Source: Trypanosoma brucei (taxonomy: Eukaryota). Taken from it: DNA of 64,000 bases. Shown here one piece after another: positions 1 through 64,000 of this stretch; the first letter of the stretch is position 1, and each line of letters starts with the position of its first letter. The stretch is taken from contig CM000208.1 in assembly GCA_000002445.1 (NCBI GenBank), forward strand, positions 2,112,001 through 2,176,000, read 5' to 3'. The notes under the pieces were generated by a model, which was not told the origin of the DNA, did not search any database, and was given only the letters and a program-made list of their open reading frames with translations. A program made the translations under genes and the position numbers.

Positions 1-866
1 ACCTTTTTTTCCATCGTTGATGGTGTGTGTCTGTTCTTCCAAACAATGTTTTCCTCGGAACCACCACAACAGGTAGTTGAGCGCCCTGTTCTTAGAGGGC
101 GACGAGGGTACATTTTTGGTGGAAGACGTCCTGCTGACGATCATCCCCGCTCCAACGTGCACACGCTACCGAAAGAGTCGCTGACAGGCGGTTGCGCGAG
201 TGGATGAGGATAAGCGCCTACGCGTGGAACAATAAAAAATAAGGGGGTGAGAGTCATCATTATTCATGAAAGTCGCTTGGACTTACTTGAAGGTTGAAGG
301 TAAGGTGGAGCTTGCCTTTCCGCCAATATCCCCTTTGATGTTATTCAGGCGCCTATGAGTGAATAATGACTCGCCCACTACCACGCGTTTTCTTTTTGTA
401 GCGCATGTTACCCACCGAGCTGTTATTATTTTTATATGACTCTGTGGGCGGCAAACCGTTTGAGGACCCCCACAGATGAATTTAGGCAGCTCTTGTCTCG
501 GTATTTTTTTTCTTTTTTACCTGCAACACTGTCGCTTGGTGGTGCGTTTGCGCTGTGAGTTGGGTTATTAGGCAACATTTCCAGGAAATCGAATGAACAA
601 CAAAAACTGCGGTGGAAAAAAGGGGAAGGCATATAGTTTGAAAAAAAAAAAGACTAGCAGGAGCTGATGGATTTGAGAGGTGCAGAAGGGAAAGGAGAAG
701 CGAGCGTTTAGGGCCTTTACCCAGCTTTGAAGTGTACCCAGTCGTGTCGATTTGGCTTCTTTTCCCCAGCACCTTGTAAAAACAAAAAAATGTGCATTTT
801 GCGTGTACATGTTTATATTCATACTCATCTATTCATATCTCTATATCTCTATACCTCTCTATCTAT

Positions 867-913
867 CAATATATATATATATATATATATATATTGATAT
901 ATATATATATAAA
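867..913. repeat. (TA)n microsatellite
   Basis: An atatatat... run is directly visible, interrupted once by tga. Confidence 0.9.
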
Positions 914-1311
914 TGGAAACAGTTTGTCTCCTCCAGCTTACTCCGTGGGTGTGAAGGATGCGCCTCCCCCATCTTTTTTTTTCTCTTGAAGAACCCATGC
1001 GAAGGCACACATGAGCGGTTCCCCATTCCCCCTAATGGCGTGTGTACTTGTGAGTGTTTCACGTTTATGCACTGACTGGTGCGGGTGTAAAGAAATAGTA
1101 ATAATAAAAAAAGGCATACTGGACAAAAAAATAATAATGACACCTACAAACACAATCCACTTTCTTTTGCTGTTTATTACTCATTTTTTTGTCGGTTGCT
1201 TAGAACAGATTTCTGCTGCATCGGCTGGGGGATTTGGCGCGTGCAGTTGCGATTGAGAAAGCAAGGGATAAAAGCAACTTTTTTTTTTTTTTTAGATAAT
1301 CCAATTAGATT

Positions 1312-1809
1312 ATGGACGGAGATGATGGTTCGCGGATGGGGATGCCGCGACTCCCGCCGGAGTTGACGGACGCTCAGCGCGCCGACATTAAAGAGGTTTT
1401 TTCTATACTTGACGTCGACGGTACGGAAACCATCACGCCGAACGACCTCAAAGTCGCTCTTCGAGCACTTGGTTACGAACCACATAAAGACACAATCAAG
1501 CGGTTAGTTGCGGAGATGGACAGGAGTGGGGTGTCAAGTAATCTTATTCTTCCCGAATTTGAGGCGATTCTCCGGGCTAAGCTTTTTACCGATGACAAGG
1601 AGGAGGTAATGCTCACCTTTCCACACTTTACTCAAGGGAAGTCGGATTACATTACCCTCGAAGATTTAAAGCGTGTGACACAGGAACTTGGGGAGGATAT
1701 CCCGGAGGATGTTCTCAAGCGGATGATTGAAGAGGCGGACGTTTTGGACCACGACAATCGTGTGTCAAAAGAGGAGTTTGTTCGTATGCTTCTCACCCCT
1801 AAGAAGTAA
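1312..1809 (+). CDS. centrin-like EF-hand protein (caltractin family)
   Basis: This is a 165-aa ORF. Its N-terminal half aligns with the centrin consensus (LTDAQRADIKEVFSILDVDGTETITPNDLKVALRALGYEP versus [40 protein letters not shown]) and contains a canonical first EF loop, DVDGTETITPND. The C-terminal half (LEDLKRVTQELGEDIPEDVLKRMIEEADVLDHDNRVSKEEFVRML) matches the centrin C-lobe but its loops are degenerate. A pyrimidine-rich tract lies upstream. Confidence 0.85.
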   Translation: MDGDDGSRMGMPRLPPELTDAQRADIKEVFSILDVDGTETITPNDLKVALRALGYEPHKDTIKRLVAEMDRSGVSSNLILPEFEAILRAKLFTDDKEEVMLTFPHFTQGKSDYITLEDLKRVTQELGEDIPEDVLKRMIEEADVLDHDNRVSKEEFVRMLLTPKK

Positions 1810-1954
1810 CAGTCCTATGTGTTATATATATATATATATGTGAAAAATGCAAAGTGTTTGCGTGTGCAATTTTGTTAGAGTGACACGCTGTCTGTCATTA
1901 GCACCGTAGCCGTGGGTAAAACAAACCAACAAAGGCTTTGTATATTTAGGTGCA

Positions 1955-2035
1955 CCGGTAGCACACAAACACACAAACACACATACACACATACACACAC
2001 ATACATATATTTATATATTTATATGCATCTGCAAA
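1955..2035. repeat. imperfect (CA)n / (CACAAA)n / (CATA)n microsatellite
   Basis: Direct reading shows acacaaacacacaaacacacatacacacatacacacacatacatatat. Confidence 0.85.
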
Positions 2036-2610
2036 TATATGTGTTTAGGTATAGTGCCCGCTTGATTCTCTCCGTCGGTGTGTTGTGCCTTGCAGGGAGT
2101 GTATTATTTGTGGCGCCATTCCTGCTTTCTTCCTTTTCCCTCCCCCCTTTTTTCTGCTTCCAGAAATGAAATGAGTAAAAAAGCTTCTTCCCCCCTCTTT
2201 CCACCGTATTCATCTTCTGCCCACTTAATCCTTTGGTGTGTGCTGTACTTTTTTCTTTTTTTTTAAATTTTCTTCACCGTCACTTCTCTTTTCGTTTATG
2301 CCTCCGTGCACTGTTCTGTGTCCGTTGCGTGCGCGCGAGGTGATATAAGGAAGAAGGGGAAGAGAATTCAGGAGAATAACTGGGAACCTGTGCAACGAAC
2401 GCGAAGTTGCGAACCGGGGAGGGACTAAAAGGAGCAATTAAAAAAAAAAAAAGTAAAGAAGTAAAAGAAAAAAAAGAAAAAAGAGGAAAATCAAAATAAC
2501 AGTAAGATCACGCCAAAAAGGCAAAAGGTACATATAATTTGAATTCATTCAGACGAACGAAGATAAAAAAGGAGGGGACAAGCGCAACGTGAGACAGAAG
2601 GGACGTAGAA

Positions 2611-4278
2611 ATGACGGATGATGTCTTGAGACAACAGTTAGAAAAGGTTCGCAAAGCTTTTGAAGCTCAAGACTACCAAACGTGCGAGACCCTCCTTCAA
2701 AAGATGCCAAAGGACGATCTTCAGGTTCAGCACAACTTAGCCATCGTCCGGCTACTGTTGAACCATGCGGATGTGGAGCAAACCATCGCTGCACTAGGCG
2801 ACACATCGAGCGATGCCTTTTCCTCAACAAATGATAAAGATACGAAACCCAATGTAACGCTACTCTATGAGGGACACGAAACTGCCCACTTTAATCGCGC
2901 GCTGCTGCTGGCACGCTCCGGGCTGGTTCACGAGGCTGCCGTTATCCTTCGTGCATTGCTTGCTATGCACACCAGTATTTCCGTAGCCGTGCTTGCGAGG
3001 GTTTTGTCGCTCCTGCAGGCGATCACGCGAATGCCCCCCGGCTCCAGACATCGCCAGCGGTCCGATGACGAGTTGATTCAGCAGGTTCTTTCCGAGAAGC
3101 TCAATGCCTTTAATGAAGACCCCGCATTGTCGCTCATGGTGAAGGCCGCATTCAGTGATATGGGTAATATTCATGAGCTACCACATGCCACTGATGGAGA
3201 GGGGGCCGCCCATTTCAACAACCTTGGTGTGCTTGCAATGGGTGATTCCAAACTAAATGTGGCGTCTCTTTGCTTCGCAAAGGCTGAGAAAGCAGCTCAG
3301 CAGTGTAATTCCCTGTTGGTGCGGCAGCCCATCGTGTACAATGCTGGCCTCTGTGCACTTTTTCGAGGGGAGTATGACAGTGCCATTACGTGCTTTCTGT
3401 CAGTGCAGGAGCTCATGAAAAGTTCTCCACTCTTTTGGGTTCGCTTTGCGGAGGCTTCAATCGGTAAGTTGCACGCACAGAAGCGTGTGAGATCGCGGGA
3501 GGAGTATGAGCGCATGCAAGATTGCTTTTCGGAGCAGTTGCATAACGGGAAGTTATTGCCCAACTACGAGTTCCTTACTCTTCCGTGGGCGGTGATTACG
3601 CAGAGTCCACTTGTTGATCTGAAGGACAATTCTGTTGGAACTGCATTAGAGGCGCTGGCATCTTGCGCGATACAGAACGCGTTGGCACTTCTTCTACCAC
3701 AAAACCACACCACTATTAGTGCAACTGATGCTTTCCCTCACAATGCACAGCTCATCCACTTTGCGCTCTTCTACTGGTGCGCTTTGGAGATTGTCCGGAA
3801 GAACTATACTGTAGTTGTGAATGTGGGATCAGACCTTCTTCTTCTGCACGACCGCCGCCCTCTCTCACCGAATCTTCACACAGCTCTTCTTTCGTACATG
3901 GTGGAGGCGTTAGTGCACCTCAACGAGCCGGACCGGGCCCTAAAGGTCCTCCGCCGTTCTTCGCTATCCAGCCTCGTGGCAGGTTCCCCACCAGAGCAAT
4001 TGGATGCCTACCAGCAGGGTCGCGTAGAGGTGCTGTTCATTAACCTCGCCATAACTCACATTGTGAACGGCTCATGGAGTCAGGCAACTTCTGTTGTAGA
4101 TTCGTTACTGTCGAAATTATACGAAACGCGTGCGGCGAAGGAAAAGGATGAGAGCTCCAGCGGTAATAATCAGGATGCGGTTTTGGCGTACCATTTGTTA
4201 GTCATATTCCTTGAATTGGCGCAAGGTAACCAGGAGAAGGCTCAAGAGGCGCTTCAGCGGCTTTCATGGTGCGCATGA
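2611..4278 (+). CDS. conserved hypothetical alpha-helical protein with TPR-like repeats
   Basis: This is a 555-aa ORF with coding-like composition. It has TPR-like helical-hairpin segments (HFNNLGVLAMGDSKLNVASLCFAKAEKAAQ, VYNAGLCALFRGEYDSAITCFLSVQE, TALLSYMVEALVHLNEPDRALKVL). No catalytic motif was recognised. A purine-rich then pyrimidine-rich intergenic region lies upstream (2440-2600). Confidence 0.6.
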   Translation: MTDDVLRQQLEKVRKAFEAQDYQTCETLLQKMPKDDLQVQHNLAIVRLLLNHADVEQTIAALGDTSSDAFSSTNDKDTKPNVTLLYEGHETAHFNRALLLARSGLVHEAAVILRALLAMHTSISVAVLARVLSLLQAITRMPPGSRHRQRSDDELIQQVLSEKLNAFNEDPALSLMVKAAFSDMGNIHELPHATDGEGAAHFNNLGVLAMGDSKLNVASLCFAKAEKAAQQCNSLLVRQPIVYNAGLCALFRGEYDSAITCFLSVQELMKSSPLFWVRFAEASIGKLHAQKRVRSREEYERMQDCFSEQLHNGKLLPNYEFLTLPWAVITQSPLVDLKDNSVGTALEALASCAIQNALALLLPQNHTTISATDAFPHNAQLIHFALFYWCALEIVRKNYTVVVNVGSDLLLLHDRRPLSPNLHTALLSYMVEALVHLNEPDRALKVLRRSSLSSLVAGSPPEQLDAYQQGRVEVLFINLAITHIVNGSWSQATSVVDSLLSKLYETRAAKEKDESSSGNNQDAVLAYHLLVIFLELAQGNQEKAQEALQRLSWCA

Positions 4279-4411
4279 AGTTGTTTATGTGGGGTCCTTC
4301 CGGCCACATGGAGTGCATTTTGTTTTCACGTGAGTGGGTGTGCAAGTCCCGCAAAGGGAGGCGCAATTAGTTCCTATCGGCTAACATCTTCCTTTAAGGT
4401 AGATTATGCCG

Positions 4412-4442
4412 GTGTGTGTATGTGTGTGTATGTGTGTGTGTA
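4412..4442. repeat. (GT)n microsatellite, imperfect
   Basis: Direct reading shows gtgtgtgtatgtgtgtgtatgtgtgtgtgt. Confidence 0.9.
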
Positions 4443-5204
4443 TTGACTGGGGAAGGGGTATTGAAAAAGTAAATCAAAGGGATTCAGACAGATATGCTCC
4501 AAGTAAGTAAGACGAGGGAAGGGCCAAAGAATAACAAAACAAAGGGAGAGGTAACCCATGCAACTGTTATTATTGTTGTTAATTTTTTCTTTGCGAATGA
4601 AACGAAATCACACAAGTAATGCAAAAAGGGCCTCAACAAGTTCTTTAGCATTCAAAGGAGCAACGGAGGAATGATCAAGGAGGAGAGAAAGGAAGAATTA
4701 AGAGTGAGTGTGGTTGAGGGAAAAGAATTGTTCACGAAGGAAAAGCACACACGTTTAAGCCAACGGCGCAATGCGAAACACTTCTTTTTTTTTTTCTCTT
4801 CTATACATGTGTGCGCTTGTGCTTCGTGTTGTAGCTGATTCGGAGCGCACAAAGAGGGATATCGCAATGATATATGGCGGACGTGCGTGTCGCTACAATT
4901 GCGCTTTGCAACTCCCTATTATTTCCCACTGCAGAAGAGAAGTAAAAAGAAAATAACATCTCGTCACCTTGTGTTTACCTGAAAAGGAGGGCACCTTGCT
5001 TGCCCCTTTCAACCGCCTCTGTGGATGTTGGACAAATTTGGGTGGTGCATAACAGTAGCAAAGTGATTACTAAGCGGGTGACGACATGTGATGAGGTTGA
5101 CCCGGCAGGCTCTTGGGTGTTACTGTGGAAACGGATAATGTCTTGGGGTTCATTTCTCTTCATTTCTTTCTGTGACAGGTGGTGCGTGCGCGTGTATGTT
5201 TGAA

Positions 5205-5275
5205 GCTGGTGTGAGTGTGAGTGTGAGTGTTTGTGTATATGTGTGTTTATGTGTGTGCGTATATCGTAGTTACAT
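5205..5275. repeat. GT-rich (GTGAGT)n-like simple repeat
   Basis: Direct reading shows gtgtgagtgtgagtgtgagtgtttgtgtatatgtgtgtttatgtgtgtgcg. Confidence 0.8.
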
Positions 5276-5422
5276 CTCATGGACTGGGGCATCTTTTGTG
5301 GCAAACGCTTCGCAGCCCCCAGCCAAATTCGTCGTTCTTCTTGTTTCTCATGTGCCTTCTTTGTCTTCCTTGTCAATTGCCTTGGTTGGTTTGCACGGTT
5401 GATCCAAGTAAGTAATGTAACC

Positions 5423-5452
5423 TGTTTCTGTTTCTGTTTCTGTTTCTGTGTC
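5423..5452. repeat. (CTGTTT)n hexanucleotide repeat (about 4.5 units)
   Basis: Direct reading shows ctgtttctgtttctgtttctgtttctgtgtc. Confidence 0.9.
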
Positions 5453-5454
5453 TC

Positions 5455-5535
5455 CCTTCCCCCCATCGGTTTTCCATTTTTCATTCTTTATCTATTTGTG
5501 CTGCTAGTGTTTTATTTCATTGCTTTCCCATCACC
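5455..5535 (+). promoter_or_regulatory. polypyrimidine tract followed by an AG dinucleotide: candidate trans-splice acceptor region for the ABC1 kinase gene
   Basis: The sequence cccttccccccatcggttttccatttttcattctttatctatttgtgctgc... is C/T-rich and is followed by AGs before ATG 5693. This is the arrangement expected for kinetoplastid SL trans-splicing. Confidence 0.5.
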
Positions 5536-5692
5536 CACTCTGCATCTATTAGTATCGTCACTGGATAGGTGGGGCGCTGTTGTTTCTCTGGAAAACGAGA
5601 GTATCTTACTAGGCACAGTGCTGGGCGTATTGGAGATTAGCATTTAGTCTTCATTCCTGACTTCTCTTTTCCCTCCTGTTGCAGGCAAAATA

Positions 5693-7282
5693 ATGCTTCG
5701 CCGCATTTGGAGTCACAAAGTTCTCACTACCTTCGTTACATTGCCCGTTGCCTCGGTAGGAGGAATCGCCATTTACGTGGAATACCGCCAGAGAACTCGG
5801 CCAGTTCTTCCAGTTTTTGCACCGGTGGTGGATGGCAATGGCTCGCTATTGTTGGATGGCAAAGCCGTCCCCAAACCTAGCCGGTGGGTGGTGGCGCGAC
5901 GCGTCGTCGAACTTTTCCTAATTTTCTTTCCCGTTGCCGTCTTGTATGTGGTGATGAGGCTTCGCCGTGACTGGTATCTTCTCTGGTTGCAGCTGCTTTT
6001 ACGGGCTGTAGAGCGCGCTGGACCCGCCTTCGTGAAAGCTGGCCAGTGGAGTTGCACCCGGCAGGATGTCTTTTCACCAGAGTTTCGTTCTGTGTTCAAG
6101 AAGTTATACGACGAGGTGGACACACACCCATATGAGGTATCACTTCAGATTCTTAGGGAAGAGTTGCAACAGGACCCAGCCGAAATATTTAGCACGATTG
6201 AGGAGAAGACTGTTGGTTCCGGTTCCATTGGGCAAGTCCATAGTGCGACGCTGCGCCACACAGGAGAGCATGTCGTTGTAAAGGTGATGCACCCAAATGT
6301 GGTTGAGACTATCGTGAAGGACTTCTGCATAATCAATACCTTAGCCTCTTTCCTTCACCATCGTGTCCCAGCACTTGAAAAATATGATCTGCCGGCGCTG
6401 GCAATCGCATGGACTACCCACCTTGCGGCTCAGTTAGACTTCCGACTGGAGGCAAGGAATTTAACTTTATTCCGGAAGAACTTTAGGAATGAACCATATG
6501 TTCGGTTTCCCAAACCACTGTTGTCGACGCAGCGTGTACTTGTGGAAACGTTTTGCAAGGGTGAACCGGCCTCCGTTGAGTTTCTGGCCGCTCAGGAGGA
6601 ACATGCGCGCGACAAGATCGCAAATATGGGTTTAAACACGTGGTGCAAGATGTTACTGCACGACAAATTCCTTCATGGTGACATGCACCCCGGTAATGTT
6701 ATTATTGACGCCTCCGACCCCCATGAACCGTGTGTATGGCTCATAGATGCGGGTTTGTGCCAACAGATCAGTGAAGATGAGGGTGTGATCACTCACAACC
6801 TCATGGAAGCTTTTGTTCACTGGAAAGCAGACCTTTGTTGCGATGCCCTGTTAAGCATGGGCAAGCGCCAAAAGTATGCCGACGAGAATAAATTTAGGAG
6901 CGATATGAACTGGCTCTTTAATCACTGGCGCCCTCTCCACTCTAAGGATGCTGTTGTGACGAACATCCTTCAGGCCATATTTGAGTGTGTTCGGGTAAAT
7001 CAAGTTCACATGGATCCGCCGTATGTGTCTTTGTTATTTGCAGTTCTTGTGCTGGAGTCCTTCATTATGAACCTCAACCCGGAGTTTAATATGGTACGGC
7101 ACGCGGCGCCGTGGTTGGTTGCTGACGGACACTTGACCCGCGGTCTGATGAAAAACATTGTAATGACACGTCTGGATTTAATTAAACGTGAGATGGGAGT
7201 TTTGCGTGGCCGCCTTAGGGACGGTGCGCATAATGACTTGGCGAAAAATGAAAACGTTCACTTAAATGCGAATGCATGGTAG
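5693..7282 (+). CDS. ABC1/ADCK (UbiB/Coq8-type) atypical protein kinase, probably mitochondrial
   Basis: This is a 529-aa ORF. ABC1-family signatures are present: AFVKAGQWSCTRQDVFSPEF, the Gly-rich loop VGSGSIGQVHSATL, the Lys motif VVVKVMHPNV, LDFRLEARNL, the catalytic FLHGDMHPGNVIID and WLIDAGL. The N-terminus MLRRIWSHKVL resembles a kinetoplastid mitochondrial presequence. A polypyrimidine tract at 5455-5535 is followed by AG. Confidence 0.9.
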   Translation: MLRRIWSHKVLTTFVTLPVASVGGIAIYVEYRQRTRPVLPVFAPVVDGNGSLLLDGKAVPKPSRWVVARRVVELFLIFFPVAVLYVVMRLRRDWYLLWLQLLLRAVERAGPAFVKAGQWSCTRQDVFSPEFRSVFKKLYDEVDTHPYEVSLQILREELQQDPAEIFSTIEEKTVGSGSIGQVHSATLRHTGEHVVVKVMHPNVVETIVKDFCIINTLASFLHHRVPALEKYDLPALAIAWTTHLAAQLDFRLEARNLTLFRKNFRNEPYVRFPKPLLSTQRVLVETFCKGEPASVEFLAAQEEHARDKIANMGLNTWCKMLLHDKFLHGDMHPGNVIIDASDPHEPCVWLIDAGLCQQISEDEGVITHNLMEAFVHWKADLCCDALLSMGKRQKYADENKFRSDMNWLFNHWRPLHSKDAVVTNILQAIFECVRVNQVHMDPPYVSLLFAVLVLESFIMNLNPEFNMVRHAAPWLVADGHLTRGLMKNIVMTRLDLIKREMGVLRGRLRDGAHNDLAKNENVHLNANAW

Positions 7283-7514
7283 TGGGTTTAACTGCTGCTG
7301 AGGTCCCCCCCTTTTTTTATTATTTCGTTTCAAACACATTAAACGCACGCATACCCGTGCCGTCTCACTACCGTTTTGTTTTCCCCTCCCCCTACTAGCG
7401 GTCTTTTTTATTTCATCCACACACGTGCTCTGATTGTAAACATTTCTGAGAAGCGTAAAAAGGTTGGGAACGTATTAAATGTTGTACGGTCTCTTTGTGT
7501 GTTTGTGTTTATGT

Positions 7515-7516
<2 letters not shown>

Positions 7517-7561
<45 letters not shown>
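7517..7561. repeat. (GT)22 microsatellite
   Basis: This is a perfect gt dinucleotide run of about 44 nt. Confidence 0.95.
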
Positions 7562-7562
<1 letters not shown>

Positions 7563-8303
7563 ACAAATGAAATAAACGAGATGTTTTTTGTTTTTGTTTT
7601 TTAGGCTGCAGCACCGTAGTCCCTGCTGGTGGTTGCATTTGGTTCTGCGACAGGAAGCTTAAGGGGGGCGGTGCCGACGTGCTTTTCTTCTTTTTTTTGT
7701 TGTTGTTACCTCATCTTTCAATGTGTTGCCGTATTTGTGTAGTGCGTAGATTTTACACCGTGCAGAGGTCTTTATGTGTGCATTTCAGCGCCGCATGTCT
7801 GCCCCATGCGCGTGGAGAACATCCGCTAGGGATAATAAATCATACATTACATCACGTCGATGCCGCGTTCCCTTCTGCATACGGTCATGTCTCGCCATTT
7901 CTTTGTATTAGTTGTCCTACCCATATCTTCATATCTGCGGTCTCGTGCTTTTTGCAGCATATTTACTTGCGTCCATGTGTATGGCTGCGTGAGCTTCGAC
8001 TCGTGTCATGTTCCATGCTTGCTGTGATTTGGTACGCTCCATTTTGTCATTCCTATCTTTCTATTTTTCTATTTTTCTATTTTTACTTTTAACTTTTTAA
8101 CTTGTGCAGTTTTTTTTTGTTTCTGTTCTTCCTTCTTCTTTCTTTTTTTTTTCTTAATCTTCCATGTCCGTTCGCATCAGTTTTGGAGGTGAGAAAGCAG
8201 GGCCGTTGGTGGGACAAATATTTTCACCACTAGCTGGGCGTGGGGAATGGGCAACACGGGTGCTTGTTACTCTTGTGTGTAATTGTACGTATATATTATG
8301 TGG

Positions 8304-8321
8304 TATATATATATATATATA
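8304..8321. repeat. (TA)n microsatellite
   Basis: Direct reading shows tatatatatatatatata. Confidence 0.85.
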
Positions 8322-9169
8322 CGTGCATATGACCTTCGTCAGTTTATCGCTTCCGGCTTCCCCCACCGGCACGTTTTGTATGTTATATTTTCACCCATGC
8401 TTGTTTTTATTTAATTTTTTTTTTTAAAAGAGAAGAAAAACAATGTTTTTGTCGGTTCTTGTTGGCGAATGTTGTTTGTTTCCGGACGCAATGGTTTGCG
8501 GGATGTGGGATGTGGATATGGAGGAGAAGTGTCGATGTTTCTTTTCTTTTTTTTATTTGTTTGTTCAAGGTTTCTGGAAGAATTTTAATGCGCATATGCA
8601 CAGGAGGTTTCAGCAGCTGGGAACTGTGATAACATAAAGAAAGGAGAAGCACTTGAAGTTATCGGAGAATCGGCACGTGTTGTGAGAGTTTTTCTTTTTT
8701 TTTTTTTTTGTATTGACGTGTAAGGGACTTTGGGGCGTTGATCGCTGTGAGGGGAGGAAAATGTGGGGAAAGATGAGAGGAAGTTTTAAAGGAAAATTTG
8801 GGATCATATTCTTACAAGACTTCTTTGGTGGCGAAGTTACGTTTAGTTTTTCGTGTCGGTATCGCCGTTTCGGGAGGTGGTCGCACCACTTCAACGTTTC
8901 ACAATTAAATTCCATTACAACATTCGTATATTTCAACCTTTACACTGTTTCGTGCCGATAATGTTTTAATGTTTAAAAAAAAAATTAAGGTATCTGATCT
9001 TTTGTATGCAGTTAGGCCCATCAAATTGCGCCACTGAGCATTATATCGCGACTTCGTGTGCACTTTTGGCACTTCTCTCCTTTCCCTTTTTTAAAAATAT
9101 CTCTTTGCTTTCATGTACAATTGCTTCCCCGCCCTCGATTACTATTAACCCACCTCCTGCTTCTTATAA

Positions 9170-9240
9170 TGTTTTCTTTTTTTTTTTTTTGCTTCTTTTC
9201 ACCGTTTGCTCACCTTACAATTTATCTTCATCAGCTGCGT
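9170..9240 (+). promoter_or_regulatory. polypyrimidine tract with AG: candidate trans-splice acceptor region for the first TBC gene
   Basis: The sequence ttttctttttttttttttgcttcttttcaccgtttgctcaccttacaatttatcttcatcAGctg lies 30 nt upstream of ATG 9267. Confidence 0.5.
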
Positions 9241-9266
9241 GGCGTTGATTCCGCCCACCTCCTTTA

Positions 9267-10289
9267 ATGGTGGGGTCGAGGACCATCCCGACATCCACGT
9301 TGGGGCGAAACCTGCGGGAAACGGAGGGGGCTGAAACCGACCGATTCGGTTTTTTTATAAGCTCAGAAGAAAAGGCCATGGAGGAGGAATTCCTTCGTGT
9401 CCACCCCGAGAAGTTGAGTGTACGAGAGCGGTGGTCGAAAGCGTTGCTGCGGTGGGATGGTTGCGCTCATATGAAAAAGAAAAAGTTATGTCGAGTCGGT
9501 GTTCCGCAGTCACAAAGAAAAACAGTGTGGCCACTGCTTCTGATGACATATGGTTGGCAACTTGAGAAATACGGGGATTATCATCTTCTTATGAGCCAGC
9601 AGCCGCGCGATGCAGCAATGTTTGAAATAATCGAGCGTGACCTTGGAAGGACATTTCCAACCCATAGATTGTTTAATAAACCGGGTAGCACAGGGCAAAT
9701 GGGGTTGCGTAGTATTCTTCGCGCCTATGCTAATCTCAACCCGGAGACGGGGTATGTTCAAGGAATGGGCTTTCTCGTAGGAACACTTCTTATCCAAATT
9801 GGGGATGAAGAGAGCACATTCAGTGCATTTGTTTCGATTATGGAGAACCCAAGATACTCCATGGCCAAGTTATATGCTCCTGGATTCCCCCTTCTCTTTG
9901 TTCGCTTACATCAACTGCAGAAACTGTTGGGGCGCCATTGCAAGAAATTGCTCAAACGGCTCATGGAGTATGGCATTGAGTTGTCTACCTTTGCAGCCAA
10001 CTGGTACCTGACATTGTTTGCATACCACTTCAACTTTGGTTTACTCTCCCGTATTTGGGATATGTTCCTTTGTGAGGGGTGGAAGATCATTCATCGTGTG
10101 GCGATTGCTCTTCTATTGCTGCACAAAAGCGCTCTCGATCGCGCGAGGGATGGTGCAGAGTTACTGATTGCACTGAACACCGCTCATGAAGGAAAGGATG
10201 AGGTGGAGGTCATCCGTAAGGCCCTAAGTGTGAAGTTTAAGACGGCTGATTTAGTCCGGTGGGAGAGGAAGTTTTGTCAACAGCTCTAA
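9267..10289 (+). CDS. TBC-domain Rab GTPase-activating protein
   Basis: This is a 340-aa ORF consisting essentially of one TBC domain. The arginine-finger motif IERDLGRTFP and the glutamine-finger motif GYVQGMGF are present. The C-terminal TBC helices read ANWYLTLFAYHFNFGLLSRIWDMFLCEGWKIIHRVAIALL. Confidence 0.85.
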   Translation: MVGSRTIPTSTLGRNLRETEGAETDRFGFFISSEEKAMEEEFLRVHPEKLSVRERWSKALLRWDGCAHMKKKKLCRVGVPQSQRKTVWPLLLMTYGWQLEKYGDYHLLMSQQPRDAAMFEIIERDLGRTFPTHRLFNKPGSTGQMGLRSILRAYANLNPETGYVQGMGFLVGTLLIQIGDEESTFSAFVSIMENPRYSMAKLYAPGFPLLFVRLHQLQKLLGRHCKKLLKRLMEYGIELSTFAANWYLTLFAYHFNFGLLSRIWDMFLCEGWKIIHRVAIALLLLHKSALDRARDGAELLIALNTAHEGKDEVEVIRKALSVKFKTADLVRWERKFCQQL

Positions 10290-10665
10290 AATGAAGGATA
10301 GCGTGGTGGTGAAACAAATTTTGTATCTGATCAGCACACTCGGAAGGACAACGTCTATTTTATCACCGCATCTTGCCAAGCATGATTACAACGTTTTTCA
10401 AGTTTTCCCTACTAGCCGTTATGCAATGTGTGCTGGTGTATTTCATGTTTGCAGGGAGTCATGCTTGTGTTGGAAAGTTCTCATTTTTGTAGGGCTACGA
10501 GGCGTCCATACGGTGCAAGGCTGCCAAGTATTCGGCATGTCAAAACATATCAACTCCCAAGTAAGTTGCAGCAGTAAAGAGGTGTGTGAAATAGAGGGGT
10601 AAACACACTCCAGTTAATGAAGGCTCGTCACTTGTTGGTGCCGGTGCAGGTACTCGCCGCTGGCC

Positions 10666-11835
10666 ATGACGGGTTGTGGATGTATTTACTTTGTTTGTTT
10701 CTCTTTTCCTCTACACTTGTTCGTGGCTTATTTGCATGGGGGCTCGTGGTGCACTGTAAACGGAAGTGTGGGTAGTGTTTCTATTATTACTGTTCTTGCC
10801 ATTTCCTCTCTAAAAATCACTATGTTCACTGTTCGTTCTGGCGTTGTGAGATGCGCCAGGTTGTGGGTATTATTCTTTTCCATACACACACCAGCAATCG
10901 CTCACTCCGCTTCGTGGAATGGTAAGCGAGCGAATAAGCAAATTGGGCAACTGGGAGGGTTTTGGAGGAGGGGCGCGATGCACATTCATGAAACGATCCC
11001 TGTTGCGATTGTTGACCCTGCGGAGCCCAACGCTGCACCAATACGGAGACACATTGAGGATCGCACGCTTTTTGCGTACCGAAATATGGGGTTCGCTCTC
11101 ACACACTACCATTCGTCTTTCACAGGCGCAAACCGCCATCCAATTGTCATTGAAAACATGAACCAACTCCGCGTTTACCACAGGCGGGAGTACACGTACA
11201 ACTTGCTTCTCCGTCGCACGTACAATGTGAAAACGTTTCAAACGGTTTTGGGAATTATTGCAGATTCTAGAGAGCCATTTAACAACGTGAATCAGCTACA
11301 AAATACCAAACTCTACGCATACCGCAATACATCTGCCGATCAGGAAGTTGTCCATCGTTTTAGCAAAGAGGCGGTAGGTGGCTCATACACGCCACCTCAA
11401 TACATGAGGTTTGATGCACTGATCACAGGTCCTCATGCATCTGCCTTTATTACTTCCTGCGACAGCATAACCGAGGAGTTTGTTATAAATTTTGTGCGGG
11501 CTGGGCATTACACATATTACTTGCACCAACATCTCAGTAATCCACGGTACCTTCCTGCTTGGGAAAAGATTTATGGTCCCCGGGGGTCGCGCCCCGCGAA
11601 GCCGGTTCTCTTTTACATTGGCGTTGGGCCGCAGGAGTTCCCGGAGAGTTCAATGAGTGCAGGCATGCAGCGGTCGCTGCACGCCATGGTTGAACGTTGT
11701 GTTGATTGTGTGGAGACACCGCCACCGGGGATTGCGGCAGATTTAATTCCCTTTTCTGTACGTGAAACCGCTCGAAAGTACGGCGTTCGATTGCTGCAGC
11801 GATGGCGAATGCGCTACTTCGCACTCCGATGTTAA
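10666..11835 (+). CDS. hypothetical protein (orphan; true start probably at an internal Met, about 10822)
   Basis: This is a 389-aa ORF in the same orientation as its neighbours. I recognised no family motif. The first 52 codons translate a pyrimidine-rich tract (10686-10720) that looks like a trans-splice signal, not protein. The Met at 10822 begins MFTVRSGVVRCARLWVLFFSIHTPAIAHSA, which resembles a presequence or signal peptide. Confidence 0.5.
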   Translation: MTGCGCIYFVCFSFPLHLFVAYLHGGSWCTVNGSVGSVSIITVLAISSLKITMFTVRSGVVRCARLWVLFFSIHTPAIAHSASWNGKRANKQIGQLGGFWRRGAMHIHETIPVAIVDPAEPNAAPIRRHIEDRTLFAYRNMGFALTHYHSSFTGANRHPIVIENMNQLRVYHRREYTYNLLLRRTYNVKTFQTVLGIIADSREPFNNVNQLQNTKLYAYRNTSADQEVVHRFSKEAVGGSYTPPQYMRFDALITGPHASAFITSCDSITEEFVINFVRAGHYTYYLHQHLSNPRYLPAWEKIYGPRGSRPAKPVLFYIGVGPQEFPESSMSAGMQRSLHAMVERCVDCVETPPPGIAADLIPFSVRETARKYGVRLLQRWRMRYFALRC

Positions 11836-12625
11836 TGCATTCCCGGGGGAGGGGAGAATGTTTGCTACCCTCAGAGTGCGTTATTTTCCCAACCTTATGC
11901 ACTCGTTTTTGTATATTTGTATCATTAGCTGCTGTGTCGATAATAACTGGTGTGCGCCGTTCTCTGGTTGTCGGTGCTGTCCGGTTGTTCGTGCAATTGG
12001 CATTTATATATAAAAAGATGTGTATGTGTTCGTTGAGACGGCACATCAGCAAGTTTACCGTCGCAATTTAAACGTCATCGAACTTTGTGATTGGTGTTGT
12101 TTCGTCTTGTTCCCCACCTTACTTGACTTTCGTTGCCAGACAATCGCTTGTTCAGGTTTTCTTTTGCTTTCTACTCTCCCTGACGCCGTGGCGTGTAGGT
12201 ACCATGCGGAGTGGCGGTATCACTTCAAGCCATGCCGGTGTAGTGAGGCAATAGGTACTGTTTGTTGGATATGTGGGGACTTTTGTTGTGTATCTTTGGA
12301 GGAATGAGAGAGACACGTATTTTTTTTCTTTTTTCTTTTTTGGAAGGTGGACATGTTGCATGTTGCATGTACTTATTCACTTCCCAACTACCTTCTCACG
12401 AGTCGGTCTTTTGCCTTTTGAAAGTCTCCTTCTTTTTCCCTTTTTATACAAAGGTTGCTTTATTACACCTTCCAGCCTAGCGATAGACTCGAGCGTGTGC
12501 GCAGGTCCCCCCTCCCCTTCCCGTCGTTTCCGCTGATTCATTTCTCGGATTGTCGGGCTGTTGTCCCCCCCCTTTGTTTTACCGTTTCCGTCATATTTAC
12601 TCGGTGACGCCATCACCCATTTGCC

Positions 12626-13882
12626 ATGTCGGATGGGGGGAATGTTCTTGGTCGACCAGGGGATTGCAACAACTGCATAGAAACTGCCAAAAGCAACTTT
12701 CATTGCTCCGCGTCCACTGATGCCTCTGCTGCCCAAAATGTTCCGGTACCAGTTCCAGACCCTGGTCTTAATGCTACCGTAGGTGCTGACTCAGTTCTTG
12801 CCCCTCCTGTTGGTACGGATGAACAAGACGATGACAGCTCTGTGGAGTCCGCCTCGGTGAGCGCTTCTGGCAACCCAGAAAATGAAGAAAATCTACTTGT
12901 CGATGAGTTTGGCTTCATTATCGATGAAGAAGAACATGATCGGGTGCAGCGGTACATCAGAGGCATTGACGGTAAACGTGTTGCTCGGCGCGAGGTGAAG
13001 TGGCAGAAGATGCAGGCGAACTGGGAGTCAATGAGCAAGAAACGTCGTAGTAAAGTGAAGTCGCGCTGCCGCAAGGGTATTCCATCTTCTTTTCGGGGTG
13101 CAGCGTGGCAGCTATTGATAGGCTCGTACTTGGAAATGCTGAACCCCGGCAACGAGGGCACATATGATTGCCTTCGCCTCAAAGATATCTCGGATGAAGG
13201 GTTGAAAGGAACAATTTCGCGGGACCTTCCGAGGACCTTCCCGAAGCACGTTTTGTTTAGAGAAGAGGGCGGTATTGGACAGACATTTTTGCGCAATGTA
13301 CTTCACGCCTACGCTAACATCGACCCGGAGGTGGGGTATGTGCAGGGCATGGCATTTGTTGTTGGTGCGCTCTACACGCAGATGACCGAGGAGGAGACAT
13401 TTTGGGCTTTGCACACTCTCATGAACGGCGAAAAGTATCGGTTGCGGGAGATGTACAAACCGGGGTTTCCTATGCTTCATAAACTTTTCTACCAGTTACA
13501 GCGGTTGATGGCCAAACTGCTTCCAAACCTATACGAGCACTTTGAGGAGCTTGGTGTTCACCCAACATACTATGCCTCACGGTGGTTTATGACACTGTTT
13601 GTGTATGACTTTAACTTTCGTGCTGTGTTGAGGATTTGGGACATTTTTTTGAGTGAGGGGTGGAAGATTATATTTCGTATCGCTATTGTTTTGCTGAAGT
13701 TGGAGGAGCGGCGATTGCTTGCCATGTCTTTTGAGGAGATCATCTTTGCAACGAAAACTCTTGAACAGGGCAAAGATCCTGATGAACTTATTCGGCGAGC
13801 ACATGGGGTCCGGTTTAAGACAGCTGAGCTGGAGGCCTTCGCGAGGGAGTATGAATTAAACAAACGTGAAGGGCAGGTGTGA
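12626..13882 (+). CDS. TBC-domain Rab GTPase-activating protein (paralog of 9267-10289) with an acidic N-terminal extension
   Basis: This is a 418-aa ORF. The TBC motifs ISRDLPRTFP and GYVQGMAF are present, followed by SRWFMTLFVYDFNFRAVLRIWDIFLSEGWKIIFRIAIVLL. Its TBC domain is roughly 50-55% identical to that of the upstream TBC gene. Confidence 0.85.
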   Translation: MSDGGNVLGRPGDCNNCIETAKSNFHCSASTDASAAQNVPVPVPDPGLNATVGADSVLAPPVGTDEQDDDSSVESASVSASGNPENEENLLVDEFGFIIDEEEHDRVQRYIRGIDGKRVARREVKWQKMQANWESMSKKRRSKVKSRCRKGIPSSFRGAAWQLLIGSYLEMLNPGNEGTYDCLRLKDISDEGLKGTISRDLPRTFPKHVLFREEGGIGQTFLRNVLHAYANIDPEVGYVQGMAFVVGALYTQMTEEETFWALHTLMNGEKYRLREMYKPGFPMLHKLFYQLQRLMAKLLPNLYEHFEELGVHPTYYASRWFMTLFVYDFNFRAVLRIWDIFLSEGWKIIFRIAIVLLKLEERRLLAMSFEEIIFATKTLEQGKDPDELIRRAHGVRFKTAELEAFAREYELNKREGQV

Positions 13883-14544
13883 GCTGTGTGTTCACTGCAT
13901 TTTGTGGCTAATTATCTCGTCATCGTACATAAATGATCTTTGTGCCGGCGCTTCTTCATCTTTTAGTTTAGACCCTCTCTTTTTGTCTTCCAGGAACAGG
14001 TGGTTTGCCCGGGTACATTTTATTGGTGGTTCCCCGCATCTTTATTGTGCCAGCAGAAAGTTTTGGATATGGTTCTGTTTCGGGGCTGTTGTGACATTTT
14101 TTTCTGACAACAGGGCTCTTTCGTTTGTTCCACTTTCCGTTTGCTTTCCGTTTAGGTACCGTTCCCCCCTTTTTTTTCGGCTGCGGTCGCGACTGTTTCG
14201 CATATACTTTTTTTTTTTCGTTACCATACAGGATAAAAAAACTACCTCATTGTTGTCGTTACTGTAGCAGTGACACACACACAAGTGCCCATTTTTACTT
14301 GTATTCATGCCAGCTGCGGTATCCGTTTTCCATATGTTGGTGGTGTTTTTTTTTTCTCATTTATCTTTGTGAGTCACCTTATTTTCCACCCTTCCTTTCA
14401 AGTTTCTAAGTCTTTCCTTGGTGTTTACATTAGGTGCTGTAACACACAAGCGTTGAGGCTCACTTGCGCTCATTTTTCCGTTTTCATGGTTATTCTCGTC
14501 TTAAACCAATTAGCTAACTAAACATTCGAAAGGCGCAACCTCTG

Positions 14545-14665
14545 CTACCGCCCCCCCTTTTTTTTGTGATCATATATTTGGTACTTTAGCAACGTGTTGT
14601 CTTTTCTTTCTTTCGCACTTACTCACTGGCGTACTCCTTTCCTTGTTTACTTGTGCGGATGTATA
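14545..14665 (+). promoter_or_regulatory. polypyrimidine tract: candidate trans-splice acceptor region for the 2169-aa gene
   Basis: The region begins ccccccccttttttttgtg and continues ...tcttttctttctttcgcacttactcactggcgtactcctttccttgtttacttgtgcgg. The first AGs follow at 14672-14700, upstream of ATG 14760. Confidence 0.5.
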
Positions 14666-14759
14666 AGGAGGAAAAGAAACAAGAACGGAACAGATAATAA
14701 AGGTCAACAAGGTGAGCCACCATTAAACTGATAGGTAGGAAGGAGGAGTCCTTGTTCAA

Positions 14760-17700
14760 ATGAAGGCAGCGCAACCCGTTGTTGTGGATGTGGAAGAGAC
14801 ATTTGACAGCGTGGCTGAGAAGTTGTGGTGTGCGTTACCCTCCGTGGCCAAATTCCACGCCACATTTGAGAAGACACCAATTCTTGGTGCTGAAAGCGGC
14901 AATGTGGGTGTAGTGCCACAGCAATCCTCCGTGGAGGACACTTCTGAGGCTGCGGCAGCAAAACTGGACCCACCCGTGACAATACGGGATGCAGTGGTTC
15001 CTGTTGATGAGATGCAACACCTCGCTGGTTGTGTCTACACGGCGTGCCACACGAATCCTGTGGACGCCGATGTGGAAGCTGCTGTCGCCGCGATTTTAGA
15101 CAAAGGGGATGAGGAAAATTCTGTCGAATACAGCTGGGGTGATTTCCGTGAGTTTCTGGAGCGTGTCGAGTCGCAGTGGATGGAGTGGGCCGACATGGAC
15201 CAGAAGTGGCTGGCAGTCACGGAAAGACAGCACATTCAGGTACTGAAGGACTTGTTAGAGTCGATAACTTATGATGTAGAACCTTTTGGACTGCTGCCAC
15301 GTGACAAAGTTCTTACGATGCGTTCCACTATTGTTCACACGAAGCAGCTGCGGACTCTATTTAAGACTTTCGTTGATTTTGTGTCTCCTCCTGAGTACCC
15401 GGCGGTTTATGACAAGCTGTGGGGGCTGCTTATCGCATCTCAAAACGGCTGTGAAGTTGCGGAAGTGAGCCCAGAAACCCCTCTTGAGCTGAACTCTTTC
15501 ACTAAATTCGTTCTGTGGTTTTGCCTTTCGATATTCGTAAACGCCACGGAAGCAGGATTAGTTGTGGCTGCCAAGACGTTGTGGCTCAGGCACCTCAACG
15601 AGCGAGGTGTTATGTTAAAAAAACAGTTTGTGGATGTGTGTCGCTACATGTGTAAGTTTTACAGTGTTGGTGGAAGTGATGTAGAATATTTTGAAAAATG
15701 TTGTGCCCGCAGTGAAGAAGCTCTACAGGGCTCAGACGAACTTCCCCCATTCGCACTTTTCCAACAGTACATGCAGCCCACAGAAGGCCGCATGCTGGTC
15801 GACCCGAACGATCTCTACATTCCAGAAGAGCTCGAGCGGAGTAAATGGATGGAGGAACTTTACCGCATGAATTGCAGTTCCAACCGCATTATTGTTCATG
15901 GCCGGCGGGGTGTTGGAAAGTCACATCTGGCGGCTTCCTTGGCGAAACGGTTGGGTTGCGTTCACTTGGATGCTGGAGAGCTCGCCCTCGAAGCAGAAGC
16001 TGCAGCTCCGGCCGATCCACTCGGGGCACAGTTACGTGAATGCACGGATGCAGATGCCCCCATTTCGCTCGCAACCCTCGCAGCACTTGTACGCAAGAAG
16101 ATATGTAGCAGCGAAACACGGTATAGGGGTTATGTGTTCAGCGATATTCCATTTTTTTCTAGCGAGAATGACGCGGAGAAAATCAGTTTTTTTACCGATT
16201 GTGGTCTTTTGGATGAACTTGTGCCCACCACATTTGTGCTGGTGGATTGTGAAAACGAGTTTCACCCCGAACGACTTGAGGCTACACTGGCGGCACGGGA
16301 GTCAGACCACCAGGAAGAACTGAGTCTTTTGAAAGAGGAGAAAGAAGAGGAAGCTTCTTACGAGGCACTGGCGCAAAAAATTGAGGAGTTGAAGGCGACA
16401 TTGTCGCAAATTACTACAAAACAGGAGGTGGAGGGTGGTGCGGAGGCACCGGAAGGCGAGGAAGCGAACGCTCCGGAGCTGGATCCCGAGGAGGTTGAGA
16501 AGGACTTGAAACAGTTACTTGAGGATCAAACTGTACAAGAAGAGAGGAAGATTGAGCAGGCTGATTCCCGCATCGCCCGTACCAAGAAGTATAGGGAATT
16601 GAGATTAAGGAGGCTCGTTGCGCAAACTCTCTCCGAGGGATACGAAAGCGGTAATGAAATGTCTCTGACAGCATTGCCATGTTTCGAGACCGCTCTCTGT
16701 CGTGCCCGCTTGATGGGTCGGTGTTTGACGGTTGACTGTGCTTCCGTTGCGGAGGAGGCTGTTACCTACATTGTGGACACGCTGTCATTACAACCCTGCG
16801 TCAGACCCTGGGCCCTTGTTGACAAGGTGGAACGGGACCCCGAAAGGGAAGGAAGCGTATTTGATGACCCGGATATCGAGCGTCTCACGGAGGAGTTTGC
16901 CACCAACTTCGGTGTAATGACCTCAAGTCGGTGGAAGCGTTTCTGCCCTGTGACATTTGCTGAACATGGCGTCTTGGTAGAGGGCTCCATAGCTTTCGGA
17001 TGTGTGTTTCGGCAGCAGCTCTTTTACCTCGCATCCGAGGAAAAGCTTTCAATGTTTAGGGCAAACCCATGCCTCTATCTTGGTACACTTCCGCTGAGTA
17101 GGGAACCAATACTTCTTCTTTCCCTTGTTGAACCTCAGAATGATGCGCAACTTTCACCCACTGATATGCAAATATTGGTACGGAAACTGCACGAGCAACT
17201 GGATCTAACTCCCATGGCCTTTAGTGAGTTCACTACCCTTTGGGACAGTCACCGGTTGTTGAAGGGGAAGCGTGCAGAAGTGTTGTCAAATAGAACAAAG
17301 TATGAAGTTGTTGAGCGAAAGCAGCGTGCTGATCGGCTGAAGAAGCGTTTGGCGCAAGAGAAGCGAAAGAAGAAGTCTCAGAAGAGTCCTGGAAAAGGTA
17401 AGGGCAAGAAAGCTAAGTCTGTTGTGGAAGAAGTCACCGTAGAGGAATACAAGGGGTGGGAGAAGAAGGCGGAGGCACCGGAGACTATTGCCACACGCAT
17501 CGCGAAAAATTTGGAAGAGAGGCTTGAACGCCAGAATACACTTGTCCCCGTTTTGGTGCACGCGTTGGACGACAACCCCCTTAGTGGGTTCGATCAATTG
17601 TTTTCAGAGAAGGTCGTACCTCGCACAGTGGTCGTACTGCAGTATGAGAAACCGACGAAGGCGGAGGATAGTGCGGTGCTGGAACCGTCAGCAGCTGAAG

Positions 17701-20700
17701 GGGTGGAGGAAAATAGCGGCGAAGTTCCAAAGGTTCTTCTCCCGCAAGAGGTCGTGCTGGATAAGTTGTCAGACCTTCCGGACGGTGGTGTCGATATCGT
17801 GGCTGAGGTGTCACCTCATGACGTCGCCATTCACCGTATTGTCGTTAATGACAAGGATGTGCACGCGTTAGTCACGGAAATCATGCAAGCTGTATGCCCT
17901 GGTATGGACCCTGTTGGGGTGGGCGTTGTTGATGATGCGGTGGGTGAGGATGATGAGGAAGATGCACAGGAGTTTGATGATGATGAAAACGAGGAGGATG
18001 ATGTACCAACCGCAGTCAACCCCGCCATCAAACCAGGAAAAACGTTCCTAAACCAGTTTGGTACCACGTTGGAGTTTTGTCCGGTGACTCTTTGCGAAAG
18101 GAGACTCTTAGTACGAGGCCAGAGTGATCACTGTCTGCAGTATCGAGGTTACGTGTACACATTTGCTTCACTGGAGGCGAAAACAAAGTTTGAGTTCAAC
18201 CCCCTTCGCTACATGCGTTCCTCGTATTCGCTTCCCCCATGTCGCATGTGGATCGTTGGTCAGTCGAAAAGTGGTAAGAAGACCCTTGCACAATCACTCC
18301 ACGAAGCCTACGACGTGCCGTATTTCCAATACAATAGGAAGTTGTTTGACCAGTGCGTTGAAGTCGCTATGACTCCCACAGGTGGCGTGATTAGCAATAT
18401 TTTTATCCCACCGCAGACTTTTGACAATCCTTATCTTGCATTAGCCGCGGGGATCTTAAAAGAGGTGCAGGAGTTTGACCCAGAACAGGAGCGGCGCATG
18501 AAGTTGCGTGAGGAAGCTGAGCGAGAGCTGGAGCGACGCGAGGAGGCGGCAAACAATGGGGATGAAGAGGAGGATGAACTCGACGAAGAGGCCGAAGCGC
18601 GGTTGCAGGAACATTTGGCATTCGAGCCTGAAACTGAGCATGACCGTCAGTTGCGGCTAAGTGAGGCATACCTGAAGGTTGCGGGTTGTGTAACGCACAT
18701 AGAGCCTTTCGCTTCGAAGGGTTACATCATGGTGTGCCCTCCCTTTTCTGACGGTGATATAGAGGTTCTATCATCCGTGGACGCTATTCCTGAGGTTACA
18801 GTGAATATGGAGGTTTCGGATGAAATCTATATTAAACGTAACAAGGAGGCGATGAGCAGCGTAAGTTATTCTGAAATGTCATCAGGTGGTATACCAGAAG
18901 TCCGTGAGGAGCCCGTGGTTAATGAAGAAGCCAAACTTTTGAGGAGGTTAGAGTATGAAGATAGGCGGAAGGAGCGTGAAGTGGCCAGGTGGCGCCGTCG
19001 CCACATTGGCGCAGATGACCCGGAGTCAGACATAGACGAGGAGCTCGGGGACGAAGGAGCTGCTGGAGGTGGGAACGATGAAAGCCAAGAGGATGAAGCT
19101 AATGAGCGTCCATTTGATCAAGATTTGATCGTGGAAAAAGAAGCCGTTGGAGAATTTGCGGAAGCTGTTGAGGAGCGTTCAATCCCGATGATCGTACTCA
19201 ATGGCGATCTCTCCCGGAATGCCGTTTTTCGCAGGGCGGTCCGTCGGTTGAGTAGGTTTTTAGAAAATCGTCGCTCCCTTTTGCACGCCCCGCAAATTGT
19301 GCGGTATGAGGATGCCACTCGGATGCTCGAGTCAGGCGAGGCAACCCTGTCATGCTTCGGCAGCACCGATCCCGTGACGCTGTATGACCTCAGACACGGA
19401 AGTAGGCGTGTATGCAAATGGAGGCCGGATGGTGCATATCTGGAGGAGGAACCTTTGATAGAACCTGACTCGTCTTCTTCCGACGCCCAGGGGACAGCAG
19501 TTCCTGAAGGAAGTGAGGGTAAAGATGAATCAGAAGACACTCTCGACTCCGGCGATAGAAAGCCAGAGCCCCCTCAGTTAGACACGTCTTCCACGGAGGG
19601 AGACACTGAAAGTGGTGACGATGAGGAGATGAGTGAGCTGGATTCAGAGTTACTGGATGAAATCACCGAAAAATTCGCTAATCGACGTCGACGTGAATGG
19701 CTTCGTACATGCCAGCGTGTGGCCCTCCTCCATGGCCGTTTATTCTTCTTCGAGAGTGATGAAACGCTCTTACGCTACATGCAGAATCCTCTTCTTTTCA
19801 TTCAACAGCCTCCGCCACAGCCTCCACTACGGAGCATGCCCGTGATTACATTTTATGACGATGACGGTGCGTATCCCCCTGAGAATAGCGGGCCGTCGAG
19901 GAAGCGATGTACCGCTGAGCACGTAGCCTTCAATCTAAACTGGATTTATCTTTCTCTTCCGAAGCTCCTCTCCTGGAGCGCAGTAAATGCTTCCTTGCTT
20001 TCTTTGTCGAGAAAAGCTATTGATGCTGTTCTTAGCGGTTCTGTGGATGATGCTTTGGTGGCCCGGTTGCTAGGTCATCGACTCAATGCGGCTGATGCTA
20101 AGCAGAACGGCGTTGTGCTCCACAACTTGCCGAGGACCCCCGACCAATACCGTCTGCTTTTGGCGTGGGGACTTAAGGTGGACAAAATATTTCAGTTTGA
20201 TGACAATTACAGGGACGTTGCGACCCTAATGAAGTCAACGGCCACCATTGAGAAGCAACTGACGACAGCTCGAGTATCTGTCGCCGGTCTCTCTGAAATT
20301 TGCGACTGTATTGATGGTTTCGTCGTCAACGAGGGTCGTGCAATTTTATCTCACCTAACGGGGTTCCCTATAGATATAGACAATTCATACCACACGGTAG
20401 CCGATATTGAAACGCATCTCTCACCATATCGCTGGTTCTGCCCTTACAGTTGGTGTTTGGGTGAAAACCTTGTGGACCAGGAGAAGGCTGACTGCCGTTT
20501 CGCGGCTTTGTACGATGGCCAGTACTACTTTTTTTCTTCTGAGGAGTACCTCGAGAGGTTTCTTCTGTGTCCCTCGCAGGTGACGCTTCCACCCGGATTC
20601 AAAGCCCTCCCGACCCCTCTTCCCGTGCGGGTACAACCCAGCACAGAATATGCGTTCGAGTTGGAGGGATGCTGTCCTGTTCTCTTATACGATACACGGG

Positions 20701-21269
20701 AAAACCGAGGCCTTCGTGGTGTATTGGAACCTGTGGCAAGGAAAGGTAACCCGTCTTGCATTGTTGAGTATGGCGGTTGCTACTACGCCTTACTTGATGA
20801 GGAAGCAGTCCGAAGGTTCCTCATGCGTCCATGGCAATATGTGGACGGAGCGAAGTTGCCGCCCTCGCGGAAGGTGCCACTACCGGAAGGTAAGACGATG
20901 TCTACCATTGATGAAGAGGAGTTCATCCGCCGTATACTTTACGACCCTGTTGCGCACGCTCTGATAGCCGTGGCGGAGGTGCGCCCAAAGTACTACGGGC
21001 TTTCGCTGGAAGAGTCTGCGCTAAAGTATATTGCCCTTCACATGAAATGCTTTAATCCCAAGAATAGTGAGATACAAGCCAAGCAGTACAAGAAGAAGTT
21101 TGAAATTTTCAGCAAGCAATCTACATTGTACAAAACTATAACGATGCATTCCAACAGTATTACGCAGAATGAAAAGTTTGCAGAGCTTTGCGATGAGTGG
21201 GAGAATTCCAAGTATGGCCGCGAAAAGGAGCTTTCAATACACTGCGGTTGTGAGACCGAGCCTGTTTGA
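14760..21269 (+). CDS. giant multi-domain protein with degenerate adenylate-kinase-like P-loop modules and four YHS/TRASH-like Cys-Pro repeats; possibly flagellar
   Basis: This is an uninterrupted 2169-aa ORF. P-loop 1 is RIIVHGRRGVGKSHLAASLAKRLGCVHLDAGEL...GYVFSDIP (nt about 15900-16150). P-loop 2 is MWIVGQSKSGKKTLAQSL (nt about 18245-18300). An AK-like NMP/LID remnant, GVVLHNLPRTPDQYRLLLAWGLKVDKIFQFDD, lies at nt about 20110-20200. There are four repeats of about 45 aa: FCPVTFAEHG...YLASEEKLSMFRANP, FCPVTLCERR...YTFASLEAKTKFEFNP, FCPYSWCLGE...YFFSSEEYLERFLLCP and CCPVLLYDTR...YYALLDEEAVRRFLMRP. Long Glu/Asp-rich tracts are also present. Confidence 0.85.
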   Translation: MKAAQPVVVDVEETFDSVAEKLWCALPSVAKFHATFEKTPILGAESGNVGVVPQQSSVEDTSEAAAAKLDPPVTIRDAVVPVDEMQHLAGCVYTACHTNPVDADVEAAVAAILDKGDEENSVEYSWGDFREFLERVESQWMEWADMDQKWLAVTERQHIQVLKDLLESITYDVEPFGLLPRDKVLTMRSTIVHTKQLRTLFKTFVDFVSPPEYPAVYDKLWGLLIASQNGCEVAEVSPETPLELNSFTKFVLWFCLSIFVNATEAGLVVAAKTLWLRHLNERGVMLKKQFVDVCRYMCKFYSVGGSDVEYFEKCCARSEEALQGSDELPPFALFQQYMQPTEGRMLVDPNDLYIPEELERSKWMEELYRMNCSSNRIIVHGRRGVGKSHLAASLAKRLGCVHLDAGELALEAEAAAPADPLGAQLRECTDADAPISLATLAALVRKKICSSETRYRGYVFSDIPFFSSENDAEKISFFTDCGLLDELVPTTFVLVDCENEFHPERLEATLAARESDHQEELSLLKEEKEEEASYEALAQKIEELKATLSQITTKQEVEGGAEAPEGEEANAPELDPEEVEKDLKQLLEDQTVQEERKIEQADSRIARTKKYRELRLRRLVAQTLSEGYESGNEMSLTALPCFETALCRARLMGRCLTVDCASVAEEAVTYIVDTLSLQPCVRPWALVDKVERDPEREGSVFDDPDIERLTEEFATNFGVMTSSRWKRFCPVTFAEHGVLVEGSIAFGCVFRQQLFYLASEEKLSMFRANPCLYLGTLPLSREPILLLSLVEPQNDAQLSPTDMQILVRKLHEQLDLTPMAFSEFTTLWDSHRLLKGKRAEVLSNRTKYEVVERKQRADRLKKRLAQEKRKKKSQKSPGKGKGKKAKSVVEEVTVEEYKGWEKKAEAPETIATRIAKNLEERLERQNTLVPVLVHALDDNPLSGFDQLFSEKVVPRTVVVLQYEKPTKAEDSAVLEPSAAEGVEENSGEVPKVLLPQEVVLDKLSDLPDGGVDIVAEVSPHDVAIHRIVVNDKDVHALVTEIMQAVCPGMDPVGVGVVDDAVGEDDEEDAQEFDDDENEEDDVPTAVNPAIKPGKTFLNQFGTTLEFCPVTLCERRLLVRGQSDHCLQYRGYVYTFASLEAKTKFEFNPLRYMRSSYSLPPCRMWIVGQSKSGKKTLAQSLHEAYDVPYFQYNRKLFDQCVEVAMTPTGGVISNIFIPPQTFDNPYLALAAGILKEVQEFDPEQERRMKLREEAERELERREEAANNGDEEEDELDEEAEARLQEHLAFEPETEHDRQLRLSEAYLKVAGCVTHIEPFASKGYIMVCPPFSDGDIEVLSSVDAIPEVTVNMEVSDEIYIKRNKEAMSSVSYSEMSSGGIPEVREEPVVNEEAKLLRRLEYEDRRKEREVARWRRRHIGADDPESDIDEELGDEGAAGGGNDESQEDEANERPFDQDLIVEKEAVGEFAEAVEERSIPMIVLNGDLSRNAVFRRAVRRLSRFLENRRSLLHAPQIVRYEDATRMLESGEATLSCFGSTDPVTLYDLRHGSRRVCKWRPDGAYLEEEPLIEPDSSSSDAQGTAVPEGSEGKDESEDTLDSGDRKPEPPQLDTSSTEGDTESGDDEEMSELDSELLDEITEKFANRRRREWLRTCQRVALLHGRLFFFESDETLLRYMQNPLLFIQQPPPQPPLRSMPVITFYDDDGAYPPENSGPSRKRCTAEHVAFNLNWIYLSLPKLLSWSAVNASLLSLSRKAIDAVLSGSVDDALVARLLGHRLNAADAKQNGVVLHNLPRTPDQYRLLLAWGLKVDKIFQFDDNYRDVATLMKSTATIEKQLTTARVSVAGLSEICDCIDGFVVNEGRAILSHLTGFPIDIDNSYHTVADIETHLSPYRWFCPYSWCLGENLVDQEKADCRFAALYDGQYYFFSSEEYLERFLLCPSQVTLPPGFKALPTPLPVRVQPSTEYAFELEGCCPVLLYDTRENRGLRGVLEPVARKGNPSCIVEYGGCYYALLDEEAVRRFLMRPWQYVDGAKLPPSRKVPLPEGKTMSTIDEEEFIRRILYDPVAHALIAVAEVRPKYYGLSLEESALKYIALHMKCFNPKNSEIQAKQYKKKFEIFSKQSTLYKTITMHSNSITQNEKFAELCDEWENSKYGREKELSIHCGCETEPV

Positions 21270-21493
21270 GATATTATCTTCGTTGAAGTGTACGTTACTG
21301 TCCTTCCCACGATTGTCAGAAACGGTGAAGATGGTTATGTAAATAGATGGAAAGAAAAGAGAGGTATCCTGCATAGTATTTTGTTGCCCCCTTCTTTCAT
21401 GTGCTACAGGTGCCCTCTGTTTAGATGTTGCGAACCCGCGCGTACATTTCAGGTAGAGCAAAAATATATAGAGCACTGTGGCTTCATCATCTT

Positions 21494-21605
21494 TGGATTT
21501 TTTTTTTTTTGCAGGCTGTTGGTGTGTCCCCTTCCCATCTCTATACCTCCTTCTTTTCTTTCCCCTTCCTTTTTGTTTTTTCTTCACTTCATACACTCTT
21601 TGAGT
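21494..21605 (+). promoter_or_regulatory. polypyrimidine tract: candidate trans-splice acceptor region for the OTU gene, also the probable polyadenylation-coupling region for the upstream gene
   Basis: The region reads tggattttttttttttttgcAGgctgttggtgtgtccccttcccatctctatacctccttcttttctttcccc... Confidence 0.5.
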
Positions 21606-21660
21606 CGCCATTTCATTTCGAATTACTGACCCAGCGGGGGACACGTTATTTAGTGAGTGC

Positions 21661-22470
21661 GTGGGGACAAAAATGCTGCGCTTCCGGGTTCGCCTCCCGA
21701 AAGGCAAGGAGCCTGTTTCCATGGATCTTGATGGCACTACGACTTGGGGTTCGTTCGTGCAATCTATCAGTTCCCTAACCGACGTGCCGTGCTCGCAATT
21801 GCGGATTCTTAGTGGGTTCCCACCACGTCCCGTTGAGGTTGGTGATGGCGCTGCTTCCATTGCCAGTGTGCTTCCGGGGGGAGGAAACGTAATTGTGCAA
21901 GTGGGCGAGGCGGATGTGGTTAAGGGGAAGACAGAAGGTCGTTACGTGCCCCCAGTTGACGGCAAGTGGCATTTTGTTCGGCGCGTTTGCCCTTCAGATA
22001 ATTCTTGTTTGTTCCATGCTGCAGCTTATGTCCTCCGTAACAAGAGCCGAGTGGATGGACCGTCCCTGCGCAAAGAGTGCGCCGATATTGTGCAAGCATA
22101 TCCGAATGTCTTTAATGAGAAAACGATTCTTGACCGGCCAAACCGCGAGTACGTCGATTTCATACGGAACCCAAACGCTTGGGGCGGGGCGATCGAACTT
22201 ATGGTCCTCAGTTTCCTCACGCAAACTGAGATTGTTGCACTTGATTTGACGTCGTCTAATGTTTTGCACTTCGGTGAAGACAACAATTATACCGTTCGTG
22301 CCTATGTTGTGTTTAATGGGCAGCACTACGATGCTATCGCTATGAACCCCATGTTTAATTCACCTCAAGAGAGCGAGGATCAGGTCCTGTTTAGTTCTAC
22401 GGATGCCGAAGTCCTTAATCGTGCTAGACGCTTCGTTGCTGACGAGGCTAAAAAGTTGCGTTTGCGGTAA
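21661..22470 (+). CDS. OTU-family cysteine deubiquitinase with an N-terminal ubiquitin-like/UBX-like domain (Otu1/YOD1-like)
   Basis: This is a 269-aa ORF. The N-terminal region has a beta-grasp-like sequence (MLRFRVRLPKGKEPVSMDLDGTTTWGSFVQSI...QLRILSGFPPRP). The OTU catalytic Cys motif VCPSDNSCLFHAAAYVL is at nt about 21990-22030, and the His motif NGQHYDAIA is at nt about 22318-22340. A polypyrimidine tract lies at 21494-21605. Confidence 0.85.
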   Translation: MGTKMLRFRVRLPKGKEPVSMDLDGTTTWGSFVQSISSLTDVPCSQLRILSGFPPRPVEVGDGAASIASVLPGGGNVIVQVGEADVVKGKTEGRYVPPVDGKWHFVRRVCPSDNSCLFHAAAYVLRNKSRVDGPSLRKECADIVQAYPNVFNEKTILDRPNREYVDFIRNPNAWGGAIELMVLSFLTQTEIVALDLTSSNVLHFGEDNNYTVRAYVVFNGQHYDAIAMNPMFNSPQESEDQVLFSSTDAEVLNRARRFVADEAKKLRLR

Positions 22471-23258
22471 TCTGGTATCCGTTTAGTGCTTTCACACTGA
22501 CATTATATTTTTGTATTACCTAACTCTATATGCGGTCTGTGAAGTTATGTGAACTCATTTGCAGCATGGCCGGTTAGATGTGCGTGGTTTGATCGTGTTG
22601 AGGAGGGCACCACTTCCAAACAACACTGCGAAAGGCCTATCGTTTTGTCACACCTGTACCTTAACATGTTGTTTGTGTGTAGTGGTGCGGCGTGGGATTG
22701 TTTCGTTGGCACGTTTTTTCCCCCATATTCCAGTAGGGAATGATGCAGTGGAGTGGGCGGTTTGGTCTAACATGTAAGTGGGGTTTGGATGAGTGCCGTG
22801 ATGCTGATGCATGATCTGCCAATAACCCTCCAGCAGATGTAGGGGACTACCGCGTGGAATTGGTGTTGCCATTTCACGTGTGAACTCGTCTCATATTTTG
22901 CCTTGGTTGTCGTACGGTTGTGCCCTCTCCATCCCCTCTTGTTTGTTTGTCTTACACTCACTTTCTGTGTCAGCAGTGTGAGAGTGTACCCGCGACGGTA
23001 CTGACGCCAATGCAGCGTCCGAGAGAAAGAATGCGCTCCCGCAGGCTCATGAGTGGATTTCCCCCGATTTTTGTTGCTTTTGTTCTGTGTCTAAGTGTTA
23101 GGAGTGTAAGAATTTATCCACTACTGATTTGTGTGGAGAGTGTCCACCACTTGTGCCTGAGGGGTGTACACACCACACGCGGGTAGCAGCTGTGATACAT
23201 CGTGGAGGTGTCTTTCTGAGGTGTGTGTGTGTGTGTGTCTGCGCGCTAATTTTGCAGT

Positions 23259-25025
23259 GTGATTATGGCTTCGTTATCACCCCTGGAGTCAAGAAGAAAC
23301 ATGCAATTGTCCCCTTATGCTTCCCCGCGGCGCAACCCAATGGCAACACTCCACACGCGTGAAGCCCCTTTGGAGGGCCGTGAGGCAGAGGCTGCGTTGA
23401 TATCTGCCACGCTCGCAAATGCTCAGCTGCGCGCATCACAGGCCGCCGTAGAGCAGCGCTCGGAAGAGGTGGATGATCTCCGAGAGGCCCGAGATGCCCT
23501 GGAGAGGGAAATGGCGGAAAAGGACGAGGAGAGCCAGGCAGCAGCAACATACTTTGAAAAGCAAATGACTTTGGTGAAGGAGGTGAACCGCAAACTCAAG
23601 GAAGAATTGGTTAACGAGCGTGCGACGGCTGAACTGCGTATGGAAGAGGTTGTGGGCAAAATGCAGGAGGAACTTCAAGAGCGTGATAGCCTTATAGCAA
23701 CTTTGAAACAGCGCCTTGAGGATGTTGAGAGTGACCTCAGAAGCGTTATCGAGTTCAGGGACGCGCGCGATGCGCACGAAAAGGAAATTAAAGAACTTCG
23801 TGTAGTTTACGCAGAAGAGTGTGAAAACCATCAGCGCAATGAGCGAGAGATGCGGCTTCAGTGCATGGAAGAGCGTGTGAGGCTTCGGGAAAAGGAGGAA
23901 AAGTATGAGCGAGAGCGGGAAGAAGAGGTTGCACGTTTAGCGCGTAGTTACCTTAGCAAAAAGACGCGTGCTATAGAAGAACAGAACAAAAGCCTCGAGA
24001 CACACATCTCCTTTCTTTCCAGTGACGCAGATGCTGCGCGAAATGAAGCAGAGACTTTGCAAAAGACTAACAACGGGCTAAGGCGAGATGCCGAACTAGC
24101 ATCTTCGGTGGAGACAATGCACGCAGTTCATCACGCGAAGCAGAGGAACGAGATTGCCCTCCTCAGAGATCAAGTGAGAACCACCGAAGACAACTTAAAT
24201 AGTTCATTGGAAGAGTATGAGAAGCGATTGCAGAAACAGGAGAAGATCCATGCGGCTGAGATGATGAAACTCTCAAGTGAGCGTGACAAGTGGCGGTCAA
24301 CCGCAGAGAATCTGCGTGCTGACTTGCTAAAGATGCGTTCAATTTCAGAAAAGTTAATCGAACAACGTTCCGACATGGAAACGTTCTTTCACCAGGCCCT
24401 GGAACAGGTTCGCCAGGAGGTGTCAGAGGAACGACGGAACGCTCCGCACAAAATTTGTTTCCGCAAGCCTCCCAAAGGGATCCCGTCTGATTTGCTGCAG
24501 CTTACGCGGGGCAGGGAGCCGCTCATGATCGGTGACCGCAGCCATGTGATGCCGACATCGCATTCCACACTTACGAAAAAGGTGGTCGATGCCAACGTGT
24601 CGTGCACAAACAGCAGCGTAGTTTCTCGTAGTGCCGACACGGGGGGCGGGTCACTTCCATTAATCACAATGTCGGGATCTCCGTTCTTTTCTCCAGCAAA
24701 TGTGCTTGTGCCACCAATAGAATGGCGCAGCACCAGTCGTGAAATGCAGGCGACGAACGGCGGTAGACTCGTTGAGGAGCGTCCATTGGGAATCAGCGAC
24801 CTCCTGAGTGTTCCAACTGCGCCGAAGATAAAGGACCTCCATACAGTTGATATATCGCAACTAAGTTGGTCCGATAAGGAGCGCGTATTGCAATTGTTGT
24901 TCAAGCACATGAAGAGGGGGGCCACTGCAAAAAAAACGGAAAAGCGGGTCCCCACGCATGACACGAATTTTTTGTCGATCACTCCATCTGCGACCCCTGA
25001 AGTAAACACATTTCTCACGGATTAA
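23259..25025 (+). CDS. coiled-coil protein (cytoskeletal/flagellar type), conserved hypothetical
   Basis: This is a 588-aa ORF. Residues about 50-380 are heptad-rich and charged (EEVDDLREARDALEREMAEKDEE..., KEIKELRVVYAEECENHQRNEREMRLQ...). The C-terminus carries a conserved-looking motif, DISQLSWSDKERVLQLLFKHMKRG. Confidence 0.7.
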   Translation: MIMASLSPLESRRNMQLSPYASPRRNPMATLHTREAPLEGREAEAALISATLANAQLRASQAAVEQRSEEVDDLREARDALEREMAEKDEESQAAATYFEKQMTLVKEVNRKLKEELVNERATAELRMEEVVGKMQEELQERDSLIATLKQRLEDVESDLRSVIEFRDARDAHEKEIKELRVVYAEECENHQRNEREMRLQCMEERVRLREKEEKYEREREEEVARLARSYLSKKTRAIEEQNKSLETHISFLSSDADAARNEAETLQKTNNGLRRDAELASSVETMHAVHHAKQRNEIALLRDQVRTTEDNLNSSLEEYEKRLQKQEKIHAAEMMKLSSERDKWRSTAENLRADLLKMRSISEKLIEQRSDMETFFHQALEQVRQEVSEERRNAPHKICFRKPPKGIPSDLLQLTRGREPLMIGDRSHVMPTSHSTLTKKVVDANVSCTNSSVVSRSADTGGGSLPLITMSGSPFFSPANVLVPPIEWRSTSREMQATNGGRLVEERPLGISDLLSVPTAPKIKDLHTVDISQLSWSDKERVLQLLFKHMKRGATAKKTEKRVPTHDTNFLSITPSATPEVNTFLTD

Positions 25026-25494
25026 ACAATTTAATCAACTCGTCTTTACCTCCTTTTGCATTTGGGCGCAATTTGTCTGTATCCTAGGGCGTTCTCCCCC
25101 TCTATGTTTGTTTTTGTTTTTCTGGTACGGAAACCCACGCTGTCCATGCCGATTTCCCCCCTTCCTTTTCCCCTCTGCACTGTTTGATTGGTTGTTCCCG
25201 TGTCCCTTACGGGAAGGCCTTCAATGAGAGGGAGTGTGACATGTTCCATTACTTCAAATTCTTTAATAATATACCCTTTTTTCCATTGTTTGTGTTGTGA
25301 GGTTCCTGAACATGCCTCCTTCACTCGAGGTGAGCGGAGCTATCAATGTTTCCTTCTTCCCCTTCATATACTTATTGGTACTCCACCGCATTGTACCTTT
25401 CCTGGACCTCTTTTCGCGGCAACGCGAATGTGTGTATCCGTACGTGGTGTTTTGCTGTGAGATTCGAGTGTGTAATGTTTTCGGACGGTATCAT

Positions 25495-25507
25495 GGGGGG
25501 GGGGGGG
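25495..25507 (+). repeat. G13 homopolymer on the sense strand
   Basis: Direct reading shows catgggggggggggggacc. Confidence 0.9.
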
Positions 25508-25758
25508 ACCATGTACCAAATTCACTGTTTGCAAGAAAGTGGTGTCTGTCTACCTTCATTATTTTTGTTGTGCGCCTGTACCCACCTGTTTTTTAAAAAC
25601 CTTTCTTCTGCTTCTCACATTACTGGATAATTTATTAATGCCCTCTGATGTTTTAGGTTGCACCTAATTGGGTTTTTGCTTCGTCGTCTTGCTATGCTAC
25701 CTCTTTCTCACCCTGTTTGTTTTCAATTTCCTGTTAGTAGAGCGTAATAGGGCACTGG

Positions 25759-28488
25759 ATGATCCCCGTGGCAGGCCGCCGCAAAGGCCTGAGTCAGGCA
25801 CCTAATTTGGGGTCTGCGGGGAACAATGAGACAAACTCATCGCTTGGTGGAGGCTTCACCACCTCAACCGGAGCAGCACCTTCACCTGCTACCGCCGGGG
25901 ACGCCCTTTCGTTTCTTGACTTCGATAACGACACCGGACCCACACAAGCTTCCGCACCCGTCGCATCACGAAGGGGAGCCCCCACAGCTGCACCCCCTCA
26001 GCGGGACACACTTTCGTTTCTCGATTTCGATGACGATGAAGGACCTTCCAAGCCTTCAGCACCTGCTGCGTCAAGGAGGACGGCACCCCCAGTCGCCCCC
26101 GCCCCTGCGCAGAGCGCCCCGTCATTTCTTGATTTTGACGATGATGACGGACCCACAAAACCACCCCCGCGATCGCAACCTCCGGCATCTGCCGCCTCCA
26201 GAGGGGCACCCGCTCAGGCAGTGCCCTCCTTTCTCGATTTCGATGACGATGCTCCTGCAAATGTTCCTTCAACACCTCAACCCTCTGCTGCGGTGTCTTT
26301 AGAAATCACTAATCGGTGGCACGAACTGCAGAAGGAGCTCCAACGCGTGCAAGTTGAGACCCTCAGTTGCGAGGAGGTGATTCGGAAGTTCGAAAGCGGC
26401 GAACACGAATTGTGCCTGGAAGTGGGGACTCTAGACGAACAAGTGCAGCAGAAGCAGGCGGCGGGGGAGAAGGCAGCTGCAGCGCGAGAAGAGTTGGAGA
26501 GGGCGCTGGAACTAAGACGCCAACAGCTCACAGAAGAGAACGAGGCAAAGCACAAACAACTATTAGTGGAGGGTGTCAATACCATGCGAGAGCGGTACGA
26601 GGACGAGCTGAGTACTCTAACTGCATCTGTAGAAGACCAGAAAGTGAACCTGTTGGCTGTTGAAGAGAAGCACAGCACTATGGATGGGTCGATCAGCAGT
26701 GTTGAATTATATGAACGAGCGGTTTGTCAACTGCAAGAGAGGTTGAAGGCAACGCTGCGCGACATAAGCGCTGCGGTTTGCTTGCGAATCAAACCGTCGC
26801 TCACTAATTGCATCAGAGACACCGTAGCACAGTTTGCCCAGGAGAGGTCGGATATGCAGTGCAATGATCGGCGTAGAAGACGCGAGCAGTTGGACACTTT
26901 CCAGAAGAATGTGGATAAAGGATTCTCATCATTTTGTGAAGAACGGCGAACTAAACATCAGTCGCGAGTGGACTCCATCTTTGGTGGAGAGAGATTTCGT
27001 TTCCAAGCAGAGGTTGAGCGACGGTTTACCACGTCTAGGATGGAGTTTATGGAACGACAGAAGGAGCTTACAGCTGAGGCAAAGAAAGGAGCGCTGATTA
27101 CTTTTGAGGAGATGACGCGTCGAGCAGCCGCAGATATGGAGGTGTTTCAGAGAAAGATGAAGGAAGAACTGAGGTTGATGGAGGAGCGATATGCTGCTGA
27201 GTTGGCTCATCTTGCGCGGCTTCAGGCTTCGGAGAAGGCGGCGGCACTTCGACCCCGCTGTGAAAATGATGAGCTGGGCTCCAGCGTTACTGCCGCCACG
27301 CCTTCAGTTTGTAAGGCAGTTGAAAAGGATGTGAGGTACTTGCGGGAGCGCGTGGAACAGATTAAGCAGTCTGTCTCACTCGATATCCAGGATCTTTCTA
27401 TTGCTTCACAGCACCCTAGATGTGAATCTCTCTCTGCGTTGGGGAAGGAGCGCATGCTGGCGGAACTGGAGGAAAAAGTGCGTCTGCTTAGTCGCCAGTT
27501 CGGTGCTCAGTGGCAGCGTTTTAAATCTGCAGTGGGACCGCTGCATCAATCCGTGCAGCTGATGGTACGTGGGTTGCAGGACGGGCGAGTGAGAGCCGCT
27601 GCTCAACAACAGGAAACTGAATGTATTTATCGTGAGTGGACCCAAAGTGTTAGGAAGGAATTGTCAATGTGTTTGACAAGTGGTGGGGCGTCGTCAGAGT
27701 CTGCGGAATTACAAAGCGGGCTTGTGTCTATGACTCGGGTAGTGGAGATGGCACGGGCGCAGGTTCAGGCTGTACTGGAGGCTCAGAGGCATCGCTCCGA
27801 GGTGCTAAGGGGCTTTAATTCCGAGGTACAGGAGAGCCTATCTGCACTTGTTAAGCAGCGCGTAGCCTCAAACGGCACCCTCCATTCTGTATTTGATGAG
27901 TATGAGCGTCTGTCCCATGCGGCGGCGGAGGTGGAGGCGAAGCGTAGGGCCCTTGAGGTGGCAGCAGAAAATTACGATCACGCGAAACAAGTATTGGAAA
28001 AGGAACGTGAAACATTCGATGGTAGGTTGAAGGTGGCGCAAGAGCTTGGCGTCAAACTCCGGATCGATTCAGAGAAACTGGAGAGGAAGGCAGCGCGGTA
28101 TGCGCGCGCTCGGCTTTCTGGTGGCTCACAGTTTGTACGGGCTGTTACAATGGAAAAACCACTTCGTGATCGTCTGCAGTGCGGAAAACGTATGGAGTGG
28201 AGGAGTCAATCTCACGGACATTCTCCCAGAAAGCGGGCGGCGGATTGTGTGTCTGGCCACCCATCGCCTAGTTCCGCGGAGTACAGGCGCTCTGCAACTG
28301 CGTCGAACGGTGGAGATGTGCTCGACTTTGTTACTCTTCTGAGTTTTGATGATGCCGTGGGGCAAGGTGACTCTGGAGACTTGCAACACAAGCGGCAACC
28401 GTGCCAGTATAGAAGCACTACGTCGTTTGATCCGTCAAGTTGTGGCAGTGACGGAACGTACTTTACAACACCTTCAACTCTCAACTAA
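25759..28488 (+). CDS. coiled-coil protein with an N-terminal array of four acidic FLDFDDD motifs
   Basis: This is a 909-aa ORF. The N-terminal 180 aa is Pro/Ala/Ser-rich and contains four units spaced about 35 aa apart: LSFLDFDNDTGP, LSFLDFDDDEGP, PSFLDFDDDDGP and PSFLDFDDDAPA, each followed by SAPxASRRxAP. The remainder is a long coiled coil. Confidence 0.75.
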   Translation: MIPVAGRRKGLSQAPNLGSAGNNETNSSLGGGFTTSTGAAPSPATAGDALSFLDFDNDTGPTQASAPVASRRGAPTAAPPQRDTLSFLDFDDDEGPSKPSAPAASRRTAPPVAPAPAQSAPSFLDFDDDDGPTKPPPRSQPPASAASRGAPAQAVPSFLDFDDDAPANVPSTPQPSAAVSLEITNRWHELQKELQRVQVETLSCEEVIRKFESGEHELCLEVGTLDEQVQQKQAAGEKAAAAREELERALELRRQQLTEENEAKHKQLLVEGVNTMRERYEDELSTLTASVEDQKVNLLAVEEKHSTMDGSISSVELYERAVCQLQERLKATLRDISAAVCLRIKPSLTNCIRDTVAQFAQERSDMQCNDRRRRREQLDTFQKNVDKGFSSFCEERRTKHQSRVDSIFGGERFRFQAEVERRFTTSRMEFMERQKELTAEAKKGALITFEEMTRRAAADMEVFQRKMKEELRLMEERYAAELAHLARLQASEKAAALRPRCENDELGSSVTAATPSVCKAVEKDVRYLRERVEQIKQSVSLDIQDLSIASQHPRCESLSALGKERMLAELEEKVRLLSRQFGAQWQRFKSAVGPLHQSVQLMVRGLQDGRVRAAAQQQETECIYREWTQSVRKELSMCLTSGGASSESAELQSGLVSMTRVVEMARAQVQAVLEAQRHRSEVLRGFNSEVQESLSALVKQRVASNGTLHSVFDEYERLSHAAAEVEAKRRALEVAAENYDHAKQVLEKERETFDGRLKVAQELGVKLRIDSEKLERKAARYARARLSGGSQFVRAVTMEKPLRDRLQCGKRMEWRSQSHGHSPRKRAADCVSGHPSPSSAEYRRSATASNGGDVLDFVTLLSFDDAVGQGDSGDLQHKRQPCQYRSTTSFDPSSCGSDGTYFTTPSTLN
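25906..26262 (+). repeat. intragenic diverged tandem repeat (4 units of about 105 nt) encoding xSFLDFDDDxGP...SAPxASRRxAP
   Basis: Four copies of ttcttgacttcgat / ttctcgatttcgat / ttcttgattttgac / ttctcgatttcgat recur at spacings of about 105 nt. Confidence 0.85.
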
Positions 28489-29355
28489 TTCCGCTACGGC
28501 AGAATGGGATCCAAGCAGGGGTCGAGCATATGAACATTCTAGAATCTATAAATATGTGCACATAGATACCGAATTAGATACAATAAACGCACAGTGATGG
28601 AAGTCTACTCTCCTTTTTGGCTTTGGCACAAGTTTCACATCAGTTTGGAATATCACGCTGACACAGACATACACACAGAAACACGTGGGGTGCTTTCCCT
28701 CCTACCGAATTTATTATTATTATGACTGTCACTGCACCATGGCTTCTGCCCACACTGCCGGGATCTTCACTGGCAAGGAGGTTTCATTTGCTTTTTTAAT
28801 GTTCAACAGCGAGGGTAATAAGCGTTTGATGTTACTGACATCTTTTTCCCTGTTATTTCGCTCTGTAGCTCTCTTTGGCAATCTGGATTTCTTTTTTTTT
28901 TTTTACACTCTCTTCTTTTTACTCACACTGGGCTAGGAAAAGGAAAATTTAGTGGAATTTCTTTCATTTTCCCCCCTCTCATTCGTGTACAGCCGCGTCG
29001 CAGCGAATTCGTCTGTTGCTACCACGCAGCTATCGCACACGTTGTGGTTGAGGAAACGTCATCGAAGCTTCAAAGGGGAAATAAAAGAAAGCAGAGAGCG
29101 AAAGAAATCCAACGGATTAAGGGACGAAGAACGAAGTTACTAGTACTGGGAAATAACGCTCTTTTTTTTTTTTTGAGGAGGAAAGTGAGATCACCGCGAA
29201 AAAAAAAAAATAGGAGCATCCAAAAGGGTATCAAAGGTAAGCAATAAGAATACGATAGAAAACAGGGAACCTTACATACATCTATACATATATAGATATA
29301 GGAAAATAAGGAAGGAAGGAAAAAAAGAAACAAGGACAATAGAGGGAGGGGGGAA

Positions 29356-31656
29356 ATGAACATGATATCCCTCAATTTCACCCTCTATCGCTTTGTGTGT
29401 GATAAGGTAACGTTTAGCAACATCTTTGCAGTTGATGCTGAGAGCCGGCGCTTCCCCGAGAACTCGCCCTTTTACTGCTGTTGGGCTATTGTTCCACGGC
29501 AACGTGCTGTGTCAACGGTGAAGGCAGCTGAGTGGAGTGGTTGTACACCTGCGTCGTATTTCAAGTCCCATGGTAATGAAATTGTTCTGCCCTTTAATAA
29601 TGCAGTGGGGACTGTTGACATTGAGGGGGACACAAATGTTATTACCTTTAATGTGAGACCATACAGCAACTCGAACGAACCCATATCGGTGGTGGCAAAG
29701 GGGACTCTCGACCCACGGCCGTATGTGGGGAGGTCAAACAGGAACTATGCCATTAAGCTTCGTGACGTTAGCGGCCAGACGATTGGTAAACTTCTCTTTG
29801 CGCTGGAGGCAAGGGAGGAGTCGGGATGTGTCATCAGTACACCGCTGGGAATAGATGGTCAGCCTGGTGTGCATACAGGATTGTCCAATAATCTGTTAAA
29901 CGCAGTGGGTGTCGGGGCGTCTGCAGGCAACCTTGCCCTAAGGAACCGTAACGAAAATGGGAGGAATGGTTATGGCACTGTTGATGGAGGGAAGGTCCAA
30001 TATGACAAGAGGGAGCCGTACGCGCAGCGGGATAACTCTTCATTTTCGAATTCTGTTACACCGCAGGCCGGGTCGTTGGAAGGGATGCCTATGCAAGCGT
30101 TCAATTGTCTGAGAGCCCCAACCTCCACGTCGGCAACTACCGAATGCGATCCCCACTCTTACGTAAAGCTAGATTTGTGCATTGAACGGATTGTTGTCAA
30201 GGATGATTCCAGCGGGCAAGAAAATCCTGTACCATTGCTTCTCGGTGCGAATTACTACTTGAAGGTACGATTCGGTGGGGGCGTGTCCACCACCCAGTCT
30301 GTTGAGTGCCAGGACCCGAGGAAGATCACGTACAAAGACCACATGACGTTCATAGAGGACGTGTGCAGTAACGACAGGCTGCGTTTTTCACTATGGGAGA
30401 ATGGAAAGCAGGTGGCTGGTTTTTCGTTGAACCCCACGAAGTTTCGTGTTGATATTGGTATGCAGAAGGAGTACGCAATCCCTTTCAGATATTATCCCAC
30501 TCGTCAGTCAGCCTTTCTTGAGTTAACTGTGCAGCGCATGGGAGAGCCAAGCCTTGAGGATGTTGAGAAGACAATTGATTCCTTTCGGGTGGTGCGGGGA
30601 ATTCCATTTGGTGGTATGAGGTTCATGGACGAGCAGCTTCAGTTAAGGAGATCCGAGGGGGAAAGTAGCGAGCATCTCAACACAAAGACGATAGGAACTA
30701 CCAGCGGGCACTCGACAACTAACCTCTCATCACACACACCGGAAAAGGCAGTCGAGAAGGGTCAGAGGCCCGAGAAACTATGCAGAGAGGAGTGCGGAAA
30801 ACAACACACGCCACTTCGCGCTGAGCACTCTTCCCCTCCGGTTGCTGCAGAGAAAAAGGACTTTGGTCAACCTGGGCACCACCAAACCAAAGCCAAAAAC
30901 GGGGATAGACATGATACCCACACCAATCCTGCTGTAACCCAACTGGCACCTTCAGAAAGGGTTGGTGAGAACATTACTAACAGTGTTAATTCATCGTTTA
31001 TTGTAAAGCAAGTGTCGCCAGTAAGAAAAGGCAGTTCTGCGAAGCGACATGCTCTGCTGCGTAGGATGACCGAGGAGGAGGTGGTTCCTGCCTCTGCGAT
31101 GCGGCAATACCCAGGCAATGATGCCCCAACGTCTATGAAAACAGTGGTGAGGAGTATGGAAACCACACGCTCCGCTTCACCATTGCGTGTGACAGGGGCC
31201 CCTAGGGGAGACCAGCGGCCTCGAAAACTTGAAGATGAGTATCAAAGCCTTACGGGAGGAAGTAAATTGCTGAGCATGGAGGATGCTTCGCAACCCCGCC
31301 GTAATTCACCAAGCACCTCACCCGACCAGCGGGTACCCGACAACGCCATTGACCGTGAGCGGCTGGTGGATTCACTGCTGCATCGCATGAACGGTCGACC
31401 AGGAATGAACACCACTCTGATGGAGGAATGGATGGAGTGGCGACACACATGTCTTTCCTCTCGCAGTTCTCGATCAGGGTCGGAAGGGAGTGCGTTCTGC
31501 CGTGAAGATTCCGTTGCGTCTCTGGAAATTCGCAGTCATGCCGTAAGCCCCCGCCCAACGAAGTCCCTGTCCCATGCTGCAGACATGCGACCATACACAC
31601 CTGTTATCACAAGGCGGGCTGCATCCGACGGCAGGCCACCAATCCCGGGCCGATAG
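29356..31656 (+). CDS. hypothetical protein with an N-terminal C2-like beta-sandwich region and a Ser/Thr/Pro-rich disordered C-terminal half
   Basis: This is a 766-aa ORF. The C2-like pattern is LDLCIERIVVKDDSSG...YYLKVRFGGG...TQSVECQDP...DVCSNDRLRFSLWENGKQVAGF and lacks an obvious Ca-binding Asp cluster. From about aa 430 the sequence is low-complexity S/T/P/R-rich. Confidence 0.6.
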   Translation: MNMISLNFTLYRFVCDKVTFSNIFAVDAESRRFPENSPFYCCWAIVPRQRAVSTVKAAEWSGCTPASYFKSHGNEIVLPFNNAVGTVDIEGDTNVITFNVRPYSNSNEPISVVAKGTLDPRPYVGRSNRNYAIKLRDVSGQTIGKLLFALEAREESGCVISTPLGIDGQPGVHTGLSNNLLNAVGVGASAGNLALRNRNENGRNGYGTVDGGKVQYDKREPYAQRDNSSFSNSVTPQAGSLEGMPMQAFNCLRAPTSTSATTECDPHSYVKLDLCIERIVVKDDSSGQENPVPLLLGANYYLKVRFGGGVSTTQSVECQDPRKITYKDHMTFIEDVCSNDRLRFSLWENGKQVAGFSLNPTKFRVDIGMQKEYAIPFRYYPTRQSAFLELTVQRMGEPSLEDVEKTIDSFRVVRGIPFGGMRFMDEQLQLRRSEGESSEHLNTKTIGTTSGHSTTNLSSHTPEKAVEKGQRPEKLCREECGKQHTPLRAEHSSPPVAAEKKDFGQPGHHQTKAKNGDRHDTHTNPAVTQLAPSERVGENITNSVNSSFIVKQVSPVRKGSSAKRHALLRRMTEEEVVPASAMRQYPGNDAPTSMKTVVRSMETTRSASPLRVTGAPRGDQRPRKLEDEYQSLTGGSKLLSMEDASQPRRNSPSTSPDQRVPDNAIDRERLVDSLLHRMNGRPGMNTTLMEEWMEWRHTCLSSRSSRSGSEGSAFCREDSVASLEIRSHAVSPRPTKSLSHAADMRPYTPVITRRAASDGRPPIPGR

Positions 31657-33429
31657 AGAAGGAATCATGTGTAGACGTTGTGTTTTAGTGGAGACGGATG
31701 AAGCACACTGTCCTGAACACACATAGAGATACTATAAAAAATACAAATATATAAAGAAAGTGGGGGAGCAGTGAGAAACAGTAGGGTGAAAAGTCCTCCT
31801 GAAGCGCGAAAGTTTCCGGAGAAGGGAACGCTGGTGAGGGAGTTGTTGATACTTGTTGTTAGAGAGAAATAATAAATATGAAATAGAAGAAAAAATAATA
31901 TGGATGAGCATCGTGAAAAGTATATGAATACATCCTTGAAGGCGTTGCCAAACCCGTGTGCAGGTATCATTGACCGCCTTGTTACTATAAATGGGAAAGG
32001 ATAGGTACATATACACATATATGTGACTGAGTGAATGAGGAAATGAGGTCATGTGAGTTGCGTGCGCGAACATATGCAAAGCTTTGTACTTTCTTTTGGA
32101 CGTGTGATGTTTTCTCGTTGTCTTTCTTTTCGCGTTTGTCTCCGTGACCTCTCTTTTTGTTCCCTCTTGTCCTAATTGGCGAGAAGATCCATTATCCCTC
32201 CCGCTAGCTGTGCGTAGTCTTCGCTCCTTCCATTAGTTGGTCAGTGAGCTACTACGCGGTGCCCTTTTTTTTTTATTCACTCCCGTTTTCCTTTTTTTTT
32301 CTTTTTTTTGGTTTCATCTCTCAGTTTCATTTCTCAGCCAGCACGTGGGCTATTTGTACCTCTACCGCTACCGCCACTGCACACACGGGCGTATCCGTAT
32401 ATACAAATTTATCTATGGACATGGGCTGGTTTGCCTTTCTGTACCACGTGCTTGAAGATGACATGAAGTTTGGCGGAGGGTCCTTTTTTTGTTTTTGTTT
32501 GATTTATTCTATTGTTGCCCCTTCCGGGGCATATCCGTGCGTGTTGTTGAGCGTGCAGTGCGTTTATCTATCTCCCTTTATCTTTTTTTTTTTGTAATGG
32601 GAGTGAAGTGCCACGATATTTGTGCCTCTACTTTATTTACCTTCTAACCAACGTTCTCACCTCAGTGGTGCCAGCTGCCGAGTGGCGAGCCGTGCGTGCC
32701 CTTAGGCTTGTTTCTTTTTAACTGTTACCACTAGTCTTTCCCTTCAACTCTATTGTTATTATTATTATTCTTGCATATCTTTTGCGTTTTTGTTTTATTG
32801 TTATTACAGCTGCCTGTATAAGTATTGTAGGGTCACACAACAAGAAAATAGAACTTTAAAAAAAAAGAAGAGAGGCGAGTGAAGGAACATATTTAGACGA
32901 CATTTCAGGGGGTGAAAAAATAGAACAGATCGGAGATAAGAGAAGAAACAATTTTCACGAAAAGAAGGACATAAGTAGATAAGGCAAAGAGAGGAGTTCA
33001 ACTGAAGGCGAACAATTAAAAGAGAGGGAGAGACAAGGAAGAAAAGTTGTACGATCAAAGTAACCTCGTACAAATAAAAAGATTTCAAGTGCTAGAGAAA
33101 GGGGGAACAAGGGGTCAAAGCTGCAGATTATATATTTACATATATTTTATATAGTCACTCCTCACTGTACTTGTTGGTTATTTCTTCACACTTCACCAAA
33201 AGTACAATTCACCCATCGTTAAGGAAAAGAGTAAAGGAAGGGTCGCAAGTGATTCAGTGATTCAATTGGTTGAATACAGCGTCACACCATCACATCTGAG
33301 CGAGATAGACAAAAAGAAAGAGAATCATAGGAGGGGGAGAAAAGGGTAAAGTGCAAGAAGAAATACGGAAGTTCACGAGAAGAAGACAGGAGAGGGGGAA
33401 ACAACACTTGAAGGACAAGGGAACACACA

Positions 33430-35187
33430 ATGGTATTCGACAAAGAGTTGAGGAATGCTGATAACTGGCGCCTTTACCACCTTTTAGAGTTGGAGCCACC
33501 AGTGACAGCAAAGCAGGTGCAATGGCTCTTCCGCAAGGTGACGTTACGCCACCACTTCTACCAGGCATATAATATACTGCGTGATGAGGAGCGGAAGAGC
33601 CTTTATGATTCACTGGGTGAAAACTTTGTTGGCTACCTTAACAGTGGCAGCTGGGGACCACTTATTCAACTACTCGGCGCTAAGGCAACAGTAGCCGTCT
33701 GCTGCGGCGTATGGGTTCTGATGATTCTGCTCATGTTGTTCTTTTTCTTGGCTGTTGGCGCCCGTGCGGATCGTCTTATCACGTGGACGTGGATGCAGGT
33801 GGCTGCTCCCGGTTTGACAGTAACTCTCATTGTGCTTATCGCGACGGCAGTGGCCATGGCGGTTAGCTTTTTCCTACGGCAGCCGAAAGAGGAAGGCATG
33901 CGATTCGTGGACCGTATTCCTGCGATCGGTAATTTTGTCGCTGCCTTCTTCTACTGCATCTTTGCCTTCATTGGGGCGTCAACGGTGGACAGTTATGCAC
34001 CTCAGCGGCATAACAACTACGCGCCATACTTTGCTTTGCCTATCCTGGCTGATGTCATATATTATCTTTCTACCATGGTGTGGCGGTGGCCCCGCAACCG
34101 GCGTCTGGACCTGGAGGTTGGCATGCAGGAGTCTAAACCCATCTTGTGGTATGCTCCGTGCGTGTTCGCCGGTCTTCACATCATTTTGTCAATCGTCCAA
34201 TGGGTCCTCCTTGCGCAGCGTGTTGACCGTATAATTAAAATCAGTTGGTACGCTGCCGCAAGCCCTATTGCCGTCCGTGCTGTGGTACGTGTTGCTGAAT
34301 CATGTATGACCAGTTTGGCGCGGCGTGCCATTGGTATTAAGAGCGTATTGGGCGTTGTCTTTGACACCTTAGGCTCTTTGTTCTTCAATGGTTTATTGCT
34401 TTGCTCCGTGTTCTTTACAGCAGCCCGCTTTGTTCGCGGGAGGAGGGTGGTTCCCCTGATTCTCGTCTTTTTACCGGTATACTTGGTGCTATTTTATCTG
34501 CTTTTCTGCACTATATACACGCTTTTTTACCTCCTGAGGAGAATCACGGAGAATGCGCGTGAGGAGCGGATGAATAACCTCAAGTGGACTCCTGTGGAGC
34601 CTCAGGCCGGCGACAAGGTGGTTCCGACGTTGCTGCGTGACTTTGATGCCTCTGAACGCATCATTTGGGATGACATTGATGATGAGAGCACTATGCAATA
34701 TTCCACCGGGTATGATGAAGTTACATTTGAAACTGAGGGTTATGATGACTATGAAACTGGTGAGGAGGAGGAGGAAGAGGAGGAAGAGGAATTATTTGCA
34801 CGAGGCGCTATGGTTTCTGGTTCCTCCGCACCTCAAACTGCACCTGCGCATCAGCGCAACGTTCCTTTATCACGTCAAGAAAGCGAATTGGTAATTGATG
34901 ATGATCACTCTGTGGTTACAATTGAGAGCAGTGAAGAGCAGCCCGTGAGGCGTCATCATGCATACCACGATCCCTATGAGTCAAGAACTGGCACAGGATT
35001 AGTAGGCCCACAAAGTGAAACGGAGTACACTCAATATGATACTAATAACGACGCTTATGAAGTGGGTGATACAAATTTAGAATCTGAATGCGCCTCCTCC
35101 GATACTTCCAGTAGTTTTGAAGCCTCCGGGACGGCTCATTCTGAAAGGCATCAGGACCCACCTTCTGAAAATGTGCGACGAAATTAG
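33430..35187 (+). CDS. multi-pass membrane protein with an N-terminal J-like (DnaJ-like, HPD-less) domain and an acidic C-terminal tail
   Basis: This is a 585-aa ORF. The N-terminal region LYHLLELEPPVTAKQVQWLFRKVTLRHHFYQAYNILRDEERKSLYD aligns with J-domain helices II-IV, but HPD is replaced by RHH. About 8 hydrophobic segments follow. The C-terminus contains the tract GEEEEEEEEEE. Confidence 0.7.
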   Translation: MVFDKELRNADNWRLYHLLELEPPVTAKQVQWLFRKVTLRHHFYQAYNILRDEERKSLYDSLGENFVGYLNSGSWGPLIQLLGAKATVAVCCGVWVLMILLMLFFFLAVGARADRLITWTWMQVAAPGLTVTLIVLIATAVAMAVSFFLRQPKEEGMRFVDRIPAIGNFVAAFFYCIFAFIGASTVDSYAPQRHNNYAPYFALPILADVIYYLSTMVWRWPRNRRLDLEVGMQESKPILWYAPCVFAGLHIILSIVQWVLLAQRVDRIIKISWYAAASPIAVRAVVRVAESCMTSLARRAIGIKSVLGVVFDTLGSLFFNGLLLCSVFFTAARFVRGRRVVPLILVFLPVYLVLFYLLFCTIYTLFYLLRRITENAREERMNNLKWTPVEPQAGDKVVPTLLRDFDASERIIWDDIDDESTMQYSTGYDEVTFETEGYDDYETGEEEEEEEEEELFARGAMVSGSSAPQTAPAHQRNVPLSRQESELVIDDDHSVVTIESSEEQPVRRHHAYHDPYESRTGTGLVGPQSETEYTQYDTNNDAYEVGDTNLESECASSDTSSSFEASGTAHSERHQDPPSENVRRN

Positions 35188-36009
35188 GAGTGACGCATCG
35201 TTTTCCCCTTTCTTTCCTTACAAAAGTGATAGAGAAGAGGAGGGAAAGGGTTGTTAAAAAATGAGTGTTGCGAAGTTATATCACATTCCATCAAAGGAGT
35301 GAGGGATCATTAGAATCATGCTTTAGTGATGGATCCCTTTCTACTTATTCAGCGAATATCTATATGTATATGAATACGTTTTTGTGTGTGCTTTCGTCGC
35401 TTATTATTGCGCAGTATTGCAACTTTCCTTCTTTTTTTTTTTCCATTGGTTTGTGTTGCTTCAGTGCTGCGTTAAGATGTGAAGCGATGAATGCTCAGAT
35501 GGCGGATAAGTTGTTGAGAAGTGTGAAAGCAAAGGCAAACTAAAAAAAAAAACAATAACAATAATATGAAATGCGTTGGTCTGGAGGTTACGCTTTATGT
35601 TCTGTCGGTTCTTCATCATTAGCATGAGGAGAAGTGAAGTAGCGGAAGAGGAAAAATAAAGAAATATTTGAGAGACGCGCATGCACTTGCAGGTATGTTA
35701 TTAATATGTGTTTGAAGGGATGATGTGGGGAGGGGAGATACGAGTGTCTATGTACAGTTAGTGCGAAAACAACGTCAGATGGTATTTATTTTTCTTTTTT
35801 TCCTCTCTTTTTTATCGCTCTTCTTTTGGAGGGAGAACATACGGCGATGGTGTATTTGTTCGTCTCTCTCTCTTTTTTTTTTTTTAAATCCCCTTCTTCT
35901 CTTCATCTTTTATGCAAGGACGCCTCAGCGATGTGTTAGTTTGTGTTGTCTTTTGTGCATTATTGTTGGGGCGAATTCATTTTCATACGTTTTTAGAGGG
36001 ACTAGAGGA

Positions 36010-36041
36010 ATCATCATCGTTATCATCATCATCATCATCAT
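36010..36041. repeat. (ATC)n trinucleotide repeat
   Basis: Direct reading shows atcatcgttatcatcatcatcatcatcat. Confidence 0.85.
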
Positions 36042-37352
36042 TTGTTTACATATATAAATACAAATACAAATATATTTGTCGAGATGCCTACGAGTGATGT
36101 GAAGTGATGAAAGGCTAAGAAAAGGAAAATAAAGAAAGGAAGAGAAGGAAAGAAGGAATGAATGAATGCGTTGCAAAGGCAAACAAAAGGAAGAATGGGA
36201 CGAAGGAAGTGACATTGATTTAGCTCCACAGCGAGTGTTTGTACGTTTGTGGCTTTTTCTTGGTGTTTCTCCATTCTTCTCTATTTTTCTTTTTTATGCT
36301 CATTTTCTTCTTTTTGTTATGCTTTGTTACGTTATTTTGCGTTACTTATATTTTTGTTGTTGTTGTTCGAAAAAAGATAAGAAAATCAACTTCACGGGTT
36401 AAGTTTCATTTTTATTTTCTTTCTGCGAATCTCCGTGCATGGCGTGAGGAGCTACCGAGTGGTGAGTAATTTACCTCCGGATTTGTTTTTACCGCGCCAG
36501 AGGGAGAATTGAGGCGGGGGGAAAATATTCGAATCGTCAGAATGAGAGGAGGGAAGTTAAGAGGGAGGCGATGAAAAATAAGAAGGGCAGCATCAAAACA
36601 AAAAAAAAGAGAAGAGAAATAAAATAAACAAAAATAATTAAAAGGAGAAAGGGGGAAAAAAATGAAAAGCAAAGGATTTGGGAGGAGGCTTGCTTATTTT
36701 TATATTTTTTCAGCTAGACTTCGACGGATGATAATATTGGTGCCATCATTGCCATATATGTGGTAGTGGTGCCTCTGTTCCATTTTGCGTGTAGATGATT
36801 GTGAATTTGAAAAGAAAAAAAGACGATGCGATGCAACACGTTTAGAGGTCTTTTTCTTTTCTTTCTTTTTTTTTTTGTGGCGTCATGCTATTTTCCATTT
36901 TCTTTCCAAGTTGATGCAATGGAAAGCGGATGCGGTGGAGAATTTCTCCCCTGTTTTTTTTGTTTTTTTATATCGCAGGGTGTGGTGTGTTGCTCGTCTT
37001 CCCCTTTAGTATTGTTTTGTTTCCAGTGAACGAAGCAGTAGCGGGGGGGGGGAGAGAAGCGAAAAAAAAGACATTGAAAAAAAACAATAATTGGTCTAAT
37101 CTGCTTTATTGTTTTTTTTATTTTGTTGTGAAATCATCATTTAACCGCTGCATTCAAATTCCTTGCACTTTTGTTTTCTTCATTCCGTCTTTTCTTCTCC
37201 ATTCCTTTGGGCTTACATCCCATCCTGTTTTTTTTTAACTCGTTTAATTGTGTCAGAGGGTACTTGTGGAGGATATGATGGGAATGTAAACATGCAGATG
37301 GCAAGAAAAGGGAGTACTACAGATTTCTGACAAATAAATATATATAAGTATA

Positions 37353-37360
<8 letters not shown>

Positions 37361-37398
<38 letters not shown>

Positions 37399-37416
37399 TT
37401 ATTTATTTATTTATTT
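37361..37416. repeat. (AT)17 immediately followed by (TTTA)5 compound microsatellite
   Basis: Direct reading shows atatatat...atat followed by ttatttatttatttatttattt. Confidence 0.9.
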
Positions 37417-37838
37417 GCGTAAATATCAATGATGTAAAATCATTTAATAAATGTGGTGAAAATAATTCCAGTCCTGTGGAGGAAAAGAAAAAAAAAGAGA
37501 TGAATTTAGGTGATGTAGAAGTTCTGAGGGAAGGAAAGAAGGGAAGGTTTGGAATGATGGAAAAGGAAGAGAGAAAGAAAGGAAATTGAACGAGAGAAAG
37601 AGGAACAGTTAGAGTTTTTTTTTTTTTCAGAAGAAAAAGGAGAAGAGGATGTTGAAGCGATTGTTAAAAGTGTATATATATATATATTTATGTATTACAC
37701 CCCAGTCACTTTGGACTTTCAATACTGTTGCATTGTGCTTATTCATTCGCTGCCATTACGTAGTGGTTTCATACTTGCTTTAATATACTGCCATCCCCCT
37801 CTGTTTTTCTTTTCTCTCACCCCCCTTTCTGGTTGCTC

Positions 37839-37842
<4 letters not shown>

Positions 37843-37870
<28 letters not shown>
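37843..37870. repeat. (TA)14 microsatellite
   Basis: Direct reading; a shorter (TA)8 lies at 37673-37688. Confidence 0.9.
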
Positions 37871-37873
<3 letters not shown>

Positions 37874-38088
37874 CAAACATTTCTATTTCTATGTGCGATT
37901 CCATCGTGACGTTCAGCGCAATCAGTTCACGAGTGGTAGCTGACTACCGCAACCCCTTTTTTTGTTGCACGACTCATTTAGTGTTTGAATTGCATTTCCC
38001 CCCCTTTGTGTGTGTATGTGTCATGTCATTTACCCATTTGTATCCTTTTCTTTTTGTTTTTAATGCTTCCCTCCCCCCGGTCTCATAA

Positions 38089-38943
38089 GTGAAAATGGGC
38101 ATGCATGAAGGGGCTACGGAGGTTTTCCAGGCCCTTGCAGTTGCGCCGCAAGAGCGCCTGGAATCATTCCTTTCCCTATTCACGGAATTGTGTCCCGCGG
38201 AATGCGCGCTCCTCGCGCTTCGTGAGCAACAACAACAACAAAGTAGCAGCAAGGCGGCCACTGATATGGCGGGGGCGTCATTTACAGCTGAAGACGGCGA
38301 TTTCGCAGAAAATGTTTGGCGACGCTTTAGAGAGCGGCAGGATCATAATGATGCCAATGGGACGAACTCTCACATATCAGAAGCAATGGAAGGTGAGTTG
38401 GAGGTTGTAGAGCTCGATGAAAGCACGGCTTGCAGGACGAGCTCCATGACTGCATTTCTCGAGCATGGTATGACGGATGTGGTGCCAACCGTTGGCGTAT
38501 TCGTTGAAGGTTTGCAAGAGGAATTGGAAAAAAATCGTGAAGGTAAGGAGATGGAGGGAGACCCCGCGGAACCTGCTGAAGAAAGTGGAACAAATATTCT
38601 GCAGGAGGTCAATGGCGAGGGGTCCGTGGGGTATGGCGGTGTTGCGTTTGAAGGGGGTCCATCAAGTGACTCGGCGTCTGATGCAGTTTCTGTTGAATCT
38701 CAGGAGAGTTCTCGCTCTGACATTAGTTTTGGAGACATCAACTTACCTGGCATCTCCGCAAGTGGTGAATCCAAGGGTGAAGTGCCAACGCCATGCCCTC
38801 ATGTGTTTCTGAAAGCTGATGAAGTCAAGGGGTTGGAGGTGGATGAAGATTACGTGCAACCATTCGCGTTGGATCCATATTTTGATTACGAAGCGACTAT
38901 CGTTGGAAAGTCCGTTAGGCTTCACCCCCGTGAATTTGTGTGA
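38089..38943 (+). CDS. acidic hypothetical protein
   Basis: This is a 284-aa ORF with a low predicted pI and no recognised domain. It is preceded by a clear polypyrimidine tract (38030-38075) followed by AG, which supports the call that it is a real gene. Confidence 0.5.
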   Translation: MKMGMHEGATEVFQALAVAPQERLESFLSLFTELCPAECALLALREQQQQQSSSKAATDMAGASFTAEDGDFAENVWRRFRERQDHNDANGTNSHISEAMEGELEVVELDESTACRTSSMTAFLEHGMTDVVPTVGVFVEGLQEELEKNREGKEMEGDPAEPAEESGTNILQEVNGEGSVGYGGVAFEGGPSSDSASDAVSVESQESSRSDISFGDINLPGISASGESKGEVPTPCPHVFLKADEVKGLEVDEDYVQPFALDPYFDYEATIVGKSVRLHPREFV

Positions 38944-39855
38944 GCATGATGTCGGGTTGTGCGTTGAAAGGGCCGTTAGAACTTGATGACCTTCACTCTC
39001 CTGCCTTTCCCTCGTTCATGCAATTCGTCGGCACTGGCCCCTCTGATACAGAGTGACTTTACGTGAAAATGGCGGCAAGGTCCATGAGAGACTCCAGTTT
39101 TTGTTGCTTCAGTTGGATGTTCGTCTTTCTTGAGGGGGTTTTCTTTTCTATAAAATTGCACTCCTTTGGTTGTTTCTCCTCTTGGAATGGCCGTTCCGCA
39201 TTCTTTTTTTTTTTTTACCAGGGGTGTGGCTATATATCATTCATCGTGTAGGTCAACTAATGTGTGGGCTGCGGTGCTTTCGCGTCTTATGCGCATATAT
39301 TCGTGTGTGCACAGACGATGGAATGCAACAGCATGGTGCCACTTTTAGTTTGAATTTCGTTTTGGCTAACTGGGATCATGACATCGTTATTTTCTTTGTG
39401 CTCTTTATATCATTTATGTTGCTCTTTTTTCCACTCACCCATTTCCTGGAAACGCTTCGTATGATTAGTATCAAAACCACCGTCACCGCCAAAACGAACG
39501 TGGTGCGTGAAGGAAAGGGTTGAAGAAGAACAACAACAATAAAACAAAACCGAAGGAGAAGGAACGAAGTGCATCCCTTGCCTGTGCAAGAACTGCACCC
39601 TCCAGAGTCTAAAAACTAGCTAACAGAAGTGCAGGCGTGAGAAATAGGTTGCACACCGCGGCGCAGTCCACAAAAGAGAAGGAAGCGGAGAGGTAAATAC
39701 ACACATATATATATATATATATCTAGATAGATATTCTTCTCTCCATATATCTACTTAGTTGCATAGCTGATTGCTTATATTTTAATTGTTTTCCCCCCTC
39801 TACTCTCCTTATTTTTCCCCATCCCCACTCCCTTTGACGGCGCTTATTATTACTC

Positions 39856-41613
39856 ATGCCCGTCCATGCCCATGCCATGTGGAATTCTCTTTGCTTCTAC
39901 AAGGCGTATTTACCACCAGAGGACACCGTAAGGGCAACTGGCTACGTGGTATTGGCTCTGGAGGAACCGGAAGAGGAGGTTTCGCCGGTACCGCGTGAGA
40001 ACTCAAACGAGAGGGGCGTATCGCCATCGCTGTCGCATTTGGATTGGCCAGATGATGGCGCTTTATTTCCAGGGGACCGATTGACCGCCGGCGCAGCGAC
40101 GAACAGCTCCCAGCTAAGCGATTTACCACCATCCCATGAGAGGTCAGTGATGGATAGGGACACCAAACTTCAGTTTTTTCTTTTCCGAAAGGAAGACGTC
40201 TCGCCGCCGTATATGAAGGGGATGCTCGGTAAAATACGTCATTGTTTTTTGCTCTGTTTGCAAGGCGATCGTGGGAACCCATGCCACTGCCACAGGGCAC
40301 ACCTTTTGAACGAAGATGCCTGGCGTTTGAAGCTCAGTTCATTTGATTTTTCAACTCTGTGTGTGTCATCCAACTTTTCGTTACGGTACATAGACGTCAC
40401 TCACGTCCGTCCGACCGCGGGGTTTTTGTTCACCTGTGGTCTGCTTCACGAGCGAATCATTGTCGCGGCGCAACCTATTCTCTGCCGCTACAATGACAAG
40501 TGCCGCTACGGTTCGCAGTGCCTTTTCGTTCATGCTGACATTGGTGGTGACAATCTCACAAAAACGACAGCCGCCACCCCCCTGAGAAATTTGTTGCCCC
40601 CACAGGAGGGTCTCGACACTTTTTTGGCTCAGTTGGAGGAGGTGGAGCTCCAAACTGTAGGGGATGTGCAACGGCTGAGCACAAAGGCATTTGACGCTTT
40701 TGTCGGCGGATGTGAACCACAATGGACCCCATTATGGCTAAACATATCTATTTTCCGTGAAATTCAACCCAAGGCATCGCTGGAAAGTGTGCTAATTTCT
40801 TTTCCTGGTGTTACTGCGCCGGTAGTTCTGCCGCCAAATCTGACAAACGTACTTTCGTTGTTGGACATGTCTCAGAAAGATTTCTACAAACTGAAACTCA
40901 CCATCAATGTACAGGCAGCGTGCGAAAAGATACGGGCCCGCTTTTGGTCTAGCAGAGATTACAGGACGTTAGACCTCAAAAGGGAAGGTGCGAAATCCTT
41001 TTTCACGAACATCACTTTAGAAATTTTACAGTTTCGATCAACAATGGCGGACTGTAGTTGGCGCAAGAAGGATCCAATGCGGCAGGTGGTGACCTCGCTG
41101 ATGACGTACGTGGATCACAAGAAGTGTCACTGCAATGTCACTTGCGGGAGCCGAAGGCACTGGTCGATGCATAAGCCAGCACTATCTTCCAACGGAAATG
41201 GGATGAGTAATGCCACATTTCCCGACCATTCCTGGTGTACATGTCCGCGTTCTACTGTGATGGCTGTCAACTATGAGCTCAGCACACCCAGCGGCTCTCG
41301 ATGCTCGGAGCAAAATGCACTGGGTAAATTGGCATCCATGGGCCTCCCCACATGTGCTGTACGGGAAGTATTTGTGCATGGGGAACATCAGGGATCAAAA
41401 AAGGACCCTAATCCGTTGTTTCCATGCGGTGTCTGTGAGAATATGTTGCGGAAGGTTGCCCACGATGTATTGGAAATTCATGGTGGAGACGTTATGTTGT
41501 ACATGTACGACTCCACTCACAACCCCAAGAGACTTGTTTATCTTCCCATAACCGAAATTTCTTATAGAGACGACATGGGGTTTAGGGAGTTTGTGGCGGA
41601 TCTTCATGAGTAG
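39856..41613 (+). CDS. putative CCCH zinc-knuckle protein with a C-terminal cytidine/dCMP-deaminase-like zinc motif
   Basis: This is a 585-aa ORF. A C-x5-C-x5-C-x3-H motif, LCRYNDKCRYGSQCLFVHAD, is at nt about 40480-40540. The C-terminal region SRCSEQNALGKLASMG...(38 aa)...PCGVCENMLRKV (nt about 41293-41450) matches the deaminase-superfamily zinc signature C/H-[AS]-E-x2-A-[LI] followed by PCxxC. The start codon is uncertain because the 39856 ATG sits inside a polypyrimidine tract and the next in-frame Met is at about 40150. Confidence 0.65.
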   Translation: MPVHAHAMWNSLCFYKAYLPPEDTVRATGYVVLALEEPEEEVSPVPRENSNERGVSPSLSHLDWPDDGALFPGDRLTAGAATNSSQLSDLPPSHERSVMDRDTKLQFFLFRKEDVSPPYMKGMLGKIRHCFLLCLQGDRGNPCHCHRAHLLNEDAWRLKLSSFDFSTLCVSSNFSLRYIDVTHVRPTAGFLFTCGLLHERIIVAAQPILCRYNDKCRYGSQCLFVHADIGGDNLTKTTAATPLRNLLPPQEGLDTFLAQLEEVELQTVGDVQRLSTKAFDAFVGGCEPQWTPLWLNISIFREIQPKASLESVLISFPGVTAPVVLPPNLTNVLSLLDMSQKDFYKLKLTINVQAACEKIRARFWSSRDYRTLDLKREGAKSFFTNITLEILQFRSTMADCSWRKKDPMRQVVTSLMTYVDHKKCHCNVTCGSRRHWSMHKPALSSNGNGMSNATFPDHSWCTCPRSTVMAVNYELSTPSGSRCSEQNALGKLASMGLPTCAVREVFVHGEHQGSKKDPNPLFPCGVCENMLRKVAHDVLEIHGGDVMLYMYDSTHNPKRLVYLPITEISYRDDMGFREFVADLHE

Positions 41614-42241
41614 TGGTACCTTATTGTTACTCTCGGTATTTTCACGCACACCTCCCCCCTTGTCAACTCCTCTACCTTCCTTTCGTTTGGAGCGGTAGAT
41701 GTTTTGCGGGTGGATATCCATTCGATGTCTGTTTGTAGTTTTTTTTCTTTCTTTTTATCGCGGTTATTTGGTTGTCTCTTCACAGCGTTCGTCAAATGCC
41801 ACGCGGAAGCTATGTGAATATGCAAGCATTTGTTCCTCTTGATGTTGTCTTGGTCTTTTTCTATTTTGTTTGCGCTGGTGTGTACGTTTTTGTGAGACAT
41901 CAATTCAATCTTACGTTTGTTTTGTCTATGCGGCTGAGCGACGCAGCGGACGTAGTCGTAATCACTTTCGTGCAATCAATTCCCACTTTTAATATCTGTT
42001 TGGAGACTCGCCATTGTTCATTCTGTTTTGTTTCTCCAGCCAAATTCCCCGTCGACTGATTCGCTAACCGCATGCGGTGGGTTAACGGATGAAGCGTATC
42101 TGAGGGCGTGTCCACTTTTTTTTTTGCTTTCTTTTAACTACTAATACTAATTCTGTTAGTAAATATATTTTCATCTTGTTTTTCACCTCCCTTGTCTCGC
42201 CTCTGCCCCTCTCAAAAGCAAAAAAAAACAAGTGAAGAATT

Positions 42242-43882
42242 ATGACCACAATTTTAGAAAATGACAGAGCCTTCCGCATCGAATCAAATAGGGCAATGAC
42301 GGTTTCCATCCATCTTATTGCCGTGGTATTGGCTTTTTTGACTCTAATTCTTGCGCCAACAGAAGTGGAGGGCGTCCCGGCTATACAGTACAAAACAAGT
42401 ACGCGAAGGACAATGAACTGCGATAGGTTCACCAAGAACATCGATGAATGCGATACCGATAAGTACCATACGCTTTTACTTCTTCAAGCACTTCCATACA
42501 TTTTGGTGGCCGTGTCTCTGTTATTTTTCATACCCATTTACTTTGTTTGCAAATATGTGTTTGACTGCTGTGGTGGGCGGAGGCAAAGCGTTAATTTCTG
42601 CCACCCCGACAAACGCAGCGCAACCGTCTACAACCGAATGGACCTTTTGCGACCGCGTATATTTGCAGTAGTCGCCGCAGTCGTATGTCTCGCAGCAGCA
42701 ATTTTGGGTTGCTTGGCCATGTTGGTTATTCAGCAGTGCATGAGGGATGTTCGTAGCAGGGTACGCAACATCGTGGATATGGCGGTCGGATATGAGAAAT
42801 TACATATGAGTGCAATGAAAGTCGCGCTTTACAATAGCGAAACTGATTCTGAATATCCATTTTTGCTTTCGAGTTTAGAGTCGAATGGACCGCAGTTAAA
42901 CACCTTATTTCGCAGTCGTGTGGAAACAGTCAAGGGCATTTATGACCGAACGGTTTTAAGCGCTGTTAACGCCGGGAGAAGAGCGGGGTTTTGGATGCTC
43001 GGTCTCTTTTTGGCTCCTACAGTCCTTACGCTGGTGGGGCTACCGGTAGCATTTTGTAACTACAGGCGGTACGTCTCCATGTTCCTCTTTTTGTTTATTG
43101 GTGTTTTTGGCATTATTGTGTGGACCACCGCAGGGGCTTTTGCTGCACTCAATTTCTTTATTACGGACAGTTGCTTTGAGGTTGAGGAGTTTGCAGAGGG
43201 ACGCTCCAACATTCTCACCGCCTTATCGGAGTGTGACGAGACAAGTTTAACTAGACCTACGGCTATCATTGAGTCACTCTTTAAATCACAGGCGGGCAAA
43301 ACGTGTGAAATATTGAAACCATATTGCTACAATGACGGACAGGACTCCACATCTAGTGCCACCAGCGGTTCCGTTTTTTCCTGCCCTAAAGACATGTCGT
43401 GTGACAATGTGACGGACCTACAGATGGCTGCATGGGTTGATTCGACAATTGTTATCGCACAGGGAATTGTTAATAACAGTGGCGCTCTCCAAGAGGCGAA
43501 GAATAAAGGACATTTTTGTTCGTCTGTTCGTGACGGGGGAATGTGTGACTTGCGGAAATGCGCCAGTGACTGTAAGTTGGGAAATTCGTTAAGTAATGTT
43601 GGCCGTGTTGCCAAAAGTGTACTGGTGGGAGTAACAGCGGTTTCGAGGGCGCGCGCGATGCACGAGACGGTCGGCAGTGCGCTAGGCAGTTGTGAGTCGG
43701 TTTTAACGACTTTAGCGAGTGCAATGCTCTCCCCATGTAAAACCGCAACCAAAAGTTTGTTCGTCGTGGAGGAGTGCCTTGGCCTTCTTGGCTTAGGCTG
43801 TATTTTAGCTATGTTTGTGTACGCCATAGGGGCGAAACGCTTCATTTCTCTGAAAAAGGCGTACGTCCCACAGAACGACTAA
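42242..43882 (+). CDS. multi-pass membrane protein with a Cys-rich extracytoplasmic loop, hypothetical
   Basis: This is a 546-aa ORF. About six hydrophobic segments are present, including IHLIAVVLAFLTLILAP, LLLLQALPYILVAVSLLFFIPIYFV, IFAVVAAVVCLAAAILGCLAMLVI, FWMLGLFLAPTVLTLVGLPVAF, MFLFLFIGVFGIIVWTTAGAFAALNFFI and LLGLGCILAMFVYAIG. A Cys-rich loop of about 190 aa spans aa about 305-500. Confidence 0.7.
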   Translation: MTTILENDRAFRIESNRAMTVSIHLIAVVLAFLTLILAPTEVEGVPAIQYKTSTRRTMNCDRFTKNIDECDTDKYHTLLLLQALPYILVAVSLLFFIPIYFVCKYVFDCCGGRRQSVNFCHPDKRSATVYNRMDLLRPRIFAVVAAVVCLAAAILGCLAMLVIQQCMRDVRSRVRNIVDMAVGYEKLHMSAMKVALYNSETDSEYPFLLSSLESNGPQLNTLFRSRVETVKGIYDRTVLSAVNAGRRAGFWMLGLFLAPTVLTLVGLPVAFCNYRRYVSMFLFLFIGVFGIIVWTTAGAFAALNFFITDSCFEVEEFAEGRSNILTALSECDETSLTRPTAIIESLFKSQAGKTCEILKPYCYNDGQDSTSSATSGSVFSCPKDMSCDNVTDLQMAAWVDSTIVIAQGIVNNSGALQEAKNKGHFCSSVRDGGMCDLRKCASDCKLGNSLSNVGRVAKSVLVGVTAVSRARAMHETVGSALGSCESVLTTLASAMLSPCKTATKSLFVVEECLGLLGLGCILAMFVYAIGAKRFISLKKAYVPQND

Positions 43883-44477
43883 TAACATTTTCTTTTTACG
43901 TTGTGCTCTCTTTTCGCTCCTTCCCATCGTTCCTTTGCCTCTCCATCTCTCCATCTTCCTCACTTTATTTTTTTTTCTTCCCCCCTCCAGTTCTTTCTAT
44001 TCGTGCTGACAATTACACCATTTTTTATGCTCTTTGAATTGTATGGCTTTACTCGCCATCCATCAATAGTGACACAAGCAGAATGAGCGTGAGGTTTTTA
44101 AGTTGACACGAAATGAATGGAATGGAGGCGAAGAAGAATATGAGCGAGACCCGAGAGATGTTGATTTTGATGAAGCTTTGCGCAGGGAGTAGAAGGGGTG
44201 AGGAAAAAAAAATTCCAAAACTAATAATCACATCTATCTATGAGAAGTACGTATTTTGTTTTCATTCTTACTTTATTTAAATAAATAAATATATATAATT
44301 TTTGCTCATTGGGTGGTTTGGGACCGGAATGACATTATCCGTATCTTTCCTACTGATTTGTTGTTTGCGTTGCGGTGTGGGGCACTTCAGGTAGTAGTGA
44401 CTCTCTTACTTTTTTTTTTACATTTTTGTTTATAGAAGTGGAGGGGAAGTTTGGCACGGCGGGGCGGGCGAGGCGTG

Positions 44478-44503
44478 AGGGGAGGGGGGGGGGGGGCGGG
44501 GGG
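44478..44503 (+). repeat. G-rich tract including G13 (44484-44496) with flanking GGGG blocks
   Basis: Direct reading shows gaggggagggggggggggggcgggggg. Confidence 0.9.
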
Positions 44504-45373
44504 AAACACACGACGCCGTGTGCATTTTTGTTTGCCTTTTTTTTCTTTTTTGTCATGTGTTGTGTTGGTGATGAGGGACGGTGAGGAAAAAGGCCAGTTG
44601 TGAGATTTATGTGTGCTTTGGGACCTAAATGGACTTGGACTGGTATGGAGGTAAGGGAATTTTAATACGATACTCAGTTTGCATGTAGCGCCACTGTGTT
44701 GTACACTGAACCTTGATTTGTGTGTAAGTTAGAGACGAAAAAAGGAGAAAAAAAATTACGTGAGGATTAAAAAAAAAATAATAATAATAAATGCCTTGAG
44801 AAAATGTTGGAATTTACTTTACCACTCGTTTGTGTGCCTTTGCGGTCCCTCTACGGTTTTCCCTTCTTCACTTCACTCCCATTCCGTCTTCTCTTTTTTT
44901 TCTCCCTCCCCATTTTCCTCTGTTTCCTTGCCCCTAGTTACCAATTCTTTCGTTTTCATTTATCCGAATTTGTAAAATGAAACAGAAAATGGAAAGAAAA
45001 GACAAGAAGTGCGGGGGGGGGCGGGAGAAAATGTCACGTGTTAGTATTGCTTTAGTGTTTTTTCGTTTTCACTCTCTCTCTCTCTCCAATATGTTTTGCA
45101 TGCCATATTTCCGCTCCGTCAGTAGTAGAGTGACTTTGTCGGTCTCTGTTGTAACGTTATTGTTTATTATTACTATTATTGTTGATCTCCCCACCATCAT
45201 CTTATTGCTTCTTCTTTTCCCCTTCCCCTTGTTGTTTCTTCCGTTGCGTTATTTTATTTGTACCGTACGCGTTTCCACACATACACACAATATATATATA
45301 TATATGTACTCAATATATACTGTAAGGACACATCCCGCATCTGGAGGGGAAAATAGTTTAGCGAATCACGCAG

Positions 45374-46240
45374 ATGTCATCGCTTGCCGAGAGACTCGTG
45401 CAACAGTTGCTGAAATTTCATCAACGTGGAGCTGAGCTCGAACAGGAGCAGAAGACGCTTGCGGAGGAGGAGAAATGCAACCAAACTCTCCAGGAACGCC
45501 TCAAACAAATGCAAGAACAAGTGCAGAAGGTGCGGGAAATTCGTGCGGTACTTAACGAACACAACCGTGCGGCGGAGGAAAAGTATGAGCAGGCAATAAA
45601 AGATGATGAGGCAAAGCGGGCGCTGATGTCAGAGGAATTGCAGGCAACTTTATCAGAGGTGAATTCATATGCAGAGGAAATTGCGCACATGGAAGCAAAA
45701 GCAGCGCAAGAGAATAAGCTACTGAAGGAACAACTTGAGATATACACCAGATTTCACTTGGATGGGCAGGACAAATACAATGAAATCATGCGTTCCAGGG
45801 AGCAGGAATACGCCAAGTTGGAGGCGAAGAAGGAAGCGGACGCCGCCCGGAAACCGCAGCTTCTGGCCGAATTATCGGAAGAGAATGAGCGTTTCCTTCA
45901 AACTCGCAAGGAGGAAAAGGAACTTGAAGTTCTAATGGATGGTTGGGTGGCACGTGTAACGGAGCTTCAAGAAAGGTTTTTAAAAGCAAGAAGGTTCTTT
46001 GAAAGTTTTAAGGAAGAAAAGGAAAGACATGTGAAGCGGATTCGATCACTTGAAAGTGAAAAAACCGTGTTGTTGGCGCGGGTGGAAAGATGTAGAGCAG
46101 AGCGTGACAAGGAGCAAGCAAAGGCGAAGGCATTCGAGGAAAAGGTCATCACACAAAAGAAACAGATAGAGAAACTTAGTGCCGTTGCACACATGCTCGA
46201 GTCCGGAAGCTTAGCAGAGAGTACGGATGCGGCAACATAG
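45374..46240 (+). CDS. coiled-coil protein, hypothetical
   Basis: This is a 288-aa ORF that is almost entirely charged heptad-type sequence (EQEQKTLAEEEKCNQTLQERLKQMQEQVQKVREIRAV...). It sits after a polypyrimidine-rich upstream region (45100-45260). Confidence 0.65.
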   Translation: MSSLAERLVQQLLKFHQRGAELEQEQKTLAEEEKCNQTLQERLKQMQEQVQKVREIRAVLNEHNRAAEEKYEQAIKDDEAKRALMSEELQATLSEVNSYAEEIAHMEAKAAQENKLLKEQLEIYTRFHLDGQDKYNEIMRSREQEYAKLEAKKEADAARKPQLLAELSEENERFLQTRKEEKELEVLMDGWVARVTELQERFLKARRFFESFKEEKERHVKRIRSLESEKTVLLARVERCRAERDKEQAKAKAFEEKVITQKKQIEKLSAVAHMLESGSLAESTDAAT

Positions 46241-46747
46241 AGAGTTTTCCTGTTTCCCTTTCTCTTTTTTATATTTTTATTTCTGCCTTTTTTTGTTTTG
46301 TCCTGCCCGCGTGTGTGTGTGTGTGTGTGTTTTTGTTTTTTTGTTCTTCCATGTTTCGGACGTCTATCGGTGTGTATGGTAAAAAGATATGTTGTAACCG
46401 CACATCGTAATGACCTTGACATATTCACCAGGTGCATTCGCCCGTGCCGTTTGTGTTTTGAGTTTCCACAGCTAATTGTGAAGAAATAGGGTTTAATAAC
46501 GGTTATGGTGTCCACCACCTGTCTGGTGGGCCCCACGTGGGTGGCCCCTCAATTAGTTATTACTATTACTATTATTAATATTGTTGATGTCATTTCTTCT
46601 CATTTTGTTGTCTGGGTTTCGTCCCTGTGTTCCGTTTTACCTTGTCGCTGTGGTTGTATACACGCTTTGCATTGCGGCCTTCTTTTTGTTTTTTTTTGTC
46701 TTCACGTGACTCCTCACCTCAAAAAAAAAAATACAAGGCAATTTAAA

Positions 46748-48217
46748 ATGTACTCGGATAGCGAGAGCATTATTAGTGAGTTTGACGACTTTACTTCTGA
46801 TGAGGACCCAGAAATGGATGACTTTGATCGTTTGCTCGATGAACAGGTAGAGCATCAGGAGGATTCTCTTTACACGTTGCGTCTCTCCTATTTGCGGCTT
46901 TTTGAGGATGAAGATGGCCCACTTCGATCAGCATTCCCCGACTTATATGTTCCATCTAAGGAGATTCTTCTTGACTTGAGTAACGTGTTAAGTTGTGAGG
47001 GGGATTGTGAGGAGGATGGGGAAAATGTGGAATATGAAGGAGAAGATATTGACTGGGAGGCTGCAGCGAAAGATCATGAGGCATTTGATAAACACGGGGA
47101 AGAGGGGGGTGATGATGGAGATGCGGAGGAAAATCATGACGTGCGACTACAACCGGAAAACGGGTGTGCGGAAACCACTTTGAGAACTGTTGGGAAACCA
47201 AGCCCTGCCACAAAATTCATGGACAAGCACCGAGGAAATTCTTTACTTGTTGAGGTGGGGTTAACAGTGAGTCGCAGCGAACTCAGGGAGCGTCATGTGG
47301 CGCAGTACCCAGATATTGACTTTGTTGTGGGTTACATTCAAAGGGAACCCACAGGTTGGGCACTACTAATGACCGAAGATCCCAACACGGTAGAAGGGAT
47401 CAAGTCATATTACCCTTCTCACCGTTTGGCAACCGAAAGTGATTACGTTATGTTTTTCAGGTCTACACACCCCAAAAAGACAGGTTTTGTGACTATCCCT
47501 AATCCTCCGCAGAGGCAACAAAAGAAGGGACGGAGGCAATATATCAGGCAGATGCAAAGTTCTGCCGCTCTATCTGCTCACATCGAGGCGATGGGAGGAA
47601 TGCAAAATGCTATTTTTGTGTTCCTTGACGTGGAGGCAGCTGTGGTTCAAAAGAATTCTGTCCCCCTTCCGCTGGAGATTGCGCTGGTTCCGAGTGGAGG
47701 TGATCATTCCTTCCAACCTTTCCATTGTTTCCTTCATCCAGGCGTGATAGAAAATTCCCAAGTAGCATTAGGACTAAGTTGCGGTGCAATTCCCTCAAGT
47801 CACCACGTACCACTAAACAATGTCACGTTTCTTCGCCGTGACTACACGAAAGTTGCTGAGGAGATTTCCCAGTTTTTGTCTTGCGAGCGGGTAGTGCTTA
47901 TCAACAAGGGTTCTCTTATGGATGTTCAGGCTCTGCGGTGGGTATTTGGAGCTGCTCGGATTGCAGAAAGCAGTAACATGCCCATACCCAAACTGGAGGA
48001 TATTGCTTGTTTTGATATCCAAGCCTTAAAGAAACTACTCGCACAGGGTGAATGGCGGGAAACTAAAGGTGATGCGGCGGAGACTCATGGTGAATTCTGT
48101 TGGTACCATGCCGGTATGCAAGAAGGGTTGAGGAGAGAAATTGTTGGATATACGGAGTCGCACTGTGCATTAAAAGATGCTCAGGTAATTCATGGCGTGG
48201 TGCAGAGGTATCTTTAA
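46748..48217 (+). CDS. DEDDh-family 3'-5' exonuclease with an acidic N-terminal extension
   Basis: The frame is open from 46505, but the first 81 codons translate a pyrimidine-rich tract. The Met at 46748 (MYSDSESIISEFDDF) is the likely start. Exo motif I is IFVFLDVEAAV (nt about 47612-47645). Exo motif II is VLINKGSLMDVQALRWVF (nt about 47890-47945). Exo motif III, with H-x4-D, is YTESHCALKDAQVIH (nt about 48150-48190). Confidence 0.8.
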   Translation: MYSDSESIISEFDDFTSDEDPEMDDFDRLLDEQVEHQEDSLYTLRLSYLRLFEDEDGPLRSAFPDLYVPSKEILLDLSNVLSCEGDCEEDGENVEYEGEDIDWEAAAKDHEAFDKHGEEGGDDGDAEENHDVRLQPENGCAETTLRTVGKPSPATKFMDKHRGNSLLVEVGLTVSRSELRERHVAQYPDIDFVVGYIQREPTGWALLMTEDPNTVEGIKSYYPSHRLATESDYVMFFRSTHPKKTGFVTIPNPPQRQQKKGRRQYIRQMQSSAALSAHIEAMGGMQNAIFVFLDVEAAVVQKNSVPLPLEIALVPSGGDHSFQPFHCFLHPGVIENSQVALGLSCGAIPSSHHVPLNNVTFLRRDYTKVAEEISQFLSCERVVLINKGSLMDVQALRWVFGAARIAESSNMPIPKLEDIACFDIQALKKLLAQGEWRETKGDAAETHGEFCWYHAGMQEGLRREIVGYTESHCALKDAQVIHGVVQRYL

Positions 48218-48820
48218 CCTTCACATAGTTACGTTCCCTGTGGTCGCGCTGTGACCGCATTTATTATTATAATTTTGTTCGCTTTCACACACCTCTTTTA
48301 TTTCTCCCCGCGTTTTTACTAACCGTGAGGTGGAGCAAAGGCATGTATTCGGCGAGACATTGATTACTTAAACTCGAGAAGAGCATAAATTAAACTTGAT
48401 TTCACTTGTGTGCTTTTCCGTACGGGACTTCGCTTTTTTTTTTTTAAAGTCGCTTCAACCTGTCTGTTATTTGCTGATTGACTAAATTCTTTTATTTTTT
48501 TTCCCCCTTTTCATCCTCTTCTTCTTAGAGACCCCAAGCACTGAAGGCTTGCGGTTACTCACGCAAAACATTTTTTTTTGTTTTGTATCATTTGGGTCAG
48601 AGGCAGTAAAACACCAAGAGGGGGGAAAAAAAAAGAAGAGCAGTTAAAAACAAAACAAAGCAACGACAGAAATAATAATAGTAATAATAGAAAAGAAGTA
48701 GAGCGGAAACGATACCAGAAAAAATAGAAGTGATAAGTAACTGTGTCAACAGTGAACATCGACAGAAGGAGGAAGTAACAGCGACGGCGAGTGGAGAGAG
48801 GGAAAGTTATTAATATAGAT

Positions 48821-49450
48821 ATGTTCCGCGCTTGTTTGCGTTTTCTAGCTGTGAGTCCCTTCACACTTTTTATGATGGATCAAAAAAACAATCCCGCACT
48901 GAAGGGATGTGCTATCTCTAAGAGAGGGAAATTACTCTCTAAGATGTATAAGGAACTCTCGCAAAACCAACGGCGTGAACTTAATATGCGTGCCGCCCGC
49001 CATCCGAACCTTGGGAAGCGGTCGAAGACAGAAATAACTGATGAAAAGCGCTCGTCGCGTCGCAAGAGCAAAGGAACTTTCGCAACGTTTGTGAAGAATA
49101 ACTACGCATCAGTGCGTGGATTGAATTATCGCAAGCGGTTTGCAGCACTTTCCAAGTTATATAACTTATCCCGGCCTATACAAATGGAGGAAGTAATTAA
49201 AAGTATGCCAAAAGGGCATTCCCTTGCTGCGTTGCCTGGAGGAAAGGGTTCCGCTAGTGTTAAGGCAAAAGAGAAGGAAGTAGTAATAGCGAAGGCAGTT
49301 CAGGACGCTAGTGAAATGTTGCGAGCGGCGCAAAAAGAAGGGGGAAAATCCGATACAAGTGAAAAGAAACCAACACGGAAGGGACGGGGAGCACCGAAAA
49401 AGGAAGAGAAACCAACTCAAAAAGAAAAGAAGGTAACGAAAAAAAAGTGA
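48821..49450 (+). CDS. lysine-rich basic protein, possible kinetoplast-associated/HMG-box-like DNA-binding protein
   Basis: The ORF is open from 48791, and the Met at 48821 begins MFRACLRFLAVSPFTLF, which resembles a mitochondrial presequence. The body is very basic and K/R/A-rich (KRGKLLSKMYKEL...RKSKGTFATFVKNNYASVRGLNYRKRFAALSKLYNL...KKPTRKGRGAPKKEEKPTQKEKKVTKKK). Confidence 0.5.
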   Translation: MFRACLRFLAVSPFTLFMMDQKNNPALKGCAISKRGKLLSKMYKELSQNQRRELNMRAARHPNLGKRSKTEITDEKRSSRRKSKGTFATFVKNNYASVRGLNYRKRFAALSKLYNLSRPIQMEEVIKSMPKGHSLAALPGGKGSASVKAKEKEVVIAKAVQDASEMLRAAQKEGGKSDTSEKKPTRKGRGAPKKEEKPTQKEKKVTKKK

Positions 49451-52400
49451 AGGAAATGTGGCTGAGTGGGAGGGTTAAATCAGTTGTTGTAATTGCGAAG
49501 AATGGATGCATGGGCGTGGGCGTGTGTAAGTGGAGGGAGAGAGAGGGAGGGAGAGAGAGAGTCGCAGAAGCAGACAAGAAGACAAAACAAAGCAAAAAAA
49601 AATACTGAGATAAAATAAAATAAAATCAAAGTCTCGGAGGGAGAGAAGGAAAGACAAACACGAAAGACGGATAACTGATATGGAGAAGGATTGCCCTTGG
49701 TGTCTTATACTCTCATTTTTTTTGTTTTTACCGTGATTAGTGTATTCATGCTGCATATCTTGCGTCTGCTCCTTTCGCTTTTCGTTAGTTCCGTGACGTC
49801 ATGTCGTTATCTTTTGGTGGGGATGTGCGCCTTCTCAGGGGCGGTTATTGAGGGAAGAAAAAGAAAAAAAACACGCACAAGAAGAAAAGAAATGTGTATT
49901 TGTAGTTTTCGAACTTTTAGTTGTATTGTTTGTCTTTCTTTTTTCTTTTTCTTTCTTTGTTTTGCCTCTTGCTTGGGTAGGTGACAGTAGCGATTGCGTA
50001 TGGAACTGATGCATTTGGAGGTGAGGGAAGGAGTCGAAGAGAGAAGGAAGGAGAAAAAGAATGGAAGGAAAGAAAAGATGGAAATGCGGCTCCTGAAGTG
50101 TTTAAAAGACGTATACTTTCTTTCATTGCATTTCTTTCTTTCTTTCCTCCCGTGTCTTTTAATTATTTATCATTATTATTATCATTATAAACTGTATTGT
50201 AGTTGTTTTGGAAGGTATGCACCGCGTCGGTCTTAAGAAGACGGCCACCATGTGTAGGGGAGATAAAAGGAGGAGGTGGATGGAATGACATTATGTCTGT
50301 ACAGTTATAGTAGTGAGTAGAAGGAATGAAGTCTTCTTTCCCTCCTTTCTTGCCTCACTCATGTTTCTAATTGCATTTATGTCTCCAATCGTAGCAGTAA
50401 TGTTTGTGCTGAAGGGAATAAGTGGGCCCCCCCCTCCATTCCGCATTCATCCATCCATGCCTTTTTGTTAAACCTCTCCTTTTTAGTTGGTGTTTCTTGA
50501 CTCTTCTAATGTTTTTCTTTTTTGCCTTCGTTTCGTTAGTTCCCCCCTTCGCTGAATTTTTGAGTTGTTGATACATCCTTTTTGCAGTGCGTCCTCGAGT
50601 GTTTCGTTACCGTGTTGCACGTTTGGCTGAGCGTTCCGTCGCCTTGTTGATGTTCTGTTGTTGTCATTTAGAAACATTTTTTATTTTGTTTTTGCGTTCG
50701 CTCTGCTTTAACCTTTCCCTCCCTCCCTCCCTTTCGCTTCGCTTCTATTATCATTATTTTTATGCATTTTTCACTTTTCCCGTCAAAACACTCCACCATG
50801 CAAACTTATTGTTATTTTTCGGTATTCCCTTTCCATTTCATTGTGAGCTGCAAACCTCGATGTTTTTGCTTTTGTTTTGTTTTCTTTTTTTTCTTTTCTC
50901 CTTCTTTCTTTTGTCGGGCATATGATTTCAGTTTCCTCCTCCCCCACACTCCTCATCTTCCGCATTCTCTTTTTTTTTTTTCTCCCTCTCTTCTTTTGAT
51001 TGCTCCCATGGCTCTTATTTGTATATTTTAAGAATTGCGGTTCAGATGAATATTGAGGGTTGAGGCACTGACTTTCAATGCAAAAGGCAAAAGGCAGAAA
51101 CAACACTAACAATAAAAAAAACAATAACGAAAAAGAGAAAACGCAAAATAGGTGGTCGGACTATATTTTCTGTCATGTACGCGTGCCCCTTTTATTTATC
51201 TGTTTCGGTTCTTCTAACTTCTTTCAAGCACACATATGTAGATAGATATACATTTATTTTTATGTATGAGTGCTTGTAAATCATAGAACTTTTTTTTTTC
51301 TCTTTTTTAAATAATCAAATATATATATATATTTATATAAACATATTTATTAGAGGGTAATGGGTGCTGAGGATTTAATAAGAGGGATGCAAAAAGAGAG
51401 GAGTGACAGAAGGGGAATACATGTACAAATATGCATGAATAGATATATGTGAGGTTCGGGAGGGAAGCAAAATAACTTTCGGAAAAGTTGACACACACAC
51501 ACAAAAAAAAAGAGAAAAGAAGAATGCAAAAGAAAAATAATAATAATAAAATAGAAGCAGCACGCAGTAAAGGAAAAGAAAGAAATAAAAAGATGTGTTT
51601 CCTCAGTAAAGTGATTGGTGTGCTAAAGCTGTGGTGCATGTGCGTTCTTGATGCGCCGTCTTTATTTATTTATTCTTCTTCTTTTGCTCAATTTTTTTTT
51701 TTTTGTGTGTGTGTGTGGTTGAGTAGATTCAGCAGTGGAAAAGGAGAAAAGGAGGAGAGGAGTCGCTGTCGTATTTTTATTGTTGGGTGCGTGAGCGCGT
51801 TGGCACATAACAAAAACCAAAACAAAAACAAAAACCGCTTTGGGACCATTATATTTTGTCCATACAAATGGTCCCGCGCATAAAAAGGTTGCTCCCCTTC
51901 AAGCAGTGGCGAGACGTTGTACTTCTTCTTACATTTGACTCCTCCTTTTCTTTTTCTTTTTCTTTTTTTTTCTTTTCCCCTTGTGTTACTTCTATGGTTT
52001 CTGTCACATATCTATTTCCCCTTTCCCCTATTTTTTCTTGTTTTCTTTTATATTTTTCATCCACTTCCTCTTTAGTCAAAACCAAAGGAATAATCAAAGG
52101 AAATACATTTTTAAAGCAATAGGGGGAATTCACATTATTTTATGTTGGATTTTTGTTTTGTTTTGGCGAAGCTGCTGCGATGTTGCCATGAACGCGAGCC
52201 GACGTGACGTTTGTGGTGGTGCTCCTCAACAAATGCGGTTAAAAACTTTGCGGCTCGGCATTTTTCTTTTTCTTTTTTTTTTTTGTAGAAATTTGCCTGC
52301 GTTTCCGCACCATGAAGGGATAAGAGTGCGTTGGGTTGTGTCATAATGCTGAAGTCAAAGAAATTACAACTTGGTTCGTTTTCGATCCGTTTAAACGTGC

Positions 52401-52484
52401 ATTTAAGGATGGAAGTTTGGAATGAAATTTTGTGCGAATATTTGAGATCGTTTCGCTGCTCGTGTGGATTTTGCTTTCCACAAA

Positions 52485-52517
<33 letters not shown>
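52485..52517. repeat. (ATT)11 trinucleotide repeat
   Basis: Direct reading shows attattattattattattattattattattatt. Confidence 0.9.
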
Positions 52518-52939
52518 GTCATCATTATTTTCGTTTCTTCAAGCTACCCTATTCATGAGCTCTTGTTACTCTGCTTTTTTTTTTTTGAAAGAAGCAAAAG
52601 TGAAGAACAACGCGTTTGCCAAAAAAGCAACAACAGATAAACAAACATAAATAACAAACGTTGTAGAGGCAAAACGGACAAAATAAAGGACGGCCGAATA
52701 AAGGGGGAGGATCCAACAAAATATAGAACAAACAGACGGGCAAAAGCTGTCGAGCGGGTAGATAAATAAGTTCACCCCTTTTCAAAGGGGGAAAAGGAAA
52801 GAAGAAACCAAACAGCCAACCAGGCAATCAAAAGGGCGTGAGTCACCCTGTGGTTATTGAAAGGAAACAAAAAAAAAAGAAAAAAAATTAGAGGCTGAAG
52901 AGGTGCGTTGGTGGCACGGGTTCGGGTGAGGAAGTGAAT

Positions 52940-52980
52940 AGAACTGCATCATCATTTTTTTTTTTTTGGTTGTGTGTAGG
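52940..52980 (+). promoter_or_regulatory. poly-T tract with AG: candidate trans-splice acceptor for the CDP-alcohol phosphotransferase gene
   Basis: The sequence catcatcatttttttttttttggttgtgtgtAGgccgcaATG places AG 8 nt before the start codon. Confidence 0.5.
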
Positions 52981-52985
52981 CCGCA

Positions 52986-54284
52986 ATGAACGCGCCTCAC
53001 AGAACTCCCGGCAGCAATTCCGCTGGGAATACCGGCCCCGGGTCACACCGGTCCCGCTGCATTAGTTTAGATCCACGGGTTCATGAACACATTCCACCGC
53101 ATTTCCTACCGAATTTGGCCAAATACAAATATAGCGGTAGTGACTCTGGCATAATTTCGAACTATGTCATGCAGCCATACTGGAACTTTATCGTAAGTCT
53201 TGTTCCCATGACTGTCGCGCCCAACGCCATTACCGTCACGGGGTTTGTGATGTGCCTCTCTTCTGCGCTTTTGGTTATGTTCTTTTACTACTTCGGAAAT
53301 GCCGAGTATCCTTGTTGGGTGTGGCTGTATGCCGTCATATGCCTTTTTGCGTACCAGACACTTGATGCAATAGATGGAAAACAGGCCCGTCGTACTAATA
53401 CGGGGTCACCACTTGGTGAATTGTTTGACCATGGGTGTGACGTCATATTAACACCTTTTGTACAAATGATGATATGCTGTGCTCTAAATACGCCTCCCTG
53501 TGTTACCTTTGTGTACATCACACTCTCATCATGCGCAGTCTTTGGTGCCATCTGGGAGCAGTTTGTCACCGGTACACTTGACTTCGGTTACGTCAATGGT
53601 CCCACTGACGGCATATTGCTCGCGTGCGGTATTTTTCTCATCACAGCCATCATGTCACCAGCCGTGTGGGATACTCAAGTGGCTGGACCTTACGAGGTGC
53701 CGTTGCCGTCATGGTTAGGCAGTTGCGGTGGCTCGTTCGTGATTGGATCAGTGCGGAGTATGTTATTTACCTTTTATGTGGTATCTGGGACTCTGACACT
53801 GCTAACAAACATATTGCATGTTTTAAAAAGGCCAAACATTCAGAAACCTGGTATGGCCGTGACAACTGCCCTACCGGTTGTCTGCTTGCTGGTACTTCAC
53901 GTCTGGATGTATCTGGTTTACCGCCCCATCCATGAGAAGTATCCATATGCACTGGAGTTGAGTTTTCACGTTTTGATATCTTACACTGCCACACGCATGA
54001 CTGTTTCCAGGTTGTGCGCAATGCCGTTTAACCTTTTCAGTGGGTTGTTTATCATTACACTACTCTTCACTGTTGCTCCGCTCTTCATCCACACCTACTT
54101 GCCTCTTGCTGAGGAAAAATATGTATTGCCATCACTTGGCTCCGCCACAGTGGCGCTTGCAGTACTGGGGTTCTGGCAGTACTTCCATATGATTCTTTCC
54201 GTTATCACACAGATGGCGTACTTTCTTCGCATTTCGGTTTTTTCTATTACATCGCGTCATGACTCCAACACGAAGTGGGAGTAG
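52986..54284 (+). CDS. CDP-alcohol phosphotransferase (choline/ethanolamine phosphotransferase, CEPT/EPT-type)
   Basis: This is a 432-aa ORF. The family signature D-G-x2-A-R-x8-G-x3-G-x3-D-x3-D is present as DAIDGKQARRTNTGSPLGELFDHGCD (nt about 53366-53443). Eight to ten hydrophobic segments are typical of CPT1/EPT1. The upstream sequence is a poly-T tract (52955-52968) followed by AG. Confidence 0.9.
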   Translation: MNAPHRTPGSNSAGNTGPGSHRSRCISLDPRVHEHIPPHFLPNLAKYKYSGSDSGIISNYVMQPYWNFIVSLVPMTVAPNAITVTGFVMCLSSALLVMFFYYFGNAEYPCWVWLYAVICLFAYQTLDAIDGKQARRTNTGSPLGELFDHGCDVILTPFVQMMICCALNTPPCVTFVYITLSSCAVFGAIWEQFVTGTLDFGYVNGPTDGILLACGIFLITAIMSPAVWDTQVAGPYEVPLPSWLGSCGGSFVIGSVRSMLFTFYVVSGTLTLLTNILHVLKRPNIQKPGMAVTTALPVVCLLVLHVWMYLVYRPIHEKYPYALELSFHVLISYTATRMTVSRLCAMPFNLFSGLFIITLLFTVAPLFIHTYLPLAEEKYVLPSLGSATVALAVLGFWQYFHMILSVITQMAYFLRISVFSITSRHDSNTKWE

Positions 54285-54550
54285 GAGTTGCATTGATTTT
54301 GCTGACTTTGCAATGTGGTGTTGAAATTATTGGTGAAAGGGATGTGGGGAAGTTGAGACCCTAGGCACTATCATCACTAGATCACAAAAAGAGAAAGTAG
54401 CTGTTGATTGGTGAATCAATTAAGAGGAACCATCAACTGTATGTGCGTCTGTGAGTAGTGGGAACGGTAGTGAAGTGGTCTTAACATATGATGTAAACCA
54501 AAGATGGTTTTTCCATCTTCTTTTTTCTTTTTTTCCCCCGTTGGAGTCAA

Positions 54551-54575
54551 GGGAGGGAGGGAGGGGGGGGGGGGG
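54551..54575 (+). repeat. G-rich tract (GGGA)3 followed by G13
   Basis: Direct reading shows gggagggagggagggggggggggggg. Confidence 0.9.
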
Positions 54576-55348
54576 AATAGGAAACAGGGAGAGAATAGAA
54601 GAAAGGAGTGGAAAGGTGGGAAGGTTTAGAGAAGCGGTGAGTTGAAGGAGAGGCATGCTAAGAAGATGGAGGGAAAAGTTGAGTGTCTTGTTTGTGCCTC
54701 TTATCGATTGTTCCGTTTTCTGCTTTTGCTTTTTTATCATTGATGGTACAATTTTATCTTTTCGTAAAATATGCGTCGCTTGGTTAGTTGTTGCTGTTTT
54801 TTTTTTCCTTCCTTCACTTCGCGGAGATTGCACCGTAGCAGTGGTGAGCAGTTGGGAAAAGGGGAAAAACAAAGAGGAAAAAAAGGAACGAAGGTGTAGT
54901 CGAGGAAGTAACGCGGAGGAAAGGAATATGAAGCAAATACAAGCACAACAAGAACAGGAGATGTGTTGTATATCTAAATAATAATACTAATAATAAGGAA
55001 AAAGGCATTGAAGGAAAGAGTTCGAGATAAATCTATTTCTCACTATTTGTCCAATCTCACCTTTTGCGTGTTACTACGGGAGGGCGCCGTTGCGGGAAGG
55101 GAATTCCGAACTACTTTTGAATGACCGGATTTTTTCTTTTTTTTTAAAAAAAACTTTCCTCAGCTGGTATTATAGCTGCATAACTTACTGTTTTGTTTCG
55201 TTGTGTCTTTTTTTTTTTTTTAAATGACCATCGCCTTATATCACCCTCTTTTCTCAGCATGTGCTTTTATGGAGGGTTTGAGTGGAGAGAGGGCGGTTGT
55301 GTTTCGGTTTCGGTTCCACAAACTAGTCGTACGTTTATATACGCGTAT

Positions 55349-55372
55349 GTATATATATATATATATATATAT
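55349..55372. repeat. (TA)12 microsatellite
   Basis: Direct reading. Confidence 0.85.
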
Positions 55373-57705
55373 CAGTATGCAATTATGTGTATGTATTTCC
55401 ACGTGTATATTTGTAAGTGAATCGGGTCTAATTACTTCCTCTCCAATCAAAATGGGCTTATGCTGTTGTCAGGTTGCGGTTTCTTCGTCTGCTTTAACGC
55501 TGATTTTTCACATATTTACTCTGATTGCTTCTCTGTTCGGTTTGTTTGTGTTACTTTTCTTCTTTCTTTCTTTTCTTTTCCTTTTTTCATCTTTATCTTT
55601 TTTTTTTCGCATTATTTGTTGTTCATGTTGTGGCTGATGTTGGTTATTTTTCCGCCTGGGTTGTGGGAGGACCACCGAACTTTTCCCTCATCTCCCGCTC
55701 TAGGCGCATGTTCTGTACTTTATTTCCTGTTTTTTTTTTTTTTGGTCTTCGTCTTCATTCCTCTTTTCTTTTCCACGTGCTTATTTCACTTTGTTGTTGA
55801 ACAACACTGTCCTTGTTGTACTGCGGTTATGCACACGCCAACAGCTCGCCTTCAGGTATAAATTTTATGCGGCCTGTCAATATGGTGTGGTGGATGTTGT
55901 GTTAACTTCGACCTTTACTTTTATAATTTTATAATTATAAAATTCTCTACTTTTCTACTGTTTTGTTTTGTTTAGTTTTGTTTTTTTTTTTTTTTCACCA
56001 CGCGTGCCGTTGTTTGTGTTTTGCAGAGGGTTCTGACGTCTCTCACGATATGCATCCGTTTGCATTCTTACTGTTCTTATACATTTGTTGTTAGTTTGTT
56101 TTTGTCGACGAATGCGACTCGATTTTTTTTTCCCCCTTTTTCCCTTTATTTCCTCTTCTTTTTTTCCTTTTCCTTTTCCCCTTTCATCAATCCTCTTTTC
56201 GTTTTTTATGATCAATTCAAATAAAACATGGCTTTGGTTTTGGGAGGATGGGGGGAGGAGAAGTGTAGACATGTTGGGGAAGTGAATTAAAATGAAATTG
56301 AGGAGTGGATGGTGGTGATGTTGAAATGGAAATGAGAAATGAGAAAAGCGTCCACTTGTGCCACACACACACACATATGCATAAGGGTGGGAGGGGGGTG
56401 CAATTTTTTTTTTTTTTTCGTGGCATGCTCATGGGGAAAGACGTTTCTTGAGAACATGTTGTTGTTTATTGTTGCCATTGTTGTGTTTAACACCGTTTAA
56501 ATTTTTGTTTCCTCCTGTTTTCTTTACCTTTTCACTCAGCACAGTAAAATTGGAGCGTTGGGCAAATAAGTGTGACAAGGGAGAGAGGAAGAAGAAGAAG
56601 AAAAAAAAAAGGGAGTTCCGTAAGACAAACATTAATATGAGTGAATCAACATTTGTTGGTGTGACTGTTTACATGCACATGTTCTTTGAGGAGTTCTTTC
56701 CGTTTGACACACTTTCAGTTCGATGCTTTTTTTTTTCCTTTCTCTCATGTTGGTGCTGTTAAAACACAGGCGGTGTGGTTCTATTTTCATACGGATAAGG
56801 GGTGTAATTTAAAGAAGTAATATGTGGGGATATGAAGGGAGAAAGAACGAGGGATAGGATTCAAACAACATATTGTTGTGAAAATAAAAATAAGTGTGAT
56901 AAGCAATTGAGCACTCCAGTGCCTTGCCTGGCGCTGTTACCCCTAAGTTTGAATTGAGATAGAGTGTCAAAAACGGTAAGTGGCCACCAGAAAACGAAAC
57001 AAAGGGGAAAAGATGGGTTAAACTAACGGAAAATGCAAAAAAAAAATGAATGGGGAACCTCTTGTGTGTTGTTATGTCTCTTGTCATGCCCGCACGGGAT
57101 GTGACCAACTGGTTGACACCCAGAATTGATGGTTAAAGAGAGATTCTGTAACTTTCTGTTCAAACTAAAGCCCTGGTGACTGACCGATATCGCGTATGCC
57201 ATGTAATGTGTGCGTGTGTGCGTTTGTGTCTGTTGTTTAATGATAGATAGGTGACCCCAATCGGTAAATATTTGGTATCAAGGACACTTCCGTCTTTTTT
57301 TTTTTTGGCTAATTTTTAAGTGTATCCGAAAATGTTGCTCTGTATGTGTAATGTTAGCATGACTTCTTTCCCCCACCCTCTGTATTAAATAAACGTAGTA
57401 GGTTGTTTATGTACTTTCTGGTTTACTTTTTTGCGACAAATTCTCCTTCTTCGCTTCTTTTTTTTTTTTGAATGTTATCCAGAGCTACGGGACGGAAGAG
57501 TGTAGCGTGGTCAAACGTCCTTCGGTGTATTTAACCAGACAGCGCTGAGGAGGAAGTGGCTGCTACCCTCTAAAGGACAACGTGGCTACTGTTTTTCCAC
57601 CGGGCCGGTCCGTCGCTTGACAACATTAGAGGAGATAGCTACGACAGCACCAATAAAAGAAGAAGAGTTTGGAGACCAAACACGAGCACACACACACATA
57701 CACGG

Positions 57706-57727
57706 ATATATATATATATATATATAT
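57706..57727. repeat. (TA)11 microsatellite preceded by a (CA)n stretch
   Basis: Direct reading shows cacacacacatacacggatatatatatatatatatatatata. Confidence 0.85.
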
Positions 57728-57865
57728 AAGCTATAAAGACTATAATTTACACAATATAAGTGTGTAAAAACAGAAGGTTGAGGAATACATAACGAAGAAG
57801 GTGTGGGAAAGGGGCACACCGGTACACAAAGTTGACTGAACCCGTCCATTTAAGAGCTGGAAAGA

Positions 57866-60800
57866 ATGAACAGCAACAGTCTTCTGGGGGAACTGGCGAA
57901 GGAGTGCGCTCCTTTGCTGCTCGCTCCTCGCGCTGACGATCCCGACGCTGTTGTGCGCCGTCTGCGGATTCTTCCAGCTGATGGTATTTATCGCTGTTCC
58001 AGCCGTGATAGCATAATAACTCCCTACGTGTTTTCGGGCGACGCAGAACACTCGGCACCACCTAATCACTCACTGACGCCGGAACAATCGGGTAGCGTGG
58101 TCACTTCCGACATTCTAGGAATTTCGACTGAAGTGTGTCCACTTCAAACAGCCCTCTCACTCGCTTCGGTTGAATGTGTAGCCGCAAATCAGAAGCATTT
58201 ATTCGAACTGAATGTCTTTCTTCAGCTGCTGCGCCAGGCACCGGCGAGTTACACTAGTTCTTTATTTTGGAGTGTGCTTATTCGGCGGCTTGGGGAGCTA
58301 GGCTTCTACGAAATAATGAAAGGAAATATAAACACCCTGTGGGCGAGAATTGGCCGACAGTTGCTTCGCAGTGGAGAGATGTTCAACGCTTTACGCCTTC
58401 TTCAAACTTCCTGTGATGTTGTTCTACACTACAGTGAGCACGCTGTGCAGTATCCTCCGGACGCAACGTTGCTTGGTGAGTTCGCTGTGCTCGCTCGTCA
58501 GATGTGGGCGGAGAGTTCGTCGCCCGTGGTGAGGCGCTGCGCCCTTGTAGTTTCTGCTTTTCTGACAAAGTTTGCCGACTTGGTACCACTCGACCTGTTG
58601 AGCGACGCCAGCGAAACAAAACGTGATGCTCCCCACTTACTCGCGGTCGTTGCGAAGGCACCTACACTTTTCAAGGAGGAGGAGGAAACCGCTGCCGCGG
58701 GGGAAAATCTTCGTGTAGTATTAACAGTCGCGTTCACAACTACAGCTTACTCAATTCCCACCACGATGTACTTTCGTGGTGAGGGCCCTCAGTCCGCCTC
58801 GTTGTCACTTGTTCAACACCGCTTTGCTTCGGCACTCCACCAGCTGCTGGTATTAGCTTCATATGGGTTCTGGGATCATTTTTCTGCCGAATCACTGCTC
58901 TCTTTGACTGAGGCGTCGGCTGTTTACTCGCGTTTGTGGAACTCTTTTCCCCCCAAGATGTTCACGCTCTGGGGTCGTATATGCCAAAATAATCTTGTGA
59001 CCTCCTGCAAAATGTACACATCGTCCCTCTTCAATTATTGTATTTCCGCCGCTGCTTATCATTACAGTCTCGGGGAGTTGGAGGGCATTACTCGTCGTTA
59101 TGCCGTAGGGGACGTCTCGCACGGTGGGGAGCCGTCAAGTACGGAGCCACTTCAGGCAGCAGACGAAGGGCAAAAACGTGGAAGGCAGCAAGAACAGCAT
59201 GAGGATGTAAGTGAAAGAATCCTTGGGAGTGGTGCTGACGCCTGTGAGAAGCTTGACATTACTCCACACTTGAGGGAAACATTTCGATTAATGGTTACCG
59301 GATGGGGCTCGTTCCAGCCCGGTGACAGGAATTTTCTACGCAGTGGTCTCGTTGTGTTGCACGTGTTGTTGCTTAACTACCCGTATCAACTGGAGGAGTT
59401 GGGGAAAGCAATTGGATTTGATGTAGGCCAACTGCTTCATGGCATTGTAATGGGTCTTTTAGCAAGCGACGTTGATAGTGCACAAATAATGGAGACGGTT
59501 TACTCCATCATTTTCCGTTTTTACGAGATGTTCGACATTTTCGATGTCGTTTCCAACCTCTTGCCGCCACAGGTGATGGCCGATGTGGGCCTAAAGTGTG
59601 AAACAACAGAAAAGGCGCTTATGCAAGCACAGCTTTATGGGGCGCTGCTTGAAACGCATGGAGAGGACATATCGCCTCTTCCTTTACTGGAAGCAGCAAC
59701 ACACATAAGCCGTGGCGCCATTTTGCGCTTCTCCTCCGCCACTTCATTTTTTGTTAAGTGGTTCACTGTTACTGAAAGGTCACTTTTGTTGCAACCGCGA
59801 GACGCCCTGGTCGACCTGTTCTCCCTTAAGGGCGCCGGTGACAAGTTGGTTCAATGCCTCTGTGAAGGTGCTCTTGCCCTTGTCCGTGAACTTCAGTCGG
59901 GTAACGTAATTATCGACGGGTTTCCTGTGGCACCGGTGTTGGAGAGCGTTATCAGTTGCATTTCTTCCGCTGTCTTGTATGGAGGTCAACAAAACGCATT
60001 GGTTGCATGTGCCATTGCCGTTCACGGTGAGGGCGACGTCCCCGCCTCTCTCATGTTGTTCTGTTTAGTATTTGCCGCCAACGCAAATATTACCTTACTA
60101 GAGTCCTCTGCCAGGCTACTGGCGTACGTTGTAGAGCATTCGGATGAGGGGCTCTTTACCACCCTGAGACTTCATACCTCGATTGAGATGAAAAAACGAC
60201 TGCTTGCAGGGTTGCATCAACAACTGGGGTCGGCCGCCTCTGCCGATTCTACAGGCGCAAGGATGGTGCGTCTTGCGACTCTCCACCACCTGCTACGCTT
60301 TGACCCAGCCGCATTCTATTACCTCATGGCTGCTGAGGACCACGGAAAGGAATCCGCGGAGCTACGAATTACGCCCTTCTTGCGTGATGTTGTTAAGTCT
60401 TCGGACACTACGGCACTTGAGAAATCGGAAGCCCTCGCTTGTCTCAAAGCACTTGACGATGTGGGTGTTTCTACAACCGAGGTTGCAACCCTGTTATCAA
60501 ATATGCGGGTCGATTCTCCGATCACCGGGGGTGTTTTAACTGCTGCGGCAGTTTATTATGCCTGCGGCGTATACTTTCATAAGTACAAGTTGGACGGTGG
60601 GGAAAGCAGTGTGGCCCCAACAGGGAAGGGAGTAACTCAGCGGTTGAGGTTGTCGGATTCTTTTACGGTAAACATGATGCAAGGAAAGGTATTGATAGGC
60701 CCCTCAGATGAGGCGTGTAAGATGCTGAAGTTCAGCTGTGAGGCGCTAAAGCAGTGTATTAGTTTTTACGAGCAGACCGCAAAGCATCTTCGCTATGGTG

Positions 60801-62860
60801 ATGCCAATAATGCCACAGTACTACCCTCCATTGACTCCTACCCGGCTGCACATTCTCCTCTGGTTCTTTCGGTTGCAGGAACCGCTGGCCGCTCCGCAGG
60901 TTGCACCGATCGTCGGTGTCGGTCTCTGGTGGATCCAAGACAAATGTGTAATGGACAGGCAACGTTTAGCTCGTGCCTTCTTGCTGCCGAGGGAATTTCC
61001 ATGTGGGAAGGGGTGGCCAATGTCGATTTGGACCGCCTGGCATCGGCGCTGGTGGCAATTACTCGCCTCACTACATCGATTGAAGCTGCGTTGTGGATTT
61101 TGTACGGAGAAAAGGAAGTAGACTCAGTAACCGCACAGCTGCTTGAGGCTGCACTTTGTGCTGTGCAGATGTTAGGATCACCAGTTCCGCAGCTTCGAGA
61201 TCAGGTGTCGGCGTGCCTAGATGGTGCACTGACGTTGGCGCAAACTGCAGCAGTCATACTCACTCGAATGCCTAGTGACGGGAACTCGCTTTTGCGCACT
61301 GGAGAGTTCATCGGTCTTTTTTCCGTTTTCGTAAAGACTTTATCTCTTTACCGTGACGACGACGATGTTATTTCGAGGGGTCTCAAGATCGTTGGAGTGT
61401 TTAAACCTGTAGAGGTAGCTGACGAGGAGGTGGTGATACACATTTTTGACACAATCGCATCCGTTGTGGAAAGGCATGCTTCGTCAAGTCCGACCGATTT
61501 CCTTGTGCCTATAGTTGCTCAGGTGACTGTGATTTTTACCAGCATTGGTGAGTTCTGTCCAACCAAGTGCGCGCTCGGCATTGTGAATAACCTATGGTCT
61601 TGCGCGATGAACGTCTCGCAAATGATTGTTATCGCTGATCCGTGTTCGCCGCTGTCCAACAAGTTCGACGTTATTGTAGAAGCTGTGAGGGCCATTTTGT
61701 TGCAGTGCGACGGAATACTGGGGTATCTTTCATATGATCGAATAATGCCTATGGCCACTGCTCTCGGGCAGCTTAGTAACGCAAGCTGCTATGATGCGTT
61801 GGATCATCTTTATAAACCACAGGCCTGGCATGGGGCATGGTTATCATTGCTTCGGTTATTTCACGCCGTTTTGATCGGTTGTGGCGGGGGCAGTGAAAAT
61901 ACGTTGGGGTGGCTCTCGATCATCTCGAGCTGGGCGACGACCAGCCCACGGTTTCGGGAGGCCGTTTCTGGCTTCACTTATTGCCGCGGTGGGGTTTCAA
62001 GAAGCTCCGGGCCTCATTCATGGGAGTGGCAGGAAATGCACATTGCAACATTGATCATCAGTTTGTTGTCTAGCCTGGGTACCTCCACCGCACCACTGAC
62101 ACCACATGTTCAGCGCTGCTTTTGTCGTATTCGCCATTTTACCTGTCAGACAACGGGTACACCGTGCGCCGCATCTTTAAACGAACTCTTTTTAGCCACT
62201 GTGCGCCACCAGCTCTCATATCTCATTTTCCACTCCCCGCCATCGGGTTATATGGAGGGTGAGCCGCCCATTGTGACCATTTCCCGGTATCGCTACCCTT
62301 CAAATGGTGAGGCATCGACATCTGATGGTTTACTTCTGCAGAAGGCTGCCAAAGTGAACGAAGGGGACCAGAAGGAGGAGCAACTTTCTTTCTACACCCT
62401 GCGGTGTTTCATATTTCGAGAGTTAAGTATTCTTCGAAAGAGCTGCCGTGACGACTCGAGTGCCACAGGTGCCCTTACCTCTCCCGACAATACTCCTGTA
62501 ATGCGATCCAGTTCCCTGAACACAAGCACGGACGGTTTCTCTGATATTGATGTTCGTGATGGGGGTTTGCAGGTGGTTGCACCGCACCTTCTCAACGTTC
62601 AGCTCGCTCTCATTCTTTTTGTGCGTAACGGCCATTTTCAGGTTTTCCAACGTTGTTTGGATCTGTGGGAGCAGCAGGAGCTTGTCGAAGGGTTGGATGA
62701 GCTTCATCGCTTTCTCAATCTGCTGTCGCACTACGCACGTCGCCTTGAGAGTACAAAGTTGATATCGGTGGTGGAAACGGTACAGGAAGAGTTGCAGGGA
62801 CTTGCCGAAAGACTCCGCAGTGGAGCGACTTCATGGCGGACGACAGGAGCCACGTTGTGA
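57866..62860 (+). CDS. large conserved hypothetical protein (predicted alpha-helical solenoid)
   Basis: This is an uninterrupted 1664-aa ORF with coding-like composition throughout. I recognised no catalytic motif. Leu/Ala-rich helical repeats suggest a HEAT/ARM-like scaffold. Confidence 0.8.
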   Translation: MNSNSLLGELAKECAPLLLAPRADDPDAVVRRLRILPADGIYRCSSRDSIITPYVFSGDAEHSAPPNHSLTPEQSGSVVTSDILGISTEVCPLQTALSLASVECVAANQKHLFELNVFLQLLRQAPASYTSSLFWSVLIRRLGELGFYEIMKGNINTLWARIGRQLLRSGEMFNALRLLQTSCDVVLHYSEHAVQYPPDATLLGEFAVLARQMWAESSSPVVRRCALVVSAFLTKFADLVPLDLLSDASETKRDAPHLLAVVAKAPTLFKEEEETAAAGENLRVVLTVAFTTTAYSIPTTMYFRGEGPQSASLSLVQHRFASALHQLLVLASYGFWDHFSAESLLSLTEASAVYSRLWNSFPPKMFTLWGRICQNNLVTSCKMYTSSLFNYCISAAAYHYSLGELEGITRRYAVGDVSHGGEPSSTEPLQAADEGQKRGRQQEQHEDVSERILGSGADACEKLDITPHLRETFRLMVTGWGSFQPGDRNFLRSGLVVLHVLLLNYPYQLEELGKAIGFDVGQLLHGIVMGLLASDVDSAQIMETVYSIIFRFYEMFDIFDVVSNLLPPQVMADVGLKCETTEKALMQAQLYGALLETHGEDISPLPLLEAATHISRGAILRFSSATSFFVKWFTVTERSLLLQPRDALVDLFSLKGAGDKLVQCLCEGALALVRELQSGNVIIDGFPVAPVLESVISCISSAVLYGGQQNALVACAIAVHGEGDVPASLMLFCLVFAANANITLLESSARLLAYVVEHSDEGLFTTLRLHTSIEMKKRLLAGLHQQLGSAASADSTGARMVRLATLHHLLRFDPAAFYYLMAAEDHGKESAELRITPFLRDVVKSSDTTALEKSEALACLKALDDVGVSTTEVATLLSNMRVDSPITGGVLTAAAVYYACGVYFHKYKLDGGESSVAPTGKGVTQRLRLSDSFTVNMMQGKVLIGPSDEACKMLKFSCEALKQCISFYEQTAKHLRYGDANNATVLPSIDSYPAAHSPLVLSVAGTAGRSAGCTDRRCRSLVDPRQMCNGQATFSSCLLAAEGISMWEGVANVDLDRLASALVAITRLTTSIEAALWILYGEKEVDSVTAQLLEAALCAVQMLGSPVPQLRDQVSACLDGALTLAQTAAVILTRMPSDGNSLLRTGEFIGLFSVFVKTLSLYRDDDDVISRGLKIVGVFKPVEVADEEVVIHIFDTIASVVERHASSSPTDFLVPIVAQVTVIFTSIGEFCPTKCALGIVNNLWSCAMNVSQMIVIADPCSPLSNKFDVIVEAVRAILLQCDGILGYLSYDRIMPMATALGQLSNASCYDALDHLYKPQAWHGAWLSLLRLFHAVLIGCGGGSENTLGWLSIISSWATTSPRFREAVSGFTYCRGGVSRSSGPHSWEWQEMHIATLIISLLSSLGTSTAPLTPHVQRCFCRIRHFTCQTTGTPCAASLNELFLATVRHQLSYLIFHSPPSGYMEGEPPIVTISRYRYPSNGEASTSDGLLLQKAAKVNEGDQKEEQLSFYTLRCFIFRELSILRKSCRDDSSATGALTSPDNTPVMRSSSLNTSTDGFSDIDVRDGGLQVVAPHLLNVQLALILFVRNGHFQVFQRCLDLWEQQELVEGLDELHRFLNLLSHYARRLESTKLISVVETVQEELQGLAERLRSGATSWRTTGATL

Positions 62861-63266
62861 TTATTGTTGTGGATGAAACTTTTTGGTTTTGAATGTGGGA
62901 GGAGAAACGGTGAAAGCAAAAAAAAAAAAGAGGTCCGATGTCGCTACTCGTTGTACTGAAAGTAATGCTTAATAGAGCCGCTGGGTAAGTTCGAAGAGAT
63001 GTCCGTTTAAAGAAAAAAAATACCCGGTCGTTGTGCACTACCGCCTTTCGTAGGGTTGTCGAAGCGTAGCAGACTTTTGTGTGAGTTGTTGTTTTTAAAT
63101 TTGTTTTTCAAAAAATAATGTCCATCATCGTTCGTTCAAAAACTGATATTTTCTCCAATGCTCACCTTTTTTTCACACTTCATTTTTTAAAAAAATCATT
63201 GCGTGCCTAACACGGATAATACAAACACTTTGCCTAGCAGGTAGGGCCTTTTGTGTTTGTGCTGCA

Positions 63267-64000
63267 ATGACATCCAGTTTTCTCGCACATCCCAAAGTCC
63301 TTTTGATGGGACTGCGCAAGTCTGGAAAGACCAGCATACAAAAGGTTGTATTTGAGGGTATGCAGCCGCACCACTGTGTGGACCTTACAACCACCGTACA
63401 ACCGGAGAAGAGTACCGTTTGCTCCTATGACTTTGTGAACTTTGAGGTGTGGGACTTTCCGGGGCAAACTGACCCATTCGACTTAAACAACACGGTTCAC
63501 TACGACGTGGGTGTCCTCTTGGAGAACTGCGGTGCTATCGTTTTTGTGATGGATTGTGGTGAGTTGATCGACGATTCCCATGCTCGTCTCGTGGAAACCG
63601 TATGTGCTGCTTATGACCGTGATCCAGAGCTCTCAGTGGAGGTGTTTATACATAAAGTGGATAAATTAAGCGAAGATCATCAGGCTGATCTGCTCACGAG
63701 TCTTCAGCGACGTGTAGAGGCTGAGGCAAGACAGCGCCTAAACGCCACCGCGCAGTTGCGCTTGAACTTCAACCTAACGTCAATCTATGACCACTCTGTT
63801 TTCCAAGCCTTCTCGTCGGTGGTGCAGAAGCTCATGAAACTGCAGATCCCTTATATCACAGAGCTTCTGCAGATTCTAAATAGTAATAGCAACTTGGATC
63901 TCTCTTATTTGTTCTTGAGTAGGTCCAAAATTTTCTTGTCTGTGGACGAGCGAAATCGTGTCAAGACTCGCACATATGAAATTTGTAGTGATGCTATCGA
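63267..64000 (+). CDS. RagC/RagD (Gtr2)-like small GTPase, 3'-truncated by the window edge
   Basis: An ATG at 63267 opens a frame that runs to the window end (partial, about 244 aa visible). The P-loop LLMGLRKSGKTSIQKVVF, the G3 motif FEVWDFPGQ, the G4 motif FIHKVDKLSEDH and LTSIYDHSVFQAFSSVVQKL all closely match the RagC/Gtr2 consensus. A polypyrimidine tract lies at 63130-63190. Confidence 0.85.
   Translation, partial: MTSSFLAHPKVLLMGLRKSGKTSIQKVVFEGMQPHHCVDLTTTVQPEKSTVCSYDFVNFEVWDFPGQTDPFDLNNTVHYDVGVLLENCGAIVFVMDCGELIDDSHARLVETVCAAYDRDPELSVEVFIHKVDKLSEDHQADLLTSLQRRVEAEARQRLNATAQLRLNFNLTSIYDHSVFQAFSSVVQKLMKLQIPYITELLQILNSNSNLDLSYLFLSRSKIFLSVDERNRVKTRTYEICSDAI

What the first reader, a model, noticed from the sequence alone, without database searches (positions are those of the whole stretch)
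25906..26262. Array of four FLDFDDD acidic-hydrophobic motifs at the N-terminus of a coiled-coil protein
The four units read LSFLDFDNDTGP, LSFLDFDDDEGP, PSFLDFDDDDGP and PSFLDFDDDAPA. They are embedded in a Pro/Ala-rich disordered linker, and each is followed by SAPxASRRxAP. Repeated short Phe-containing acidic motifs in disordered regions are typical of adaptor- or appendage-binding peptides (clathrin-box L-phi-x-phi-[DE], FxDxF, FFAT-like). Four copies suggest multivalent recruitment of one partner to a long coiled-coil filament or tether. The DNA-level repeat also suggests recent unit expansion.
Basis: partly seen in the sequence, partly recalled or inferred. Interest (0 to 1): 0.5.

Follow-up and report, generated by a model that had tools for sequence, protein, structure and literature searches.

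The report
Conserved Phe-Leu-acidic docking motif array
The four SFLDFDDD peptides are real, lie in a floppy N-terminal arm of an uncharacterised, reportedly basal-body, rod-like Trypanosoma brucei protein, and have been kept by selection across trypanosomes and Leishmania, so they are most likely docking sites for a still-unknown partner rather than repeat junk.

Summary
Confirmed. The window is T. brucei TREU927 chromosome 10. The ORF at 25759-28488 (909 aa, Q38A93) is Tb927.10.8810 by adjacency to TbSmee1. It carries four SFLDFD[DN]D motifs 35-36 aa apart, in a Pro/Ala/Ser-rich N-terminal region that AlphaFold leaves unstructured. A roughly 600-aa all-helical, patchily heptad core follows.

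The motif is under purifying selection. Among the four copies the six core codons show 18 synonymous and 0 non-synonymous pairwise differences, while the linkers are only 12-52% identical.

A profile search finds 26 kinetoplastid relatives. In their otherwise unalignable N-terminal regions the only conserved islands are MxPxAGRRKG and three [WF]-L-acidic motifs (PxWL, LxFLD, PxFL). Copy number varies: T. cruzi one FLDF copy plus PDWLF, T. congolense 3, T. brucei 4 (3 in gambiense), T. vivax 5.

"Recent expansion" is wrong for T. brucei, where the DNA units have diverged. It is right for T. vivax, which has a 69-nt repeat at 98% identity.

The motif fails the clathrin-box, FxDxF, FFAT, GAE, W-acidic and FGDF patterns. 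No partner could be identified.

Best reading: a multivalent array of a previously undescribed linear motif on a basal-body scaffold. Interest is moderate.

The parts
25759..28488 (+). Complete CDS of a 909-aa, 100.8-kDa protein: T. brucei TREU927 EAN78277.1 / XP_823105.1 / Q38A93. It is Tb927.10.8810 by adjacency.
   Evidence: Exact sequence match in the protein collection. The next ORF downstream, 29356-31656 (766 aa), matches TbSmee1 = Tb927.10.8820 in length and position. Molecular weight.
25759..25788 (+). Family-wide conserved extreme N-terminus, MIPVAGRRKG.
   Evidence: In the 23-sequence alignment: M 23/23, P 21/22, A 21/23, G 22/23, R 23/23, R 22/23, G 20/23. This also fixes the start codon.
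25759..26304 (+). Disordered, Pro/Ala/Ser-rich, acidic (pI 4.3) N-terminal arm, aa 1-182. It carries the motif array.
   Evidence: Composition, pI, and pLDDT 25-42 in two AlphaFold runs.
25828..25860 (+). Degenerate remnant (ETNSSLGGGFT) of ancestral motif A, P-[SD]-W-L-acidic. The motif is intact in most relatives.
   Evidence: This alignment column holds W in 17/21 and L in 17/21 family members, but S-S/L in T. brucei.
25909..25932 (+). Motif copy 1, SFLDFDND (B-type, preceded by DAL). It is absent from the 874-aa alleles of T. b. gambiense DAL972 and T. b. equiperdum DPX39.
26014..26037 (+). Motif copy 2, SFLDFDDD (B-type, preceded by DTL). It aligns with the family-wide LxFLD motif.
   Evidence: (aromatic 19/20, Leu 19/20, Asp 13/18).
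26122..26145 (+). Motif copy 3, SFLDFDDD (C-type, preceded by SAP).
   Evidence: It is orthologous to T. congolense copy 2.
26227..26250 (+). Motif copy 4, SFLDFDDD (C-type, preceded by AVP). It aligns with the family-wide PxFL-acidic motif.
   Evidence: (F 14/17, L 14/17).
25954..26211 (+). Linkers carrying a basic A-S-R-R/K-x-A-P element midway between the acidic motifs: aa 66-75, 100-110 and, degenerate, 143-151.
   Evidence: Similar elements occur in T. congolense (GASRKAV) and T. vivax (AASRSRPAP).
26305..28110 (+). All-alpha core, aa 183-784: six long helices, partly with heptad periodicity. It has many family-invariant non-heptad residues, for example W627.
   Evidence: DSSP; heptad test; invariant columns; no specific fold or family.
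28111..28485 (+). Disordered, basic (pI 8.5) C-terminal tail, aa 785-909.
   Evidence: pLDDT below 40; pI.
28318..28353 (+). Conserved C-tail acidic-hydrophobic motif, VLDFVTLLSFDD. LLSFD fits the ELM clathrin-box pattern.
   Evidence: regex. In some searches, L860 is conserved in 18/21 members, and 10/21 members fit L[IVLMF].[IVLMF][DE] at this aligned position.
28462..28485 (+). Conserved C-terminal (S)LTTPS motif. In T. brucei it reads FTTPSTLN.

Best explanation
The four SFLDFD[DN]D units are copies of a conserved short linear docking motif with a family-wide core of [W/F]-L followed by acidic residues. They sit in the intrinsically disordered N-terminal arm of a kinetoplastid-restricted, long alpha-helical scaffold protein, Tb927.10.8810, which is reported to be at the basal body.

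Shown:
- The motif is held constant at the peptide level while its codons and the linkers drift.
- Three such motif positions (A: PxWL-acidic, B: LxFLD, C: PxFL-acidic) are ancestral to the family.
- Salivarian trypanosomes have independently multiplied and homogenised them. T. brucei has B, B', C', C. T. congolense has B, C', C. T. vivax has A plus five C copies.

Inferred:
- Each copy binds the same peptide-binding pocket of one partner protein. The Phe/Leu side chains would insert into a hydrophobic groove and the Asp run would contact a basic rim.
- The array, doubled if the helical core dimerises, gives avidity. [quoted passage not shown]

The partner is not identified.
For: 1. Selection on the peptide. 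The six core codons differ synonymously in 18 pairwise comparisons and never non-synonymously, and five of the six codons vary. Linkers are 12-52% identical at protein level and 49-61% at DNA level.
2. Conservation in orthologues. SFLDFDD occurs in T. congolense (x3), SFLDFEN in T. cruzi and T. c. marinkellei, SFLEFDD in T. grayi, SFLDFDD in T. theileri and AFLDFDD in T. vivax (x5).
3. Conserved islands. In a 23-member family alignment, the only conserved columns in the N-terminal disordered region are the N-terminal MxPxAGRRKG and the three [WF]-L motifs.
4. Independent amplification with different unit lengths. T. brucei units are 35-36 aa with diverged DNA. T. vivax has a 69-nt tandem repeat, 5.3 copies, 98% identical.
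5. Disorder. pLDDT is below 40 across aa 1-184 in two models.
6. Scaffold architecture. Long helices are flanked by disordered tails, and the C-tail carries a second conserved acidic-hydrophobic motif.
7. Localisation. [quoted passage not shown]
Against: - No binding partner was found, and none of the known motif classes tested fits.
- The family-wide core is short ([WF]-L plus acidic residues). The second Phe of FLDF is specific to Trypanosoma, so the A, B and C motifs need not share one receptor.
- T. cruzi manages with a single FLDF copy and T. b. gambiense with three, so high valency is not essential.
- Localisation rests on one sentence in one paper. The gene-ID assignment is by adjacency, not by a direct database look-up.
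- AlphaFold gives no hint of local structure or of docking back onto the core.
Confidence: 0.65

Rival explanations
1. Clathrin (or AP-1 ear) recruitment. FLDFD would be a variant clathrin box that binds the clathrin heavy-chain terminal-domain propeller. Together with the canonical LLSFD box in the C-tail, it would link coated-vesicle machinery at the flagellar pocket to the neighbouring basal body.
For: - FLDFD fits the relaxed pattern [LF][IVLMF].[IVLMF][DE].
- The C-tail LLSFD fits the strict ELM pattern, and 10/21 family members fit it at the aligned position.
- Multiple weak clathrin-binding motifs in disordered regions are typical of clathrin partners, as stated for T. brucei CAPs in PMC5399782.
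- The protein's mass of 100.8 kDa coincides with the name TbCAP100. That protein's gene ID could not be retrieved.
Against: - The strict clathrin-box pattern is not met by any N-terminal copy.
- Outside Trypanosoma the motifs (WLDDLD, FLNEVE, FLREDGDD) do not fit even the relaxed pattern.
- Tb927.10.8810 is not among the clathrin interactors with clathrin motifs named in the text of PMC5399782.
- It is reported at the basal body.
- TbCAP100 is not listed among the trypanosomatid-exclusive CAPs (PMC8377397), whereas this family appears restricted to kinetoplastids.
Confidence: 0.12
2. Sticker-and-spacer assembly module. The evenly spaced aromatic/acidic blocks alternate with basic SRR blocks. 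This would drive homotypic or heterotypic condensation, or electrostatic self-association of the scaffold at the basal body, rather than docking to one folded domain.
For: - Eight of the nine Phe residues in the 182-aa arm lie in the motifs, spaced about 35 aa apart.
- Each acidic block is followed about 15 residues later by A-S-R-R in copies 1 and 2, and degenerately in copy 3.
- The same acidic/basic unit structure occurs in T. vivax and T. congolense.
- The C-tail is basic, with pI 8.5.
Against: - Generic stickers tolerate substitution. Here an eight-residue string is identical across copies and nearly so across Trypanosoma species that diverged long ago.
- The basic element is missing from copy 4 and from T. 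cruzi.
Confidence: 0.12
3. Intramolecular regulation. The acidic-aromatic motifs fold back onto basic surfaces of the protein's own helical core or C-tail, or onto the N-terminal AGRRKG. They would act as an autoinhibitory or conformational switch.
For: The N-arm (pI 4.3) and C-tail (pI 8.5) carry opposite charge. The tail holds a related motif, VLDFVTLLSFDD.
Against: Neither AlphaFold model places the motifs against the core, and pLDDT stays below 40. Multiplying the copies is not expected for a one-to-one intramolecular latch.
Confidence: 0.07
4. Neutral repeat expansion of low-complexity sequence with no function.
For: - Copy number varies between species and even within T. brucei, 4 versus 3.
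- The T. vivax array is a near-perfect DNA tandem repeat.
Against: - The core shows 18 synonymous and 0 non-synonymous pairwise codon differences, set against diverged linkers.
- The motif is conserved across the whole kinetoplastid family.
- Tandem Repeats Finder finds no array in T. brucei.
Confidence: 0.03

Closest known systems
Clathrin-box and DLL/DLF motif arrays in disordered regions of clathrin adaptors (AP180/CALM, epsin, amphiphysin)
   Same: Several copies of a short hydrophobic-acidic peptide sit in a Pro/Ala-rich disordered region, and each is presumed weak on its own. The C-tail LLSFD fits the pattern.
   Different: The N-terminal copies start with F rather than L and fail the strict pattern. 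Family-wide variants fail even the relaxed one. The host protein is a long helical rod reported at the basal body. It is not a membrane-binding ENTH/ANTH adaptor.
FGDF motifs of alphavirus nsP3 and USP10, which bind the NTF2-like domain of G3BP (recalled from the literature, not tested)
   Same: The local sequence is strikingly similar: [ST]-F-x-D-F-D-[DE], present in tandem copies in a disordered region.
   Different: Position 2 is Leu, not the Gly that defines FGDF. The second Phe is not conserved outside Trypanosoma. No G3BP-like partner was examined.
LFa (Leu-Phe-acidic) repeats of the FAM21 tail of the WASH complex, which bind retromer (recalled from the literature)
   Same: Many copies of an aromatic/Leu plus acidic-run motif in a long disordered tail give multivalent recruitment.
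   Different: The residue order differs, and the pattern LF[DE]3-10LF is not met. The host is unrelated, and no evidence for WASH in this context was examined.
Kinesin light-chain 'W-acidic' motifs ([LM][DE]W[DE])
   Same: LDFD inside each T. brucei copy has the same shape with F in place of W. These motifs also typically occur in pairs in disordered regions.
   Different: The defining Trp is absent, and the LDFD arrangement is not conserved outside Trypanosoma.
PEX5 WxxxF/Y diaromatic repeats, which bind PEX14
   Same: Repeated aromatic motifs in a disordered N-terminal half, with variable copy number between species. Family variants such as WLDDL and FLDML have hydrophobic residues at i, i+1 and i+4.
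   Different: T. brucei has F-x-x-F, not W-x-x-x-F/Y. The protein has no TPR cargo-binding domain and no peroxisomal or glycosomal link.

Membership tests
Clathrin box (ELM LIG_Clathr_ClatBox_1) | Peptide matches L[IVLMF].[IVLMF][DE] in a disordered region (pattern recalled from ELM). | tested here: not met
   The four N-terminal copies read FLDFD, with F at position 1. Only the separate C-tail LLSFD (aa 860-864) matches.
Clathrin box (ELM LIG_Clathr_ClatBox_1) | Physical binding to the clathrin heavy-chain terminal domain. | not testable with these tools
Tb927.10.8810 is not among the interactors named in the text of PMC5399782, and that paper's supplementary tables are not held.
AP-2 alpha-ear motifs (FxDxF, DP[FW], WxxF-acidic) | Regex match. 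| tested here: not met
   No match anywhere in the protein. From established knowledge, T. brucei also lacks AP-2.
Gamma-ear / GAE-binding motif | An acidic run followed by F-x-[DE]-[FLWM], i.e. [DE][DE][DE]F.[DE][FLWM] (recalled). | tested here: not met
   The core F-L-D-F matches F.[DE][FLWM], but the required upstream acidic residues are absent. Here the acidic residues follow the motif.
FFAT / FFAT-like motif | Core [FY][FYKREM][DE][ACST].[DE]. | tested here: not met
   No match. Position 5 is Phe rather than a small residue.
FGDF motif (G3BP NTF2-like ligand) | F-G-D-F with an obligatory Gly (recalled). | tested here: not met
   The sequence is F-L-D-F in all four copies.
Kinesin light-chain W-acidic motif | [LM][DE]W[DE]. 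| tested here: not met
   The sequence is LDFD, with Phe in place of Trp.
LIR / AIM (Atg8-interacting motif) | [WFY]-x-x-[LIV] with acidic residues upstream. | tested here: not met
   F-L-D-F has Phe at the last position. It fits only the very permissive 'nematode' variant.
Functional short linear motif (generic SLiM criteria) | Located in an intrinsically disordered region. | tested here: met
   pLDDT is below 40 across aa 1-184 in two models, and the composition is Pro/Ala/Ser-rich.
Functional short linear motif (generic SLiM criteria) | The motif is conserved relative to rapidly diverging flanks, both in orthologues and in paralogous copies. | tested here: met
   18 synonymous versus 0 non-synonymous codon differences in the core, with linkers 12-52% identical. 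The motifs are conserved islands in the 23-sequence alignment.
Functional short linear motif (generic SLiM criteria) | A demonstrated binding partner and loss of binding on motif mutation. | not testable with these tools
   This needs a pull-down, BioID or AlphaFold-Multimer screen.
Coiled-coil scaffold / tether | A long alpha-helical region with heptad periodicity. | tested here: inconclusive
   There are six long helices at aa 186-784. Only 29% of windows exceed the 95% shuffle threshold, and segments 320-430 and 600-630 lack heptads. PDB and Pfam hits are generic coiled coils only. The oligomeric state was not tested.

The most novel reading that the evidence does not exclude
The [W/F]-L-acidic peptides (PxWL-D/E, LxFLD, PxFL-D/E; SFLDFDDD in African trypanosomes) define a previously undescribed, kinetoplastid-wide docking-motif class. 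Its receptor would be a basal-body or flagellar-pocket component. The Tb927.10.8810 family, possibly working with its neighbour Tb927.10.8800 (the two are fused into one ORF in an unnamed kinetoplastid), would be a lineage-specific tether. Its valency would be tuned by repeated motif amplification in the Salivaria.
Probability: 0.4. Interest if true: 0.55.

Novelty: new variant of a known kind. Interest (0 to 1): 0.42.

Why it matters
Kinetoplastid basal-body and flagellar-pocket biology depends heavily on lineage-specific proteins whose interaction logic is unknown. A conserved, repeated eight-residue peptide on an uncharacterised basal-body rod is a ready-made experimental handle. A synthetic peptide with a Phe-to-Ala control could fish out the partner and place Tb927.10.8810, and perhaps its neighbour Tb927.10.8800, in a pathway.

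The independent amplifications give a natural series for asking how motif valency is selected. These are four old copies in T. brucei, three in T. congolense, five recent copies in T. vivax, and a 3-versus-4 polymorphism within T. brucei.

The finding is not a new principle. Multivalent linear-motif arrays on scaffolds are well known.

Tried and rejected
- **Motif-only protein search.** I concatenated the motif variants to look for other proteins carrying the motif. 495 candidates shared words with the query, but none scored E <= 10. The tool cannot score such short matches against 5.8 billion sequences, so whether other proteins share the motif remains unknown.
- **Word-indexed search with the 23-member alignment.** It returned the same four Trypanosoma proteins and nothing beyond kinetoplastids.
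- **Family and fold searches.** Pfam on the protein and on all family members gave nothing specific. A PDB profile search gave only coiled-coil noise. A Foldseek search of the better AlphaFold model against the PDB gave no hit with E < 1.
- **AlphaFold, run twice (5- and 23-sequence alignments).** The motifs do not dock onto the core, and the arm is unstructured.
- **Literature.** The strings SFLDFD, FLDFDD, SFLDFE, PSWLDD and 'FLDF motif' occur in no held paper, and the three PDWLF hits are unrelated papers. 'L6202.3' also occurs in none. Tb927.10.8810 occurs in only one work, held as paper and preprint.
- **Supplementary tables.** No hits or nothing held for the TrypTag, cullin, basal-body BioID, cell-cycle phosphoproteome, TbPLK and clathrin-interactome papers.
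- **TbCAP100 lead (same mass).** This could not be checked because Adung'a et al. 2013 is not held. One review lists TbCAP100 outside the trypanosomatid-exclusive set, which argues against identity.
- **Overlapping ORFs.** I considered and rejected that the ORFs at 25826-26302 (+) and 25889-26275 (-) are real. The cross-species conservation is in the frame of the 909-aa protein.
- **A wasted query.** One literature search was made too broad by the term 'TcCLB'.
Full report
**Identity of the locus.** The window is Trypanosoma brucei brucei TREU927 chromosome 10. The ORF at 25759-28488 (+) is an exact match to EAN78277.1 / XP_823105.1 / UniProt Q38A93, 'hypothetical protein, conserved', on a 4.05-Mb contig. 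All large ORFs in the window lie on the + strand, as expected for a trypanosome polycistron.

The next ORF downstream (29356-31656, 766 aa) matches TbSmee1 = Tb927.10.8820 in length and position. The target gene is therefore Tb927.10.8810 by adjacency. Counting ORFs onward to the CDP-alcohol phosphatidyltransferase at 52986-54284 is consistent with that gene being Tb927.10.8900 (TbCEPT), an ID I recall from memory.

Only one work, held as paper and preprint, mentions Tb927.10.8810. It is described there as basal-body localised, kinetoplastid-specific, and strongly down-regulated when cullin TbCul-E is silenced (PMC12816148).

**The observation.** It is correct. The protein has SFLDFDND at aa 51-58 and SFLDFDDD at aa 86-93, 122-129 and 157-164. 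The spacing is 105/108/105 nt.

The surrounding 182 aa are 16% Pro, 18% Ala and 12% Ser, with pI 4.3. They are unstructured in two AlphaFold runs, with pLDDT 25-42. Residues 186-784 form six long helices, and the last 125 residues are again disordered.

Heptad periodicity in the helical core is real but patchy. 29% of windows exceed the 95% shuffle threshold, and some stretches have none. Pfam, a PDB profile search and Foldseek give only generic coiled-coil noise. 'Coiled-coil protein' is therefore a fair but approximate label.

The 'SAPxASRRxAP' element follows copies 1 and 2 exactly, copy 3 loosely and copy 4 not at all.

**Is the array selected or neutral?** Within T. brucei the six codons of SFLDFD differ between copies only synonymously. 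There are 18 pairwise synonymous differences and 0 non-synonymous ones, and five of the six codons vary. The linkers are 12-52% identical in protein and 49-61% in DNA. Tandem Repeats Finder sees no array. These are old duplicates whose peptide core has been held fixed.

The T. congolense orthologue (48% identical overall) has three copies. Their linkers align with those of T. brucei copies 2-4, so at least three copies predate that split.

T. b. gambiense DAL972 and a T. b. equiperdum assembly encode an 874-aa allele that lacks exactly aa 48-82, which is one unit. Copies 1 and 2 share an 11-nt identical stretch at the corresponding position. That fits an unequal-exchange deletion, which is my inference.

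**The wider family.** An exhaustive profile search of 1.84 billion representative proteins found 26 relatives. The named ones are all kinetoplastids:
- T. grayi, T. theileri and T. vivax
- Phytomonas
- Leishmania tarentolae ('L6202.3-like')
- Leptomonas and Novymonas

The rest come from unnamed Logan or JGI assemblies.

In a 23-sequence alignment the N-terminal disordered regions are otherwise unalignable. The conserved islands are:
- The extreme N-terminus, M-x-P-x-A-G-R-R-K-G.
- Motif A, P-[SD]-W-L followed by acidic residues (W in 17/21).
- Motif B, L-x-F-L-D (aromatic in 19/20, Leu in 19/20).
- Motif C, P-x-F-L followed by acidic residues (14/17).

The C-tail carries a conserved [DE]-F-x-[ST]-x-L-[VLI]-x-[LVIF]-[DE]-D motif and a near-terminal SLTTPS.

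In T. brucei, copies 1 and 2 (preceded by Leu) are B-type and copies 3 and 4 (preceded by Pro) are C-type. Motif A has decayed to SSLGGGF. T. cruzi, T. grayi and T. theileri keep A (PDWLF) plus one B copy (SFLDFEN, SFLEFDD, SFLDFDD).

T. vivax keeps A and has five identical copies of NTPAFLDFDDPPAASRSRPAPQQ. In a second T. vivax assembly these are encoded by a 69-nt tandem repeat of 5.3 copies at 98% identity. There the array has a frameshift, and the gene was called from an internal ATG.

The same peptide has therefore been amplified at least twice independently, with different unit lengths. One amplification is ancient (brucei/congolense) and one is recent (vivax).

**What kind of motif is it?** I scanned the protein with regular expressions for known motif classes. 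The definitions are recalled from ELM and the literature, not looked up. The N-terminal copies fail all of these:
- the clathrin box L[IVLMF].[IVLMF][DE]
- FxDxF, DP[FW] and WxxF
- the full gamma-ear pattern
- the FFAT core
- the kinesin-light-chain W-acidic motif
- ABBA, SIM and LFa

They fit only relaxed versions: [LF]-first clathrin box, the F.[DE][F] core, LD[F]D, and the permissive nematode LIR. They also resemble the FGDF motif, but with Leu where Gly is obligatory.

Outside Trypanosoma the motifs read WLDDLD, FLNEVE, FLDMLD and FLREDGDD. The second Phe is therefore a Trypanosoma feature, and none of the relaxed fits holds family-wide.

The C-tail LLSFD does fit the strict clathrin box, and 10 of 21 relatives fit it at the aligned position. 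That keeps a clathrin link alive as a minority hypothesis. Against it, the protein is not among the clathrin interactors named in PMC5399782 and it is reported at the basal body.

The motif strings themselves occur in no held paper.

**Mechanism.** The best-supported reading is a multivalent array of a linear docking motif on the flexible arm of a rod-like basal-body scaffold. The selection, the disorder, the conservation and the repeated amplification are shown. Binding of each copy to one partner pocket, and avidity through multiple copies and probable dimerisation, are inferred. The partner is unknown.

Rivals, in order of my confidence:
- A clathrin or AP-1 ligand (0.12).
- A sticker-and-spacer or charge-block assembly module. 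The acidic motifs alternate with basic SRR elements, and 8 of the 9 Phe residues in the arm lie in the motifs (0.12).
- An intramolecular latch onto the basic C-tail (0.07).
- Neutral repeat expansion, contradicted and the family alignment (0.03).

**Novelty and interest.** Multivalent motif arrays on scaffolds are a known kind of thing. This motif, the protein family and its anatomy appear undescribed in the literature held here. I class it as a new variant of a known kind, of moderate interest (0.42). It gives a direct experimental handle on an uncharacterised kinetoplastid-specific basal-body protein, but it does not overturn anything.

**Noticed on the way.** An unnamed kinetoplastid encodes a single 1328-aa ORF. 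It joins an 8810-type protein to a homologue of the T. brucei upstream neighbour, ORF 23259-25025, which is Tb927.10.8800 by adjacency (31% identity over 382 aa, E = 2e-31). This 'Rosetta-stone' fusion hints that the two adjacent helical proteins work together.

Noticed in passing
window 23259-25025 (+) and protein P0012/P0033: In an unnamed kinetoplastid (JGI/IMG and Logan assemblies), one 1328/1329-aa ORF fuses an 8810-family protein (AGRRRG, PSWLLGDD, LSFLDDSDDD, PAFLWDD, helical core) to a homologue of the T. brucei upstream neighbour ORF. The match is 31% identity over 382 aa, E = 2e-31. This is a possible Rosetta-stone link between two adjacent coiled-coil genes. The neighbour has no Pfam or PDB hit.
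   Followed up: partly
L001 2459-3115 and 2576-2940 (T. vivax GCA_021307395.1): The T. vivax orthologue's motif array is a 69-nt tandem repeat (5.3 copies, 98% identical). In this assembly a frameshift after the fourth copy splits the gene, so it was annotated from an internal ATG (699 aa) rather than as the 880-aa Y486 protein. This is either an assembly indel or a real strain difference.
   Followed up: partly
window 25900-26006 (aa 48-82 of the 909-aa protein): There is an in-frame 105-nt (one unit) copy-number polymorphism within T. brucei. TREU927 and T. equiperdum OVI have 4 motif copies. T. b. gambiense DAL972 and T. b. equiperdum DPX39 have 3. Copies 1 and 2 share an identical 11-nt stretch, CTTTCGTTTCT.
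   Followed up: partly
window 28318-28353 and 28462-28485: The disordered C-tail has two further conserved peptide islands. VLDFVTLLSFDD has a strict clathrin-box match at LLSFD, and 10/21 relatives match there. The second island is a near-terminal (S)LTTPS motif found across the family, and its function is unknown.
   Followed up: partly
protein P0018 (3161 aa, Logan): This read-through gene model contains an 8810-like segment followed by a TbSmee1-like segment. It suggests that the 8810-to-8820 gene order is conserved in a distant kinetoplastid (by eye).
   Followed up: no
window 9267-10289 and 12626-13882: Two RabGAP-TBC domain genes (Pfam E = 2e-55 and 8e-64) are separated by a 389-aa ORF with no Pfam hit. 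They look like a local paralogue pair.
   Followed up: no
window 14760-21269: A 2169-aa ORF combines an adenylate-kinase / AAA-like P-loop region (aa 377-521) with a FAP206 / YHS-like segment (aa 1104-1153). It is probably a flagellar protein.
   Followed up: no
window 7496-7561: A (TG)33 microsatellite lies in the intergenic region downstream of the ABC1-kinase gene.
   Followed up: no
window 36001-38000 and 50001-52000: Two intergenic stretches have markedly low G+C (0.35 and 0.37, against about 0.47 for the window).
   Followed up: no

What the first reader, a model, noticed from the sequence alone, without database searches (positions are those of the whole stretch)
33430..33620. J-like domain lacking the HPD tripeptide at the N-terminus of a polytopic membrane protein
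LYHLLELEPPVTAKQVQWLFRKVTLRHHF...YQAYNILRDEERKSLYD aligns well with J-domain helices II and IV (YEILGV...AYRKLALKYHPD...AYEVLSDPEKRAIYD). However, the Hsp70-activating HPD is replaced by RHH and helix III is shortened. J-like proteins are usually regulators, not activators, of Hsp70 (Pam16 is an example). Here the J-like domain is fused to about 8 transmembrane helices and a poly-Glu tail, which is an unusual architecture.
Basis: partly seen in the sequence, partly recalled or inferred. Interest (0 to 1): 0.5.

Follow-up and report, generated by a model that had tools for sequence, protein, structure and literature searches.

The report
FAZ5's relic J domain, HPD deleted
The flagged segment is a real but crippled chaperone-recruiting "J domain" at the start of FAZ5, a known trypanosome membrane protein that holds the flagellum to the cell; it lost its key Hsp70-activating loop in one ancient 14-residue deletion and probably now serves as a docking piece.

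Summary
Window 33430..35187 (+) encodes a 585-aa protein with an N-terminal J-like segment (aa 12-64), eight membrane helices and an acidic tail with a 10-Glu run. It is 100% identical to T. brucei XP_823107.1 and fits FAZ5 (Tb927.10.8830). FAZ5 is a published flagellum-attachment-zone protein already tabulated as "Chaperone J domain".

What appears to be new:
- HPD is deleted, not substituted. One 14-residue deletion removes PD, the loop and the first half of helix III. All 29 kinetoplastid FAZ5-clade sequences share it.
- The segment is truly J-derived (hhalign 98.9%, E=1.6e-17), although Pfam DnaJ scores below threshold (22 vs 27.8 bits).
- The membrane part belongs to Pfam Tmemb_185A. N-terminal DnaJ plus Tmemb_185A, with intact HPD, is widespread in fungi and protists, so the architecture is not unusual.
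- Several trypanosomatid genera keep an HPD-bearing paralogue (Leishmania J54-like). I did not check T. brucei.
- The relic is the best-conserved part of FAZ5 and is predicted to face the cytoplasm.

Most likely it cannot activate Hsp70 and acts as a cytoplasmic docking or structural module. A Pam16-like regulatory role is not excluded. Interest is moderate to low: a known protein with a new evolutionary reading.

The parts
33430..35187 (+). FAZ5 coding sequence (585 aa, 66.7 kDa; stop at 35185-35187)
   Evidence: ORF list. 100% identical to T. brucei TREU927 XP_823107.1/EAN78279.1 on a 4.05 Mb contig. T. cruzi orthologues are named 'Flagellum attachment zone protein 5'. MW 66.66 kDa against 67 kDa published for Tb927.10.8830.
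33463..33621 (+). J-like (relic J) domain, aa 12-64; the most conserved part of the protein
   Evidence: Pfam DnaJ 22 bits, below the 27.8 cut-off. hhalign 98.9%, E=1.6e-17 to canonical J domains of the same family. Mean conservation 0.69 against 0.50 for the TM domain and 0.28 for the tail, in 27 clade members.
33466..33483 (+). Helix I remnant (aa 13-18, WRLYHL)
   Evidence: AlphaFold model 2, DSSP H13-18. Aligns with canonical 'RLYxxLxV'.
33508..33549 (+). Helix II region (aa 27-40). Only aa 27-33 are helical in the model; aa 34-40 (FRKVTLR) form the new turn. R35, K36 and the invariant R40 are retained basic residues.
   Evidence: Basic occupancy: canonical KK 0.97/0.90 falls to 0.45/0.03 in the FAZ5 clade; RK 0.76/0.81 becomes 0.72/0.76; last Arg 0.61 becomes 1.00.
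33550..33558 (+). Deletion scar (H41-H42-F43). Fourteen residues present in canonical members ('PDKxGxxxxxxFKx': PD of HPD, the loop and the first half of helix III) are missing here.
   Evidence: Alignments all place one 13-14 residue gap here. Shared by all 29 FAZ5-clade sequences.
33550..33582 (+). Helix III remnant (aa 41-51, HHFYQAYNILR)
   Evidence: Aligns with canonical 'xxAYxVLSD'.
33586..33642 (+). Helix IV, extended (aa 53-71; 'RKSLYDSLGE' corresponds to canonical 'KRxxYDxYGE')
   Evidence: K56, Y59, D60, G63, E64 invariant.
33622..33678 (+). Clade-specific linker (aa 65-83) with conserved S72, W75, G76, G83
33679..34125 (+). Membrane repeat 1 (TM1-TM4, aa 84-232) with motif D114-x6-W121-x5-P127
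   Evidence: AlphaFold helices 84-113, 121-148, 159-188, 198-219. Tmemb_185A hits in orthologues. Repeat test.
34138..34584 (+). Membrane repeat 2 (TM5-TM8, aa 237-385) with motif D266-x6-W273-x5-P279
   Evidence: AlphaFold helices 237-265, 273-300, 306-336, 348-385. hhalign of repeat 1 against repeat 2: probability 90%, E=1.5e-6, 88 columns.
34558..34593 (+). Conserved juxtamembrane motif (aa 377-388, REERMNNLKWTP)
   Evidence: Invariant E378, R380, N382, N383, L384, K385, W386, P388 in Trypanosoma.
34600..35184 (+). Poorly conserved acidic, Ser/Thr-rich C-terminal tail (aa 391-585; 49 D/E against 12 K/R)
34762..34791 (+). Poly-Glu run (aa 445-454)

Best explanation
**Identity (shown).** The ORF is FAZ5 (Tb927.10.8830), an eight-helix membrane protein of the trypanosome flagellum attachment zone.

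**Origin of the segment (shown).**
- Its first ~64 residues are a relic J domain.
- FAZ5 belongs to a widespread eukaryotic family with a canonical, HPD-bearing N-terminal J domain on a Tmemb_185A-type membrane domain.
- On the stem of the kinetoplastid FAZ5 lineage, one 14-residue deletion removed the PD of HPD, the loop and the first half of helix III.
- What remains is a shortened helical hairpin that keeps the J-domain core residues.

**Consequence (inferred).** HPD and the start of helix III are required for a J domain to trigger ATP hydrolysis by Hsp70 (established knowledge). The relic therefore cannot act as a canonical Hsp70 activator. In several trypanosomatid genera that job can remain with an HPD-bearing paralogue (Leishmania J54-like).

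**Likely present role (inferred).**
- The relic is the most strongly conserved part of FAZ5 and is predicted to face the cytoplasm together with the acidic tail.
- The predicted external loops are only 9-14 residues long.
- I therefore infer that the relic J domain is a cytoplasmic protein-binding or structural module. It would couple the membrane domain to cell-body FAZ proteins.
- On this reading FAZ5 is a membrane anchor for the junction, not the bridge across the gap between the two membranes.
For: **Identity**
- 100% match to the T. brucei protein.
- FAZ5 names on T. cruzi orthologues.
- 66.7 kDa calculated against 67 kDa published.
- FAZ localisation, co-IP with FAZ2/FAZ4 and flagellum detachment on RNAi (PMC4406125).
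- The Leishmania null mutant loses attachment (PMC6442623).

**J origin**
- hhalign 98.9%, E=1.6e-17, with a single 14-residue gap.
- The same gap appears against PDB J domains and against the Leishmania paralogue.

**Family**
- The FAZ5 profile finds 281 proteins.
- 107 of 127 non-clade hits have HPD near the N-terminus.
- Sampled hits score DnaJ 70-91 bits plus full-length Tmemb_185A.
- Named members are early-diverging fungi and protists.

**Single loss**
- FAZ5 clade monophyletic in 100% of 200 bootstraps. All members carry the deletion, including Phytomonas and the bodonid Cryptobia borreli.

**Paralogue**
- Phytomonas, Strigomonas, Leptomonas, Novymonas and Leishmania proteins of ~580 aa have DnaJ at 76-83 bits.
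- hhalign of one to FAZ5: 97.8%, E=8.5e-13, over 325 columns.
- A kinetoplastid-style metagenome contig has a FAZ5-like gene and a canonical DnaJ+Tmemb_185A gene in tandem.

**Selection and topology**
- Conservation: J-like 0.69, TM 0.50, tail 0.28.
- K+R count 14.5 on the N-terminal side against 6.0 on the other side, in 26 of 27 sequences.

**Model and precedent**
- AlphaFold pLDDT 90.9, with helix II cut to aa 27-33.
- TbPam16/TbPam18 are J-like proteins repurposed in T. brucei, apparently independently of Hsp70 (PMC11349236).
Against: - No experiment addresses the J-like domain of FAZ5.
- Three helix II basic residues (R35, K36, invariant R40) persist, so Hsp70 docking without activation is not excluded.
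- The binding partner is not identified. The FAZ2/FAZ4 co-IP does not map to this domain.
- Fold searches could not confirm a J-type fold for the 60-residue part, because only whole-chain queries were possible.
- Topology rests on the positive-inside rule and the absence of a signal peptide, not on a dedicated predictor or experiment.
- The link XP_823107.1 = Tb927.10.8830 is inferred from mass, chromosome-size contig and orthologue names. I did not read it from a database record.
- The HPD-bearing paralogue was shown for other trypanosomatids, not for T. brucei itself.
Confidence: 0.6

Rival explanations
1. Pam16-like regulator or tether. The relic J domain still binds Hsp70 through the remaining helix II basic residues, or it pairs with the HPD-bearing paralogue as Pam16 pairs with Pam18. 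Either way it would hold or restrain Hsp70 activity at the site where the FAZ is assembled.
For: - R35, K36 and the invariant R40 are retained on helix II.
- An HPD-bearing paralogue of the same family exists in trypanosomatids and lies in tandem with a FAZ5-like gene on contig L002.
- Leishmania J54 is listed as 'flagellum, glycosome' (PMC9141911).
- The Tmemb_185A module is repeatedly joined to proteostasis parts: a J domain, a RING in AtPPRT1, and CHIP-binding motifs in human TMEM185A/B.
Against: - The canonical 'KK' pair of helix II is lost (0.97/0.90 falls to 0.45/0.03).
- HPD and the first half of helix III are gone, and helix II is shortened in the model.
- The closest precedent in T. 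brucei (TbPam16/18) recovered no Hsp70 in pulldowns.
- No Hsp70 link to FAZ5 appears in the FAZ papers read.
- The best PDB sequence matches are DNAJA1, Sis1 and DNAJC5, not Tim16.
Confidence: 0.2
2. Intramolecular cap only. The relic is conserved because it packs on the linker and membrane domain and is needed for folding, insertion or stability of FAZ5. It has no external partner.
For: - High pTM (0.88) and pLDDT 85-95 for the N-terminal region within the whole-chain model.
- A conserved, clade-specific linker (S72, W75, G76, G83) joins it to TM1.
Against: - Conservation of the relic exceeds that of the membrane domain it would support (0.69 against 0.50).
- I could not inspect the model coordinates for surface-exposed conserved residues.
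Confidence: 0.12
3. Chance resemblance or artefact. The segment is not J-derived, or the missing HPD is a sequencing or assembly error in this strain.
For: The direct Pfam DnaJ score is below the gathering threshold.
Against: - hhalign 98.9% against a reversed control of 0.2%.
- The same deletion is present in 29 sequences from independent genomes and transcriptomes.
- Contiguous alignments run from the J region into the membrane domain of canonical members.
Confidence: 0.02

Closest known systems
FAZ5 (Tb927.10.8830; Leishmania FAZ5)
   Same: It is this gene. The protein is identical, the mass matches, and it is a multi-pass membrane protein. The 2016 review table already lists 'Chaperone J domain' for it.
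   Different: The papers read do not mention the missing HPD, the 14-residue deletion, the Tmemb_185A relationship or the HPD-bearing paralogue. The Leishmania JDP inventory rows I displayed contain no entry matching FAZ5's size, chromosome and 8-TM layout, and a full-text search for FAZ5 plus DnaJ did not return that paper.
DnaJ + Tmemb_185A proteins of fungi and protists, including the trypanosomatid 'dnaj chaperone-like protein' (Leishmania J54-like)
   Same: Same architecture (N-terminal J region, short linker, 8 TM in two 4-TM repeats) and demonstrable homology over both parts.
   Different: They have a full J domain with HPD (DnaJ 70-91 bits) and are usually 400-470 aa. FAZ5 has the 14-residue deletion, a clade-specific linker and a long acidic tail. 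None of these relatives has a known function.
Pam16/Tim16 and TbPam16/TbPam18 (J-like proteins; 'type IV' JDPs)
   Same: Membrane-anchored J-domain homologues that lack a functional HPD. TbPam16/18 show that such proteins were repurposed in T. brucei.
   Different: - They have one TM helix and sit in the mitochondrial inner membrane.
- Their HPD is substituted (for example HSD), not deleted along with half of helix III.
- No specific sequence relationship was found; the best PDB hits were DNAJA1, Sis1 and DNAJC5.
Human TMEM185A/B and Arabidopsis PPRT1 (other Tmemb_185A proteins)
   Same: They share the Tmemb_185A membrane module. Each carries a cytosolic proteostasis-linked part: an EEVD-like CHIP-binding motif or a C3HC4 RING.
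   Different: They have no J or J-like domain. They are reported at the ER or in mitochondria, not at a cell junction. FAZ5 ends in '...NVRRN' with no EEVD-like motif.
DNAJC22 / Drosophila Wurst (recalled from memory, not tested here)
   Same: A polytopic membrane protein that carries a J domain.
   Different: As I recall it, the J domain is C-terminal and has HPD. I did not test any relationship of its membrane part to Tmemb_185A.

Membership tests
Canonical J-domain protein (Pfam DnaJ, PF00226) | Pfam DnaJ score at or above the gathering cut-off (27.8 bits) | tested here: not met
   22 bits for aa 1-77 alone and 14 bits for the full protein. 9 of 10 orthologues hit only at E>=0.029.
Canonical J-domain protein (Pfam DnaJ, PF00226) | HPD tripeptide in the loop between helices II and III | tested here: not met
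   Absent in all 29 FAZ5-clade sequences. The loop and 14 residues are deleted.
Canonical J-domain protein (Pfam DnaJ, PF00226) | Four-helix J fold with a full helix II/III hairpin | tested here: inconclusive
Canonical J-domain protein (Pfam DnaJ, PF00226) | Stimulates Hsp70 ATPase | not testable with these tools
   Needs a biochemical assay. Loss is predicted from the absence of HPD (established knowledge).
J-like / type IV J-domain homologue | Descends from a J domain (detectable homology) | tested here: met
   hhalign 98.9%, E=1.6e-17, reversed control 0.2%. PDB DNAJA1 at E=0.0026.
J-like / type IV J-domain homologue | Lacks a functional HPD | tested here: met
Tmemb_185A (Pfam PF10269) | Pfam score at or above the gathering cut-off (23.1 bits) for this protein itself | tested here: not met
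   No PF10269 hit was reported for the T. brucei protein at E<=10.
Tmemb_185A (Pfam PF10269) | Family-level homology to PF10269 members | tested here: met
   - 8 of 10 orthologues hit PF10269; the best is 30.6 bits.
- Deeper clade members score 34.9-40.6 bits over the full profile.
- The FAZ5 profile retrieves proteins with full-length PF10269.
Tmemb_185A (Pfam PF10269) | Eight TM helices as two 4-TM repeats, each with a D-x6-W-x5-P motif after its first helix. This is a feature seen here in family consensus sequences, not Pfam's own definition. | tested here: met
   Model. hhalign of the two halves: 90%, E=1.5e-6. The motif is visible in the consensus sequences.
FAZ5 orthologue group | Sequence identity with the Tb927.10.8830 product | tested here: met
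   100% identical to XP_823107.1 on a 4.05 Mb contig. 66.7 kDa against 67 kDa published. T. cruzi orthologues are named FAZ5. The accession-to-gene-ID link itself is inferred.
FAZ5 orthologue group | Localises to the FAZ and is needed for flagellum attachment | not testable with these tools
   From the literature: PMC4406125, PMC6442623, PMC10953051.
Pam16-type regulator | Forms a complex with an HPD-bearing J partner and modulates Hsp70 | not testable with these tools
   Only the existence of an HPD-bearing paralogue in trypanosomatids is shown.

The most novel reading that the evidence does not exclude
FAZ5 is a membrane proteostasis adaptor of the Tmemb_185A family that was co-opted into a cell junction. 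That family carries a J domain, a RING or a CHIP-binding motif in different lineages. FAZ5's relic J domain would still work within the Hsp70 system. It could pair with the HPD-bearing paralogue (J54-like) in a Pam16/Pam18-style heteromer, positioning or restraining cytosolic Hsp70 at the proximal site where new FAZ is assembled.
Probability: 0.12. Interest if true: 0.6.

Novelty: new member of a known kind. Interest (0 to 1): 0.35.

Why it matters
- FAZ5 is required for flagellum attachment in T. brucei. In Leishmania it is also needed for flagellar-pocket shape, sand-fly development and pathogenicity. Yet it has been described only as having 'multiple transmembrane domains'.
- Its best-conserved part turns out to be a J domain that lost its catalytic loop in one ancient deletion. 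An intact paralogue survives in several trypanosomatid genera. Together these give a concrete domain to mutate or swap, and a testable account of how a chaperone-recruiting membrane protein became a junction component.
- The work also ties the uncharacterised Tmemb_185A family (human TMEM185A/B, plant PPRT1) to a recurring proteostasis theme.
- It adds an overlooked J-like protein to the kinetoplastid J-protein inventories.

Tried and rejected
- **Equal-length ORF.** The other 585-aa ORF at 39856..41613 is not a paralogue: no similarity, and it is a PF14421 deaminase-family protein.
- **afdb50.** The library was unavailable.
- **First structure model.** With 10 close orthologues the J-like region scored pLDDT below 50. 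It was replaced by the 85-sequence model.
- **T. brucei J-protein inventory (Bentley et al.).** It is not in the searchable library, so I could not check whether FAZ5 is listed there.
- **Sister group.** The sister group of the FAZ5 clade is unresolved in the distance tree. I do not claim which canonical member is its closest relative.
- **Remnant paralogue.** No remnant of a canonical paralogue lies next to FAZ5 in this window (tblastn).
Full report
**1. What is there**

The window reads like a kinetoplastid chromosome. All 17 long ORFs I scanned are on the + strand, intronless, and separated by pyrimidine-rich spacers.

The finding lies at the start of ORF 33430..35187 (+), 585 aa. The quoted peptide is present. 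'RHHFYQAY' is contiguous, with nothing between RHH and FYQ.

The product is 100% identical to T. brucei TREU927 XP_823107.1 / EAN78279.1 (UniRef Q38A91, 'J domain-containing protein') on a 4,054,025-bp contig. T. cruzi orthologues are named 'Flagellum attachment zone protein 5'. The calculated mass is 66.66 kDa. The FAZ review table lists Tb927.10.8830 / FAZ5 as 67 kDa with 'Chaperone J domain' (PMC4827413).

I conclude the ORF is FAZ5. The accession-to-gene-ID link is inferred, not read from a record.

**2. What is already known about FAZ5**

- It was found by immunoprecipitation with FAZ2 and FAZ4.
- It localises along the FAZ and stays with the cell-body side.
- It has 'multiple predicted transmembrane domains'.
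- Short RNAi gives loops of detached flagellum (PMC4406125).
- Leishmania FAZ5 null mutants lose attachment in the pocket neck. They have a shorter pocket and reduced endocytosis, fail to develop in sand flies, and lose pathogenicity in mice (PMC6442623; PMC10953051).
- None of these papers discusses the J domain beyond the table entry. No paper in the library holds both 'FAZ5' and 'TMEM185'. 'FAZ5' plus 'DnaJ' retrieves one paper on a Leishmania kinase cascade, with one mention of each term.

**3. Is the J similarity real?**

Direct searches are weak:
- Pfam DnaJ gives 22 bits (E=1.7e-4) for aa 1-77 and 14 bits for the whole protein. The gathering score is 27.8.
- phmmer against PDB gives the DNAJA1 J domain at E=0.0026, then Sis1 and DNAJC5.
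- A 10-sequence profile gives E=0.018.
- Every alignment shows a 13-14 residue gap right after 'LRHH'.

The family context settles it:
- A profile of aa 1-400 from ten Trypanosoma orthologues (A2), scored against 1.84 billion representative proteins, found 281 hits at E<=1e-3.
- The closest ~20 (P0020-P0039) lack HPD. They include Phytomonas and the bodonid Cryptobia borreli.
- Of the next 127, 107 have 'HPD' in a standard J domain near the N-terminus. Most of the rest are N-terminally truncated fragments.
- Sampled members score DnaJ 69-91 bits plus full-length Tmemb_185A (PF10269) at 30-90 bits.
- A profile-profile comparison of the J-like segment alone (29 clade members) against the family's canonical J domains (107 sequences) gives probability 98.9%, E=1.6e-17, over 53 columns. 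It contains one 14-residue gap opposite 'PDKxGxxxxxxFKxI'. The reversed control gives 0.2%.

So the segment is a true J-domain derivative.

**4. Anatomy of the loss**

- The alignment shows helix I ('RLYxLL'), helix II, the 'AYxVLSD' half of helix III, and helix IV ('RKxLYDxxGE'). All are retained.
- PD, the loop and the first half of helix III are absent in every clade member.
- H42 may correspond to the His of HPD in Trypanosoma, but that position is not conserved across the clade.
- With an 85-sequence alignment, AlphaFold gives a confident model: mean pLDDT 90.9, pTM 0.88, J-like region 85-95. Helices are at 13-18, 27-33, 41-51 and 53-71. Helix II is cut to about seven residues, and 'FRKVTLR' forms the new turn.
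- The Hsp70-facing basic residues of helix II are only partly eroded. The canonical 'KK' (97%/90% basic) falls to 45%/3%. 'RK' stays at 72%/76%. The Arg before the scar is invariant, against 61% in canonical members.
'Helix III is shortened' is right.

**5. The membrane part**

- 8 of 10 Trypanosoma orthologues hit Tmemb_185A; the best is 30.6 bits against a cut-off of 23.1.
- Deeper clade members hit it over the full profile.
- The T. brucei protein itself is too diverged to score.
- The model has eight long helices.
- The two halves are related: hhalign 90%, E=1.5e-6. Each has D-x6-W-x5-P after its first helix (D114/W121/P127 and D266/W273/P279).
- No solved structure resembles it beyond generic helical bundles.

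**6. Topology (inference)**

- Loops on the N-terminal side carry 14.5 K+R on average, against 6.0 on the other side, in 26 of 27 clade sequences.
- There is no signal peptide ahead of an 85-residue N-terminal domain.
- With eight helices, both the relic J domain and the acidic tail (49 D/E, 12 K/R, Glu run at aa 445-454) should be cytoplasmic.
- The external loops would be only 9-14 residues long.
- FAZ5 then has almost no extracellular mass. It is more plausibly an anchor toward the cell-body FAZ than the bridge to the flagellar membrane.

**7. Evolution**

- Named canonical members come from Mucoromycota, Glomeromycota, Zoopagomycota, Paraphysoderma, Piromyces, an oomycete (Thraustotheca), Filamoeba and many unnamed protists. 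More than 70 listed clusters carry both Pfam domains.
- In a distance tree (36 sequences, 373 columns, 200 bootstraps) the FAZ5 clade is monophyletic at 100%. Its sister group is unresolved. The deletion therefore maps to one event on the FAZ5 stem.
- Trypanosomatids also keep an HPD-bearing paralogue: ~580-aa 'dnaj chaperone-like' proteins of Phytomonas, Strigomonas, Leptomonas, Novymonas and Leishmania, with DnaJ at 76-83 bits.
- The L. enriettii paralogue aligns with FAZ5 over J and membrane regions: 97.8%, E=8.5e-13, 325 columns, with the same 14-residue gap. It has a ~110-residue insert before TM7.
- Its length and helix layout fit Leishmania J54 (LINF_330016300, 581 aa, J 3-69, 8 TM, 'flagellum, glycosome') in PMC9141911. 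That equation is probable, not proven.
- The JDP inventory rows I displayed contain no entry matching FAZ5's size, chromosome and 8-TM layout. A full-text search for FAZ5 plus DnaJ did not return that paper.
- On a 15-kb metagenome contig with dense same-strand genes (L002), a FAZ5-like HPD-less gene is immediately followed by a canonical DnaJ+Tmemb_185A gene. An upstream gene weakly matches the gene upstream of FAZ5 in this window (E=4e-7).
- This fits an origin by duplication followed by loss of HPD in one copy.

**8. Selection**

Across 27 clade members, mean column conservation is 0.69 for aa 12-64, 0.60 for the linker, 0.50 for the membrane domain and 0.28 for the tail. The relic is not decaying. 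It is the most constrained part of the protein.

**9. Mechanism**

*Shown:* identity as FAZ5; J-domain ancestry; the deletion of HPD and half of helix III; family membership; the existence of an intact paralogue; strong constraint on the relic.

*From established knowledge:* HPD and the adjoining helix III are needed to trigger Hsp70 ATP hydrolysis, so canonical activation is lost.

*Inferred:* the relic serves as a cytoplasmic docking or structural module that links the membrane domain to cell-body FAZ components.

A precedent exists in the same organism. TbPam16/TbPam18 are J-like, were repurposed for kDNA replication, and pulled down no Hsp70 (PMC11349236).

The main rival is a Pam16-style role: binding Hsp70 without activating it, or pairing with the HPD paralogue. 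The retained helix II basic residues keep it alive. So does the recurring association of Tmemb_185A with proteostasis parts: the J domain here, a RING in Arabidopsis PPRT1, and CHIP-binding EEVD-like motifs in human TMEM185A/B.

**10. Verdict**

J-like is correct. 'Unusual architecture' and ER or mitochondrial location are not supported.
- The protein and its J-domain label are already known. The new elements are the nature of the lesion, the Tmemb_185A family placement, the intact paralogue, and the strong constraint on the relic.
- This is a new member of the known class of J-like proteins. Interest is moderate to low overall, with a specific and testable hook for FAZ biology.

Noticed in passing
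window 39856..41613 (+): The 585-aa ORF is a strong member of Pfam PF14421, 'LmjF365940 subfamily CDD/CDA-like deaminase' (180 bits). The family is named after a Leishmania chromosome 36 gene, which suggests conserved synteny around FAZ5. It is unrelated to FAZ5 despite the equal length.
   Followed up: partly
P0013 (T. b. gambiense DAL972 XP_011778246.1) against window 33430..33723: The T. b. gambiense annotation of this gene is 488 aa and starts at the residue matching Met98 of FAZ5. It therefore omits the whole J-like domain and part of TM1. UniRef calls it 'T. brucei spp.-specific protein'. This is probably a start-codon mis-annotation or a local sequence problem. I did not resolve which.
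   Followed up: partly
N-termini of FAZ5 orthologues (P0004-P0009, P0020, P0021, P0026, P0029) against window 33430..33441: Many orthologues begin MGC.., MCC.. or MGCC... That looks like a myristoylation or palmitoylation signal and would fit a cytosolic N-terminus. T. brucei (MVFD) and T. congolense (MISD) lack it.
   Followed up: partly
L002 8001..9782 and 10135..11445: On a 15.3-kb metagenome contig (ENA ERZ19398298 scaffold_6158) with kinetoplastid-style gene packing, an HPD-less FAZ5-like gene and a canonical DnaJ+Tmemb_185A gene sit in tandem. The source organism is unknown.
   Followed up: partly
window 33679..34584 (FAZ5 aa 84-385): The Tmemb_185A-type membrane domain is an internal duplication of two 4-TM units. 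Each has a D-x6-W-x5-P motif (hhalign 90%, E=1.5e-6). The fold has no solved-structure relative.
   Followed up: yes
literature: human TMEM185A/B, Arabidopsis AT1G68820: The Tmemb_185A module is joined to different proteostasis-linked cytosolic parts in different lineages. These are a J domain in fungi and protists, a C3HC4 RING in AtPPRT1, and an EEVD-like CHIP-binding motif in human TMEM185A/B.
   Followed up: partly
window 35188..38088: There is an unusually long (~2.9 kb) AT-rich spacer downstream of FAZ5; GC is 0.35 over 36001-38000. It holds (ATC)n, (ATAT)n and (TA)n microsatellites. tblastn found no remnant of a Tmemb_185A paralogue there.
   Followed up: partly
window 14760..21269 (+): A 2169-aa ORF has an adenylate-kinase/AAA-like region (aa ~377-521) and a short FAP206/YHS-like match at aa ~1104-1153. 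It may be a flagellar protein.
   Followed up: no
window 9267..10289 and 12626..13882 (+): Two RabGAP-TBC domain genes (188 and 216 bits) lie about 2.3 kb apart with one unannotated ORF between them.
   Followed up: no
window 2611..4278, 5693..7282, 45374..46240, 52986..54284 (+): Other neighbours: a TPR protein, an ABC1 atypical kinase (170 bits), a taxilin-like coiled-coil protein and a CDP-alcohol phosphatidyltransferase. Nine further long ORFs, including 57866..62860 (1664 aa), have no Pfam match.
   Followed up: no
PMC9141911, Table 1 (Leishmania J11, LINF_040012900): Leishmania J11 (576 aa, J domain 9-75, eight TM helices from residue 90, 'ciliary pocket') has the same layout as J54. It may be a third family member in trypanosomatids. 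I did not test this.
   Followed up: no

What the first reader, a model, noticed from the sequence alone, without database searches (positions are those of the whole stretch)
39856..41613. Zinc-knuckle protein fused to a cytidine-deaminase-like zinc centre
The C-terminal 120 aa contain CSEQNAL, then 38 aa later PCGVCENML. This matches the zinc-coordinating signature of the CDA/dCMP-deaminase/TadA/APOBEC superfamily (C/H-A/S-E-x2-A-L/I, then PCxxC). The Glu of CSE would be the catalytic proton shuttle. Upstream, LCRYNDKCRYGSQCLFVH is a C-x5-C-x5-C-x3-H knuckle of the CCCH RNA-binding type. Known kinetoplastid deaminases (CDA and the tRNA deaminases ADAT2/3) are much smaller and, as far as I recall, lack a CCCH module. 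A 585-aa protein combining a nucleic-acid-binding zinc finger with a deaminase fold would be a candidate nucleic-acid base-editing enzyme. The CSE-to-PC spacing (38 aa) is longer than in canonical CDAs, so this could be a degenerate or pseudo-deaminase.
Basis: partly seen in the sequence, partly recalled or inferred. Interest (0 to 1): 0.7.

Follow-up and report, generated by a model that had tools for sequence, protein, structure and literature searches.

The report

Summary
Window 39856-41613 (+) is a 585-aa ORF with CSEQNAL (C483/E485), PCGVCENML (P523/C524/C527) and the CCCH knuckle C210/C216/C222/H226.

The deaminase reading is confirmed in four ways:
- Pfam PF14421 "LmjF365940 subfamily CDD/CDA-like deaminase", E = 7e-53.
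- C-S-E-Q-N and P-C-G-V-C are invariant in 60 orthologues.
- The AlphaFold2 model (pLDDT 81.6) has the deaminase core.
- The best PDB fold matches are all tetrameric cytidine deaminases or blasticidin-S deaminase (TM up to 0.72).

It is not novel. Length, mass (65.89 kDa) and residue numbering match T. brucei Tb927.10.8850.
- Kramer 2010 listed it as a CCCH protein.
- Iyer 2011 described it as two CCCH fingers plus a CDA-like deaminase with a C2C2 insert, and proposed mRNA editing or DNA mutagenesis.
- Paris 2021 listed it as a candidate tRNA-Trp editase.
- Moro-Bulnes 2025 characterised it: cytosolic, found in stress granules; overexpression lowers CTP/dCTP and raises UTP/dTTP; recombinant protein was insoluble, so the substrate is undetermined.

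- The CDA ribose-binding N-x-E motif is invariant and in register.
- The same architecture occurs in diplonemids.
- A weak SAM/HhH-like helical region lies between the fingers and the deaminase.

Interest is low.

The parts
39856..41613 (+). Complete ORF of 585 aa plus stop. It is Tb927.10.8850 (TbCDA-like), the orthologue of L. major LmjF36.5940.
   Evidence: ORF list. It is 99% identical to the T. b. gambiense protein P0001. Computed mass 65.89 kDa, length 585 aa and positions C134/C143/C145/H149/C483/E485/P523/C524/C527 are identical to those published for Tb927.10.8850.
39856..39963 (+). Conserved N-terminal segment (residues 1-36: helices plus a strand). Its conservation supports the annotated start codon.
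   Evidence: The consensus M...W....FYKGYLP..E......YVVLA is conserved across orthologues. pLDDT is 91-95 for residues 11-40.
40000..40158 (+). Poorly conserved, predicted disordered linker (residues 49-101).
   Evidence: pLDDT is below 50 for residues 49-101. There is no consensus in A1.
40255..40302 (+). First, non-canonical CCCH knuckle: C134-x8-C143-x-C145-x3-H149.
   Evidence: C134, C143 and H149 are present in 57/60 and C145 in 56/60 orthologues; nearly all the rest are gaps in truncated sequences. Described by Iyer 2011 and Moro-Bulnes 2025.
40483..40533 (+). Second CCCH knuckle: C210-x5-C216-x5-C222-x3-H226.
   Evidence: It is present in 57/60 orthologues. Pfam zf-CCCH_2 scores E = 0.0016, 19.3 bits, below the 25.8-bit cut-off. 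It aligns weakly to the tristetraprolin-type tandem fingers 1m9o/9y10. Kramer 2010 supplement lists it with spacing 5,5.
40582..40941 (+). All-helical middle region (residues 243-362). It holds two similar segments, TVGDVQRLSTKAFDAF and NVLSLLDMSQKDFYKL. The resemblance to SAM / (HhH)2 / RNA-polymerase alpha-CTD domains is weak.
40966..41610 (+). CDA-type deaminase domain (residues 371-585). Elements: helix 382-397, strand 411-418, insert, strand 466-471, helix 484-494 (CSE), strand 502-510, helix 525-542 (PCGVC), strands 547-551 and 559-564.
   Evidence: Pfam PF14421 E = 7.2e-53, 180 bits against a 27.1-bit cut-off. AF2 secondary structure. Foldseek against PDB: 50 of 50 listed hits are cytidine or blasticidin-S deaminases, prob 1.0, TMt up to 0.72.
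41125..41244 (+). C2C2 insert between strands 1 and 2 (C424, C426 ... C461, C463). It is a presumed extra structural zinc site, with a variable, low-confidence loop in between.
   Evidence: C424, C461 and C463 are invariant and C426 is present in 59/60. pLDDT is below 50 for residues 430-451. Iyer 2011 describes this insert.
41269..41277 (+). N472-Y-E474, in register with N54-x-E56 of human CDA.
   Evidence: N472 is invariant and E474 is present in at least 90%. The N-to-C spacing is 11 in both proteins. The same N-x-E-x8-C-x-E pattern is seen in distant PF14421 members that lack CCCH fingers. The role of these residues as ribose 3'-OH ligands comes from my own knowledge of CDA crystal structures and was not verified here.
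41302..41322 (+). CSEQNAL: C483 is the first zinc ligand and E485 the catalytic proton shuttle. Q486 replaces the Arg of canonical CAER.
   Evidence: C483, S484, E485, Q486 and N487 are invariant in 60/60. hhalign places this stretch on CAERTAI of human CDA.
41422..41436 (+). PCGVC: C524 and C527 are the second and third zinc ligands, at the N-terminus of helix 3.
   Evidence: P523, C524, G525, V526 and C527 are invariant in 60/60. hhalign places this stretch on PCGAC of human CDA.
41554..41556 (+). E567, the conserved Glu at the end of strand 5, a hallmark of the CDD/CDA clade.
   Evidence: Present in 59/60. It aligns with the Glu of human CDA in ...VQEL.... Iyer 2011's table lists 'E at the end of Str-5' for CDD/CDA.

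Best explanation
The ORF is Trypanosoma brucei Tb927.10.8850 (TbCDA-like), the kinetoplastid form of the LmjF36.5940 branch of the CDD/CDA deaminase clade. This identity is essentially certain.

Mechanism, part shown and part inferred. The C-terminal ~215 residues fold as a cytidine-deaminase-type domain. In it C483, C524 and C527 hold a catalytic zinc and its water. E485 shuttles the proton. Cytosine C4 is attacked to give uracil plus ammonia. N472 and E474 sit where CDA binds the ribose 3'-OH. This favours a substrate with a free 3'-OH, that is cytidine or deoxycytidine or their 5'-phosphates, possibly the 3'-terminal residue of an RNA, rather than an internal residue of a polynucleotide.

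An inserted C2C2 knuckle, two N-terminal CCCH fingers and a helical SAM/HhH-like region do not take part in catalysis. They most likely tether the enzyme to single-stranded RNA or mRNP granules. The enzyme would then deaminate cytidine nucleos(t)ides in the cytosol, plausibly those released by mRNA decay, and so tune the CTP/UTP and dCTP/dTTP pools, as the published overexpression and RNAi data indicate.
For: Identity:
- The ORF is 99% identical to the T. b. gambiense orthologue.
- It is 585 aa and 65.89 kDa, and every numbered Cys/His/Glu matches the published description of Tb927.10.8850.
- The gene is listed with LmjF36.5940 in the Kramer 2010 supplement.

Fold and catalytic site:
- PF14421 scores 180 bits against a 27.1-bit cut-off.
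- AF2 gives pLDDT 81.6, with helices carrying CSE and PCGVC in a strand-helix-strand core.
- Foldseek top hits are exclusively CDA or blasticidin-S deaminase.
- hhalign aligns CSE, PCxxC and E567 to human CDA.
- CSEQN, PCGVC and N472 are invariant, and E474 and E567 are present in at least 90%, of 60 orthologues from trypanosomatids, bodonids and diplonemids.

Substrate class:
- N-x-E-x8-C-x-E is in register with human CDA.
- It is kept in CCCH-less relatives.
- One relative, from Alexandrium, is fused to a HAD-family hydrolase, a fold typical of nucleotidases and phosphatases.

Published experiments:
- Overexpression lowers CTP/dCTP and raises UTP/dTTP.
- RNAi raises CMP and lowers dTTP.
- The protein is cytosolic and granular, and joins stress granules on starvation.
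Against: - No enzymatic activity has ever been measured. The recombinant protein was insoluble and the authors state that the substrate is unidentified.
- Changes in nucleotide pools could be indirect.
- Q486 replaces the Arg of CAER and E528 replaces the Arg of PCGxCR. The family also scores far below the tetrameric-CDA equivalog cut-off (17.8 against 113.65 bits). Substrate specificity could therefore differ from CDA.
- Three nucleic-acid-type modules are an odd accessory for a plain salvage enzyme.
- Yeast CDD1, a bona fide CDA fold, is annotated as an 'orphan C to U editase', so a CDA fold does not exclude RNA as a substrate.
- The ribose-ligand role of N/E rests on my recollection of CDA crystal structures and was not verified with a tool.
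Confidence: 0.6

Rival explanations
1. It is a polynucleotide-editing deaminase. The CCCH fingers and the SAM/HhH-like region position the CDA-like domain on single-stranded mRNA, tRNA or DNA, and it converts specific C to U in situ. proposed in 2011. The nucleotide-pool changes would then be secondary.
For: - Two conserved CCCH knuckles, with a weak match to tristetraprolin-type RNA-binding fingers.
- Published stress-granule and perinuclear RBP-like localisation.
- Overexpression causes gamma-H2A foci and DNA damage, which a DNA- or RNA-mutating activity would also give.
- Iyer 2011 drew the same inference.
- The CDA-fold protein yeast CDD1 is titled an orphan C-to-U editase in PDB entry 1r5t.
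Against: - There were no Pfam hits at E<=10 to APOBEC, TadA-type or DYW families.
- The CDA ribose-3'-OH motif N-x-E is invariant. In CDAs this contact needs a free 3'-OH (own knowledge).
- The authors of the 2025 study state that no cytosolic or nuclear C-to-U mRNA editing is known in T. brucei, that the protein is not nuclear or mitochondrial, and that the tRNA deaminases are already assigned.
- The mitochondrial tRNA-Trp C34-to-U enzyme is a different gene, Tb927.3.4530.
Confidence: 0.2
2. It is a catalytically dead pseudo-deaminase that acts only as an RNA-binding or scaffold protein of mRNP granules.
For: - The E485-to-P523 loop is 7 residues longer than in human CDA.
- The Arg residues of CAER and PCGxCR are replaced by Gln and Glu.
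- No activity has been demonstrated.
- Sequence similarity to solved CDAs is too weak for phmmer or hmmsearch to detect.
Against: - All three zinc ligands, the catalytic Glu, and the N and E ribose positions are invariant or nearly so across kinetoplastids and diplonemids. Such conservation is not expected of a relic site.
- Overexpression shifts C-nucleotides to U/T-nucleotides in the direction expected for an active deaminase.
Confidence: 0.07
3. The motifs are chance matches in a protein unrelated to deaminases.
For: None beyond the shortness of the motifs.
Against: - Pfam E = 7e-53.
- Foldseek prob 1.0 to CDAs.
- 60/60 conservation of the key residues.
- A single occurrence of the composite pattern in the window.
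Confidence: 0.01

Closest known systems
TbCDA-like, Tb927.10.8850 (Moro-Bulnes et al., Sci Rep 2025, PMC12064671); LmjF36.5940-like family, Pfam PF14421 (Iyer et al., NAR 2011, PMC3239186)
   Same: It is this protein. Length, mass, chromosome-10 single-copy description, CCCH spacing and all numbered residues match. The Pfam family hit is far above cut-off. The architecture of two CCCH fingers plus a deaminase with a C2C2 insert is as Iyer described.
   Different: There are no differences of substance. The architecture also occurs in diplonemids (Diplonema papillatum, D. ambulator, Flectonema neradi), so 'kinetoplastid-specific' is too narrow. There is a weak SAM/HhH-like helical region at residues 243-362. 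The N-x-E ribose motif is in register with CDA.
Homotetrameric cytidine deaminase (CDD/CDA, EC 3.5.4.5; e.g. human CDA 1mq0, B. subtilis 1jtk; T. brucei CDA Tb927.9.3000)
   Same: It shares the fold (TMt up to 0.72), the Cys3 zinc site with C-x-E and PCxxC, the N-x-E-x8-C-x-E register and the Glu after strand 5.
   Different: - It is about 4 times larger, with CCCH fingers, a helical region and a C2C2 insert.
- CAER becomes CSEQ and PCGxCR becomes PCGVCE.
- The strand3-helix3 loop is 7 residues longer.
- TIGR01354 scores 17.8 against a 113.65-bit cut-off, so it is not an equivalog.
- Activity and oligomeric state are unknown.
TbmCDAT, Tb927.3.4530 (Paris et al., RNA Biol 2021, PMC8677022), the mitochondrial tRNA-Trp C34-to-U deaminase
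   Same: It is a kinetoplastid protein with C/H-x-E and PCxxC motifs. Tb927.10.8850 was on the same 17-gene candidate list.
   Different: It is a different gene on a different chromosome, with a mitochondrial location. The paper attributes tRNA-Trp editing to Tb927.3.4530. TbCDA-like is reported as cytosolic.
Tristetraprolin/TIS11-type CCCH RNA-binding fingers
   Same: It has the C-x-C-x-C-x3-H knuckle with aromatic and Gly positions (CRYGSQCLFVH against CRYGAKCQFAH).
   Different: The spacing is C-x5-C-x5-C-x3-H rather than C-x8-C-x5-C-x3-H. The fingers are single and separated, not a tandem pair. Scores are below Pfam cut-offs. RNA binding is untested.

Membership tests
LmjF36.5940-like branch of CDD/CDA deaminases (Pfam PF14421) | Profile score above Pfam's gathering threshold | tested here: met
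   180 bits against a 27.1-bit cut-off, E = 7.2e-53. All 60 homologues also carry PF14421.
LmjF36.5940-like branch of CDD/CDA deaminases (Pfam PF14421) | C-x-E on helix 2, PCxxC on helix 3 and Glu at the end of strand 5 (Iyer 2011 table) | tested here: met
   C483/E485 lie at helix 484-494 and P523-C527 at helix 525-542. E567 follows strand 559-564. They are invariant or 59/60 and are aligned to human CDA.
LmjF36.5940-like branch of CDD/CDA deaminases (Pfam PF14421) | Kinetoplastid form: two N-terminal CCCH fingers and a C2C2 insert between strands 1 and 2 | tested here: met
   C134/C143/C145/H149 and C210/C216/C222/H226 are present in 56-57 of 60. C424/C461/C463 are 60/60 and C426 is 59/60, lying between strands 411-418 and 466-471. 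Zinc binding itself was not tested.
LmjF36.5940-like branch of CDD/CDA deaminases (Pfam PF14421) | Deaminase fold (three-layer alpha/beta/alpha core) | tested here: met
   AF2 pLDDT 81.6. Foldseek against PDB: all 50 listed matches are CDA or blasticidin-S deaminases, prob 0.99-1.0, TMt 0.41-0.72.
Orthologue of Tb927.10.8850 (TbCDA-like) | Same sequence properties as published | tested here: met
   585 aa and 65.89 kDa. C134/C143/C145/H149 and C483/E485/P523/C524/C527 are at the published positions. My computed pI of 6.74 differs from the published 7.13, which I attribute to a different pK set.
Canonical tetrameric cytidine deaminase (TIGR01354, EC 3.5.4.5) | Equivalog profile score above the NCBIfam cut-off | tested here: not met
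   17.8 bits against 113.65. phmmer and hmmsearch against PDB sequences do not recover CDAs at a significant E-value.
Canonical tetrameric cytidine deaminase (TIGR01354, EC 3.5.4.5) | Ribose-binding N-x-E located 11 residues before the zinc Cys | tested here: met
   N472-x-E474-x8-C483 against N54-x-E56-x8-C65 in human CDA. The human sequence was checked against 1mq0. The functional role of N/E comes from my own knowledge.
Canonical tetrameric cytidine deaminase (TIGR01354, EC 3.5.4.5) | Arg in CAER and in PCGxCR | tested here: not met
   Q486 (60/60) and E528 (59/60) replace them.
Canonical tetrameric cytidine deaminase (TIGR01354, EC 3.5.4.5) | Cytidine/deoxycytidine deaminase activity; homotetramer | not testable with these tools
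   Published attempts failed because the recombinant protein was insoluble.
Polynucleotide deaminases (APOBEC/AID, TadA/ADAT2, DYW) | Profile match to any of these families | tested here: not met
   The Pfam scan at E<=10 returned only PF14421 and weak CCCH models.
Polynucleotide deaminases (APOBEC/AID, TadA/ADAT2, DYW) | In situ deamination of C or A in RNA or DNA | not testable with these tools
   This needs biochemical assays or sequencing of overexpressing and depleted cells.
C3H1 (CCCH) zinc-finger RNA-binding domains | Profile score above the Pfam cut-off | tested here: not met
   zf-CCCH_2 19.3 against 25.8 bits; zf_CCCH_4 16.2 against 29.
C3H1 (CCCH) zinc-finger RNA-binding domains | C-x(4-15)-C-x(4-6)-C-x3-H pattern conserved in orthologues | tested here: met
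   C-x5-C-x5-C-x3-H in 57/60. Listed in the Kramer 2010 CCCH catalogue.

The most novel reading that the evidence does not exclude
TbCDA-like is an RNA-directed cytidine deaminase of cytosolic mRNP granules. Its CCCH fingers and SAM/HhH-like region would guide it to deaminate cytidines on RNA, either at 3' ends during decay or at internal sites. The published nucleotide-pool shifts and DNA damage would then be downstream consequences. That would be the first cytosolic C-to-U RNA-modifying activity on mRNA in Euglenozoa, and it would predate the kinetoplastid-diplonemid split.
Probability: 0.15. Interest if true: 0.7.

Novelty: already known. Interest (0 to 1): 0.15.

Why it matters
As a discovery it does not matter, because the gene, its domain architecture and the editing hypothesis are all in print (2010, 2011, 2021, 2025).

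What remains open is the substrate. Trypanosomatids lack canonical CMP/dCMP deaminases. This is a parasite-lineage protein absent from mammals, and its overexpression is toxic. Knowing whether it acts on free cytidine nucleotides or on RNA therefore bears on pyrimidine homeostasis, and on whether Euglenozoa have an unrecognised cytosolic RNA-deamination activity.

The invariant CDA-type ribose motif argues for a substrate with a free 3'-OH. The presence of the same architecture in diplonemids shows that the fusion is ancient.

Tried and rejected
- Sequence searches of PDB with the full protein, with the 395-585 domain and with the 60-sequence profile found no deaminase at a significant E-value. 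They returned only weak CCCH matches and one E = 0.68 hit to EfCDA. The relationship needed Pfam, hhalign and fold comparison.
- A second 585-aa ORF at 33430-35187 was tested as a possible paralogue. It is unrelated (best BLASTP E = 0.1).
- A CCCH-pattern match at nt 47167 lies in a different reading frame from ORF 46505-48217 and is absent from that protein, so it is a chance match.
- Literature searches for open-access text giving the CDA ribose ligands (Asn54/Glu56, Asn89/Glu91) found nothing. One query was malformed. That point therefore rests on my own knowledge.
- The diplonemid mitoproteome paper does not discuss the Diplonema homologue DIPPA_24778.
- Zinc-site distances could not be measured, because model coordinates are not exposed to the scripting environment.
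- NCBIfam gave only a sub-threshold tetrameric-CDA hit.
Full report
**Observation.** The window carries an ATG-to-stop ORF of 585 aa at exactly 39856..41613 on the + strand.
- CSEQNAL is residues 483-489.
- PCGVCENML is residues 523-531.
- LCRYNDKCRYGSQCLFVH is residues 209-226, with spacing C-x5-C-x5-C-x3-H.
- The composite deaminase pattern occurs once in the six-frame translation of the whole 64-kb window.

**What it is.** Four lines of evidence agree.
- Pfam gives a single strong hit: PF14421, 'LmjF365940 subfamily CDD/CDA-like deaminase', 180 bits against a cut-off of 27.1, E = 7e-53. Sub-threshold CCCH models hit residues 209-227. NCBIfam gives only a sub-threshold hit to tetrameric cytidine deaminase (17.8 against 113.65 bits).
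- A search of 5.8 billion proteins returned 60 homologues, all carrying PF14421. The best is 99% identical, from T. brucei gambiense. The others come from Trypanosoma, Leishmania, Leptomonas, Phytomonas, Strigomonas, Bodo, Neobodo and Diplonema.
- In the 60-sequence alignment, C483-S-E-Q-N487, P523-C-G-V-C527, N472, Y473, C424, C461 and C463 are invariant. C426, E474, E567 and both CCCH sets (C134/C143/C145/H149 and C210/C216/C222/H226) are present in at least 90%, and nearly all the exceptions are truncated sequences.
- AlphaFold2 with this alignment gives mean pLDDT 81.6. The order of elements is helix 382-397, strand 411-418, a Cys-rich insert, strand 466-471, helix 484-494 (starting at CSE), strand 502-510, helix 525-542 (starting at PCGVC), and strands 547-551 and 559-564. 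Foldseek against the PDB returns only homotetrameric cytidine deaminases and blasticidin-S deaminases among its 50 listed hits, with probability 0.99-1.0 and target-normalised TM-score up to 0.72 for B. subtilis CDA.
- hhalign of the domain profile against human CDA aligns CSE with CAE, PCGVC with PCGAC, and E567 with the Glu after strand 5. I recalled the human CDA sequence from memory and verified it against 1mq0.

**It is already known.** The literature identifies the gene as Tb927.10.8850.
- Moro-Bulnes et al. (Sci Rep 2025, PMC12064671) describe 'TbCDA-like' as a single-copy chromosome-10 gene of 585 aa and 65.89 kDa. They report a C-x5-C-x5-C-x3-H finger, a second CCCH (C134/C143/C145/H149) and a deaminase motif (C483, E485, P523, C524, C527). 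My translation has exactly these residues at these positions and a computed mass of 65.89 kDa.
- Kramer et al. 2010 list Tb927.10.8850/LmjF36.5940 in their CCCH catalogue with spacing 5,5, and mention a cytidine deaminase domain among CCCH proteins.
- Iyer et al. 2011 defined the LmjF36.5940-like branch.
- Paris et al. 2021 put the gene on their 17-candidate list for the mitochondrial tRNA-Trp C34-to-U editase. The enzyme turned out to be Tb927.3.4530.

**What is known experimentally.**
- Overexpression lowers CTP and dCTP and raises UTP and dTTP. It is cytotoxic, with gamma-H2A accumulation.
- RNAi raises CMP and lowers dTTP.
- The protein is cytosolic and granular, not mitochondrial or nuclear, and partly joins stress granules on starvation.
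- Recombinant protein was insoluble, so no substrate has been identified.
- The authors propose deamination of cytidine derivatives, perhaps those released by RNA decay.

**Mechanism.** Two things are shown: a CDA-type fold, and an intact, invariant Cys3-Glu catalytic centre. The rest is inferred.
- Zinc-activated water would attack C4 of a cytosine ring, with E485 as the proton shuttle.
- N472-x-E474 lies 11 residues before the zinc Cys, exactly as N54-x-E56 does in human CDA. It is conserved even in distant CCCH-less PF14421 proteins.
- In CDA crystal structures these two residues hold the ribose 3'-OH. This is my own knowledge, and I could not find an open-access source. If the role holds here, the substrate has a free 3'-OH. 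That means a nucleoside, a 5'-nucleotide or a 3'-terminal RNA residue, not an internal residue of a chain.
- One distant relative from the dinoflagellate Alexandrium is fused to a HAD-family hydrolase. This is a weak hint towards nucleotide metabolism.
- Differences from CDA are Q486 for the Arg of CAER, E528 for the Arg of PCGxCR, a 7-residue longer loop and the C2C2 insert.
- The accessory modules most plausibly localise the enzyme on RNA or mRNPs.

I put about 0.6 on 'RNA-tethered deaminase of free cytidine nucleos(t)ides', about 0.2 on in situ polynucleotide editing and under 0.1 on a pseudo-enzyme.

**Small additions beyond the literature.**
- The full architecture (both CCCH fingers, the C2C2 insert and the deaminase) is present in diplonemids: Diplonema papillatum DIPPA_24778, D. 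ambulator and Flectonema neradi. The protein is therefore euglenozoan (kinetoplastids plus diplonemids) rather than strictly kinetoplastid-specific.
- An exhaustive HMMER scan of 1.84 billion representatives with residues 395-585 found only 59 relatives. About 30 are long proteins whose motif regions match the kinetoplastid/diplonemid form. About 25 are shorter PF14421 proteins without CCCH patterns. This is in line with Iyer's description.

**Context.** All sizeable ORFs in the window lie on the + strand, as in a trypanosome polycistronic unit. A pyrimidine-rich tract and an (AT)9 repeat precede the start codon. Neighbouring ORFs are mostly without Pfam domains.

**Verdict.** This is a correct reading of the sequence by the first stage. 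It rediscovers a known, named and partly characterised protein, so novelty is 'already known' and interest is low. The only open question of note is the substrate.

Noticed in passing
window 1-64000: Nearly all ORFs of 200 aa or more (19 of 21) are on the + strand. The two on the - strand overlap + strand ORFs. This fits a single trypanosome polycistronic transcription unit.
   Followed up: no
window 33430-35187 (+): A second ORF of exactly 585 aa lies 4.7 kb upstream. It is unrelated to the deaminase protein (best BLASTP E = 0.1) and has no Pfam domain. The equal length is a coincidence.
   Followed up: yes
window 36001-38000: An AT-rich intergenic stretch (GC 0.35 against about 0.47 elsewhere) carries (ATAT)n at 37334-37414 and (TA)14 at 37842-37870.
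   Followed up: no
window 39705-39722 and 39789-39835: An (AT)9 microsatellite and a pyrimidine-rich tract lie just upstream of the ATG at 39856. These are the kind of signals used for trans-splicing in trypanosomes. The splice site itself was not mapped.
   Followed up: no
[not shown]
   Followed up: partly
P0055, P0059, P0060 (diplonemid proteins): Diplonemids (Flectonema neradi, Diplonema ambulator, D. papillatum DIPPA_24778) carry the same architecture of two CCCH fingers, the C2C2 insert and the deaminase. The published label 'kinetoplastid-specific' is therefore too narrow.
   Followed up: partly
P0091 (Alexandrium monilatum, 418 aa): A distant PF14421 deaminase is fused to a C-terminal HAD-family hydrolase domain. 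Several metagenomic relatives also show weak, sub-threshold TerB-like N-terminal hits.
   Followed up: no
window 45374-46240 (+) and 52986-54284 (+): Neighbouring ORFs have Pfam hits to Taxilin (E = 7e-13) and CDP-alcohol phosphatidyltransferase (E = 3e-11). Eight other neighbours have no Pfam family.
   Followed up: no
window 39856-41613 compared with P0001: The T. b. gambiense orthologue is 3 residues longer, with an indel near residues 36-38. It also differs at P91L, I386V and P441S. None of these touches a zinc or catalytic residue.
   Followed up: partly
window 47167 (frame 0, + strand): A CCCH-like pattern CGNHFENCWETKPCHKIH lies out of frame with ORF 46505-48217 and is absent from its protein, so it is a chance match.
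   Followed up: yes
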